A DNA stretch of 64,000 bases from Laetmonice hystrix (Eukaryota): NCBI GenBank assembly GCA_965235115.1, contig OZ249436.1, positions 20,834,001-20,898,000 of the forward strand, in the 5' to 3' direction. Shown one piece after another: positions 1 to 64,000 of this stretch. Position 1 is the first letter of the stretch; every line of letters starts with the position of its first letter. The notes under the pieces were generated by a model that was given only the letters and a program-made list of their open reading frames with translations, did no database searches and was not told the DNA's origin. The position numbers were made by a program, and so were the translations under genes.

Positions 1-146
1 CGATTTTAGTCTCGCGACTGGCAGGAGACTGTATCAGACATGTTTGATCGAGTCGCGAGCAGCCGGAGACTGTGGGGAGATTTTTTTTGCGGGACTAGAG
101 CGCGACTAGCTCGAGACTCGCAAGGTCTCCTAGTGGAACTGGGCCT
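1..146. mobile_element. Right end of a Harbinger/PIF-type non-autonomous element (left part lies outside the window)
   Basis: Ends ...TAGTGGAACTGGGCCT followed by TTA (147-149), a TWA-type target site. Internal repeated GAGAC/GCGAC motifs. Confidence 0.5.
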
Positions 147-588
147 TTACGCTCCCTATAATAAGACAAAGCAGGAATAATGTGTACACCCCCACAGCGG
201 TCTAAGAGGTCTCGAATGTCCTGAAAAAGTCGTCATGATATTATAAAAACAAACAAAACATGAAGATCTTTAAATGACTACAGGGTGGCCTGAGAAAGTT
301 AAATAAGAAACTCTAAACGATTTCCTTGGCGACATATTTGATGTTTGAGAAGGGGTAAGGAGTGTTTCACTTATGATGATAGTGATGATGATGATGTATA
401 GGATGATCGCGATGATGATATGATACAGATCGAAGCTCGCACACCGGCCTACTCCTTTGGTAAGTGGGTTAATTTTACGTGCACCGCATATTATAAACAC
501 GCTTTGGTAATCTAGTCCTGCGCAAAGAGAGGCGGTGCTGGCCGGGGGGGGGGGGGGTGAACCCACAACGACCTAGTTGAGTGCCGAA

Positions 589-1371
589 AGGTACGTTCAC
601 TACGGCGTGACGCGGTGCGGTGAGGTGCGGCAAAAACTAACCACGCGGTTCTTCAAAATTTGTACTGTTCACACATAGCGCGGCACGGCGCGGCGCGGCG
701 CGGTGCGATGGGTAGAAATTTCAGAAAATGACGTACTGAATGACACTAGTCGTACTCAGGTGTCCTTCAGACCTCAAGATAATGGACGTCTTGCTGCATG
801 ACAGCCACCTTGACGAAGAAGAGGAAGAAGAATATCTCTTGTGCATGATAGCTAGCTATCGTGGGTTGAAAAGACCCAGAAGATGGTGGGTACATTCCAC
901 TAACCAAAGACGGAAAATGTATGGGGCATTCAATTCACTTACAAGTGCCTGAGTTAAAGATGCATGTTGATCGCTACAGGCAATATCTACGCCTCGATGC
1001 TGAACAGTTTGCCGATGTACTGGATTATGCTGTTCCTGTTATAACCAAAAAAGATACATCATGAAGAAATGCCATCAGCGCAAAGGAGCGACTCAAAGTA
1101 AATGACGTCACAAGGGGGGGGGGGTATTCCTTCCGGAAGCCTCACGCGGCAAGCGAATCAACGCGGAAAAATACTGCAGGAGAGTTCGTGGGCGGTGAGA
1201 ATCGCTCGCCGCGTCATACCGCGTCCTGCCGCACCGCACCGCACCGCACCGCACCGCACCGCACCGCACCGCAAGTCTGAACACGTTCATTACTTAACAT
1301 TGGGGGCGTTTAGGGGCGGTTAAAACCGCGCCGCGCCGCGCCGCAAGTCTGAACAGGCCTTGAACAGGCCT
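589..1371 (+). mobile_element. Internally deleted PIF/Harbinger DNA transposon
   Basis: Left end AGGTACGTTCAC with (GCGCG/GGTGC)n subterminal repeats. Right end has (CCGCA)n/(CCGCG)n, then TCTGAACAGGCCT duplicated at 1351-1371 and followed by TAA. Contains a transposase relic. Confidence 0.7.
782..1100 (+). pseudogene. N-terminal fragment of a Harbinger (HARBI1-like, DDE_Tnp_4 family) transposase, frameshifted and with a stop
   Basis: Reads RPRRWWVHSTNQRRKMYGAFNSL, then after a frameshift VPELKMHVDRYRQYLRLDAEQFADVLDYAVPVITKKDTS*RNAISAKERLKV. This matches the RRWWVH...RYFRM..EQF..LL..V.P.I.KKDT..R.AIS..ERL pattern of Harbinger transposases. Confidence 0.8.
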
Positions 1372-3157
1372 TAAACCTTCTCGGCCCCGACCCTCCGGGA
1401 GGAAAGAAGGGAACACGGAAACGGTATTAAGTATAACTGAGTTTAACAGAATTCCCAAAAGAAAGAAAAACAAAAATAAAAACAAAACACAAAAAAAACG
1501 GAAAAAAGAAAACGAAGAAAATCCCCTGAAATGATTGAACGTAGGAAGTTCAAAGGAGGAAAGGTCACAAAGATTAAAAAAACAGGAGAGAAAGGAAAAG
1601 AAACACATTGAAAGGAAAGTTATCTAGAGGATAAAACAGAATATGCTCTGACAAACGTGACCGAGGTTGATAGAAATAGAATCGTCATTTGTTTGTTCGT
1701 TTTGCCAAATTCGAAGAAATGCTTACATTGCATGCATGAATGCATTGTACTAAAAAGACAATAGATTTTTATTAGCGAATATTTCCTATGTCCTTGACCT
1801 AGAGATGCTCGTTTCCCGTGACCTATATCTGTCAGGGACATGTCACATACGTGTCGTCCCTACACGGACCATGCTGGCAACATTACCGACCGACCTCTCG
1901 ACGGCGGAACCGACGACATGTACTTCCGGTAAACCACATTTCAGGGCCGCCTGATTCCATCTTAATGATGGAGAAAGTTATTAGTCGAGGGTGTGCGTGT
2001 TATTATCTGCAACTATTCTATTTACAGGGATGGCTATTATCACATTAGGGTGTTGCTTGTTTTAAAATAGGGATTCTTTTGTAGTTGGCCACGGCTCATC
2101 TTGACGGAACCTTGAAAGACGAGCATGGTTTAGGCCTAGGCTACTGTTACAGAAAGAAACATGTTGATGAAGGAGTTTCCCCCAATCTTTGGTGAAGATT
2201 CCTCTTTTTGGAGTTTTTAGCTCTCTGTTCCATCAGCCATAGTTGAACACATGTTTTGTTCTGTAATGCTGCTTGCAGACCACACAACACGTACTATAAC
2301 GCTGGTGTGTAGGTTCAAACATCCTCCATTTATGATATCTCATTAGAGCATTTCACTATAAAGGATCACGAGCTACACTAAAAGCACGACCCAACGTACT
2401 TGCATTATATTTTATATAGCAAATAAGCCGTACGTAACGGGCTTCAGCTTGATCCATACATATTGGAATATAAGTAAGTTGGAACTGAAAATAAAAATAA
2501 AACTTTTCCAATTCAATTCAGTTCAAGATGACTTAATGCATGTCTTTGTGGAATGTTTGTACCTCATTCGCTTAAGAATGAAGTACTGTTGTAAAGAAAT
2601 GAAAAAAACATCAACATAGGCCGGGAAAATAATAACAAGCACCTTTCAATAGGTAAATGATTTCCAATTTGTTGGTGAAGCTACCATTCTAACAAAAGTC
2701 TTGCCTCAATGATGAATGCCATATTGTATATTTCCAGTTTTACATCAATCTTTGTGCCACACTGCCGGTAACGGGACACCTCCGTGCCACAGGCTCCCCG
2801 GTCTGGGCGTCTCTACATCGACTTTCCACTCTTGTGTGTCGATTTGCTGTCATCCCTCTATGAAAAATATAAAAATATTAATATAAGCAATTCAAAGGAA
2901 ATAGGACTCTATAAATGGGGACCGATATAGCTGACGCTGGATGATACATGTAAGTGTACTCACCTACTCAGATATCGAAGTAGAAACTCACCACCGTATT
3001 GAATAAAATACCTATATCGTCAGCAGTACCCTCTAATCCAGTCCTTGAGACATGAGAATGGTTTGATAAAAATACACAGCAACTTCCGATTAGCCTCCAT
3101 ATTATAAAAGCGCAGGACTCTCACCAGTATCCTGGGATTGAACCTCCTTTGTGTATA

Positions 3158-4283
3158 TTAGTGGTAGGTCAACCTAACGACCACAGTGAGGCGGGTAATG
3201 GAAGGACTACAGGAGTTATTTGATGTTAGTGGTAGGTCAACCTAACGACCACAGTGAGGCGGGTAATGGAAGGACTACAGGAGTTATTTGATGTTAGTGG
3301 TAGGTCAACCTAACGACCACAGTGAGGCGGGTAATGGAAGGACTACAGGAGTTATTTGATGTTAGTGGTAGGTCAACCTAACGACCACAGTGAGGCGGGT
3401 AATGGAAGGACTACAGGCGTTATTTGATGTTAGTGGTAGGTCAACCTAACGACCACAGTGAGGCGGGTAATGGAAGGACTACAGGCGTTATTTGATGTTA
3501 GTGGTAGGTCAATGTAACGACCACAGTGAGGTGGGTAATGGAAGGACTACAGGAGTTATTTGATGTTAGTGGTAGGTCAACCTAACGACCACAGTGAGGC
3601 GGGCAATAGAAGGACTACAGGCGTTATTTGATGTTAGTGGTAGGTCAACGTAACGACCACAGTGAGGCGGGTAATGGAAGGACTACAGGCGTTATTTGAT
3701 GTTAGTGGTAGGTCAATGTAACGACCACAGTGAGGCGGGCAGTGGAAGGACTACAGGCGTTATTTGATGTTAGTGGTAGGTCAATGTAACGACCACAGTG
3801 AGGTGGGTAATGGAAGGACTACAGGGGCTGTTGGATGTTAGTGGTAGGTCAACCTAACGACTACAGTGAGGTGGGTAATGGAAGGACTACAGGGGCTGTT
3901 GGATGTTAGTGGTAGGTCAACCTAACGACCACAGTGAGGTGGGTAATGGAAGGACTACAGGAGCTGTTGGATGTTAGTGGTAGGTCAACCTAACGACTAC
4001 AGTGAGGTGGGTAATGGAAGGACTACAGGCGTTATTTGATGTTAGTGGTAGGTCAATGTAACGACCACAGTGAGGCGGGCAATGGAAGGACTAAAGGAGT
4101 TATTTGATGTTAGTGGTAGGTCAATGTAACGACCACAGTGAGGCGGGTAATGGAAGAACTACAGGAGTTATTTGATGTTAGTGGTAGGTCAATGTTACGA
4201 CCACAGTGAGGCGGGCAATGGAAGGACTAGAGAAGCTCCTGGATATTCGACTACAGTGTCAACCTAACGACCACAGTGAGGTG
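3158..4283. repeat. 68-bp minisatellite, about 16-17 copies
   Basis: Unit GTTAGTGGTAGGTCAACCTAACGACCACAGTGAGGCGGGTAATGGAAGGACTACAGGAGTTATTTGAT. CCACAG recurs at 3181, 3249, 3317 ... 4201. Confidence 0.95.
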
Positions 4284-5651
4284 AACGTAGGAACTACATG
4301 AGCTCTTTAACACGTACGTGTCTTACGTGGAAAGGAAAATCGGACTGTCTCAATATGGATATCACCGTCCCCCATACAAATGTTCGAAAGAGACTATTGT
4401 ACTGTCTCCTGGTATTGCGGCGTGCGATTCGAGTTTGATACAGCAGCAAACGGGTCAGAGCATTTCGGAAGCTGTGTAGTATGATTGATTCTTGTGATCT
4501 GTGACGAAAAGGCGGGCCGCATCATTAACGTCTGAAGATATTGTAAACTCATTACAATCTACCAGCACTATCCATCTTCTTTTAATGGACTTCTCGGTAC
4601 GGTGAACTGAATCAGCATGATGCCAGGCCTTATGAAATCGCTCCTTAAAAATCCCAGGCTTCCACCAGAAAGGTCCACTTTAACTCATTGTCGATATCGT
4701 CTTGACGCCCATTCTAAGATTTCTGCCACATTTCTTCATTCCAACTTGTACTGCTTGGCCTTTCTCATTCCTCCCCCACAGGAAACACAGACATTTGTTT
4801 CATTTATTTTTATTTTATTTATTTTTAAAAAGATAACAAAGCGGAGTAAGGTAAGAAATCTAATGGTGATTGACAGTGTATAGGCCTAATCCGTTCTCAC
4901 TCCTAAACCTTTTGGCTAATTTCCTCTTCTTTTGTTTCCCCATGGCTTAAACGCACCTCTGGTTGCTCGGTGCTGTTCGTGCCAGGAAAACGGGCTGCTC
5001 AGAGCACCGATTTTTATTAAATATTGAAGAGATTGACAGTCCCCTTGGTTCTTGGCCGTGGGAACGACCACATCAGTCACCTACTAATCGTCTTCACATT
5101 TAACAACTTGCATTAAGCATTCATCAACTGCTCATCCCATCTGTATAATCAGGTGCATTCTAATTAACCCAGCTGACGTTTTGTCCTATTTCTTTTCATC
5201 CAGGAAGCGACCTACAAGGAAAGCTGTTATTGTCAGCTGCTTCCTCAGGGTCTGACGCCTTCGAAATGATCAGAACTCTAGCCTTTGATTATTACAGGCC
5301 GAGAGTAAGTGGCATATTTCAGCCAATCTGAATTCATATCGGCTAAAGGTGAGGGCGCTAGGAGTTGAAATCTAAATAGACATGATTAATCTAGCGTGAA
5401 TTAGAGAAGACTCTACATTGCATTGGTAAAGCCTGTCCGAGAAAAGGTCATTGGAGGATGTTATTCAATCTCCTATCACTTATAATAAAGATTTGCTATG
5501 TAGAATCATACTTTTTTTAAACAGGTAGGTTTGCCACGTACCAAAAGGTGGCATCCAGCATTTTTTCTTTTGATAAGAAACGCCATTTTATTTCTTCTAC
5601 TTTGATCCATCTAGTCTTCATAAGCCTGAACTACTTTAGGATAAATGATTA

Positions 5652-5769
5652 TTACATGAGACCAAAATTAAAATTGTGTATGTGTCTGACTGAGTTGTAA
5701 TAACGACCTACCTGGTGTTACTTGAACAGGTGGTCATTTGGACACACTTTTAATTTTGGTCTCGTGTAA
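5652..5769. mobile_element. Small MITE-like inverted repeat
   Basis: TTACATGAGACCAAAATTAAAA ... TTTTAATTTTGGTCTCGTGTAA: imperfect arms of about 28 bp. Confidence 0.6.
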
Positions 5770-6957
5770 GGACTATTTGATATATAATCTTGAAAATTTC
5801 AACATATGTTAAGAATAGCCAGATGTTTACTCCTGTAACTTCTCTGCAGCTTTTGACAACTTGAAAATGTCAACAAATGTTAGGAATAGCAAACTGTCTA
5901 CTCCTGAAACTTCCCAGAAGCTTGTGACATAGCGGGTTTGAAATATTTAAGTTCTTTTTATGCCCACCCTATAAATAAAAAGCAAAATTTTGTAAATCAC
6001 ACCATGATCGGTATACTAACTTCCCATATTTTCTTGTAAAGAAGATTTACCGATAAGGTACTCTAAACGCTCTGCTGAGAGACGGTGCCGATTACATAGG
6101 CTACTTGTCCTATAGATTGCTTCTTTTATTCTGAAACGGTTGCTTGACTTTGGCGACATCGATCTGATCTCTACCATAATGTATAATCGGTTAGTAGGAT
6201 ATCTGACTCAGTGCAACTGATGCTGCTACATTTTCGAGTAAACTGCTACATTAACAGTTCATTTTTTTATATCTTCAGTAATATTTAAAAGAGTATAAGG
6301 TGTAAAAATTAAACGGCACCTTTGAATGGCCGGATCTTCTTAACTACAAGTTCAAGGCGCGATTCCTTACAGTCAGACATTTGATTGTCACTAATTTCCT
6401 GCATTTCCCTCTTGATTCAATTATTAAAATATTACTCTTGTTAAAGTTATGTGTGAAAAAAGTGCAAAGTGTTTAGGAGACGGATGTTGATAGATATTAC
6501 TGGAAGCTCCTGCATGAACGAATTAACAACTTGTATTTAAGCAGGACATCCGATAAGACTACATGTATTTGTATAGTCCATGAAAAAGTGAAATTTAAGC
6601 ACTACTATTTATGTTTGTCCCATAACATCTCGCCACCTGCCGCTAGGCGAACTTGTAATGAGATCGCAGCTCATTATTTCTGTGTACAGATTCAGAGGCC
6701 AGGATGCTGGCAATATTCTCACCCTAGCTACTCTTCTTCTATTCTCGTATGTTCCTGGAAGCGGTCCTGACAAGATGTGGCTGCCACTGGCAATGGTCTG
6801 GGTGCCATTTTCTATATCGGAACCAGGAAAGCTGGAGAAACACTTAACGTAATGACAGTTCCAGAGCTTGTACGTTACAAATTACCTGAAATCTATGTGC
6901 AGTATTTCTTAGATCTACATATTCATTATTACTCCACCTAGATTACATTTTATTATA

Positions 6958-7213
6958 CAGGGTGTTGAAAAAATAATCAAAGTATTCTCTCCATCAAAAC
7001 TTTTTTAATACTGAGAACCAAATCCACTGGTCCAGTTATATCAAGAACATGAGGGTCGGGCCACTAATGATTAAACGGCAAATTATTTTAAGACAACATA
7101 TCTGACGCGCCATTGTGTTCAATTGTGTGTGCCAGTAATATGCAAAGTGCAGTCAGGAAAAACACCCCCAAATGTCCACTTCATTTCCGGTGTTCTATTT
7201 TAAAACCACCCTG
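6958..7213. mobile_element. Tc1/mariner-type MITE
   Basis: TA-CAGGGTG ... CACCCTG-TA termini with TA target duplication. Confidence 0.7.
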
Positions 7214-7437
7214 TATGCATATATACTTACATATATACCTCTAGTTGGTAGTGATCCTGTATGAAAATAAAGACCCAGTCCATCTAATTCATCTTCGGAA
7301 GTCAACATTGAAGGCGACTTTTTTCATCTTTAATTTAATTTTAGTTTTATTGAATTCTAGCCGAGCTGAGCAATTCCCAGACGTTTTATGACTGCTCCCT
7401 GAAGTCAGTTCAGACCAAACAAGTGAGATCGTTTATA

Positions 7438-7738
7438 CAGGGTGGCCCACAAAAATCTACCCATTTTCCTTTGTTGATATTTTCAAGGAAAATAAATATT
7501 TTCTTTTCCTTTTCAGGTAAGCTGTTAACAAGACCAGTCGAATTTGTGTGATACCAAAATGAACGCAGTACATCAATTTTCAGTGTACAAAAGGACAACG
7601 ATTCTTGAAAGCTACTTTTCAACCAATTCATTGGTCGGAGAGAATTTCCCGGGAGAAAGGTTCCATGCAGAAAAACGATAACGAACATTACATAGAGAAA
7701 TTTAATGTACAGGGTGGCCCATCCTGTGGACCACCCTG
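7438..7738. mobile_element. Tc1/mariner-type MITE with a second left end near its right terminus
   Basis: TA-CAGGGTGGCCCACA ... TGTGGACCACCCTG-TA, with an extra TA-CAGGGTGGCCCA at 7708-7721. Confidence 0.7.
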
Positions 7739-7964
7739 TATATTATGCCGCATCGAGCACATATATATGTATGCGAAATATTGCCGTAGCTTTGTGCAGT
7801 ATAGGTGACTTCTTCCATGGTAAAAGTAAACATTTTCCACGACGACGAAGTTTGGCTTCTTTTCAGACAGCGTACAACCTTTGTACTGATGGCTGACACG
7901 AGGAGACTTCTTACATCACATATCTTAATCCTCTGTCATCTCGTATTTTTAATTCTTTTTTTAG

Positions 7965-8300
7965 CCCTTAACCGGGGGCTTCTAATTCATCCTCCGTTCG
8001 TCCGTAGGCCTACGTCCGACCGGCCGCCCCCCCCCCTGGTCAGCGATATCTCAGAAACGCGTGGTCCAATCCTTTTCATATTTTTACACAAGATCAAGTA
8101 CCTTTTTTCGATATCTTCCAATATGGCCGCTTGGCAGCCATATGGGGAAAATTACATTTCAGGACATACATGTATCTCAGTACTTATTCCACCGTTCTCT
8201 TTCAAATTAGACTCAAAGAAAGGGGTCATGCAAGGCAATGCATCGGTGTGTTTATTTTCAGTTTGAACAGAATTTGACCTAATGGCGGCCATATTTGTTC
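7965..8300 (+). mobile_element. Helentron-associated (HINE/DINE-1-like) non-autonomous element fragment
   Basis: Starts in a T-run, has a (GTCC)-like microsatellite, then GATATCTCAGAAAC...CCAAT..TTTTCATATTT and AATATGGCCGC/ATGGCGGCCATATT motifs typical of these elements. Confidence 0.55.
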
Positions 8301-8322
8301 CGTTGACCCCCGAATAAAGCTA

Positions 8323-8572
8323 TAGGGCTTGCAAGTCTCGTGTCCTTGACATGTAAATAAGCAGAAATAGCCTCGAAACGCGTCACTTTGGTCCCTAAAC
8401 GATTGTTACCACACAATTTCTCCATTGGGTTAACACAGGATGAGAAAACACACTTTCAAACATCGACCAGATTTTTGTCAGTTTTGACATCTTAGACATG
8501 AAAATATATCTTTCATAATGTAAAACAGGTTGGTGCTCTTGTTTTGTAAGTTACAAGAATTAAAGCGCCCTA
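8323..8572. mobile_element. Short copy of the TAGGG...CCCTA-terminated element also found at 46651-47698
   Basis: GCTATAGGGCTTGCAAGTCTCGTG here versus GCTATAGGGCGCCGAAGTCTCGTG at 46647. Shares CCATTGG.TTAACA.AGGATGA and TAAAACAGGTTG. Ends GCGCCCTA. Confidence 0.6.
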
Positions 8573-8574
8573 AC

Positions 8575-8952
8575 CATGAAATAATAATATTTAGAAGTTG
8601 AAAGTTGCAGGTGTGCCATGAAATATTGCAGTCATGAAATATTGCAGTAATGCGTCAAAATGCGGCAATAGTTCATGACTGGAGTTTTTCATAGCCATTG
8701 GCTATGGAATATTGCAGTCGTGAAATATTGCCCCATTGCGCTTTCGTACTGAAATATTTCATGTCTTCAATATTTCATAGGCGGCATTATTCCATAGCTA
8801 TAGGCTATGAAATATTGCAGTCTGTGGAATATTGCAGCATTCCATGACTGCAATATTTCATAGGCGGCATTATTCCATGACTATAGGCTATGAAATATTG
8901 CAGTCCGTGGAATATTGCAGTAGGCCTACTAGGTTATTTCATGACTGCAATA
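8575..8952. repeat. Degenerate direct and inverted ATGAAATATTGCAGT motif array (MITE subterminal-type repeats)
   Basis: Many copies of ATG(A/G)AATATTGCAG and its reverse complement. Confidence 0.75.
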
Positions 8953-9027
8953 TACTGCGTATACGCTGGACACGGCGGTTGTAGGAGCCGTGTGTCTCGC
9001 CCTGTATGAATGGGAAACGAAGGATGA

Positions 9028-9330
9028 AATATTGAAAATATCATTGATCAGTATACAAATATTGAAAATGTCATGGATCGGTAATCAGTATACAAAATAT
9101 TGAAAATACCATGGATCAGTAATCAGTATACAAATATTGAAAATACCATGGATCAGTAATCAGTAGGTATACAAATATTGAAAATACCATGGATCAGTAA
9201 TCAGTATACAAATATTGAAAATACCATGGATCAGTAATCAGTATACAAATATTGAAAATACCATGGATCAGTAATCAGTATACAAATATGAGAATACCAT
9301 TGATCAGTATACCAATACTGAAAATACCAT
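9028..9330. repeat. 37-bp tandem repeat, about 8 copies
   Basis: Unit AAATATTGAAAATACCATGGATCAGTAATCAGTATAC, with period 37 (9181 to 9218). Confidence 0.9.
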
Positions 9331-9823
9331 TGGTTATGATGGGGACTATCACTTCTACGAAGTCTTGTTTTATTAAGACTGGCTAAGGGTCATCGACACC
9401 GACGAATGATCCCGTTTCAATTTGCCATTCAAATTTTGACGTCAATTTTCAATAATTTGTGCATAGATTATCTTCCGGATTATGTTTATGTTTACTATAA
9501 AGTTACATTTCGAACACCACGGCATCCAGATTAAAACTGACAGAACTATAGGCGCCCCGTGGCTATTATTTCTACCTGCAGCACCTCCATCAATGTGCCA
9601 GGTGCAGTCGAAAAGATCGCACAGACCTTGGAGCAAATTACATTTCCCAGATTCTGTATGCATGAACAATGTCCCAACGGGACTCTATCACTTCATATCT
9701 TACATATAGTCTCACTGAGATGGATACATTACAGGTAAACTCAATACACAAGGTAGGGCGTTGGCATTACTGTTCACCATCTGCTATCCTCGTGAACCTT
9801 TCGAACAACTGTATTAAACGACT

Positions 9824-10150
9824 TGGGCCTTTCACACCGCAGCCGATGCCGATGCCGATGCCGAAGGCGACACCGATGCCCACACCGGCCCAGCTGGCGG
9901 CCCCCGCGTCGGTGAGGGATTGCTCCCATCCAAATGCACGGGAACCTCCCGGTCTCCAAGAAAATCGGTGGCCGACGTTTGAAAATAGAACATGTTCTAT
10001 TTGCCTCGCCGACGTCGGTGTCAGCCACCGACGTCGTCGACGGTATCGGCCTTGGTGTGAATGTTCCCACTGGAAATAATGGGTTGTAAAAAAAACATCG
10101 GTGTCGCCGTCGGTATCGATGCCGATATCGGCCTTGGTGTGAATGGGCCA
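9824..10150. mobile_element. Harbinger-type MITE
   Basis: Imperfect TIRs TGGGCCTTTCACACC ... GGTGTGAATGGGCCA followed by TTA. (GCCGAT)n subterminal repeats in inverted orientation. Confidence 0.7.
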
Positions 10151-10287
10151 TTACTATGTCATGGAGCTGTTGGCTCCAATAAGATACGAAATTGAAAATG
10201 GAAATCGAAATCGTTGCAGTTAATTTTCGGGTTATCATAGGTTGTATGATATGCATATTCACAACTCCCTCAAAGGTATAAAAATCC

Positions 10288-10390
10288 AGGAGGAGGGGGA
10301 GGAGGAGGAGGAGGAGGAGGAGGAGGAGGAGGAGATGGAAGTGGAGGAGGAGGTGGGGAAAAGGGAGAAAGGGAAGGAGAGGGAGAAGAG
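10288..10390. repeat. (GGA)n microsatellite and purine tract
   Basis: Seen directly in the sequence. Confidence 0.9.
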
Positions 10391-11209
10391 AAATATGGGA
10401 AGCTTATGATAAAAATGGCTTCCATTCGCTTTTGCTGTTTAGTTTAGGCCTATAATTGCAGTGGATGCTGCAATTCGGAAGAGCTGGTTACAATGGCCCA
10501 CGGTGGATACTGGTGTTAGATATAGAGCTCGCCGGTCTCGAAACCACGCATATCGCCTTCGACATGCGCGCATGATTTATTTAATATTAGTAGGTGGGCT
10601 CTTGTTACTGCAAAAAAAAGATTCATTAGGTGCGGTGTCACATCTGGCAAGTTCGTCCACTGTAAGCGTTCTCCGCCTGTGCCAGCGCACGCTGTACGTA
10701 GATTTGATCAGAGAGTGTAGTTTGATGCCGACCATACCGCCGTCATGGCCAATTGACACAGTCTGGACGAAAGCTTCTTACAGGGCGATCACTGAATACC
10801 CGTTCTTCCGTAACCGTTAACTCAATAAACTCCACACTAACATAGGATGACTATACGACCGTACAACTAGCCATAACCTGGGCGAATCTCCACCACGGCA
10901 GGATTAGGCGCTGTGTGATGTCGGCACACTCACTGGTTCGCGCCGTCAAGACCGGAATTCTCGACGCCACCGGTCAGCACTTGAAGTAGGCCTATCTTTC
11001 AGGTGGAATCGACCGGAATCCTCAAACTAAATACTTCCTCACCATTGACGTTCTTTATGGCACGGAATGCTTATCATATTTATTCTGTTAATATATTCTA
11101 TCAGTAAATAACCGTAACGTTCTCCATGACCTTGAGGTCAACTTCATGAATATTAATAGCAGGTTGGAGCTCGGGGTTGAACCGCTTCCAGTGATTTCCC
11201 TCATGACTC

Positions 11210-11709
11210 CATTCGGCCCACCTCGGGACTGTCCGGGCCAGATCCTCTCGGCCCTCGCACATTCGGAAAACCTCGGCCCAACTTCCGGTCGCTTCGCTAG
11301 TTGTGGTCTCGGACGTCGCAAGCCGTAGAGATATGACAGTGATTCCACGGGTTTGGGCACATCACAAGTCGCGTAGTGTGCAACGGCGCAAAGTAGTTCA
11401 TAGACCGTCGGTATTCGGCCTAACGGGGGATTGTTCATCAAACAATGCCAATAGGAATGTCAACATCTAAAAAAGTATCTATAGAGACCTAAATAGATTT
11501 TCTCTGACGTCTAATCCACTTGTCAGAGGTATCAAGTGGAGATCTGTTTTTAAACAAGCCACACACTGCTTGTCTTTCACCTTTGTCGGTGTGTCGGCCG
11601 TCGCCGTTTTGACCACATTGTGTCACGTGATAAAAGAAGATCCAACATGGTGACGACTGTGCGAGGGCCGAGAGGATCTGGCCTGGACAGTCCCGAGGTG
11701 GGCCGAATG
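11210..11709. mobile_element. MITE with 52-bp near-perfect TIRs (superfamily unassigned)
   Basis: CATTCGGCCCACCTCGGGACTGTCCGGGCCAGATCCTCTCGGCCCTCGCACA (11210-11261) matches its reverse complement at 11658-11709 with one mismatch. No clear TSD. Confidence 0.8.
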
Positions 11710-13627
11710 CAGGGCACGCGAATATCTTAAATCGTACAATAGGATCTTATAATACCGGGTCACATCAGAGGGCACTATTCGAAAAGGCGTCGTACAGCAC
11801 TTGGGAATCGTGCGTGTTCGATTTTAGTGCATGCAGCGTATACCTTGGGGTGCCTGTGTTTAAAAGTTCAGCATTTACACAGTTCTTGATATTTTTTAAC
11901 TAAATTTTCAGATCTAAGGGCCGATATATAGGGGGCCTAGGTGTATAGACTCTGAAAATTTCAAAGAAATCAGTTCAAGGGGAGGGGCAGGGAGGCACCT
12001 TTCAATTCATGTCGGGAATTAAGACACTGGCGGGCGTGACTCGCCGTGCCCGTATAGCGTATAGCGAATACCGAATAGCGAATACCGTATACTGTATACT
12101 CCTATGTGAACTCAGCCTAATGGGCATGTTTCTGGTAAAAGTGGAATCACGGCGGTACTTGAATAGCGGCCCTCTGGCCGGGAATCTGCGTGGTTCGTTC
12201 CGCGCGGCCACATAACAATTCGTGGACAAGTAGGGCAGACAAGCAGACGAAGCCAGTGGGAGAATGTCTAGCTACATTTCAGTTGATTATTCCTTTATTA
12301 AAGATCAGACTATCATAGGATTGTAGGTAGGAACAGGCTTGTTCATGCTGAACACCCTTATATTGGTAGTTTGAACTTTTCTACTCCCTTTAAGATCGCG
12401 CGAAAAAGAAAATCAACAACAAAACAACTCATGACGTACCGGTATAGGCCTATTGGAAAATGGCATGCATAATTACGATGTCTACTAAATACTAAGGCAA
12501 TTCAGGAGACATTTAAATCTGGGTGTCGTAGTTTGATAGGCCCTATAGGCCTATATCTGTGATCCCAGGGAGGTTGGTCTTTTCAATAATTATTTCGAGT
12601 AGATGCTCTTAGTCTTTGATTGTTAATTCCGCGACTAGAGTGGCTGGCTTTCAGCTACTCAACATCCGTACACCATCAGACCGTTGTGCGGGGAAAACAA
12701 TCGGAGCAGACGACCAACCAGTATGTTGTCGTTATCGCCTCATTGATTCAACAAATCACGTCCTTCTTCAGTCGGCTGTGATGTCGTAAAATGACGACTT
12801 CCGGAGGGTGTGAGGTTTCAATCAAAACTATGATCAGATGGATGGTGTTGGAAACAAAGCATTACCGCCCAACTCCAAACAGAATTATATCACGCCATGC
12901 GGGCGGGGTTTGCAAATACCACATTGACAAATGAGGCACAACGTGCAAACACTTTTGTTTCTCATTACACCTAGGCATATACCAACCTGTTATTTCATTC
13001 GGGATTCCCTCGGCCATATCTTCGAAAGTAGCCTCGGGTGAAATAGGCGCCATTTTGAGCATTGCATCGCGGATACATTTAGCCAGGACTCTCGACAGCA
13101 TGGTAGTGCTTGCAGTATTTTGTCTGCATCAAGCATGGAAGCAACTAAAATAGGCCTACAGTGCTTTCCCCGAAGTCAGTGGGCAATATTACGATAGTAT
13201 CATGTTCACGATACAACTTAAATTACAAGTAGTCCTACCATGTGTCGTGCAGTTGTCGTTCATGGGCGCGCCCATATTGCTTCCCATAATTTGATAAATT
13301 ACCATATTGACTCCCATTTAGGTAAATTAGGTGATTCATTTTTCTTCTTCAAACGTTCCCCTTCATACCAGAAATTTATATTTGCGCATACAACGCCGAA
13401 GGAGCAGGTGTCAATAATGCACTACTTCCTGGCTCGATGGGATATGACGGTTCACTCAGTGCCTCGCTTCACACCTCCATTTGGCCATGTATCCGGTTGC
13501 CAAACATGGCCACTAATCCACCTGAGGGTATATTCGAATAGCAGGAAGTGACGTCATATGCCCGAGGGAATCCCGAATGCCTGTTATTTTTGCCTGAACA
13601 TCTTTCTAATAAATATGAAGGTATTTC

Positions 13628-13892
13628 TAGGGCCGGATCCAGGGGGGGGGGGGGGTTGTGGGGGTTGCAACCCCCTTTAGAAATCCCCCCCCCCCCAAAA
13701 AAAAGAAAAAAAAAAAGAAAAAAGAAAAGAAAAGGAAACAAAGGTGTCAAATGTTCGTCCTCCAGCTCAGGAACCACAGTGTGAATCTAGAATCTAAAGC
13801 GATAAGTATACTAACGTTATATATTTCATAAAATAATAATAATTTCGGACCTGACGACTGCAAACCCCCTTGAAAAAAATCCTGGATCCTGG
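13628..13892. mobile_element. hAT-type MITE (GGCCGGATCCAGG family)
   Basis: TAGGGCCGGATCCAGG(G)n ... AAATCCTGGATCC. A related copy lies at 34421-34591. Confidence 0.55.
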
Positions 13893-16868
13893 ATCCTGGA
13901 TTTTTTACATGTGTATAAGAATACCAATATCCTGACCAATACAATAAAAGATATTAGATAATGCTAGAGTTATTATTTATCGGAAACCTTTTTATTTGTT
14001 CCATTTCTAGCTGTAAATTCTATCCGCGCTTTTTTCTATTGGTTGATTTGCTTGGGTCGATTTGCTTGGGTCGGGGACTAAATTTCTGTGGGAGTCCTGG
14101 GTCTCTGTAGTAATCGATTATCTCGCGCCCTTTGCGGGCTCACCCAGCAGTCCGCATAATGAGACCTGAACTGAGTTTGTTTTTTACATTTCGTTTTTCA
14201 GTAACGTCACCTAACCTCTTTTAATTGACACAAATTTCCTAATTGACCAGGATAGGAAAAGACAGCATTATTTTCAGCAGGGGATCGCAGTCAACCAGTG
14301 ACTGGCGGACGGCGACTCGGTGTGGGTTATCTTGCCGGATGGGACGGCAGGTCCTGTACCATGTCCGACTTACGGCTCGTGGGAACGTTTGTGGAAGACT
14401 TATGGAATGAGAAATACACCACCTGTCCTGTCTCCAGGAAAATGCTTCCCGCCGCGTGTGATTTTGATAGGATGTCACTGAAATCATCTTTCGTTCCTTG
14501 GTTGACACCTAGCGTTTAAACGACGTGGCGGACAGCTTTATCAAAATGCCATCGACGTAAGGTGGCCTACCTGTCTGCTGAGCGAATAGCAGTGACTCTA
14601 TGGCCGTGATTACGGCCAGAGGATTTGCTGGATTAGAGACATAAGAAATGGAGGAATCATGCGTGGCTGTCGAAAGCTTTAGTTCTCAATCAATAAACTA
14701 TGTGGAGTCAGGGCAGCCTGCGTTATTCGATAGGCCTGGCTTGGCAGGATTCTGGCGACGGCACCATTTTAGGACCTTCGCCGGCCAATAAAAGGTATCT
14801 ATGGAACGGGCGACACACAGCCTATATCAAATATCTACGATGAGATGACATGAAACGGGGAACTCTTCATTTTGACGTCTCTCCATCTTGCCGATAGAGG
14901 GCGCAAACAAGAAAACGAATCTTCGATCGTTGCGTCCTGTGCTAACCACTTATTTTTGTCTATTTTCTGACACGTCTTCTGATGAAGGCTGATGAAGACG
15001 TTGGGTATAGACCTCTATATCTAGGCCTAGACGAGGCTCTCGGGGTGCTGGGGACTTAGCTCCCTTTGCCACCATGTTGTTTAGTAGGCCTATACATGGC
15101 ATGTGTTCACTGTCACATCCCGCGGCAGAGTAATGAATGTAGCAGGGGTTTCATCACAAATAAGTTTCTAAAAATTTCCTTGCTACAAATTATTTTCAGT
15201 GTGAATATTAATATCATAATGAAATAAGTAAATCTTAGTAATCGATATCTAAAGTTTGATTGGAATTTAATTGATTGGAAAAACGTAGATCATACAACGT
15301 TATGTCAAAACTCTGATGTACTCGGGTTTAAATTATTTACACGACTACATGGTCTCCTATCCTAACCTGGGCCCAGAATCTTGTTCTACAATAATAAATA
15401 CAAGTTTCACCATTCTAATGCCAGTCTATGCGGGGTCGATCTTTGAGCCGGTATAGGTGCCCCGTGTCTAATTCCCATTCCAAAGCCGAATTTTCCCTCA
15501 GGCTATCATTGAAGTAAGTGCCCTGTGAAAAGAAAATAGATGGTTGTCGGCTATGGATCTATCGAGAGGATGGTCACAGCTATAGAGTAGAATGTTCTTT
15601 TGTCAATAACAATGTTTTTTTTTAAAATAATAAATCCTCTAGCTTCCTATCAGTATGTCGTCTGGATTTTATTAAGATTATATAAAACGGGCATAGTATT
15701 TTACGGCCAGATTAGTTTTTGTGAAGCTTTCCAGGGACGACTGCTGTGTGTTATAATGGTGTTACATGACGGCAAGTCTGTTACTGGTGACGTTTTACCC
15801 GTCTTTCTTCCAATAATAGTCAAACATGTGAAGCCGTTAACATCGCCGTTAAATGCAATTAATTGTCCTTATGGAATCTCGACCTAGTCGTGCCAAACAA
15901 ATTTGTGGCATCTGTTTTGTCTTCTTTCTAGCAGAACACCCCTTTCTTAATGTTTCTTAACTGTAGTACGTTGACATGGCTTCATCGTTTAATTTGCGTG
16001 CAATTAGGTTGGGCCATGTCTTTCATGCATGTCACGTCTCCGTCGATTTGTCAATTAACTACACAGTGCGATAGAGACACACCCAGAGGTGCTTGTCGAT
16101 TAGTCTTGTACCAGTCATGGCTCCTGTAGATGCGGAAATCTCCACTGTCCACTGCCCTGTCCCAGCACCATTACCCAAAAATGGAGTCGCTCACAAAAAC
16201 ATAATTTGCACGCAAACTTCTCGTAGAACGAGTAGGTGAAAAAAATGTTGGTTTGTGGAGATTCCGCAGCTGAGACGGCCGGAGAGTGCCGTTGGCACAT
16301 CGTGCGCGTGACTGCAGCGCCCCTAACGGCGGTCGTCAGCACACGGCCAAGGTGCGGGCCTCACTCGTTTGGTAGGCCACTTGGACTGCCACCGCGATAA
16401 TCAAATCACAGCAACAGAGTTGGACGTACGGTATGAACCAAAGCGGCATTCTATACTCAATCTAGTGAACAATACTTGCGGCCTTTATGTAAAATGACCC
16501 AAGGATATCCTTTGTTTTACTGCAAGGCCGCCCGCTTCACAAAGCTCACCGTTCAGTGAACACTTTTGACAAAGACGTGAACGCGCTCATTGAACGTTTC
16601 CGAGCTGGAAAGCGTTGCCGACGACCATCCGAAGTTCGCCCATTTTCCCGCCAGCGCTGAGTGCGCCTGATGCGCGCTGAGATTCCGGACTGTGGATTAC
16701 GACCGTCAAATTGCAGTTGTTTGCTTCGTTGAGGTCAATACAGGGACATGACTGATGAATTGATAAGCTCATTCTTCACTGGTTGGCATTGTGAGTGTAG
16801 GCGCCAGGCCGATAGCCGGGCCATGAAGTAATATCCACTCGAGTCAGAGCCACGCCCTGCTCTCAGAG

Positions 16869-17385
16869 ATGACGGTCACACAGACTGCCGAGGCTGGTAA
16901 CGACAGTATAGTCTCTGGTCAACTTCCTTCCTCTGGAACGTTAGACATGAAGCAGTTTACTCATCCTACCGCCTTCAACTCCTCTTATAACTCGTCAGCT
17001 ATCGTCCGTTATGTGGACCACCTATCGCAGGAGTTCGGACCACCGTTTCAATCTAACGACTCGGGTGAGGACTTTTTGGCCTTCCCTGATACAAGCCAGT
17101 TTCCCTATCCGGGCGTCATCGTGTACCCAGCACTATGGGAGGTGGTGGTGAAAGTGGCATTCTATACAATCATTATCGCCCTGGCTCTGGTGGGAAACAT
17201 CCTTGTCGTCTACATTGTTTGGCGTAATAAACGGATGCGAACGACGACCAACTTCTTCATTGTGAACCTTGCTGTGTCCGATCTGATGGTAACCACCTCG
17301 TGTACGTGGGTCCACCTTGTGGATAATCTCACTGAAGGTTGGGTTCTTGGAGCCTTCTTTTGTAAGTTCAACAGCTTTGCTCAAG
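16869..17385 (+). CDS. First coding exon of a class A (rhodopsin-like) neuropeptide-type GPCR: N-terminus, TM1, TM2 and start of TM3
   Basis: Four N-glycosylation sequons (NDS, NSS, NSS, NDS) in the N-terminus. TM1 ...LVGNILVV, ICL1 RNKRMRTTTNFFIV, TM2 NLAVSDL, ECL1 W-VLG-xxx-C. Consensus phase-1 donor CAAG|GTAAGT at 17385/17386. Confidence 0.95.
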
Positions 17386-19196
17386 GTAAGTACACTATTA
17401 CGTGACCCGTGAAGTTTTTAAGTGGGACTTATGGGAAAATGAGTCTTCAAAACCGTGCGAGGTTAGGTGATTAAAGACGATAATGATTTCAAGAAAGACA
17501 CAGGCTCTTGTGATTGCTTTGAAGAGAAAAGACATCAATCTCTAAATGCTTGTATATAAATAGACGGAATGGCCGACGCAGGAGTAATAATACTGAATGC
17601 ATTCTGCCGTAAGGCCGATGGGTTCAATGTCTATTGGTGCGGGGAGGGGCGTGGCCCCTAGACGAAAACAGGTCGTTAGTGTCTTTACCAGCTGTTTCTG
17701 TTTGAACCAATACTCTCCCCTCGTGTGACCCCCTGAGTAGGATACAACAGCCAACGGTAGGCCTATCCTGAAGTATCAGAAGTGACCGAAGGATGGCCAA
17801 TGTGAAAAGTTGTCCCGTATATTTTCGGCAACTTCTATCAGTCATGTCGCTATCATGTCGCTATCAGAGTTTCACGTCCCAGCACACTGTCCAATAGAAG
17901 AAAGGTAAACTCATGATATAAAAATGTAAATTCTTATACTTTTTTTTACCGTTTTTTATAACCACCTCAGGGACTTGTAAACTCTCTCTACTTTCCGCAC
18001 GTTTGGTTGAAAGCGATAAGTAATGGCCTCGACACAATCTATGGCAAAACTGCGACCGATTCCGAAAAGAAACCGTACACAAGGACCGTTATGGAATAAT
18101 GTATTCTCTTAGAGATTACGTGTTATACGTGACAGACTGACTTTCTTTCGCGAATATTTCACAAAGGAAAATACGAATCGTTATTGACTTGGAGTTCATG
18201 ATTCGAATAAGAACCAGAATGCAACGAACAGCGTCTGTTCCATGGTGATTTATTTATGTGGACATCCCCGATAGAATATTTTCAAACCGGCAACGACCTG
18301 CTTGTAGTCTTACATCATGGAGGCGCCCATGCCCTATACATACCGGATATAACGCTGATAAAGCATAATTCTGGTTTCATAACTATTGCGTTGGAGGACT
18401 TCGCGGCTCAGATGGTTTTCATGACGCATGACAGTCAAACAAAAGGAATGCGTAGACCAGAGATGTACACATCTATGCGTAGACTAACAAAAGTCTCAAA
18501 TATACGACTGAAAGACTCTGATTACACATGCCTCATTAGACCGACCCCCTCCTGATCACAGGACCGTCTGATCTGTTTTCAATGGTTAGACGTTTGACAA
18601 TGTTTGTATGGGTATCAAGGGGTTCAGTCACCGGCGAACGCTGCCGGATGGAAAGGCCTAGAGTGACGGTAGGCGTCCCCAACGGAAGCCTGGCGCCGTA
18701 TGCTTATTAAAGGTATCGATAGGGAGTGCACACAAGAGAGTGGTGGCCGTTGTAGCCAGGATAAGTACATCCTTCCTCTGTCAGAGTTCATGTCCCTTGG
18801 CGTCCGGACTATAGAGAAACACAAGGTGGTCGATACAGAGATGTTGTCATTAGTTTAGTTTAAGCAATCAAAAGATTCTTGTCCCGGCAAAGTCAGAACG
18901 ATAAGAATTCCTTCAATGAAGTATTGCGTTGAAAGAACTTTACTGTGTGATGGAAGTGGAGATATTTAAAGCATATCGGGGGGGGGGGGGGGGGGGGGGG
19001 GGGGGCGCGACAGGGCCCTTCAGTCGTGACTGCCTCAAACCACTACGTTGGGTGGATTCGAGTCAGGGTTCAGTAGAGGTTGATTGTTGCCAGGACTCTT
19101 GGATTGATCGAACAAACCTAGGGCCTATGGAGCACCATCTGGGTTATATTTGTTCTAGATCATATGAAGCAAGGGTCGGGTCCTGGTAGTGCCACG

Positions 19197-20395
19197 TTTA
19201 CATATTTGTGGACTGTACATGAACACTGTGAGAAAAGTCTAATTTTACATGTCTGTGGACTGTGCATGAACACTGTGAGACAAGTCTTAAGTTTTACATG
19301 TTTGTAGACTGTACATGAACACTGTGAGACAAGTCTTAAGTTTTACATGTTTGTAGACTGTACATGAACACTGTGAGACAAGTCTTAAGTTTTACATGTT
19401 TGTGGACTGTACATGAACACTGTGAGACAAGTCTTAAGTTTTACATGTTTGTGGACTGTACATGAACACTGTGAGACAAGTCTTAAGTTTTACATGTTTG
19501 TGGACTGTACATGAACACTGTGAGACAAGTGTAAGTTTACATGTTTGTGGACTGTACATGAACACTATGAGACAAGTCTAAGTTTACATGTTTGTGGACT
19601 GTACATGAACACTGTGAGACAAGTCTTAAGTTTTACATGTTTGTAGACTGTACATGAACACTGTGAGACAAGTCTTAAGTTTTACATGTTTGTAGACTGT
19701 ACATGAACACTGTGAGACAAGTCTTAAGTTTTACATGTTTGTGGACTGTACATGAACACTGTGAGACAAGTCTTAAGTTTTACATGTTTGTGGACTGTAC
19801 ATGAACACTGTGAGACAAGTCTTAAGTTTTACATGTTTGTGGACTGTACATGAACACTGTGAGACAAGTGTAAGTTTACATGTTTGTGGACTGTACATGA
19901 ACACTATGAGACAAGTCTAAGTTTACATGTTTGTGGACTGTACATGAACACTGTGAGACAAGTCTAAGTTTACATGTTTGTGGACTGTACATGAACACTG
20001 TGAGACAAGTCAAAGTTTTACATGTTTGTGGACTGTACATGAACACTGTGAGACAAGTCAAAGTTTTACATGTTTGTGGACTGTACATGAACACTGTGAG
20101 ACAAGTCAAAGTTTTACATGTTTGTGGACTGTACATGAACACTGTGAGACAAGTCAAAGTTTTACATGGTTGTGGACTGTACATGAACACTGTGAGACAA
20201 GTCAAAGTTTTACATGTTTGTGGACTGTACATGAACACTGTGAGACAAGTCTAAGTTTTACATGTTTGTGGACTGTACATGAACACTGTGAGACAAGTCA
20301 AAGTTTTACATGGTTGTGGACTGTGCATGAACACTGTGAGACAAGTCAAAGCTTTACATGTTTGTGGACTGTACATGAACACTGTGAGACAAGTC
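19197..20395. repeat. 47-49-bp minisatellite, about 25 copies
   Basis: Unit TTTACATGTTTGTGGACTGTACATGAACACTGTGAGACAAGTC(TT/T/A)AAGT. Confidence 0.95.
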
Positions 20396-20398
20396 TGA

Positions 20399-20454
20399 TG
20401 CCCGATTTCCACCGGACGCGCATGCGCTCGCTCGCGTCCGGTGGAAATCGGGCA
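20399..20454. mobile_element. 56-bp Harbinger-type micro-MITE
   Basis: Perfect 22-bp TIRs TGCCCGATTTCCACCGGACGCG around a 12-nt spacer, flanked by TGA on both sides (20396-98 and 20455-57). Confidence 0.8.
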
Positions 20455-21131
20455 TGAGTCAATGAAAGAATCTTGTTTTACTCGGTAAATGGTATAAGCG
20501 TTATATTTCAGTTTGTGTAAAGTTTGTATAGCCTATACAAGGAACTATTTTTGGTGGCTCGCTATGATGTACTCAGGTCGCCCATTCAAGTCATCTACAG
20601 CCTCAAGTTATTGTATTATATGATATAGTATTTTGTATTTTGTATTATGCATCGGAATACTCATGTTGAAGACCAGTGGCGCCGTTCTCTCCGCAACTAT
20701 TTAGTTTCGTAACATATCGAGTTTTTATGAAGCCATTGATCCAGTTGGTTTTAATTAAAACTATTTTTCCTGCACGTCCGTCCTATAATTAAAGTAGTAT
20801 CTACATGTGCGTGTGCAACGGGGGAAGATAGAGGGCAAGAAATGAAAAAAATCATACTTCGGGATTAAATTTCACTTGTTATTCATGTGCATATACACGT
20901 TTATGAAAACTGCACATATATGTAGATGGTGTATGTATTTATCCTTTCCCTCCGTTTGACCATTGATATAGTGTAAGTGATATATCGACAGGCAAGTAAT
21001 GATGTTTCAGTTTACATAGCGACCAGACCGGAGATTGTTAATTGATCGACAGGGCTCACTGCTATACCAAGCTCGGGGCTCGGTAGGATTCTGAATTAAA
21101 AATATTTTTTCATTCACTTTCCAACGCCATC

Positions 21132-21174
21132 GGGGTGGGGGTGGGGGTGGGGGTGGGGGTGGGGGTGGGGGTGG
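21132..21174 (+). repeat. (GGGGGT)n tract with G-quadruplex potential
   Basis: Seven G4-5 runs separated by single T. Confidence 0.8.
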
Positions 21175-24100
21175 TGTGGAGAAGAAACAGCTTCCACCCA
21201 TGAAAAGCAGACTGGAAGCTGTAGAGGATTGAAGTGAGAATATCACAAGAAGTAATGGATGACCTGACCTGTCATATAGTTGTTTCCTTAACGATGGGAA
21301 TGGCGTACTGATGTTGTCGACGGGCGTGTGAATACATCCTAGCATGCACACACAACCTATTCCCAGTGTTGTGAGGCGGAGCTGTCCAATGACCTCGCTC
21401 ATGTGTTTAACCGTTTTGTCTAACGACAAGGAATACCATCTTGTCGGATGATAAACGACTTCCACAAGGCGGTTGTAATCCGTATAACAACCAGCAGGTG
21501 TCTGAAACCGTGCGAACACCAAATTTAAATGTCCTTGTGTTGAAGTGGTAAGACGTATTAGAAATTACTACCGACCCAATATTGTAATGTTGCAGTCAAA
21601 ACAAAAATGTTAACAACAAAGAATTGTTTAAACAAAGGGGGAACTTGAACTAATTTAATCAACATTTTACTTTCGCTAGAAAGCACCAGATGGTGCCTCC
21701 TTTGAAAGTTCCCACCCAATGTCCGACAAAAACGTACTCTTGCAAATTTTGTATTTAAGTAATTACCATCGCACGCTTCGGAGCTAACATTGCATTTTGC
21801 TGTCTACCATCCACCAGTGCAGATATAAAAGTATAATATGCACTCTTAGTAAGCGTATCAGACAGGACAACGATACAAAGGAAGGTTATTGACATTTGGG
21901 AGGGGGGGGGCAATAGAATAATACTTAAGAAGGTTAAGCATCTGGGAGCATATGTTCTTATATATATAACCATACTAACATAGTTATTTACTTGATATAA
22001 GCAGTGTTCCGCGCAAGGATATTGTCCCAGTGTACTCCCAGAATTATTAATTTGTTTTAAAGCGTCCGCCTACCTAAAAGGTCATTATGGATTAGTCCTA
22101 GATGGAATTAATTCTAAATTGCAAGTAAAAGTGTATTTAATAATGATATTTTTATAAATTCACTGCAATCTCTTTCACATTTAGGTACCAGCCTTAATTA
22201 ATGTCGTTTTAACCAACTTTATTGATCCCAACATGGAATATTTTGTTAGACCTCCTCTGGCTATATGAGTATATATATGTACCTACATGACATCGGATAT
22301 TAGTTTATAAAATAGCAGGGGAAAAATCACAAATCATGGCCTTCTCGTGCAAAATGTATTCATTTACTTAAAACTCTGAATTAAGCTTAGGGACTAAGGA
22401 CTAGTGTAGATATTTTTAGAAACATTGTACCATATTAATTACCAGAGGGATACATGAGGATACATTGAACCAAAGTCGTATTTTACCAAACGAAAAATCA
22501 ACATATATGTGTCTTAACCTGCATTAGTTTGATTTAATGTCGTATTGCTTTATAATGATGAAATAAATGTAAAAAACCCTTATATTAATGTAATTTTACA
22601 CGGAGAAAAGGTAGCACCGAGGGCCATATTAGTATAGCATTCCTTGAAATGAAGGAGTATTGCTTTCAGCTGGTGACAGTCATCAAGGTTAAGCGTTGAA
22701 AATTAACTGTATAGGGCCTTAACTATAACAGGTACTGTACCTTCAAATTAACCCTGTTCAGTCTCTGTAAAATGACTTTGAGCTGAATATTTTGGGAGAA
22801 AATTAATACCGCACGATTACGGCTATAACAAATGAGTGTTGAATGAAGCATGGAAGTGCCGCCAGCGAGGTTAAATGGACCAAGGGTCTGAAAGGTATCG
22901 GCTGATTTGTCCTCGAGTCGGTCGAGCTCAAAATTTGATGACGTGTTGTGTTGACCCCATCACGTCTCGACACCGTCGTGGAGGGCTGGGTGGGGTTGAC
23001 GTGGCTGTTTGCTGAGTATGGGATCGGCCGGGTACCCATCAACCAAGGCCAGCCGGTCATGTCGACGGCTGGGTGGGGCCACAGCTAATCTCTCGAGAGA
23101 TCAATAGAAAAACTATGCTGTTTCAGCTTGCTTCAGCGCATGATCTGAAACAGCCATGAACTGAAAGTTGCTTGTTAGTTTACAAGAAAGTGAAAAATTA
23201 TTTCCGTATCCGGTATTTTTACTTTGATCACACTTTGTCTTATGTAGCAAATCTCAGAAGAAAAAGATAAAACAACAAAAAAAAACATTAGAAGTTGGAA
23301 AGTTGGGATGCACACGTTTCAGCATATATTTCTCCCCATGAAATATTCAAAACATAGTTACCCACAACCCTCGCCAGTGACTCATGTGTTGTTATAGTCT
23401 AGCATAGGTAGACCCGAGGGTCTACCTATGCTAGACCTCTTTCTGTCGGATCTGTATTTCTCAGCTGTAGCCCAGGAGGTATAAATCCACGGGGATGCAT
23501 GCATAAGAAGTCTGCATTGTATGTTTTGACCCAGACCTCTTACTCCAAGGTGTTCCGCAATATTTCAGCTAGAATCTCACATCCGGTCGGCAGACCCTTA
23601 AATATGTATAACTCGTTTTCCGGCGCTGTGTTACCAGGGACCTGTGGGTCTGATATAAATAATACGACCAGAACATAATTGCATAATCGGCATCAGGCCC
23701 GTGTGAGAGTGGAATCTGTATGGGGATTTATTCTTTCATGTGGGCTCAAATGCAGAAGTGACTATGTCCATTTTTAGGCAAAATGAGTTAATGCCACCAG
23801 CCTTACTGTTTATGTCTGTACTGTCACTGGAAATATGTGTATGTCCTCATCCCATTAGTTGTAGCCAATCACCAATCATTGTCAGAAGATTTTGATTATG
23901 TCCATTACTGGGTGTACTGGTTGCAGCCAGAACTGACTATCTGGGACATAGACAATTTAGGCTAATTAGGTCAGTGCACCAGATGTACGTTGAGCATTAC
24001 TTTAGTGTTGGTTAAAGTTGATGTTCATTGTTCATGGCTTTGCCAGGTATTTTTTTGTGGATACGAATTACAAACAAATGTATTGCGTTTGAATATTTGT

Positions 24101-26676
24101 GTATTGAAAATTGAAAATATTTAGCTTAGGTGCAGACAGAAATGGTTATGTCCATTTTTAGGGGGCATTTTCTGTCATTTTAGGCCCTTAATTGTATTCA
24201 TTTTCTTTATTGTATTCAAGGGTTTATAATGGCGTGTAGACAATCATTTTTGGAAGTAGAAGCGTCACTTACCTTTCTATTTCTCCCGTTTTCTGATTTT
24301 ATGGAAGCGATCAAAACTTCAGACTCATTTTTCTCAGAATGGTACTTTTGGACATAGTCACTTTCAATAGCGTTATGAAAATGAATATATGAAAAAATCA
24401 TTCTTTCAAATATCCATGCACACTGAGCCGTTTATCGTTCCGGCGCACATATCAACTGAGCTTTGGCTCTCTGTAACCAGAGAGGTTGTATTTGTAAGAA
24501 GTGTTACATTAAAAGATTGCCTCAGCGCACGGAATCGGCCAAATCTCGATTTAACAACTTCAACATATAATGTGATACGGCGACAAAGCAGTGCAGTACT
24601 GTAGATATACATCTTTGTTTTATTATTGTGCCATTCGATCGAGCATAGCCAAGACAATGCCATCACCACTGAGCATTAAAAATTGAAGCCGAGTCAGAGC
24701 ATCCAAACCCTGTCGGTTATCGTTACTACAAAACGACAAGATTAATAAGTTTAAGAATAAGAATAAGTTTTACGAAGAAGAAGCTCTCAGATTATTTTTC
24801 TAAATACTAAAAGAAGACAAATGAACGGCTAAATCAATTATATTTGTCTCAAAATGTGTTTTCTGCAGTTTACCTTCAAGATATTCACAAAAATATTTTA
24901 CAAGTGCAAAGTTTGAGCCGTACTTTTGATGTTACAAAATATGAACGGCTCCTCAGTCAGTCATGAAAGTTGGGACATTAGAAATAGAAATTCTCGGCCT
25001 TTAAAGAATGTGATGCATTAGGCACAGCTGTAGTTCCTTTGTCACAGTCACCGCTTATCAGGTTGTACTCCTTTATCCATTAAGTAATGTTAATATCAAC
25101 GTATCCGTTAAAAGAGTCCTAGTGAAATGATAAATTTAACGAAACAAACGATTTAAGACACACAGCCCGTGGTGTGCGCACTTCTTGTTTGATAATCTCT
25201 GGCCTTTTGTAAACGTTTGAGAACTGTTTGAACAAAGTTGGTGCGTCTTTATTTCTCTCTACGTGGCAGCCTTAAAAGAGAAATCTGCACATGAAAATCA
25301 AGCTCGCTGGTTGGTGCCGCGTAAGTCTCAAATTGATCACTGAGGTTTCCGGCAGTTATATTATACTACAGAGGGTGTGTGAAAGAAGAAGATACTGTAC
25401 TCTTTAAACTATGGCTGGCTTTGTTAAAGTGGCCGCTTTCATGCAGAGAATCCATGGACTTTATGGTGGAAACTATCGGTAACGTGCAGACAGACGGTGG
25501 TTGGTAAGATTTAGAGAAGTGGAAGCCGGTTATGTCGTTACCCAGTGTTCTCCTCACGGTGAGAAGTGACGCCGGTGGTGTGGGGTTGGGGGTTTGTCCG
25601 GGTCTCTCCCATTACATTTTCATGGGGGTCTGTCCGGGTCTCTCCCAAGAAAATGTCAAAAAATAAGACTTCAATGCTGTATACTGACGCATTCCTATGT
25701 AAAATTAAATTATTTGGCCACTATTTTGTACTAATAAATTAGGTTTCTGTCTGCGACTCGCGCAGGCTGCCTGTTCAGCTGAGTTTTCCGACCACGACAG
25801 CGTACCTTGCTCACACATTTTAAACTTCTTTTAACGTTCTTGGTCCACCGCAACTGTCTCAATCTAACCTTTCCTTGACTGTGGTGACCTGCTCCATGTC
25901 GCCAGCTTACCAAACTGTCAAACTGCTGCGAGGCAGGGACAGTGGCAGGAGGGTCCCCAGTCCCCTTCCGTACATCCCGAACTTTGGTATGTTCATATAG
26001 GCCTACCATGGACGTCGATATCGACGTCCTTGGTTCATGTATAATTATGGGGACAAGGGAACCAGTCTAGGGTAACATTTACTCTCCATGAGGAGATTCG
26101 CCAATAGAAACGGAAGGAATACCTCTGCGTCGAGATTTCCACTGGAACCGGGAGTGGGGAGATGACGGGGGGGGGGGGGGGGCAGTGCTTTGCGGATACG
26201 TATACAAAGTCATCGGTAGCTCAGTGAGAGTGTGAGAGTAAAAAAGTTATTTTGGATTTTGGATAAAGGCAGAACAAACCTCTAGAGCCTAAAAAGTATT
26301 ATTATGGAATTTCAGCACACCGACGGCAGGGCAAATCGGGAGAACACTGCAAGATTTCGTTATGTTGATACCTGTTTTTACGACATCCATCCTCTTACAG
26401 TGAGAACCACATTGATTTCTCTAGAACAGGTGCAGCAAATTATCAATGTATTCAACATCGCATAGCATCACGACCTTTATAGTCTCGAGACACCAGAATG
26501 GTATCCTGGTTATATACAGGGTGGTCGAAAAATGGACGAAACATATTTGCGCACCTTTGACATTTTTAAACTTTAGATATGTTTACAAATAATTTTCTTT
26601 ATTTCATCTTAACCTGTTTATTGGTCCATGAATTTTATTACATTTCTTTAGTAAAAGTATGTACTGATTGAGGTTC

Positions 26677-27204
26677 AGTGAGTGAATTGGACGTTTTACG
26701 CCCTGTCCACAGTGTTTCAGTCGTCATGTATTCAGGACGATAGGAACCATTTCATTCAGTCAAGGGACCTTTTTTTAGCCCCGAGTCCCGGGCAAGGGGG
26801 AGGGGGTGATGATGATGAGGTTAAAGTGAAAAACAAACTTGCCACCGGGAGACAATCCCCACTTTTCGAGAAATGGCAAGGGTTCTTTTATATGCCCACT
26901 CGCACAGACACGGCTGGACATACCAAAGCCTTTGATGGCAGTTGCGGAGCACTGGCGAAAACAGTGCGAAAACACATTTGACATTTTTAAACTTTATGAA
27001 ATAAAGACCATTATTTTTAAACATATGTTTCATATGTTTTTGCCAGTGGGAAAAATGGCACTGGAAGGATGAAAATCCATCAGATGCTTTTGCAATCCGA
27101 CACTCGACCACTTCCCAACTTCAGCCCTCGCCTCATTTGTCGCCTTTTACGAACAGCCATGGGTTGAGACTGAGGGTCATTCATACGCCTGATCCCCAAG
27201 GGGG
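26677..27204 (-). mobile_element. SINE-like retroposon: structured 5' head, degenerate tRNA-like segment, Nin-domain-like core, (CACT)n tail
   Basis: Homologous to 55323-55659, 55992-56148, 33010-33130 and 49574-49895. Core GGGCATATAAAAGAACCCTTGCCA...CGAAAAG; tail ACTGAAA.ACTGT.GACAGGGCGTAAAAC...CACTCACT. Confidence 0.8.
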
Positions 27205-27476
27205 AATTCGATTAATAGTGGTAGTCTCTCTCGACAGATGATTTTTACATCACTTCCTGGTTGTTTACGTTTTCAAATGACCTTCATTATTTCTTCCTTT
27301 AATTTTATTTTCATCAATTAATTATTTTGAAGACTTATTGTCACTTATGTCTCTCCATTATTCTTTCCCCGTTCCTTCTCAGTTTTTATTAGTTTATTTA
27401 CCCGATTCTTCCTCCACCAATTAACCTGATGCATGGACAGTGGGGCACGTCTTTCCATATCGTTAATAAAATCGAT

Positions 27477-27690
27477 TATTATTACATCCGCCAACGAAGT
27501 TAGAAGGAGGTTTTCTGTTTTAGGTCTGTCTGTCTGTCTGTCTGTCTGTCGCAAGATATCTCAAAAAGTAAGGAACGGAATTTCATGAAACTTTCCTGTA
27601 TGATTGGTCTCATACCTATAAACAATCGATTAGATTTTGGTGGAGACCCATATATTTTCGTGGATTCAGGATCATTTCTTCACCATTGAA
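27477..27690 (+). mobile_element. Helentron-associated (HINE-like) element, 5' portion
   Basis: TTATTACATCCGCCAA...GGAGG, (GTCT)n, AAGATATCTCAAAAAGT...TTTCATGAAACTT, CAATCGATTAGATTTTGG. Confidence 0.7.
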
Positions 27691-29084
27691 GAGCGTCTTT
27701 CTCTTTTATGATTTCTGATTTCTATTTAAGGGCAAACCCTTGCCAAAAACATATTTGGACCACCACAAGGCCTTCATGTATAGGACCTACTCACCTTTCA
27801 CAGCAGTGGTTGGAAATAAATGCCCCCCCCCCCCATTCCAAAAAGTCATATGTCAAACATGACAATCGTGTCAAAATCACCGGTTTCAGCAGCGCAGCCA
27901 TTGTAGCACTGTCCGGAAGTCCGTTGACGTCACAGTGTCTTATATAGTTTTGGACTGTATCTATTCGCACATGCGCATGGTGCTGTCTGCCAGCAAACGA
28001 ATCAATCCAGTGACAATCGAGGCGCGTGTTGACGGGTGACTGTAGCCTTTCGGCCGCCAGTAGGCCTACGACTGGTCGCCATCAGGGTAAATCGATGACG
28101 GCTAAATCCCTCAAACAGTCAAAGAATTTTCTTTGTAACATAACTATCCCTAACCCTAACGGTAAGTCCTAGCCCTTTTTGAAAAGGCTAACAAGAATAG
28201 ATGTAATATCTTCAGGAAGGATTCCAAGGTTTTCCTGAAGTCTAAAGTTCAGATGTTGATCGATAGATTTTGGAATGGGATCTCTCACAACCCGCCGTAT
28301 GATCACAGGACTTTAAATGATGACATGGTAAAACATGTCGATGGGGGGACCCTTACAGAACCGAGAAGGCGAAGTGCTAGGAGAGACAATAAATGTCAGA
28401 CGGCAAAGACTACATCACTCGGGGAATACGATAATGCCACATGCATGTCACGGATAGGTTTGCTTTATCTCTCAAGGGCAAACCGTAACCGCACTCCAAT
28501 CCTGTTAGGAAATGGATTCATATTTACACACTGACACAGCTCCTCCTCCGACCCTCTCTGTCTCTGGTGACAGTTTAACTGGTACGACCACCCAAGGGGC
28601 CCACAGATGCCAGCAATCGCTCGTCCCATGTACTGTCTACCAACTGATGTTGTCTGTATAGATCTAGAACCCGACGGTACGCTGGGTCAGTATACTACCC
28701 TCGTCTGTACACAGGGCCTGCTGGTAACCACTAACCGCCACTTCACGTAATCCACCGCAAGACGCAACATCACTATCTCTTCATGAGCTTCACGAGTTTG
28801 ATTGTTGTTTATTTCATAAACACCCATGCTTGATGCTATATTACTGGGAATGGCAGCTCGCCTACTATACCGCGGTGCCGTATTAACCCATGGCAGGGCC
28901 CATAGGCTTCCAGCTTCTTTGGGCCCCTCGACACCCCCTCCCCGCCCCTCCTCCCGCTGAATTTACGCTGTCCTTTCGTACAATTTATTACAATAATATT
29001 ACAATAATATTACAATAATATTACAAATGAAGTAATTAATGGAGTAACAAAGAGAATGATACCATCTTATCAGACAACCTTTAA

Positions 29085-29525
29085 AGGGAGGTAAACACAT
29101 ACGGCAAATAAGGTTTCGTAGACCACATGGAACACCAGCATTTACCTCAGGGCAATAAATGCCACAATTACGTTGTCTGAATGAAGTAATTAACGTGTAA
29201 CTGCCCGATGTGTGACGCTGCTAGTTCTGACCTTGACCTGCTTGTGTGTTCATCAGAGCCGAATGCTGCACACCACGACATATTGCGTAACATTACGTGT
29301 TACTCTGCTCACAGACCTTGTCTACACGATGTTTGGAGTCCCAACGTTTGTAAACGTCCGAGGTGATGAACACACAAGCAGGAACCAGCGGCATCACACA
29401 TCGGGCGTTTACATGTTAATTACTTCATTCAGACAACGTAATTGTGGCATTTATTGCCCTGAGGTAAACGCTGGTGTTTCATTTGGTCTACGAAACCTTA
29501 TTTGCCGTGTGTGTTTTCCATCCCT
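29085..29525. mobile_element. Kolobok-type MITE with long TIRs
   Basis: TTAA-AGGGA ... TCCCT-TTAA, with about 170-bp imperfect inverted arms. Confidence 0.85.
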
Positions 29526-29915
29526 TTAATTAGCATTAAGCAAAGCAATATCAAAATACTGGTACTGTGCTGTAAAGTAGGAAAGACATATGGACATTTT
29601 GAGGTACAAACCACATGAAAGCTTTGTAGCAACAATGTTTTCATTAAAATTTTGTAGGTCTGTTTAAATCATGGCACATGGTGTGGAATTTGTATTTTCG
29701 TAGCTAAATTTAACAAAGAACCTATAATCTATGAACGCAACATCGGGGAGATCGCTGATAACTTGGCAGCGTTTTTGTTATAGCCCGTGGCACTGTTTTC
29801 TGGAATCCTTCAATATGTTTACTACATGTATAAAAAGTGTCAATAAATTCTAGGGAATTTTTTTCTGGAGGTGGGCTGCTTTCTGGAAATGACTATAATA
29901 TAGGCCTACATATAG

Positions 29916-30646
29916 CTACTTAAACATTTTTCTCGTTAATCTTTCAACAAACTGATCCAGAACATTGTTAAAATTTAATTTCCGGAGCACAGACGATTCT
30001 ACATGCATTAATGCCAAACGAGTGAGCTTTTCATCTTTCAGAGTGGATCGCAGGTAATTCTTAATACGTTTCAGGGCAGAAAAAGACCTCTCTCCAGAAC
30101 AGTTTGTTACGAGAAGTGACAAGTAAATGCGTAAACAACTGTTACATGTTTGGAAACGTATCCTGCATGGCATTGTTAACAATGGTTTGAAGCATTCTCA
30201 GTGCAATAAAGGTCCCCTTATTTTCACCTTTTTGACTTAGCCACACATCAATTTCTGGTTCATTCATGTACTCTTGGAAATGAACAATTTCTTCGGGGAA
30301 GCTGGTATTGAGGTCTTCTGGGTAGGTTTTCGCCAGCCTCTCTGCCCACCCACATCCCTCAGTTGGTCACCGTTTACCGAGGGCATTTTTGAAAGGAAAC
30401 CGAATTTGCCAGAAACCGCATCATATGCTTCCAGCCTCTTCTGAAGTGCTGTTTAAACAAGTGATCGATCATGGGAAGAAACGCCGTGACCCTAAATTTC
30501 TCCCTCCCTGAAAAAGCAGTATCATCAGAATTGCCATAATTGCGACTGAGCTTCACAGTGCTTTGTTTCTTTCTTTGGGTACGGTATCTTTTTTTGTACA
30601 CCGGCTCATTTTCATGACCAATTTTGATCTTCCCTTTCTCCTCAAA
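29916..30646 (-). pseudogene. hAT transposase C-terminal fragment (ZMYM1-like, hAT dimerisation domain), frameshifted
   Basis: CLRIYLSLLVTNCSGERSFSALKRIKNYLRSTLKDEKLTRLALMHVES matches the hAT dimerisation signature. An upstream frame reads ...REKFRVTAFLPMIDHL. Confidence 0.9.
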
Positions 30647-31075
30647 GATATATGAGAATTTCCCGGAAAATGTCACGTCTCGGTCCACTGAGGGTCTGCT
30701 ACGGAGCAGGGGGATTAATGACTGGTCCCCACGGACTCTTTGGGAGGAAGTTCTCCTACAATTGTGACATTTTCCGGGAAATTCTCATATATCAACTTCA
30801 GTGACCCAGCGTGACCCCTGAAAACAATTGTGGGAGAACTTCCTCCTAGTCATGGATAGTCCATGAGGAGAAGAGTCAGTGGGGACCATTCATTAGTCCC
30901 CCTGCCCCGTAGGAGACCCTCAGTGGACCGAGACGTGGATTTTCCGGGAAATTCTCTATGATTGAAGTTTGGTGACCCACCGTGACCCCTGTAAACAATT
31001 GTAGGAGAACTTCCTTCTAGTCATGGATAGTCCATGAGGAGAAGAGTCCGTGGGGACCATTCATTATAGTCCCCA
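30647..31075. repeat. About 180-bp tandem units, one of them inverted
   Basis: CAATTGT.GGAGAACTTCC..CTAGTCATGGATAGTCCATGAGGAGAAGAGTC occurs twice. 30647-30676 and 30764-30792 form a ~30-bp inverted repeat. Confidence 0.8.
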
Positions 31076-33009
31076 CCCCATAGATTCGAATCGGATCCTA
31101 TGTCCTGAATACGATCCTGACTTGGCGAATCGTGTACCGTGTTCCTTACTTCACACTGCGTTTGAAGCGATAATACGGCACTACGCTTTGCATGGTTGCT
31201 TGTTTTCGTTTTTGGACTGTATCGCGCTATCATGGCACCTTGGCTTATAAAGATTTCTGTCGTTGATACTACGAGTTGTGACGTGTTTTATTATACAAAA
31301 CCTTTCGAGATTAAAAATAACGATTGCATCCTCTGTGTACCTCGTAATCAGATAGATTAGCCGTCTGACATGTTTCCCGAAATTTTAAAGGGCAATCTGG
31401 GATCTGTACTTTGTACCACTTCACGACCGGGGCTTGCATTATACTTTTTTATTATTCGTTTTCAGAGAACCTGTTATCCCATACAGGCATGTGTCGTCTG
31501 TGAAATCCTGGACCACGGATTATATCCGGGATCATGTATGTTCTCTAACGTCAGTCCCGTATGCTATGCCTGCATGACCGCTAATTTCTGTGGTCTGATG
31601 GACCATAATTATGATTTGGTTTGCAGGAGTCTGCTCGGCTGCCATCCAACTGCCTAATACATGATGCGATTTTATTAATGCCATCATGTCTTCTCCTCTT
31701 TCTTCTGTTTAGTTCCCGTTCTGAATTCTGACTGTTACACCCAGGGGAATCCTACAGCCGATGGTTATCACATTCAGTCATTGCTTCTGCCTTTATTCAG
31801 TGGTTCGATTGAACACCATTCATTAAACACTGCGCGCCTGAGGAGACCGTTCGTGTTAATGATCAGTGTGAAAACTCCAGCTTAAAACCGCATATTCTTT
31901 ACTACTCTCAGAAAATTTCCCTCACGTGAGATTTGTTTCTATAATTGCTCTCTTCTAATAATAAATCATAACAGCATTTATTTCTTTGTAAACAGAAAAA
32001 GGTCATTTCCTGCTTATTGCCATCATTTATTGTGGTGTATTGGACTCCACGAAAGAGGATGGGACCTATAACACAGCGAGCCTGTTACGTTTAAAACAGA
32101 CAAAAGAATGCCTATTTCTAATTTGGTAGGCCTACCATGAAATTTCAAAGGTCAAACATTGTGCTGTACGCTTTGACCCGCCTCCTCCTTCACCTCTGGA
32201 GTCATTAAGAACAAGGCATTAGGGAAAGGTTCAACGTCCATTACTCCTTTCCTTTCTCCTTTCATTGTGCAGCGCGTACTTCATTCAACCATGGAAGTAT
32301 CAGCATCGAGAGATCTAACACAAAACAAGCTCTCCGTAGGCTGAAGTAATCATCATTCTGCTACTGTAACTTTTAGATTTCCTATTAGATACTGGATGTC
32401 CTTCACACACATACTTGAAATGATGCTCTAGCAATGTTCATTGTGATTAATGGTGCTATCAATCAAGAAGTTGCGACAGGCATGAGCTGTCGCCTGTAGG
32501 TGATACTGTCTCATTGTATTACTGGCTCGTTGTGTCTGGGGAGCTGGAGGTTAAGGGGATCAACAGACCGCTAGGAGGTCCGACCCAGGTAAAGGGTGGT
32601 TAATTCTCCCTCCACATGTGTAACCCCATCTGTAGGAAAGAATGAAGTCCTTTCCAGCACGAGGGATCGTCCACTTTTCTCTTACACTACCGAAGCCTAT
32701 AAATATTTAAGGCGTTGGCATAGTTGGTTTGGGCGTGATATCTTCTGTTTTTGGGCCGGGGGTTGATTCCGCGTTTCTATATATAAAATATCTGCTTCGG
32801 AGCATTCTAGAAGCATTCTGGGGAGGCAAATTCAAACTCCTGCTATTACCATCTTATAGCTTCGGCCTGAATCCTAGTTAACAAAGATCATCATACTGCA
32901 GTACTGCAGCAACAGTGTATCTTCACATATCAATAGGTTGCTATCGGTGACAGGTAAGCGTTCTATTACGTTACGTGCGGTGTAATTTTAACTGGGTTAT
33001 TTCTCATAT

Positions 33010-33130
33010 CACCCATCCCCTCGGACTCGGAGGTAAACACCCTTGACTGAATTAAATGGTTCCTATCGCCCTAAATATGACTGAAATACTGTCGACAGGG
33101 CGTACAACTTCCGATTCACTCACTCACTCT
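33010..33130 (+). mobile_element. 3' tail of the SINE family
   Basis: CCCTTGACTGAATTAAATGGTTCCTATCGCCCT...ACTGAAATACTGTCGACAGGGCGTA...(CACT)3, the reverse complement of about 26677-26790. Confidence 0.75.
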
Positions 33131-33799
33131 GATGCCCGTGCAAGGTGGAGATAGTCATTCTATCTACCTCTATATAACACCGACGTTCGATAGGAGAGCT
33201 GTACTCCTGAGTTTGGTACCATTGTTACGACCACTGTTATTCCTGCCGCACATGGAGCGATTGATAACAACCTACGGAATGCAGAACGGCTCTTGTTGTA
33301 TTTCTCCTTGCAGTCAGACCTCAATATATCTCACAATCCGAACACACTTTCATGGGCACCAAGTTGTTCGGATAAACGAGGTCTAACTGTAAATGTTGCT
33401 ATATACTAGTACATGTATATAGGATCTACCCCTGGAACCAAGTTTTGGTTTTTGGTTTTCTGTAGATGAATTTACAAAATACATAGCCGTTCGCCCATGC
33501 AAATGTACGAATTTCAAATAGGATGGACCGTAAAATATTCAGTATTAATATTTGAGCCATATAGGTCGAAGCCTACAACGTCGAAAACTTGCTAAAAGAA
33601 CGGGACTACCGGTAGATGTCGAGTAATATATTACAAACGAAGCCATGGTCTTTAGCCCCGTACGGCCATACTCTACGTACGTGTATGTCCGTAGACAGCG
33701 ATTTCTCAGCAGTGTATGGGTCAATTTTTTGAAACGTTACACAATGATCAGAGATGATCTGAGTATGATGCACGTCAAACAGATATCCTTCAAAAGTCA

Positions 33800-34400
33800 T
33801 ATATGAAGTTTCATGTGACGCCATTTTCCATGACCTTGGGAGGTTTGTAAAGGTCAAACAAGGTCATGCATACTTCTATGGTTCATATCTCCAAAATATA
33901 TAAGATAAGCATTACTATTGAATATGGATAGGAAATCGTGTATAAAGTTTTATTTGGTACTGTTTTCTTTTACCGCAAGTGAAGGTCAAAGCTCATTTAA
34001 TGTCACACATTTTTGTCAATGGCTTATATTTCCCTAACAACTTAAAATATTGTTATATTTCAATATATTTCAAACAAGGTCATGCATTATTTTCAATAGT
34101 TCATATCTCCAAAATTTTGTAAGGTAAGCACATAATTACTATTGAATATGGATAGGAAGTGGTATATGAAGTTTCATTAGGTATTTTCTTTTACCTCAAG
34201 TGAAGGTCAAAGGTCAATCAAGGTCGCACACCTATTAAATGGCTTGTATCTCCATAACAGTTGAAGATATCATAGACGCTATTGAGGATGGATAGGAAAT
34301 CATAGATGAACTTTTATTTTCCGTGAATTTGAGTGACCTCTAAAGGTCAATCAAAATCAAGCATATTTGCAGTGGTATCTGCAAAACAGTTGAGGATAAC
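33800..34400. repeat. Diverged tandem units with AAGGTCAA/TGACC motifs (Helentron-type internal array)
   Basis: Repeated TTACTATTGAATATGGATAGGAA...GTGAAGGTCAAAG...ATGGCTT.TAT.TCC.TAACA blocks. Confidence 0.65.
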
Positions 34401-35205
34401 GCTATCAGTGGGTCACATATCCGGGCCGGATCCAGGATTATTTTCGGGGGGGGGGGGGGCACAGGTGCATGGGTGGATGAATGGATCCATATAGCTACCT
34501 GACATGGGCAAGGGTCACTCAGTATAGGGGGACCAGAACTCTGTTTTTAAAAAATTTCGGGGGCCCCTGTGCCCCCCTAAATCCGCCACTGCATATACTG
34601 TACATAACTGCACAGTTACTAAGATGGAGAGGAAGTAGATACGAAGGTTCATTTAACACTATTTTCTTTGCCCTTTATGGACCTCCAAAGATCAAATAAA
34701 GTCCTGCATCGTTTTTTTCAAGAATCTAAGCTTCACAAGCTTCTTGCTTTTGGATTGGGAGATATGCAGCTAAGAAGTAACGACACTTGTTAACGCTAGA
34801 GCCTTTTCATATACCTTTTCTTGCAATAGGACGTATTCCCATCCCGAAGGCCATCCCGAAGACAGCCAGCAGCGAAGACACAACTAAGTGAACAGTTGGT
34901 TCATTGCATCAAGGATACTGTGCACGGCTGTTCACACAACTATCTTACTGATAAAGGGAAAATCCGAGCTCGGCGCCAAAGAGCCGGGATCATTTATGGA
35001 GGAGAAACGAGGAGTTTGCGTAGGTATGAGATTAGTATAGGTACTCGCACATATATGTATCTAGGACCCATGTCGTGTGCTCGGTATGTATTGTCAAGGA
35101 AATGTAAACAATAGCTGTACTCCCGTTAACCACCATCTTGGTTCTCACCTCTCGCGCGCTCTGGGTCGGAAGTGACGAAGGCGACTTGGGAGACGATTCG
35201 GAGGG

Positions 35206-35213
35206 TATAAATA
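35206..35213 (+). promoter_or_regulatory. TATA box in repeat A1 (also present in A2)
   Basis: GGGTATAAATA near the 3' end of the A repeat, with an ETS-like CGGAAGTG about 40 bp upstream. Confidence 0.55.
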
Positions 35214-37372
35214 CAACCGAGCAGACAGAGTCGAGTTCTCTACCTTTGGAAGCATCGTGGCAATCAGACGGTTTTGTTCCCCACACATCGGGTGAGTTCG
35301 TTCTATGGTTGGGACTTCGTTTCAAGTGTACAGTGGAACGTGGTTTGTCGACTGTTTCGTATATTTGCCTTGTGTTTATGACACCTGTGCAGGTGTTATG
35401 TCTAAAACAGATTCAGTTATTCGTCTTTCGAGGCTGTATTTTAGTCCGGTACCCAGTATTTATGCGTGTCTGAAATACTCTGAGTGTTGCTGAGCACGCG
35501 GTCACTGTCCACGGGGCCGACCTGGCCTTTGTTGTTCGGGCTTGGACAGACTACTTGAGGCTCCTGGTAAACAGTTTGTGTTACGTTGAAGTTATTTCAC
35601 TTTGCCACGCATTGCAGGCGACTGACAACGTCAGCGGTCCTAGGTTGTGTAATTTTGTGTACGTATTTGTCCCAGAATGGTAGTGGGTTACGATAATTTC
35701 AGTTTTGTATTTACCGTGGGTACTCCGTGTTGAGTCGGGTAATAATAGCGTGGGACCAGGAATGGGCTTATACAACGGTAATTTGGAAGCGTATACTTGC
35801 GGGTCGTTCCTTTTCATGTGCGTTTCCTGACCTAGGTGTGACTACTGCTCCCCCTTTGAATTATGTTGGGGTCACTTTTTGTGGTATTGGTGGGCGATAG
35901 CTGCGGCTGGTTGCGGCATACCCGTATGCGCATCCGAATTTTGGTTTGTCCTCCCACGTGGTGTATCATGGTGGGGGGTAGGCTCGGGGAAATGTGAGGT
36001 ACATGGAGTTGATGTTTTTCGCTAGCCCTCACTGTGTGGAGTTGTGTAGAAATATTTTTGTGTCCTCCGGTGGTTGTAGAGGAACGATTCGTGGACTCGA
36101 CCAGTGAACTGCTGTAACTTGATACGCCGGGTGTTCATCAATTTATCTATTCCTGTCTTATATGGGTGTTTACTGCTGCCTCTAATTCTAACAGTTGAGA
36201 CCAAGTTTGCCATGCGACAGGTGTATGGTATGCTTCCCTATAGATTTTGTTAAATAAACGGTGTTTATCGCTTGGCGGAAATGTTTTTGCCGTTTGGAAT
36301 GTTGGTGGGATGTGGATATGCTGCGCGTGTATTCGAGCGGTATGTGGTGAGCTGTTATTTGGCAGAGGTATTAGTTACGGTGGGCAGATTAATATGTCCC
36401 AGAGGTATTGGCATCACCTTTAACCTGATACACTTTGTCTTTGGAGATGGTCGATAAACGTAACGAGTTGAGGGACACTAGGCCTATATTAGTATCGTTG
36501 ATAATTTTCTTTTTGTTTCTAGCCAACGAGTAGCTTATCCCTGTTATATCTAGATTTAGGCAGGTGTCTCTCACTATTCAGTGTTGTTACTTTAGCTACA
36601 GTTGCATGGTAAGGGGCGTGGTTGTGTTACCTGGTTGGGGTCGTGTTCCGTGGGGTCCGTCCTCCCTTGATAGGATTACTTTGGGGTTGACGCTGTGTGG
36701 TCCCTTCGGTTCCGCCTTCCCTTGTTGTTGTTACCTGGTTGGGGGTGGGGCCGTGTTCCGTTGGGTTCCGTCCTCCTTTGATAGGGTTACCTTGGGGTTG
36801 ACGGTGTGTGGTCCCTTCGGTTCCGTCATCCCCGTTATATTACAAGTTGTTTACGGCAGATGTGCCTGGTTTCCGCAGGCTGCCCCATCCTTTGGCGCAT
36901 TGTACTTCTAGTCCCCTTTATGGGTGATCGATGGGTACCCGTGTATATGGATGGGAGAGGGTGTTACCTCCGCTCTGCCTTTGCTAGGGTTTAGGGATGA
37001 TCCTCTATTTTCTTGTTCCAGGAGTTCCGTCCTCCCTTGATACGATTCCTTGGGGTTGACGGTGTGTTCCCTTCGGTTCCGCCATCTCCGTTGTATTAAA
37101 AGTTGTTTACGGCAGATGTGCCTGGTTTCCGCAGGCTGCCACATCCTTTGATGCATTGTACTTCTAGTCCCCATTATGGTGATCGATGGGTACCCGTGTA
37201 TGTGGATGTGAGGGAGTGTCTCCTCCGCTCTGCCTTTGTTGGGGATTGGAGCTTAACCTTTAATTTCTTGTTTTAAAGTTGTTAAGAAGTCATTTTAGGT
37301 CAGTAGGGGGTTTTAGTCAATCAGGTCACTTCTCCTGTATTTTACTGTGTACGCGTTTTATATCTACGTCGC

Positions 37373-37973
37373 CGTCAATTTTCAATGTACCATCATGGTA
37401 ATTTGGTAATATGGGTATCTAGATAAAATTTTAACATCAGTCAGGGTTGTCACCTTAGCTAACTGTTGCCTATTGTTGTTTTTACTGTGTGTTAAGGGCT
37501 ATAATGTAGGATATATTATATATTTATAGTAATTTTGTCTAACTATATAATTTAAATGTTAACTTTGTAAATTATCTGAACGTCAATTTTCAATGTACCA
37601 TTTTGCTAATTTGGTAATATTAGGTATCTTCGATAAAAACGTCAGTCAGGGTTGTCACCTTATTAGCTAATTGTTGCCTATTGTAGTTTTTACTGTGTTG
37701 AGGGCTATAATGTAGGATATATTATATATTTATCGTAATTTCGTCTAACTATATAATTTAAATGTTAACTTTGTAAATTATCTGAACGTCAATTTTCAAT
37801 GTACCATTTTGCTAATTTGGTAATATTAGGTATCTTCGATAAAATTGTTAATGTCAGTTAGGGTAGTCACTTTAGCTAATTGTTGCCAATTGTAGTTTTT
37901 ACTGTGAGGGCTATAATGTAGGATATATTATATATTTATCGTAATTTCGTCTAACTATATAATTAAATGTTAA
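37373..37973. repeat. About 207-bp AT-rich triplication inside the split-repeat element
   Basis: CGTCAATTTTCAATGTACC at 37373, 37581 and 37787. Confidence 0.9.
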
Positions 37974-40467
37974 CTATAAGGTAATATGTAATATTGTATT
38001 ATTGAGTGATTAATTGATTTGTCATAATGTATGAGCGGAATTTATGACATTGCGTTGATTGTATTTGTCATAGGGCAGTAACTGTTACTCACTCGGCCAG
38101 ATGTTTCCTCGGTCTTTTGTTTTCCATTTTTAGGTGAACGACAGGCTGAGCATATGGCTTTGGTGCATAGGACGTGGGACGTATATGCTATATTTACACA
38201 TACATGTACTGATATGAGCAGATGGAAGGCTGAGTATGTGTTTTTGGTGGACGTTGGAGGTTTACTGATGTGGGTAAGGTCAATTCCCCGTGTTTTGAAC
38301 CTGTGATGTTATTCGAAGGGCTGAGTATTGATTTATATTATTCAAGGTTCGGTATGGTTCAGAGGTTGTTCTGGTTTAGAGGTTCCTTTAGCTACCATTT
38401 CTATACATATATGTCATGCCTGTTTCTTGTAGGTTATACTTGCCGCGTGGGCTTAACGTGGTTGGGTTGGGTCTCGGATATCAAAGCCTTTAACTCGTTC
38501 GTTTGATCCTGTGGTTATTTTGTGTATATCTATACGGAGATCAGTTATCTTTTTAAAGTTTTGGGAAACCTCTCGGCCCCAAGAGATCCGATGTTGGATG
38601 TAGGCTATGTTGGACTCCCAAGCGTGAAGCGATTCCACGGTTTTTGACTACGACTTTCATGGTTCCTGCTACGTTTGCGCGTCCTTCACCTCCAGTATTT
38701 GTTATTCCAGTAGTCTCCCCCTTTTTACGTTACCTTATGCTTACGTTACGGTCCGTGTTTCATTAAGTGTCGGGCTCTGTGCCGACTGGTGGGTACTGGT
38801 TTGGTACCGTACAAGGTGGTGGCAAGCGCTCGGGAGCGGCTATAGATAGACGAGGCTTTGAAGGAGGTGGATGAAGTAAGCTTTAATTGGAATAGGTTCC
38901 GTTCTGACCTCCACCCTTAGATGTTAGATGTTACCCAGGAAGTTTGGATGTGTTGTCCGGGGCAGTGACGAGGAAGCTTGGATTTGTCGCCCGATTCAGT
39001 GACGAGGAAGTTTGGATTGTTGCCCGGTTTGGTTATTGTTTATTATTAAATATTTATAGTATGGTCCCAGGTGGTAGAATGGGATACCGTCACATTTTCC
39101 ACCAGTTCTTTCTCGGTCTATTAAAATTTTCCCAGGATAAGTAAAGTATGGTGTATGTCATTTAAGGGGTATGCTTCCTGTTTGGTTCAAGTAGCTGGGC
39201 GTTATAACTTGTTAACCTGACGTTATGCGATAGGATTCAAAGCCTTGATATGCTTGTTGCAGGTACACCAGATGTCCCTAATCGGACGGGATGATGATTG
39301 GCTCCGTGGAAATAGTTTGTTCCGTTATGGACCAGGAGATGATCGGGGCCTCATCTTTCAAGTTGTGTCTGACGGTAATGCTCAGATTTGGCTCCTGGTG
39401 CGGTGTCAGTGGATCGCGTTAGGAGTATTTTCTCCTGCCTTCTTTGGTGGCTCCAGCTTCATCTTCGATTCCGCTTAGTGGCATTGTCTCCACCTAATAA
39501 GGCATACTATACCTATGTCCGTGTATTTTGGACTATGTATTTCTATATAATGTATTATCAGTTATGGTATTATGACTATGGTATTGTTATGTTATGTTAC
39601 ATATATCAGTTACACGTATATGGATTTATCATTTACCATATTATAATGATGTTGAGTCCCCCATTGCATGGGGTGATCGACGGGTTACTACATGTATATG
39701 AATAAAATGTAACCTACAGCAAGCATTCCCGTTCTCCGAGTTTGACTGCATAAATCCGAGCTCGGCGCCAAAGAGCCGGGATCATTTATGGAGGAGAAAC
39801 GAGGAGTTTGCGTAGGTATGAGATTAGTATAGGTACTCGCACATATATGTATCTAGGACCCATGTCGTGTGCTCGGTATGTATTGTCAAGGAAATGTAAA
39901 CAATAGCTGTACTCCCGTTAACCACCATCTTGGTTCTCACCTCTCGCGCGCTCTGGGTCGGAAGTGACGAAGGCGACTTGGGAGACGATTCGGAGGGTAT
40001 AAATACAACCGAGCAGACAGAGTCGAGTTCTCTACCTTTGGAAGCATCGTGGCAATCAGACGGCCCACCTCCGCCCCGACTCCTCCATGTTTCATGTCGA
40101 CTTGGGGGAATATTCTGTCTCAACGCCTTTGTCTAGGTTCACTTATGTTTTTATGTAGGCCTGCTGGGTTTGGCTCGGGGTCAGCATGGCTGCTCGAGTT
40201 CTTTTCTCAGTTTGGTTGGATGGGTGTGTATTTGGGTTCCTGGATGGGCATTGTCTCCACCTAATAAGGCATACTATACCTATATCCGTGTATTTTGGAC
40301 TATGTATTTCTATATAATGTATTATCAGTTATGGTATTATGACTATGGTATTGTTATGTTATGTTACATATATCAGTTACACGTATATGGATTTATCATT
40401 TACCATATTATAATGATGTTGAGTCCCCCATTGCATGGGGTGATCGACGGGTTACTACATGTATATG

Positions 40468-40473
40468 AATAAA
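40468..40473 (+). terminator. Candidate polyadenylation signal in repeat B2 (also at 39701-39706 in B1)
   Basis: AATAAA about 50 bp before the end of the B repeat. Confidence 0.45.
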
Positions 40474-41477
40474 ATGTAACCTACAGCAAGCATTCCCGTT
40501 CTCCGAGTTTGACTGCATAAATGTTGTTTCTTGTCCTCATGCACCATACACCTGAAATCCCGCGCGTCATTTCTTGTTTCTTGCAAAGTCAATCCATATC
40601 AAACTGTGGTCGGCAGTGTAGCTCTGTCGCTGTACGTTGCTTGCGGTTGGAGGGGGGGGGGGGTATCTTATTTGGTTGCATCTACAAAATAAAAGACATT
40701 AAAGCAATCACCGAGTATCTCTCATTTCAATGACTCCAAATTCAAATGTGATGTTAGGTTAGATAAGGGCGTAGACAGAAATGGAGACATCTAGTGAAGT
40801 TCAACACTCCAGTTGCCTATTGTCACTATGAGGCGATCGTCTTACGGCTGGTTGTTGTCAAAGTCGTTGACCTGGAACAGCCAATGAAATTCATTGGTTT
40901 ATCGCCCGATGAATTCCTTTGGCCATCCATGTCAATGCCAGGTGAACAACCAGCCATGAGACGTTCGCCATGAAACTTTTTGGGGGCTACTTTCCCTAAA
41001 CGAGGCGGTAGCCCTTGATTATAACAGAAATGCCCTATATAGTGAACGCCGAATGAAAGCCAAGCTATGTTTGTGAGCAGGCAGCTCAGTGACATTTGAT
41101 ATAGGACATCAACATGGACATATTGGATTGCATGTAACAGATGCAATCGAAACCCCTACTAGCTTCTCAGTTTTTGATCAGTTTCGCCTCTCGAGATTTT
41201 TGATTACACTGTCTTTGATATACCCATATTGTTAATATGAAAGGAGTTTGAAGGAGGCAAAACGATATGAATAACGTACACGGTAAGTTTTTATTAAAAC
41301 ATCAGCATTTATAGCAATATCTGCCTATTCGTATACCGTTATGTTAATAACGGAAATCCAATAAGTTGAGAAACAAGATTACAATCAAGAGAGTCTTAAG
41401 TCTTATAATCGGGAGGGAGATTTCGGGCTAAGATCGCCATCTTATCATGTTTTAAATCATGTTATCAACGACCTGTA

Positions 41478-41650
41478 GGCTGTCTACGCGAAGCCAGACC
41501 TGCCATTCTACTCCGTGTTCACATTGGTTTAAGGCTGCATGTCTACGCGAAGCCAGACCTGCCATTCTACTCCGTGTTCACATTGGTTTAAGGCTGCATG
41601 TCTACGCGAAGCCAGACCTGCCATTCTACTCCGTGTTAACATTGGTTTAA
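41478..41650. repeat. 59-bp tandem repeat, 3 copies
   Basis: GTCTACGCGAAGCC at 41482, 41541 and 41600. Confidence 0.9.
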
Positions 41651-44600
41651 TGCGTTAATTCTAACTGGTTTATTCGAGTTTTGGCCGTATTTGCCCCTGA
41701 GACTAGCATGAATTGTAGTGGCAGCGAAATCCATATCATGTTGAGTGTAGGCGCCTGTCGACAAGAACAGACTGCTAACGGACTATTGACCCTAACTGTC
41801 CACTGACGAGCCCCTCAGTGCCTGTGTTAGGCCCATCTTGCTTGGTCGGGCGGGAAGTCACCCTGCCCTGCGGCCGGCCGTGAATGGTAGGCCCCGGCGG
41901 ACACCGCCCGGCGCGCACCGCCCGGTCGGTAGCCCTGCTCGCCCGCCCACATTCCACATCATGAAGGGGGCAAAGGGCTGGATCGGGAACCTCCGATGAA
42001 ATCGGACACCCCTGATCTCGAACGTGCCCGCAGAGATAGCGCTTCTGATTGCTACTTAAGAACGGGTGTGCCCTTACAACCTTGCCTGGTCCCTAGGGTA
42101 TTAACTAGCCGACAACAAAACCGCTGATTTGCAATTGCTATATGATCGGCAATCTGACAATTACCATTTCTACAGCCCGTAGAGGTTGTCGGTTAAGACA
42201 TGGCATGTTTTCGCCATATCAGGTGAAACGAGAGGTTGATCTCTACAAGGCGCTGCCCTCTTTAGGGATAAAGATGGCCTCCCCTCCCTGCACCCCGCGC
42301 ACATCTAGGCCTAGAGTTGGAACAACCCTTGTTCGCGGACACTTAATATGGTAATCCACTACGAAAAGGCTTCTTTTCGTTGAGGTCGAGGCTGGGAAAA
42401 TGTGAAGGGTATTTTTCTTTGAAGTTGTCTTTGTGAATCGAAAAAACGGTCCGGTTTTTGTGTGCTCTGTGCCATTGCGGACCCGAGGGACGTCTGTCTG
42501 AGAACAAAACTGCAGAAGTCTTCAAATGGGCTCCTTTACGTGTTGCGACCCTCGGCTACATTTTTTCCGCTTCCTAGCAGGCCTAAGCGGTGAAACAATC
42601 TACACTAAAGACCCAGTGACATCTAGTGCAGAGAAAATATAACCGTAGATTGTTGTGTCTGTTTTTACTGATTCCTTATTAAACATGCCCTGAAATCGTG
42701 TTGTAATATTTTGTTGCAGTATACTGTGTTGTAATATACTTATGACTGGAATTAGTCTAGTCCTTTTTAGTGTCCCCCCTTTTTAGTGTGCCCCCCCTTA
42801 GTGAGATGGCAGTGAAATCGACCCCGTGTGCCATATGAAAGCATCTAAAAGTCAATGGTAGTCTTTTAAAGAACTTTAAGTAGGTATTTTAGTATTATTC
42901 CTGGACAGATGGCTTTTAGATTACCCAGAGATTACCGCATGTTTTGTGAGGCAGTCTGGTCGCAGGCCTCTGACAGCGGGGTATGTGATTATCAACTAAA
43001 ATATACATACCTCCTCCTTTTGGGGAGTAACACTGGGAATAGAAAATACTGTAAGAATTGTTCTCTCCCTGTGGGGCACAGCCAAATCTGGCCCACACAG
43101 ATCATGTTCTATCGGAAAATCCACAACACAGCTTATTTATTATTTATGGCTCGTCTGTGGAACTGCTAACTGTTATTGATAAACAGACGGGTTTAGTACC
43201 CGTTTCCCGTTTCTTTTACGTATACATACAAGCGTACATTTTCAAAGACGGCGGAAAAATCACCCTGGAAAACGAATACTTATTGGCATTGGGATTATGA
43301 AAAGCTGCATGTCTCTTATCTGGTACATTAGAGAAGCTTTATGTATTTCGACACGTGTTTCTTTTTTCGCATACACTTGACGAGTTGTATGAAGTATGAG
43401 TATACGGAACGGTCCCATGAATATGCTCTTTGCAAGTCGTCGATCGGCATGAAGAACATCTCTATGATCTAGAGATGGTCAATAAATGTTGGTCATAAGT
43501 GCACGAGTACCTCTGATGGCTGAAAGCCGCCGATAGATTGGTTCTATCTTTGACACCCTAGAGGTATATAGAACCCTAACGTTCCTTGAGATACCCCACG
43601 CGCACGAGTAGCTTCCAAAAACACGTTTATGCATGGGGAATTCTCTTTCAGTACTTGTTATAGGCACGCAGCCTAATTTTAATCCCTCAACAGTGGGCGA
43701 AGGTTTCTCTGATGTTTATGAGGGGCACATCTTAGAGACAACCTAATTAGTGCCTTGCCCACAACGACAAGAGTTTAACGACTAACAACGAAAGGGACGG
43801 GATTGACTAGTAATTGTGAAGCGATGGAATGCAAATGTATCTTTGCACTTTGTACTAAAGGCACAAAGTAATTATGATGTAATATAATACACAGAGCCTG
43901 AGTATCTGACATTGTAGATCATCTCCAGGATAATTTTCTCTTTCTGTGTTGGCTTTCTCGACATATATCGCTGCATTCGCAAGCACTCAGTGAGGAAGGA
44001 TGGGAGGGGGCGAAGGAACCTTCTGATTTCACCCCCTTAAGAGGGTCCATGGTTGTGGCAGATTTCCCCTCATTTTTGCTTCATTGTGAATAGTATCGTT
44101 AAACCATCATGTCCTCCAACACAAGCAAGATTTTGTTGATCCAAATCATAGCGAATTCCTAGCATACAAGTATACCTACCACTTGGAAACAGCGTCTACT
44201 AATATTGTATTTCTATTTTGGTGATAATGTGATGTTGAAGAAGAACTTGGCACTTGTAATTGCGCAATATCGCGTTGGTAAAGTAGAGATATTTTCACGC
44301 TGCCACTCGGCGGGCGAAGAACGATAAATATCTGCCGGAGTGTTGACAGTAAGCCGTGCACGTGACAGTAAGCCACGACACTTGTCGGATGGTAGGCGTT
44401 CTAAATAATGATTGCATACAAGGAGCAATATGTCCGCGGTAAATTGTGTTTATTGTCAAGTGGATGTATTCGAAGACTTAATGCTTAGGCGTATAAATAA
44501 AATAAAGATGGGATATGGGAAAACGCAATGGTGCATGGGGGTTTTTATTACCAAAAAAAGAAGTGTCTGGAGGAGGAACGCAGAAAGTAGCCACTAGGGG

Positions 44601-45059
44601 ACTGGTACAATGGATTCCATTCCAGCGCTGAGCATTGTTTATTGTAGCCCTGTTTTTGATGTTGACACACCTGCCCGGTACCGAGGATGTCGCATACGAA
44701 CCGTTGTAATCCCTTTGAAAAGAGACTTTTTGGTGTCTAAGTAGCAACATTATAACACAGTTCTATACGACTGGTACCGCACCCAGCCTGCCAGTTATTC
44801 CAATGGAGTTCACTATCAAATGAATCCACGAACACTGAACACTAACTGTATGTTGGTTTTGCTATGCTGATCATTGGATGATACCTTTATTCTCGGCTCA
44901 TCATGCTGCCTCGTCATACCTTCCATTATGAATTGCACTCTGTATGTGTCCATACCGATATTACCCGTTTGGCATTCAAGAATTGGTGCCATTCAGACTA
45001 GAGGTCGAAAGCGCATTGGAAGGATATTCTAGAATTCACATAACGAGATAAATTCTGGG

Positions 45060-45320
45060 GTACCCTTCGCTTCATGGCGCCATTTGACCCAGGTATGAAT
45101 GTGACCGTTCCTGCGCTTCCTGTTATAATACAGTTCGGTTCGAAGCAGTTTGCTATGGTGTGTACTGTGAAAGAAGTCTTATCTTCTAACCAGTTCACCC
45201 CAAGCCTTATTACTAATCAGCAGCCGACGTTTGCCTCGATGGAAAGGAAAACATCCAAACAGTCTTTGTCCACACAATGCTCCCACATCAGAGGATCTGC
45301 AGGATGAGACGTAGCTCAAG
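45060..45320 (-). pseudogene. Degraded THAP-domain-like coding relic, probably transposon-derived
   Basis: Pieces in shifting frames (MFSFPS..., KAWGELVRR*DF...HSKL, FEPNCI..., KRRVP) follow the THAP F.FP...W...V.R......LC..HF...C.....VP order. Confidence 0.4.
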
Positions 45321-46099
45321 CATCATCAGCAAACTACACGTACAAAAGAAATGCCTTCGTCTGCCTCCCATTTCGGTTTATCCTGGTTGCGCTAAGAAAT
45401 GACGTTTCTATTTTGAGTTCAGTACTCTAAACTAAAGAGATTGAAGAAATTCATTCGATTCGATTCTGGCAGAACATTGTGCACACCGACAGACGGCGAC
45501 CCTTCCGTCCGCCATATATGAATCACGATCACTTTCATAAGTCCAATACCAATTGACCAATTTTGACCGATTAGCGGTTCAGTGTCTGCTAATTCCACTG
45601 ACTCGTACCATTTCGTGCCAGACCGGCTGCCAAAGCCTGACATGCATTCTGTGATGATGCGGCGCCAAGTCGATCGCCGTGCTAGACGAAGGAAACTCGG
45701 TTTGACGTGTGACAACTGTTCTAGCTACAGTTTGAAAGTATAGAAAAGGTCATGAATATGATACACTGATGAGATGAGCTGCACCTGTGGGACAAAAGAC
45801 ACTCAGAGTCTTTATTGAGTGTGATGATTAATATTCTCCGTCGAAGGTGAACGTTGAAATAGAATGTCTTCATTTCCAACCTTTTAAGGCATCACATGCC
45901 AGGTTCATAATGGACCGATTTTATCCCCGTTCACAAACCGGGAAACCAGACCAAGGTCCTCATGGATACAAAAAACTTAAAAAAAGAACTTTGTGGCGTT
46001 CTTTGCCCGTATTGTTCATTTCATTACAGAATGTCATCTTTGAGATGAGCTGTGGCCGTTGGGGGTGGAAACAAGCGTAACGTTAAACCGTTTAACGAC

Positions 46100-46471
46100 A
46101 CAGGTAATACGAGGCTTACGGACGGAACACACATGCAGCTTTCATGCAAACATTTACGATTCAAACAGGTAATACAAGGCTTACGGACGGAACACACAGC
46201 TTTCATGCAAGCATTCACGATTCAAACAGGTAATACGAGGCTTACGGACGGAACACACAGCTTTCATGCAAGCATTCACGATTCAAACAGGTAATACGAG
46301 GCTTGCGGACGGAACACACATGCAGCTTTCATGCAAACATTTACGATTCAAACAGGTAATACAAGGCTTACGGACGGAACACACAGCTTTCATGCAAGCA
46401 TTCACGATTCAAACAGGTAATACGAGGCTTACGGACGGAACACACAGCTTTCATGCAAGCATTTACGATTC
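46100..46471. repeat. 61/65-bp tandem repeat, 6 copies, with higher-order (65-61-61) structure
   Basis: CAGGTAATAC at 46101, 46166, 46227, 46288, 46353 and 46414. Confidence 0.9.
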
Positions 46472-46650
46472 ACAGAGTTTCTTTTCGGAAACAGATCTCC
46501 TCTTTATTATTGTCTTCATGAAATTTATATTATCCCGAACATCTTCAAAAATTGTTGTTGTTTCAAGGGTGTATAGCCAATAGGGGGGTGGGGACCCGGC
46601 AGTCAAGCGCACATAGACATATCGTCAGAAAATCACTAATTTAACAGCTA

Positions 46651-46945
46651 TAGGGCGCCGAAGTCTCGTGACACAGTTACGGATTTTCTGGATAGGAGGT
46701 ACAAATGGAGCGTCAATGTTGACACACAATTGTTGCGTCACAAATTTCCCCATTGGTTTAAGGACAAGTGCTAGTGTGAGGCCAAAAATTGGTTTGAGAC
46801 AGATTTTTTTTAAATTTTGCAGATAAACAGAGTATGTTGTCCTCTTTCAAAATTCAGCAAAAAAATGATACCTCACCGGCTTAGTTTTTTTGTTAGGAGC
46901 GTTTGAAGTTGGTATTTTCTTCATGTTAATGAATACAGTTTACAA

Positions 46946-46978
<33 letters not shown>

Positions 46979-47010
46979 TTTTTGTCAGAACGGTGTTATG
47001 ACAAATAGAA

Positions 47011-47056
<46 letters not shown>

Positions 47057-47186
47057 TTTTGACTTTGAACATTTTCACTGGTGTAAGTGAGCAAAAAGTG
47101 AAAAAGTTCAAAATCAAACTTTTTTTTTATTTTATTTTTTTTTTTAACACTTCTATAACTTGGAGACCGTTATGACAAATAGAAAT

Positions 47187-47220
<34 letters not shown>

Positions 47221-47698
47221 CTAAACAGTAATTAGTAATTAACATGACGAACATATCAATTTCAAACGCTCTTAACAAAAAAAGTAACCTGGTGAGGTAT
47301 CATTTTTTTGCTGAATTTTGAAAGAGGACAACATACTCTGTTTATCTGCAAAATTTAAAAAAAATCTGTCTCAAACCAATTTTTGGCCTCACACTAGCAC
47401 TTGTCCTTAACATAGGATGAAGAGACATCGTTCCAAAGATCGGCCTAGTCTTGAAGATTTTTGTGTTGTTTTGTATAAAAGTTATATATTCAAGCATAAA
47501 ACAGGTTGATACAAATATCTGGGAAGGTTTCATTACAAAGGGCAGGATAATTAAAGAGAAATCACGAGTTGAAGTTGGCAGTCGCCGTCCCCTATGGCCA
47601 GCGCAATGCTAAACAAGCGTGAGCGATAATGACGTGTCAACAAAATCGACTTTTATCGCGTTGTAACGCAACATCTCGTGACCTACTTCGGCTCCCTA
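46651..47698. mobile_element. Non-autonomous DNA transposon with TAGGG...CCCTA termini in TA context, hosting a nested MITE
   Basis: TATAGGGCGCCGAAGT ... ACTTCGGCTCCCTATA. Confidence 0.7.
46762..47406. mobile_element. Kolobok-type foldback MITE
   Basis: TTAA-GGACAAGTG ... CACTTGTCC-TTAA. More than 110 bp of perfect TIR, extending imperfectly over most of the element. Confidence 0.9.
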
Positions 47699-47943
47699 TA
47701 CCCATACTTACATGTAAGTAGGGGGGGCAAGGCCCCCGTCTGCCCCCTGGCTACACCCTGCGTTAATATATTTTTTTATTTGAAGTATCAGGTGGCACTC
47801 TTCATAAATGCGCGAGGGAGACGGTCGGATAGGTAGGCCTATATAGTATTATTATACAGACACGTTCTTCAAGGACGACATTGCTAAGTCCAGGTTCCAA
47901 CCGCTCGGCCGTCTGGCCTCGAGCACACTATAGGAGCCTACGA

Positions 47944-48358
47944 TAAGATTACCATGCCCTTCTGGTATAAAGATTACCATGCCCGTCTGGTATAAAGATT
48001 ACCATGCCCTTCTGGTATAAAGATTACCATGACCTTCTGGTATAAAGATTACCATGTCCCGGTATAAAGATTGCCACACCCTTCTGGTATAAAGATTGCC
48101 ATGCCCGTCTGGTATAAAGATTACCATGCCCGTCTGGTATAAAGATTACCATGACCTTCTGGTATAAAGATTACCATGTCCTTCTGGTATAAAGATTACC
48201 ATGACCTTCTGGTATAAAGATTACCATGTCCTGGTATAAAGATTACCATGCCCTTCTGGTATAAAGATTACCATGTCCTTCTGGTATAAAGATTACCATG
48301 ACCTTCTGGTATAAAGATTACCATGTCCTGGTATAAAGATTACCATGCCCTTCTGGTA
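47944..48358. repeat. 25-bp minisatellite, about 17 copies
   Basis: Unit TAAAGATTACCATGCCCTTCTGGTA, with shorter variants. Confidence 0.95.
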
Positions 48359-48467
48359 TCGGATTAAAAAGATGATAACACGATTGGCTGCCGGGTTTCT
48401 CTATTTCTTTCTCCTGTGATTACGTGCCCACACAGACTGGTGTTGGCGTACGTTTCTTCTCGTACCT

Positions 48468-49573
48468 CCCCCTAGCGACCAGGGTAAGAATCATCCTCAG
48501 CGTCATACCCCTGGCGACCAGGGTAAAAATCATCCTCAGCGTCATACCCCCTGGCGACCAGGGTAAGAATCATCCTCAGCGTCATACCCCTGGCGACCAG
48601 GGTAAGAATCATCCTCAGCGTCATACCCCTGGCGACCAGGGTAAGAATCATCCTCAGCGTCATACCCCCTGGCGACCAGGGTAAGAATCATCCTCAGCGT
48701 CATACGCCCCTGGCGACCAGGGTAAGAATCATCCTCAGCGTCATACCCCTGGCGACCAGGGTAAGAATCATCCTCAGCGTCATACCCCTGGCGACCAGGG
48801 TAAGAATCATTCTCAGCGTCATACCCCTGGCGACCAGGGCAAGAATCCTCCTCAGCGTCATACCCCTGGCGACCAGAGTAAGAATCATCCTCAGCGTCAT
48901 ACCCCTGGCGACCAGGGTAAGAATCCTCCTCAGCGTCATACCCCTGGCGACCAGAGTAAGAATCATCCTCAGCGTCATACCCCTGGCGACCAGGGTAAGA
49001 ATCCTCCTCAGCGTCATGCCCCCTGGCGACCAGGGTAAGAATCCTCCTCAGCGTCATACCCCTGGCGACCATGGGTAAGAATCATCCTCAGCGTCATATC
49101 CCCCCCCCTGGCGACCAGGTGTAAGAATAATCCTCAGCGTCATACCCCTGGCGACCAGGGTAAGAATCATCCTCAGCGTCATGCCCCCTGGCGACCAGGG
49201 TAAGAATCATCCTCAGCGTCATACCCCCTGGCGACCATGGGTAAGAATCATCCTCAGCTTCATACCCCTGGCGACCAGGGTAAGAATAATCCTCAGCGTC
49301 ATACCCCTGGCGACCAGGGTAAGAATCATCCTCAGCGTCATACGCCCCTGGCGACCAGGGTAAGAATCATCCTCAGCGTCATACCCCTGGCGACCAGGGT
49401 AAGAATCATTCTCAGCGTCATACCCCTGGCGACCAGGGTAAGAATCCTCCTCAGCGTCATACCCCTGGCGACCAGAGTAAGAATCATCCTCAGCGTCATA
49501 CCCCTGGCGACCAGGGTAAGAATCATCCTCAGCGTCATACCCCTGGCGACCAGGGTAAGAATCATCCTCAGCT
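48468..49573. repeat. 39-bp minisatellite, about 28 copies, derived from a SINE head
   Basis: Unit CCCCTGGCGACCAGGGTAAGAATCATCCTCAGCGTCATA. Confidence 0.95.
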
Positions 49574-49895
49574 TCACCACTGCCCTTTATTAAGAGGCCG
49601 TGAATGGGGCGATGACTCGAGGGTTGAGGAAGTGGTTCAGTTCCGGATTAGCCTGGCACAGGTGGATTTAGATTCTTATAGTACCCTCCGCAAGGTGTTG
49701 ACATATCCAGCTGTGTTATTCGGCTGGGCATATAAAAATGTGGTAATTTATCGAAAAGAATAGGGGCTTCGATGGTTTTTTTCTCTCTCTGATCGTATCC
49801 TTACGCCACTCTGGGACTTTGAAGATTTTGTTCTCGCCCTGAATAAAATTGAAATATTTTCGACACGGCCTAAAACCACATGTCACCCACTCACT
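49574..49895 (+). mobile_element. Diverged body and tail of the SINE family, continuing directly from the 39-bp array
   Basis: TAAGAGGCC..GAATGGGGCGA, GGAAGTGGT, TCCAGCTGTGT...TGGGCATATAAAA, ATCGAAAAGAATAGGGG, CGCCCTGAATA...TGAAATATTTTCGACACGGCCTAAAAC...CACTCACT. Confidence 0.75.
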
Positions 49896-50246
49896 ATACT
49901 AGTCATAATTATTCAAGCTTGGTTGAAACATGGATTGCAAGGATGATATAGCCTTTTTTACTGGATCACAGTGCAACAAGGAAATATTGCAGCCCGCACA
50001 TTGATTTCGTCCCATCTGTGCGTACAGACGGGCATCTGTAGATACAGCAGTTTACGTAACTCACAGGCTCACATCACCTGTTTGTACAAACGTTACAATG
50101 TAAGTCCTTGTGTTCTGGACAGCAGAAAAAGAATCGCATTTTGATGTCCCACCGTGGAAAGGCCTGTAGGCCACATGCGCACATGACAGGTAATAATGGT
50201 TATATCTTTTTATTTTATTTTTTATTTTTACGGTTATATCATGTTA

Positions 50247-50604
50247 GGCAAAAAAAAACCCGGTTTCTGGTCCGAAGAAAATTTCAAAAGTGGTGCGGCG
50301 ACGCGGTTTAAAAAAAAAAAATTTGTGATAGCTGGCTAAGATGGTAAGCCTTATAAGAATTATCATGTAAAATGAACTCATAGATAAGGACCATGACCTT
50401 TGCTGTCATCGCTTTGAATACAAACACACTTCCGTTGCAGTGTTAATGAAATGTCCATTACAACAATGGTTAGTTTTAAGCCTTACCGCTAGGTGGCAGC
50501 AAAATTCACAGTCATCCAAGGTGAGGGCAAAAAAAAAGCACTGATGCGCGGCATCCGAAGTGACGCGCGCGCGGACCAGAAACCGGGAATGTTTTTTTTT
50601 GGCC
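50247..50604. mobile_element. Zator-type MITE
   Basis: TTA-GGC(A)nCCCGGTTTCTGGTCCG ... CGGACCAGAAACCGGG..(T)nGGCC-TTA: GG/CC termini with a 3-bp TWA duplication. Confidence 0.75.
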
Positions 50605-50831
50605 TTATCGATGACAAAGTTCCCACCAGCCAGGGGTCCCATTCGTCCGCTATTTAGCTGATTTCCGCCATTATTATTTCAGAAATCGTTATTTCTGAGA
50701 CCGAATGTCAAGGTGGGGGGGGGGGGGGTACTGATACACTTTCAGCTATTTTTTATTGGCTGGTCAGCAGGTATACACTCCAGATTACCTCTCCCGTTTG
50801 CTGCAGGCGGTGATGACAGAATAATCCCTTA

Positions 50832-51035
50832 AGGCTCTGATCCACTAAGGCGATTTCCCTTGCGGTGGACAGGCGATTTTTTGGTGGTATTTCACTCTGT
50901 AATTTTTTCTTGCTGGCCTTCCCTGTTTCCGGAAATGGGTTCCATCCCTTAATCTCAAAATCCCAGTAAAATAAAAGGGTGGTATCAAAATTGCATGGTC
51001 ATCGCAAGGACAATCGCCTCAGTGGATCATGGCCT
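50832..51035. mobile_element. Harbinger-type MITE followed by an inverted partial copy (to about 51160)
   Basis: AGGCTCTGATCCACTAAGGCGATT ... AATCGCCTCAGTGGATCATGGCCT flanked by TTA/TCA. AAGGGAAATCGCCTTAGTGGA at 51131 is the reverse complement of 50841-50861. Confidence 0.65.
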
Positions 51036-51894
51036 TCAGTATGATTGGTTGGGTATCACCAGCAGCGAAAACCACCTTCATGTTGATGTATTTACTGTAA
51101 TTTTGAGATTAAATTATGGAAACCATTTCCAAGGGAAATCGCCTTAGTGGAAATATTCCTTTAAGGTGGGCCGGCCTGCGTAACGAATTTGGTATAGGAT
51201 TTAGATCGTTATCACAGGGAATCTATTCTGTTCGCTATCTATACATCCAATAAACAACACTAGATACAATTTGGACAAAACACCAGTTGGCACGTTTAGC
51301 TGCATGGTTAGGCATTGAAGTGCATTCACGAACTGCTTGTATTTTTACTGAATACAAAGAATTGGAAGACTGTAAGTGCTGTTTTTCGAAAAATTGCCAT
51401 ATTATGTATCCTTGATTTCACATAACACAACATCTGGTGGTGCTCACAAGTTTATTTCGTAATTATTATAGACAAGACATATGAATATGAATATATATGA
51501 ATGTTAAATTCCACAGTAAAATTGGCGCCCTTCAGACTCGTGACGTATGCAAATGGGATGAGCCACCTGGTAGAATCCCCGAGAACTCCCAATCTTGGGA
51601 TTCTCACAACATTGTGGGAGGGTGTACTTACACGCCTGTATTTTACTAAAACGTGCTCATGCCAAGTCTGGGGATTCGCAACCAATTTTCGGTGTTGCTG
51701 AATAAGAACATTTATGATGTTGACTGTCATTGCCAAATATTGGATAGACATTGCACGTTCTCAAACCAAATGCCTCAGTTTCATAGATTATTATTATCCA
51801 CTAATGTTGACACGGACTGCATTCATCCCTTTATATTATTAGTGGTTCAATAGTATACAAGGATTCCACTTATAACCATATAGGACCCCTCCCC

Positions 51895-52022
51895 TCCGGG
51901 TTTGAATCTTCTTCCGCCCGCATACATGTGAGCATTGTCACTTACCTGCCATGAATTCGTTAGTTTTCTCCAGTCAAACTCACCGCCTCAATATGACCCC
52001 GGATGTTGCGGGGGCGTAAAGC
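51895..52022 (+). mobile_element. Degenerate tRNA-SINE with a MetaSINE-like core
   Basis: B-box-like GGGTTTGAATC, core TGTGAGCATTGTCACTTACCTGCC...GTTTTCTCC, tail AAACTCACCGCCTCAATATGACC...GGCGTAAA. Confidence 0.45.
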
Positions 52023-53258
52023 TCGAATCTAAATCGATATCCTTTTCAAAAGCACGAAGTCCGATGACAACTTAGCCTTTAAAATGTCCGTAAGTAGTAC
52101 AAAGACTAATGTCTGCTTTTGTCACTGCTTTACTTGATGAGAGTGACAGTCGATTGGGCAATCTTGTTCCAATTTGGATCCAATGCATGATCACGTTCCA
52201 GGACGCATTGATTGCCACTTTTTGTACTTTTTTTACTGACCTGATCCTTCATACAGTCTTCCCTGGTGGCCCCTTGCCCGCATTTCACGACCTGCCCTCA
52301 GTCATGGTGGTAAACAAAATTAAAAGCATGAATACTAATTAAGAGTGTAATCCCGATATGGTATGCATTTGGCGACGTTCTTGAAGGAGTTGTACGTTTT
52401 ATCTCCGGTGCCGGTTGGACTGGACAGACTGGACCACAGGCCGAGACCGACACGCCGCAAGAAGTTGAGGCTTTAAGGGTTGATAACCGGACGCTTAAAG
52501 GACATTTCTTACTGACTGTAACGAAATTTGCCGTGTCGCTGCTTATCCGTTATCTCAACAACGGCCGCACAAAAAAAAAACGATGAAAATTGGATTCTGG
52601 AAAGGGTTTCTTAACACTTTAGTCTAAAAACCTAATTTTCTTTTGTCCAGTAACATAACACTGACGCAGACTGGTCACTGATGTGACAAATAATTAAATT
52701 CAAGTCCGCCACCAACGGGAGACCATCCAGAGCCGGCAAGTACTGCTGAGGTACAAACTTTTAAAAAGTGCCCTAGTTTCTCCACGGGCCCAATCGAATG
52801 TCACTCTCATCAACTGACAAAAGCAGACTACCCGTCGAAACAACGGTCTTACTTAAGACTTGTAGTGCTTGGAAAAGGTTTCATCCGGACAAAAGTTATT
52901 CGGTTATTACTTTGCCCTTCTTGCCTGACATAAAGGGCGTAGCTGCTATATGGTATCCTCTTTATCTAGGTGTTGCCGCTTTTAGTCATTAGGGCCTATC
53001 TCAGTTTGATCTAAAAAGAAAATCAAGAAAATGCTGCGTGGCTCATACACATAACGTTGTTCTGTGAGGGGATGAGGTGAATACAGTACATACGTGGATA
53101 TTAAGGATTCACTGCTCTCGGTGATCAGGTTGTACGGACACGTCTCACGGTGAGGCCCACTGCTGCGTTTAGTGCATTTAGTATGGTTTCGGCACGACTG
53201 CCAACATTATTCATTGTCGTATTTCGGAAAGGCAGGGGGAGGGGGTAAATAGTAGCCT

Positions 53259-54468
53259 AATCAGGCAACCACCGAGAGGGTTAGGCGCACGGACAGTAGA
53301 GATAGAAATCAGCAACCACAGACAGGGATAGACGCACGGACTGTAGAGTGAGAAATCAGGCAACCACAGAGAGGGATAGACGCACGGACTGTAGAGTGAG
53401 AAATCAGGCAACCACAGAGAGGGATAGACGCACGGACTGTAGAGATAGAAATCAGGCAACCACAGAGAGGGATAGACGCACGGACTGTAGAGTGAGAAAT
53501 CAGGCAACCACAGAGAGGGATAGACGCACGGACTTTAGAGTGAGAAATCAGGCAACCACAGAGAGGGATAGACGCACGGACTGTAGAGATAGAAATCGGG
53601 CAACCACAGAGAGGGATAGACGCACGGACTGTAGAGTGAGAAATCAGGCAACCACAGAGAGGGATAGACGCACGGACTGTAGAGATAGAAATCAGGCAAC
53701 CACAGAGAGGGATAGACGCACGGACTGTAGAGATAGAAATCAGGCAACCACAGAGAGGGATAGACGCACGGACTGTAGAGTGAGAAATCAGGCAACCACA
53801 GAGAGGGATAGACGCACGGACTGTAGAGTGAGAAATCAGGCAACCACAGAGAGGGATAGACGCACGGACTGTAGAGATAGAAATGTAGAGATAGAAATCA
53901 GGCAACCACAGAGAGGGATAGACGCACGGACTGTAGAGATAGAAATCAGGCAACCACAGAGAGGGATAGACGCACGGACTGTAGAGATAGAAATCAGGCA
54001 ACCACAGAGAGGGATAGACGCACGGACAGTAGAGATAGAAATCAGGCAACCACAGAGAGGGATAGACGCACGGACTGTAGAGATAGAAATCAGGCAACTA
54101 CAGAGAGGGATAGACGCACGGACTGTAGAGATAGAAATCATGCAACCACAGAGAGGGATAGACGCACGGACTGTAGAGATAGAAATCAGGCAACCACAGA
54201 GAGGGATAGACGCACGGACTGTAGAGATAGAAATCAGGCAACCACAGAGAGGGATAGACGCACGGACTGTAGAGATAGAAATCAGGCAACCACAGAGAGG
54301 GATAGACGCACGGACTGTAGAGATAGAAATCAGGCAACCACAGAGAGGGATAGACGCACGGACTGTAGAGAGAGAAATCAGGCAACTACAGAGAGGGATA
54401 GACGCACGAACTGTAGAGATAGAAATGTAGAGATAGAAATCAGGCAACTACAGAGAGGGATAGACGCA
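53259..54468. repeat. 48-bp minisatellite, about 25 copies
   Basis: Unit AATCAGGCAACCACAGAGAGGGATAGACGCACGGACTGTAGAG(TG/AT)AGA. Confidence 0.95.
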
Positions 54469-55322
54469 CCGCCTGAAGTTAATGATTTTTGTCTTGTTTT
54501 GTAAATACTACCCACCCTCGGATACGCTTTGATTATAGACACCGGATTGCTTGTAATTGACCTCACCTCCGGATGTAAAAACCAGCTGATATTGTTCACT
54601 CTGTGTCTGATGTTTTTCCGAGTCTGACTTCAATGCCAGAACCGTGACTCTTGCAGCAAACAGGAAACGACAGAGACGGCCGAAAGCGCACATCATTTTC
54701 AATATTCTGGGCTCTAATTGCGGAACTCCTACCTGAGGTTTCCCTTCTTTAGATTTGAATATTGGAGCTGTTACCACCTTTAGCTTTAGAACCTGATTTA
54801 TCGGGTTGGTTCGCCCCCCCAACCCCCCCCCCCCCCCCGGGGTAAGTATGGGTGTACATACATGTAGCAGTGTTGACCACACCAGACCCGTGTTGGTTGA
54901 ATTGATCTCACGACAGACACGCTCATTTCATAAGGACTTTTAACTCTCAGATTGTTTTGAATGATATCTTTTCCCTTTTCGAAACTCACCCGGACAGATC
55001 CGACACAGTGAACTTTAGACATGGTGTCTTTATACAATCTCCTCCAAGTCATCCCTGACAGTAAATTGGTATTCTTAGTATCACTGGAAACACAACGGAC
55101 AGGGTACTGCAGGATAATGCAGTTGTCTTTTTTTGGGGGGGGGGTGGGGGGGGGTGGGGTGGGGGTGGGGGGTAAACTTAAGAGCAATATGCAAGATGCA
55201 AATGCATGTACCAACTACACCATAAAATATGACAAGATATATTGTTTGAATTATTGACGTCGCGTGCTGTCTGCCTAGTTTCCTGTCACCATGGTGTTTG
55301 CTGGAATATTATTCAGTTTTTG

Positions 55323-55659
55323 TGTGAGTTAATGTTTGACGCCCTGTCGACAGTATTCCAGTAATGTTCAGGGCGATATGGAGTGGGTGATGGTGAGGAG
55401 GACAATGGTTATGGCAAGGGTTCTTTTATACGCCCAGTCGCACAGACATACCAAAGCCTTTGATGACCCAATTGCGTAGCACTGGGGAGAGCCAGTGAGA
55501 AAAACTGGCACGGAAAGGATGAAAATCCATCTGTGCCATGCAGATGACCTTGCAATCCGACACTCGACCACTTCCCCACACCAACCCTCGACCCATTTTT
55601 CACCTTTTACAGTCAGGGGATGAGCTGAGGATCATCCTTACCCCTGATCCCCAAGGGGG
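55323..55659 (-). mobile_element. SINE family copy, internally deleted
   Basis: Colinear with 26677-27204 in head, core and tail. Confidence 0.8.
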
Positions 55660-55991
55660 TCGGCGATTTTGTTTGGAAACAATGCACGTAGCTGGTTGCG
55701 AAGCGAGTTTCCGACAAACCACATCTAAATTAGTTAGATAGTTCAGCCAAGCCTTCCGTCCCCATGGGGCCACCCACAACAATTGGCTGGAGTCCAATGT
55801 CCTCATCTACATTTGTCCTCAGCTCCTGTTTGTGGATGTAACTATTTTTTTGCAGTGTTGTCAACTTGGGAACCCACAAATTATTCCTGCCGATTCGCGG
55901 ACAACAAAAATACTGCCATATTTTTTAATCAAAGAGATTACCACCTATACACGACCTATTGAATGTCTTTGACATATTTACATCAGCCATA

Positions 55992-56148
55992 TTTACGCCC
56001 TGTCGACAGTATTTCAGCCATATATATTATTCAGGACGATAGGAACCATTTAATTCAGTCAAGAGACCTATTTTACCCCCGAGTCCCAGGGGTTGGTGAT
56101 GATGAGGATGAAGTGAGAAAGAAACCTGCCACCGGGAGGCAATCCTCT
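55992..56148 (-). mobile_element. SINE family 3' fragment
   Basis: TTTACGCCCTGTCGACAGTATTTCAG...TTCAGGACGATAGGAACCATTT..TTCAGTCAAG...TGCCACCGGGAG matches about 26696-26860. Confidence 0.8.
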
Positions 56149-56431
56149 CTAATTCTGGAGGTTTTCCCTGCCGATTCCCAAGACGATGTCTGTGTGGTGA
56201 TGTTCGATCCCGTCGATACTCCTAGCCAGCCTCATCATTTTTTTTCTGATATCTTCATCTGTTGGCAGTTGATGTATGTGTTCTCTGCCATAGGTCGGTG
56301 TTGTGGACCTTGTCTGCTGAGAATTTGTATCCCCTTTAACTGACAAAGGTCACCCAAGTCTCTGATAGACAATAGGATCGATTGTATGTGGGACTAAAAC
56401 AACCCGGCTTTCTTCATGAATATTAGTTTTC

Positions 56432-56560
56432 TTGAACGGTAATAATGCCGCCGAGATGTAATAATGCGGTTGAACGGTAATAATGCCGCCGAGATGTAAT
56501 AATGCGGTTGAGCGGTAATAATGCCGCCGAGATGTAATAATGCGGTTGAGCGGTAATAAT
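56432..56560. repeat. 38-bp tandem repeat, about 3.3 copies
   Basis: Unit AACGGTAATAATGCCGCCGAGATGTAATAATGCGGTTG. Confidence 0.85.
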
Positions 56561-58988
56561 TGCTCCATTTGACGTCTGCCTTGAGCAGAACGGTCCAGTT
56601 TATTAGCGACATTCACATGTAGGCCTATAGCTCAAGCTCTCCACGCCTTCATTTCGTAATTCCGATGTCACTTGGTCGCTCTTAGCTATACATTCGTCTT
56701 GGGGATCGTGGCCTTTCTTTGAATAATGTTGATACTGACATTTGAGACACTCTTTCTTCCATGGATTGGTACCGCGTACAGTAGTTCTAGGTCTTGGGCA
56801 GATTCTAGGTAATCTATTAGCTGAGAAGAGTGTGTACTGGATTCTATAGGAGGAACGGGGACAAACATCCTTACTCGATCCATATCATCACGTATTTATA
56901 AACTCTTGGTGAATTGTCTTCCATGGATTACTTTGCCGGTTATTACTTCCAAGGCCGTAGATTGTATTGAGGTAGCCGAGGCAGCTGTATTGTATTGCAA
57001 ATATTTTCTGGGGGAGGCCTCCCAGACCCCCCCCCCCCGCATTAACGGCTATACGTGTAGGCCTAGTGTTGAAGTATAGCTTCTAGACGGTCTTCCTATA
57101 ACGAAGCTGTCGAATGCTTTTTAAGATCCAGGAATTTTGACAGAGAAGAATCGTTATCGATAATGCAGACTGCTGCAATAAGGTCTACACATGATGTATT
57201 GTTTTTATATACTAAAATCTAACGTTTTTTTCTATCTTGCTGACTATAGACAAAGACCGATGAAGATGTTCTACAGGTGTGTCAAACCAGACAACGACCA
57301 TTAAAGATATTTTCCATAAAACGATTCACCACTCCAGACCTTTTTCCCATAGGTGATGGTCAATGGCGCCCCAAGAGGCGTTATGAAACATTTGTTATTT
57401 GGTACCAGAATCCATCTGCACCATAATTATTCTTTCATACATTCTAGCATAGACAGCTTATTATTGAAGTAACGCTGCCGACTTCGAGCTCTTGTATAGT
57501 GGATAAATAGAGGGAAATATCAAAAGATAATTAAAGGAGCGAATTCTGCCGAAGGCATCTCGATGCCCATGTCCATACACATTGCACCTTTTCTGCCGAG
57601 ACTATACTGTCCAGATGCTTGGAAATATGAGCGTCTATGCCTGCCCTTGAAATATCAGTGAAGAGGCCTCAGGATAGGGTTACATGAACCGGCACGTCGC
57701 ACCTTGGCCATTGTTAATCGAGGCACAGCTGATATTCTTGCCTGTAGTCGTACACTGTCCCCTGGTGGGGCCCATCCGAGTGTATCTGCAGGGTCGATCT
57801 GTCAGCTTGATTGGCACGGGGAGCCAGTTTGAAGAGGTACACCGTGATTTATACAGGGGTAATGTCGAGGGTGAGTGACGCCCCTCGCCCCGCCTCGGGA
57901 GACAACGACCAACATGCAGTTATCGCAGGGTCTGAAGACAAGCTTTGATGGAATCTATCTGGCTATACACATGAAGAGATTATGGTTGATTTATAACAAG
58001 ATGATAGCTGGGGTTACACCTCTTTTTTTAACTGTGATTGATGCTCGATATTTTTTATATCATGTCTCAGTATGCAAAGGTCTGCATGGTACAGTCTAGC
58101 TACGTTTATCAAACGGTATCTTGGCATTCCTCTTGTCTTCTCCATCATTGTCGCAAAGATAGAATTGAACATGCGCATTGCTTTTTGAAAAGTAATGTAG
58201 GCCACATGTAAGTCGGACTTATCTGTGCTTTACATGCATGAGATTAACATGCTAGACATGGTGTAGCTTAATTACTCCAAATGTAACGAGTATTGACTAA
58301 TTCGTTTCCTTTAAGTGTTTGTACGTGACTGCCGGCAAAGGAACCATTCATTTGAATGTGATTTGAATCCGGATAGACTATGTATGCTTGATTAGCGCGA
58401 CTGTATCATGTTTGCTGAAAGTGTACTATTTGTCCAATCCTATATGCTTTATAAGATCGCCGAATGCAATCACAATCGACCCCTATAACCTCGTAATAAA
58501 TGATCGGTGACGTCACCACAGGAAGCTTGAGTTATGGTCGACAGGGAGCATGTGGTGGATCGAGTGGCGGGATTGGAAGGCGCATGTTGACCTAGAAGAT
58601 GTTGACCGCTCGCGTGACCCCGACACCCCCTGTTTCCGGTGGGGGTGGGGGGCTTTGGAAACAATGGGAAATCCTCCCTTTCAGGTACGACCGTAGGAGC
58701 TGTGTTGCCTGACCATCCCTGCCTCCAGTCCAGCCTCCCTCTGGGGAGGACGACTCTCCTTTAAGGCATAGCTTCACCAAATGGGCCGACAAAACCGCTA
58801 AGTGCTCCAATGCATCTACCCGAGGAACGGAATACACGCCCGAGTAGGATAGCGTGGGAATACCTTCCAATATGTGTTAAACGGATGGCTTGTGTGGCCG
58901 AATAATGAGTCCTCCATGGTATAATCATAGACGTAGATTCAGTGTAGGTCTATGGGTATAATGAATGTTTCTTATAATGCCCTCTGGA

Positions 58989-61227
58989 TGAATTGTAGCT
59001 TGTGTAGGGAGATGACGTGCAGGCAGCTTACCAATGCCGCCATATTGATATCTGAATTGTAGTTTGCGTAGGGAGGTGACGTGCGTACAGTGACAGCTTA
59101 CCAATGCCGCCATATTGATACATGAATTGTAGCTTGCGTAGGGAGGTGACGTGTGTTCAGTGAGAGCTTACCAATGCCGCCATATTGATATCTGAATTGT
59201 AGCTTGCGTAAGGAGGTGACGTGTGTACAGTGACAGCTTACCAATGCCGCCATATTGATATCTGAATTGTAGCTGTGTAGGGAGGTGACGTGTGCACAGT
59301 GACAGCTTACCAATGCCGCCATATTGATATATGAATTGTAGCTTGTGTAGGGAGGTGACGTGCGTACAGTGACAGCTTACCAATGCCGCCATATTGATAT
59401 CTGAATTGTAGCTGTGTAGGGAGGTGACGTGTGCACAGTGACAGCTTACCATTGCCGCCATATTGATATATGAATTGTAGCTTGTGTAGGGAGGTGACGT
59501 GCGTACAGTGACAGCTTACCAATGCCGCCATATTGATATATGAATTGTAGCTTGTGTAGGGAGGTGACGTGTGTTCAGTGAGAGCTTACCAATGCCGCCA
59601 TATTGATACATGAATTGTAGCTTGTGTAGGGAGGTGACGTGTGTACAGTGACAGCTTACCAACGCCGCCATATTGATATATGAATTATAGCTTGGGTAGG
59701 GAGCTGACGTGTGTACAGTGACAGCTTACCAATGCCGCCATATTGATATATGAATTGTAGCTTGTGTAGGGAGGTGACGTGTGTACAGTGACAGCTTACC
59801 AATGCCGCCATATTGATATATGAATTGTAGCTTGTGTAGGGAGGTGACGTGTGTACAGTGACAGCTTACCAATGCCGCCATATTGATATCTGAATTGTAG
59901 CTTGTGTAGGGAGGTGACGTTTGTACAGTGACAGCTTACCAATGCCGCCATATTGATATTGTAGCTGTGTAGGGAGGTGACGTGCGTACAGTGACAGCTT
60001 ACCAATGCCGCCAAATTGATATATGAATTGTAGCTTGCGTAGGGAGGTGACGTGTGTACAGTGACAGCTTACCAATGCCGCCAAATTGATATATGAATTG
60101 TAGCTTGCGTAGGGAGGTGACGTGCGTACAGTGACAGCTTACCATTGCCGCCATATTGATATATGAATTGTAGCTTGTGTAGGGAGGTGACGTGCGTACA
60201 GTGACAGCTTACCAATGCCGCCATATTGATATATGAATTGTAGCTTGTGTAGGGAGATGACGTGTGTACAGTGACAGCTTACCAATGCCGCCATATTGAT
60301 ATATGAATTGTAGCTTGTGTAGGGAGGTGACGTGTGTACAGTGACAGCTTACCAATGCCGCCATATTGATATATGAATTGTAGCTTGCGTAGGGAGGTGA
60401 CGTGCGTACAGTGACAGCTTACCAATGCCGCCATATTGATATATGAATTGTAGCTTGTGTAGGGAGGTGACGTGCGTACAGTGACAGCTTACTAATGCCG
60501 CCATATTGATACATGAATTGTAGCTTGTGTAGGGAGGTGACGTGCGTACAGTGACAGCTTACCAATGCCGCCATATTGATATATGAATTGTAGCTTGTGT
60601 AGGGAGGTGACGTGTGTACAGTGACAGCTTACCAATGTCGCCATATTGATACATGAATTGTAGCTTGTGTAGGGAGGTGACGTGTGTACAGTGACAGCTT
60701 ACCAATGCCGCCATATTGATATATGAATTGTAGCTTGTGTAGGGAGGTGACGTGTGTACAGTGACAGCTTACCAATGCCGCCATATTGATATATGAATTG
60801 TAGCTTGTGTAGGGAGGTGACGTGTGTACAGTGACAGCTTACCAATGCCGCCATATTGATATATGAATTGTAGCTTGTGTAGGGAGGTGACGTGTGTACA
60901 GTGACAGCTTACCAATGCCGCCATATTGATATATGAATTGTAGCTTGTGTAGGGAGGTGACGTGTGTACAGTGACAGCTTACCAATGCCGCCATATTGAT
61001 ATATGAATTGTAGCTTGTGTAGGGAGGTGACGTGTGTACAGTGACAGCTTACCAATGCCGCCATATTGATATATGAATTGTAGCTTGTGTAGGGAGGTGA
61101 CGTGCGTACAGTGACAGCTTACCAATGCCGCCATATTGATATATGAATTGTAGCTTGTGTAGGGAGGTGACGTGTGTACAGTGACAGCTTACCAATGTCG
61201 CCATATTGATATCTGAATTGCAGCTTG
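58989..61227. repeat. 70-bp minisatellite, about 32 copies
   Basis: Unit TGAATTGTAGCTTGTGTAGGGAGGTGACGTGTGTACAGTGACAGCTTACCAATGCCGCCATATTGATATA. Confidence 0.95.
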
Positions 61228-62463
61228 AAATATGGATTTGAATAAAATGAACTTTACGGACAGTGTTGGTTGGCTTCGATTGGAACGGCTTCCCCTATTG
61301 GACCGAGGAGGTGGCCGAAGGCGTCGCCTCTCATATTTCGCAGACTTTAAGAAAATTCTCTTTGACCATTTATCAATTCAAGTATCAGTTTTCTTTTCAA
61401 ACGAAACAGTTTGAAATAATCTTATTGAGGCAGAAAATGTAAATATCGGACAATGAAAAGGTTATAGTTTAGGTATTTTAAGAATGATTGCTATTGGATC
61501 AGAACAGAAATGATGTCGACAATACTTTCATCTTGCTCTCCTCAATTGTTTCACAAGCATCCTGCGCCACAGCTGATTCTAAAGGCTGTAATCCGATTGT
61601 AATTGGAAATGTAAAATTTAATCTAATATCAAATGATTTAAGGCGGAAGAACAAATAAAATTGTACCCTCGGTTAAATCTTCACGGATAGCATTACTTTT
61701 GTCGGCCGATGCTGATCTAATATGCCTGAACGAATGGTGTAAATTGCTGTGGCTTAGGCGTTTCAAAGGAGCAATTGCAAAACCAAGATAATATGAAGTG
61801 TTATAGCTTAAACTACACTGTTGACGCTCTTTAATCTTTTTTATTTCTTGAGAGTTAAAAGTCAACCGAACTCTTCTCAAATATTTAATGTAATATAACG
61901 ACAATTTAACTTAAAATCCAAATACTTAAAAATCGTCTGTAGAAAGATGCTAGCTGTGGCGAAAGTCGTGGCATGAAATTAAGATTTCGATGGATGATCG
62001 AAACCCCGTTTGTTTTGCTATAACTTTGATCAGAAAACAGCAGACTGCTGCTTTCAGTCTTGTCTCCGTGCAAGACCAAACAGATCCCAAGGTTAACCAC
62101 ACCAACAAAACCAATCTCAGATCTTACTAAAGATTACTGAGGATAAGTACGCGGTGAGTGAGTAGGCTTTTCGTGCTAGGATTATAATGTGATTTACTCT
62201 CGTGCAACTTTCAATATTTTGAATGCAAAGATCTGTAGATTTAGCTGCTGCTTGCATGTCTTCTTAAACGTGAAGTATTAGGGTATTTTACAACTTACGC
62301 TGGCTGTACCAGAACATCTATTTTAGTGGATTATCCTGAGATAGTAAAGGACGCAATATAATGGCTACTCCTAACCGCTCCTCGAACAGACGTTTTCTTG
62401 TATCTAGGTCGAGAAGGCAGCGTCTCCGGCCGATATGAAGCGGATAACATTCTGAGGGATTTA

Positions 62464-62743
62464 TATGGGGCGCCGTTTTAACATTTATTCCTAGTGATAT
62501 CAATAAATGAACTTTCGATATCTCTAATTGAATTAGTGATATCTTTAATTCTATTTCTGATATCACTAATTCATTTAGTGATATCACTAATTCTTTTTTG
62601 ATATCTCTAATTATAACTAATTTCACTACATATTTAATGATATCAACAAATGATTTAGTGATATCAAGAAATGAATTAGAGATATCAAAAATTCATTTAG
62701 TGATATCTGTAAATAGGAATAAATGTTAAAATGGCGCCCCATA
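62464..62743. mobile_element. IS3EU-type MITE with 6-bp TSD
   Basis: 30-bp TIRs TATGGGGCGCC.TTTTAACATTTATTCCTA, flanked by GATTTA on both sides (62458-63 and 62744-49). Internal ~22-bp GATATC repeats. Confidence 0.8.
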
Positions 62744-62891
62744 GATTTAGACTTCAAAGTGTACGATTGGGGTGACCTGTAAGAACACTGTTTCAGAACG
62801 GCGGAGTTTGCCTCTCACCATAGAGATATAATATAACAAAGGAGCGAGCGAGCAAGCATAGTGCAATATAGTTCCGGCTAACTTTACGTTA

Positions 62892-64000
62892 AGCCCCAGT
62901 CACACAACAGGTATGACCAACTGCCGACTTCCGTCAACCACTGGTCGGTAGTTGGTTGGTTGTCAGAGGTTGTAGAGAGGTTTTTGGCAGTCTGTAAAAG
63001 GTTGTCAGTGTCCGGCAAGTGGTTGTTGGAGCATTTTGGTGTGCTGGAGGTATACGTTGCTGCATCGAAAACCTTTTGCCGGCCAAACTGGTCGGGAGAA
63101 GGTTTTTCTTGTCTTTAAGGGTAATATGTCACGAATTTCAAATAATACGTCGTGTTTCAGCAAAAATATATCTGCATTGCGGTTCTCCGATATGCCCAGA
63201 AGGTCTCCTACCTGTTTATGTAGCTTTGGCCGGTATTTTGTAAAAAAAATCGCCAATTCTTAATGCGGTCACTGAAAATAACACACTTAGATTCCGAGAC
63301 CCCGAGATTTGCAGCCGGCTGTGTTTTGCACCCTTTTCACACGATCGGCGGATGGCCCATTATAGTCCCACTATCATTTTATAGATTAGTTATTTTTACT
63401 TATATATTTATTATTTGTTTATTTATATATTTGTTATTTACTTAGATGACGGATTCATCGCACTTTGCGGACTGCAGCTAGTTTTATTTCATTTTTCCAC
63501 ATTCTGGAGAATTTCACAGCTGTCTACTCGTAGTATGTTTTAACAGAATCAGTATGAAAAACAATCAGTGCCATAAAGTACGTCAGTGGTGAGCAGGTAA
63601 GCAGAAAACTGAAGATTTCGGTCGATACCCCCGTGACATATTTCCTTTAATCGGTTGTCAGAGGGTGGGCGACAGTTCTCGGACTGATCTCAGACTCGTC
63701 TTCAGTGGTTGCCGGCTCTTGCCGAGCAGTCTTTGGTCGGCAAACTTCAGCAACTGATCGGCAACCAATTGGCGATAAATACACGATCGATCGCCGATCA
63801 TTCGCCAAACGTTCACCGAATATCGACAACCAACAACAATCACTCGGCGACCTTTTGTCTATCGTTCGTTGACCAAGTGACAGGACAGTAAATCGGTGCG
63901 CGGAGCAGCCGACAATCATTCCTTCGCTTTTCACCGAGCAATTGCCGACCATTTGCCAACATTACCACGAAAGGTCGTTCTTTAAAATCTTTAAAATCGT
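62892..64000. mobile_element. Probable Harbinger-type non-autonomous element running past the window end
   Basis: TTA-AGCCCCAGTCACAC left end, with dispersed GGTTGTC/CGAC/GTCGG motifs at both extremes. Confidence 0.45.

Follow-up and report, generated by a model that had tools for sequence, protein, structure and literature searches.

A large gene-less split-repeat element in Laetmonice hystrix, probably a non-autonomous Ngaro-type derivative, and coding relatives that carry the same end signals

The 64,000-nucleotide stretch of Laetmonice hystrix DNA analysed here (the window) holds on its plus strand, at 34963-40521, a 5.56-kb unit without coding capacity, arranged as A1, internal region, B1, A2, spacer and B2, in the order and with the sizes that the original prediction had given. 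By self-comparison, 34960-35271 equals 39752-40063 at 312 of 312 positions and 39480-39755 matches 40247-40522 at 275 of 276, the lone difference being G 39517 against A 40284, which agrees with the claim of identical A copies and of B copies that differ at a single base. A1 (309 bp, 34963..35271) begins with the T that is invariant among element ends and is identical to A2 (39755..40063); B1 (275 bp, 39480..39754) ends in AAA, and B2 (40247..40521) in the element-side AAA. A TATA box, a putative promoter, lies in A1 (35206..35213) and again in A2 (39998-40005), and an AATAAA is found both in B1 (39701-39706), within a predicted hairpin loop, and in B2 (40468-40473), so that the signals predicted for A and B are present in each repeat copy. 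The window element belongs to what we call family 1; the TATA box is kept in families 1-4 and, with a single change, in L066, a coding element described below, and B1 carries two hairpin-forming motifs. The internal B1|A2 junction (39742..39772), which would be the template of both element ends, has matches throughout the genome and the same core in L066, and the left, B1/A2 and right junctions all read as predicted.

The internal region (35272..39479, 4208 bp) is non-coding and T/G-rich on its sense strand (T 36%, A 20%). Just within it stands a splice-donor-like motif (35291..35297) kept in families 1, 2 and 3, in the last of these although the rest of the internal region is unalignable. Self-comparison reveals imperfect short tandem repeats (55-56 bp, three times, plus a duplication of ~255 bp) at 36636..37272, which in family 2 are expanded into an 83-bp array, and an AT-rich tandem repeat of 206 bp in 2.9 copies at 37373..37975. 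A conserved cis motif (39436..39504) spans the boundary with B1, and the 183-bp spacer (40064..40246) contains two conserved motifs, the 5' one being C-rich, and families 1-4 and L066 have both. There are no inverted repeat pairs of 20 nt or more within the element, the longest self-complement being 12 nt.

Alignment of 24 left and 23 right ends defines the crossover core. The three core A's are present in 23, 23 and 24 of the 24 left ends and each in all 23 right ends. The T standing in front of A occurs in 24 of 24 left ends, and on the right a T fills the fourth position in only 11 of 23; because this T is invariant on the left but not on the right, the core comprises AAA alone, with A starting at T 34963 and B ending in AAA. 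The proposal of a short shared core without classical duplication was therefore right in kind but not in extent: it had given the core as AAAT, the T belongs to A, and the four-base match at both ends of the window locus is partly chance. The target-side copy of the core is at 34960..34962, a single copy being left in the empty allele, and the right target half (40522..40531) has at 40527-40528, +6/+7 from the core, the TT that targets prefer: it occurs in 17 of 23 right flanks, compared with 7% of 230 AAA sites taken as background (p about 1e-15). An empty site reduced to a single core, as predicted, exists in a public contig of run X1, which joins window position 34959 directly to 40519 with no extra letters. 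Contigs of runs X2 and X3 end at 34963, the exact point where filled and empty alleles diverge, and none of the contig pieces listed spans the filled junction at the window locus. Likewise, the tandem array adjacent to another copy (L005) holds an empty unit, and a family-2 copy is inserted precisely where a family-3-type copy ends on the right, which indicates that families share targets. As in tyrosine-recombinase (YR) retrotransposons of the order DIRS, junction and target share a 3-bp core and there is no variable target duplication.

A and B are not confined to the window locus, as expected for a mobile element by the original prediction. Among the 20 loci retrieved, 13 are full A-internal-B-A-spacer-B copies, six are lone A-spacer-B units and one is interrupted, and LTR-type or inverted ends are absent from all copies examined. 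The 14 family-1 copies (the window element and 13 others) differ by 0.13-1.32%, and the B|A junction occurs 86 times in the genome (56 exact, 2 with one mismatch and 28 with two; control 0). Several further diverged families carry the same end signals, with no coding where sampled; two of three related-junction loci proved to be additional non-coding families and the third a fragment. Longer copies, with A-A spacings of 6.1-7.4 kb, were considered as helpers and rejected, as all three lacked coding capacity and had insertions or expanded tandem arrays. Where the original prediction saw a single, possibly undescribed family, the element belongs to a young, multi-copy family that is one of several related ones, and its kind has a precedent in TOC1. 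Judged from its sequence, the window element is a very recent insertion. Within family 1, variants that distinguish copies are shared by the two repeats of a copy in 15 cells for A and 18 for B, and private differences amount to 3 cells between A1 and A2 and 4 between B1 and B2. Over all 17 copies, shared and private cells number 67 versus 4 for A and 98 versus 12 for B, counts that include subfamily differences and alignment-end columns. A1 and A2, and B1 and B2, are made alike within each copy.

The stop-to-stop frames of the element reach 126 aa at most. Among 32 frames of at least 60 aa none reaches the Pfam cut-off (four have matches at E 0.01-0.08), and YR, RT/RNase H and ORF1 profiles run against six-frame translations of families 1-5 give best E values of 0.29, 0.88 and 0.62, like shuffles, with positive controls below 1e-30. 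These searches bear out the predicted absence of gag, RT/RNase H and YR ORFs and, as a coding Ngaro has all of them, make the window element a derivative and not a coding member. Rfam returned a single match at E 0.23, far under the cut-off, and no ribozyme. By local DNA alignment, however, 39339..39444 resembles the 3' end of the YR gene of a coding element, L067 (score 71.5, shuffled 26.9 ± 4.1, 0 of 300 shuffles), and more weakly that of L066 (score 42, 8 of 300), which marks it as a decayed remnant of the final ~110 nt of a YR gene, undetectable at the protein level by profile search. The match to L067 is significant in families 1, 2 and 3b, and not in 3, 3c, 4 and 5. The internal region, with no detectable RT or ORF1 remnant, may have arisen either by decay in place or by replacement.

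The autonomous partner anticipated in the original prediction has a counterpart in the same genome, in the form of a coding type with RT/RNase H and YR. A 12-mer of the motif preceding B1 follows a YR match in at least seven places among the first 100 of 225 matches listed, and in both fetched loci, L066 and L067, the YR stop is followed by the motif and then by B. A longer, 19-letter version did not bring up these relatives: 11 of 11 loci had no YR in the preceding 1 kb, and 125 markers had no YR match within 3 kb upstream. L066 is a 6.3-kb element (C5:27731062-27737362) with A1 99% identical to A2 and B1 equal to B2, in which about 2.3 kb separate A1 from a stop-free RT/RNase H frame of 607 aa that adjoins a stop-free YR frame of 325 aa. 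Its B, A and spacer align with their family-1 counterparts at scores well beyond those of shuffles (0 of 300 in each case; for the spacer at 40064..40246, score 77.5 against 32 ± 6). As in Ngaro elements, RT/RNase H precedes YR and the internal repeat (B1) lies downstream of YR. The RT/RNase H match, which covers residues 91-614 of a 616-residue query that itself lacks a Dam match, stops 3 nt short of the YR match; Dam was matched by a DIRS1-like control, and L066 was judged from match coordinates, not from its protein. By these coordinates the L066-type partner, having no room for a methyltransferase, is Ngaro-type and not PAT-like, so that the assignment first made to Ngaro/PAT narrows to Ngaro. 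Coding elements with these signals are rarer in this genome than gene-less copies.

The boundary motif at 39436..39504 has 154 pattern matches against 1 in the control. In coding elements it starts directly after the YR stop, and it was ruled out as a coding YR tail because it begins 3' of that stop. It is predicted to form a branched stem-loop that is possible at B1 and not at B2 (fold z -2.3 at B1 versus +0.4 at the corresponding B2 stretch) and that may tell the two junctions apart. In the alignment 85% of cells are paired, with double changes in 4 of 23 pairs; covariation is modest, three measures being reached in 4-8 of 500 shuffles and two in 83 and 356 of 500, and sliding the pairing by +1 yields a similar score. 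An RNA model of the motif found nothing convincing among 80 YR loci in metagenome contigs from other animals (best E 0.026), which makes the motif clade-specific within that sample, and viral contigs and an initial metagenome scan contained no relatives.

Taken together, the sequence comparisons make it very probable that the window element is a large non-autonomous derivative of a Ngaro-type YR retrotransposon (split repeats and YR retrotransposons as defined in passages of PMC9210276, PMC4157794, PMC3266345 and PMC7192593), mobilised in trans by coding relatives that the same genome carries at low copy number. Following the published DIRS/Ngaro model, the RNA would start past the TATA box in A1 and end past the AATAAA in B2, and would thus lack both outer ends. 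Gag and RT of the helper would package and copy it, strand transfers via the internal B1|A2 junction would rebuild both ends, and the cDNA would close at a new B|A junction. The helper YR would then recombine the AAA of the cDNA with an AAA in the genome, so that each end of the inserted element is left with AAA. Since DIRS-1 cDNA, according to part of PMC7192593, is mostly linear and single-stranded and its circle junction was not amplified, the circular intermediate should be regarded as a model.

An element of the same kind could also be moved at present by a helper outside the L066/L067 clade, encoded by another YR family or absent from the haploid assembly, with the shared motifs reflecting ancestry. 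L066 is nearest to family 5 (73-75% over the B end and A) and farther from family 1, whose present helper may therefore be another element; in addition, the right targets of L066 and L067 have T at +7 and not at +6, the full TT occurring in neither, YR frames abound in the genome (94 matches in one search and 55 in another), and closer partners are possible among the remaining 125 of the 225 12-mer matches. Against this, none of 26 other YR loci (16 YR 3' ends and 10 loci) shares the ends, one of them, L051, being cut on the wrong side, and the retention of motifs across families with unalignable internal regions implies continued use by the proteins of this clade, which is why we consider an outside helper unlikely. 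A Crypton-like DNA element that a YR cuts out and reinserts with no RNA intermediate, its split repeats being relics, is less likely still. A short shared core without classical duplication would fit Cryptons too, to judge from a portion of PMC13465315, and three YR frames of the genome (L044, L047 and L048) look RT-less, but the window element has the long split repeats that these YR-only DNA elements lack, DNA excision would not equalise A1/A2 and B1/B2 in each copy while copies differ, and RT-coding elements share the promoter, poly(A) and post-YR motifs, which are conserved. A non-autonomous LTR element, or nested solo LTRs mimicking split repeats, is hardly plausible. LARDs are large non-autonomous LTR derivatives of plants with a conserved non-coding interior, moved in trans, and the window element resembles them in its large, conserved, non-coding internal region, its two repeats, its TATA box and AATAAA and the abundance of its lone units, which account for 35 of 91 A starts on C1-C8. 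Yet LARDs have LTRs, integrase and variable target duplications, whereas here the A-internal-B-A-spacer-B order is constant in 13 of 13 full copies, no two full LTRs with TG..CA ends exist, the shared bases are always AAA and not a variable 4-6 bp duplication, and the end signals match those of YR-coding elements. Misassembly can yield perfect repeats, and no listed contig piece spans the filled junction, but dozens of unlinked sites share the structure with private variants and two contigs stop just where filled and empty alleles part, leaving a local duplication or assembly artefact a negligible probability.

As a gene-less Ngaro-type derivative, the window element is best read, by analogy, as an animal counterpart of TOC1 of Chlamydomonas reinhardtii. 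TOC1, whose repeats follow an A-B-A-B order with a short spacer and which is not known to contain ORFs, is the non-autonomous partner of TOC3, of the PAT group; it reportedly shows, to go by a 1991 title by Day and Rochaix, an unusual split repeat arrangement and an internal tandem array. Both elements are several kb long and multi-copy, with split repeats, internal tandem repeats and no known ORF. They differ in that the helper of TOC1 is PAT-type (methyltransferase-bearing) and its host an alga, the partner here being Ngaro-type and the host an animal, and in the coexistence of several diverged gene-less families in Laetmonice hystrix. Excerpts of the literature give TOC1 a length of over 5.6 kb (PMC3623635) and class it as a non-autonomous YR retroelement (PMC5613634, PMC9940879). 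Ngaro elements share the A1...B1A2...B2 split direct repeats and the order RT/RNase H, YR, B1 seen in L066, but the window element has no ORF at all, whereas Cafeteria Ngaros of type 2b, in a section of PMC8547959, lose only ORF1. DIRS1-like elements also recombine a 3-bp junction with an identical genomic trinucleotide (passages of PMC3266345 and PMC7192593), but they have inverted repeats, an ICR and a methyltransferase, none of which was found here. Troyka, in an extract of PMC12440569 an LTR group with CG ends, did not fit.

The priming of reverse transcription, the rebuilding of ends and the choice of junction in split-repeat YR retrotransposons are still a model, the experiments described in part of PMC7192593 having been done on DIRS-1, whose ends differ. 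In gene-less families cis signals are no longer subject to coding constraint, so those motifs that coding relatives also carry amount to a short list of testable signals, and the signals that gene-less families keep are probably those that YR retroelements need for moving. Within this one genome the insertion is young and polymorphic, the preferred target is defined, and a coding element is a candidate for an intact helper. The concept is already known from TOC1; new are coding elements with the same end signals after the YR stop. ORF-based repeat annotation misses such gene-less elements, though they are commoner here than coding ones.

A bolder extension, possible but on balance doubtful, is that the gene-less families represent a class of large Ngaro parasites, undescribed and widespread among marine invertebrates, whose copies are more numerous than their helpers. 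Their motifs would then form a functional map of split-repeat retrotransposition, and the B1-only stem-loop at the YR stop would be a packaging or priming/termination signal, explaining the constant integration through the outer junction. As part of the same speculation, lone A-spacer-B units might in part be integrated 767-bp mini-circles and not deletions, although recombination between A1 and A2 would be their simplest source. Lone AB units also occur among Cafeteria Ngaros (PMC8547959, in part), and the units described here, 769 bp in size, are comparable to SIRE of Trypanosoma cruzi, which corresponds to the A2-to-B2 part of VIPER (PMC6681497, in part); SIRE is short, whereas the window element is a full 5.56-kb unit that retains the internal junction. 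On C1-C8, none of 26 A-A pairs is a permuted copy, and 29 of 30 junctions lie in the canonical context.

The split-repeat anatomy anticipated by the original prediction was borne out: in the element at window 34963-40521, the two A copies (starting at 34960 and 39752) are identical at 312/312 positions and the B copies (39480 and 40247) agree at 275/276, the single difference being the one already described, with a spacer of 183 bp and an internal region of 4208 bp. Its description as gene-less also holds, as its longest frame is 126 aa, 0/32 frames reach the Pfam cut-off, and profiles for the tyrosine recombinase (YR), RT/RNase H and ORF1 find no match within it. Although its ends are of Ngaro type, the element is no coding member of Ngaro, and we consider it very likely to be a non-autonomous Ngaro derivative that is transcribed, copied by RT and inserted at AAA by the YR of a helper. 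On the sense strand, internal regions contain 36-37% T and 20% A, coding relatives 28-29% T; this T-richness may reflect mutation bias acting without coding constraint. The host contig measures 74 Mb in an animal genome of 627 Mb.

The genome holds the further A-B-A-B copies that had been sought. A search with A returned 245 candidates, of which the 40 scored are all 98-100% identical, and 20 fetched loci, covering 33 of these 40, comprise 13 full A-internal-B-A-spacer-B copies, six lone 769-bp A-spacer-B units and one interrupted copy, so that A and B are not confined to this locus. Divergence among 14 full copies of this family (family 1) is 0.13-1.32% (median 0.81%). Genome-wide, the A start occurs 190 times and the internal B|A junction is found 56 times exactly, twice with one mismatch and 28 times with two (control, 0). 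Family 2, a sister subfamily of which three copies were read, is non-coding and has an internal region 74-90% like that of family 1; private insertions and a diverged tandem array of ~146 bp in its loci L031 (2276-3613), L032 and L033 (minus strand) show that the length and content of this region are loosely constrained. Family 3 (24 junction matches) was read in one 6.1-kb copy, in which A and B are each 100% identical and the internal region no longer aligns to family 1; its junctions at G000:C1:23653209/23658426 and C3:4964442/4969644, 5.2 kb apart on one strand, are probably head-to-tail tandem copies. Family 4, a single truncated copy, is non-coding as well. The motif directly before B1, part of a conserved stretch across the internal/B1 boundary (window 39436-39504), has 154 matches against 1 in the control, and 11 further motif loci, each read over 1.4 kb, were assigned to families 3b, 3c, 5 and 5b, with no YR before B1 in any of the 11.

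A 12-mer of this motif matches 225 places genome-wide against 35 in the control and, among the 100 matches listed, coincides with a YR match's end in at least seven, two of which were fetched (L066 and L067). The autonomous partner originally envisaged has counterparts here, relatives with RT/RNase H and YR frames and matching end signals. In both loci the YR C-terminus is followed by a stop codon, then by the motif and finally by a B that has the same hairpin motifs and likewise ends in AAA. L066 (C5:27731062-27737362) continues through the junction, an A2 with TATA box, the spacer motifs and B2; its A1 and A2 are 99% identical and its two B repeats do not differ. Another copy, on C12, is disrupted and 90% alike. 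A related element's RT/RNase H protein matches a stop-free 607-aa frame of L066 (48%, E 3e-162; the query is RVT_1 by Pfam), and this frame ends 3 nt upstream of a stop-free YR frame of 325 aa (50%, E 1e-81), which leaves no room for a methyltransferase; in other animals, related elements carry three frames that overlap, of roughly 370-420, 610-630 and 340 aa. Contigs C3 and C4 also carry motif-bearing, full-length, stop-free YR frames; the RT frames there are shorter or interrupted.

Families 1-4 and L066 have in common the post-YR motif, the B start, the junction, the TATA box, two spacer motifs, two hairpin-forming motifs and an AATAAA in a loop, and a splice-donor-like motif shortly after A1 (window 35291-35297) is kept in gene-less families 1-3. 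The post-YR motif pairs with the B1 start (five sequences give z of -1.6 to -3.9 there, against +0.4 for the matching part of B2), so that a fold would be possible only at B1; with modest covariation support and a structure derived from the same sequences, we put this fold forward as a hypothesis, and 80 YR loci from other animals gave no convincing match to it. The B, A and spacer of L066 align with those of family 1 far above shuffles (0/300 each). In family 1, the 110 nt that precede the motif align with the YR end of L067 (71.5 against 26.9 +/- 4.1, 0/300 shuffles) and more weakly with that of L066 (8/300); the equivalent similarity is not significant in families 3, 3c, 4 and 5. On these alignments, family 1 descends from the L066/L067 clade. 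L066 itself is a candidate helper only, being closest to family 5 (73-75%) rather than family 1, a point in favour of the unlikely alternative that the current helper lies outside the clade.

In the derivation that we favour, a transcript would run from A1 to B2, both ends would be restored from B1|A2 as the helper RT copies this RNA, and the helper YR would insert the product at AAA. For its RNA, cDNA and circle steps this scheme relies on the DIRS model; according to PMC7192593, the cDNA seen for DIRS-1 was mostly linear. Variants that distinguish copies of family 1 are present in both repeats of the same copy, over the whole length (15 cells for A, 18 for B), and private mismatches number, by our own count, three in A and four in B. 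This fits ends rebuilt from one template and is not predicted by cut-and-paste, making movement as DNA only very improbable. Derivation from an LTR element is less probable still, and an artefact hardly credible. On contigs C1-C8, 29/30 junctions come after an internal region (the exception is a nested insertion), all 26 A-A spacings fall within 4.7-10.6 kb with no permuted copy seen among them, and 35/91 A starts are lone, the A-internal-B form occurring once in the same count.

Of the AAAT core first proposed, the AAA stands and the T does not, since the T belongs to A: right ends have AAA in 23/23, followed by T (11), A (10) or G (2), and left ends (n=24) have A in 23, 23 and 24 at the three core positions and then an invariant T. 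The target carries TT at +6/+7 in 17/23 sites against a background frequency of 7% (230 sites; p about 1e-15); eight right ends from other families, inspected visually, include four with TT and seven with T at +7. The predicted empty site exists, as a contig of sequencing run X1 joins 34959 directly to 40519 with no other letters, and contigs of X2 and X3 end at 34963, where filled and empty alleles diverge. All four runs come from one sample, and none of the contig pieces listed from them spans the filled junction; the simplest reading is that the insertion is heterozygous and very recent. Copy L005 sits within a tandem array whose adjoining unit shows the empty site. At L064/L065 (from G000:C2:40893613 to approximately 40901010), the right end of a family-3-type copy is the exact insertion point of a family-2 copy that stops after a single B; this points to a recombinase specificity shared by the two families.

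The original observation is real and the kind of element already known: it works like TOC1, the non-autonomous YR retroelement of Chlamydomonas. In our search of the freely available literature, no account of large gene-less Ngaro derivatives in animals was found and 'non-autonomous DIRS' appeared in one paper, on TOC1; Repbase, subscription journals and supplements, such as the family tables in PMC12477816 and PMC9210276, may hold such families. The sources compared were PMC6681497, PMC9940879, PMC5613634, PMC9210276, PMC12477816, PMC8547959, PMC4157794, PMC7192593, PMC13465315, PMC3783388, PMC3623635, PMC3266345, PMC12440569 and bioRxiv 10.64898/2026.02.25.703748. Between them, the partner, the target and the cis signals bring a mechanism that is still a model within reach of testing.

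A gene for a rhodopsin-type GPCR has its first coding exon upstream, at window 16827-17402 (+), where Pfam 7tm_1 matches with E 7e-18; since a simple motif scan of the window found no later exons, the element may lie inside a long intron of this gene. The flanks of the element (34157-34670 and 40699-41095) contain other high-copy short repeats, one with 25-nt inverted arms (40832-40856 / 40945-40969); at 34423-34598 a host repeat carries a GC-rich insert of ~176 bp that its other copies lack. Minisatellite arrays with units of about 40-100 bp occupy 3155-4308, 19197-20396, 41481-41657, 46100-46472, 47945-49576, 53259-54478 and 58988-61227, and a long inverted repeat 46758-47410. The genome is rich in YR retroelement families (L021-L030, L038-L052), among them a DIRS1-like element (L026) that has a Dam-like domain, and no fewer than five other split-repeat families (L022, L038, L040, L041, L046, L052) whose B starts are GGC or GGG-like. 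Seven YR matches are arrayed in tandem at G000:C5:36673264-36711727, 6.2-6.7 kb apart, and their YR tail (L047) is unlike the Ngaro type. At G000:C1:56917485 and five similar places, YR matches lie within single open frames of 1100-1450 aa; these elements, of which L049 has inverted-repeat ends, are probably DIRS1-like with fused pol and YR.
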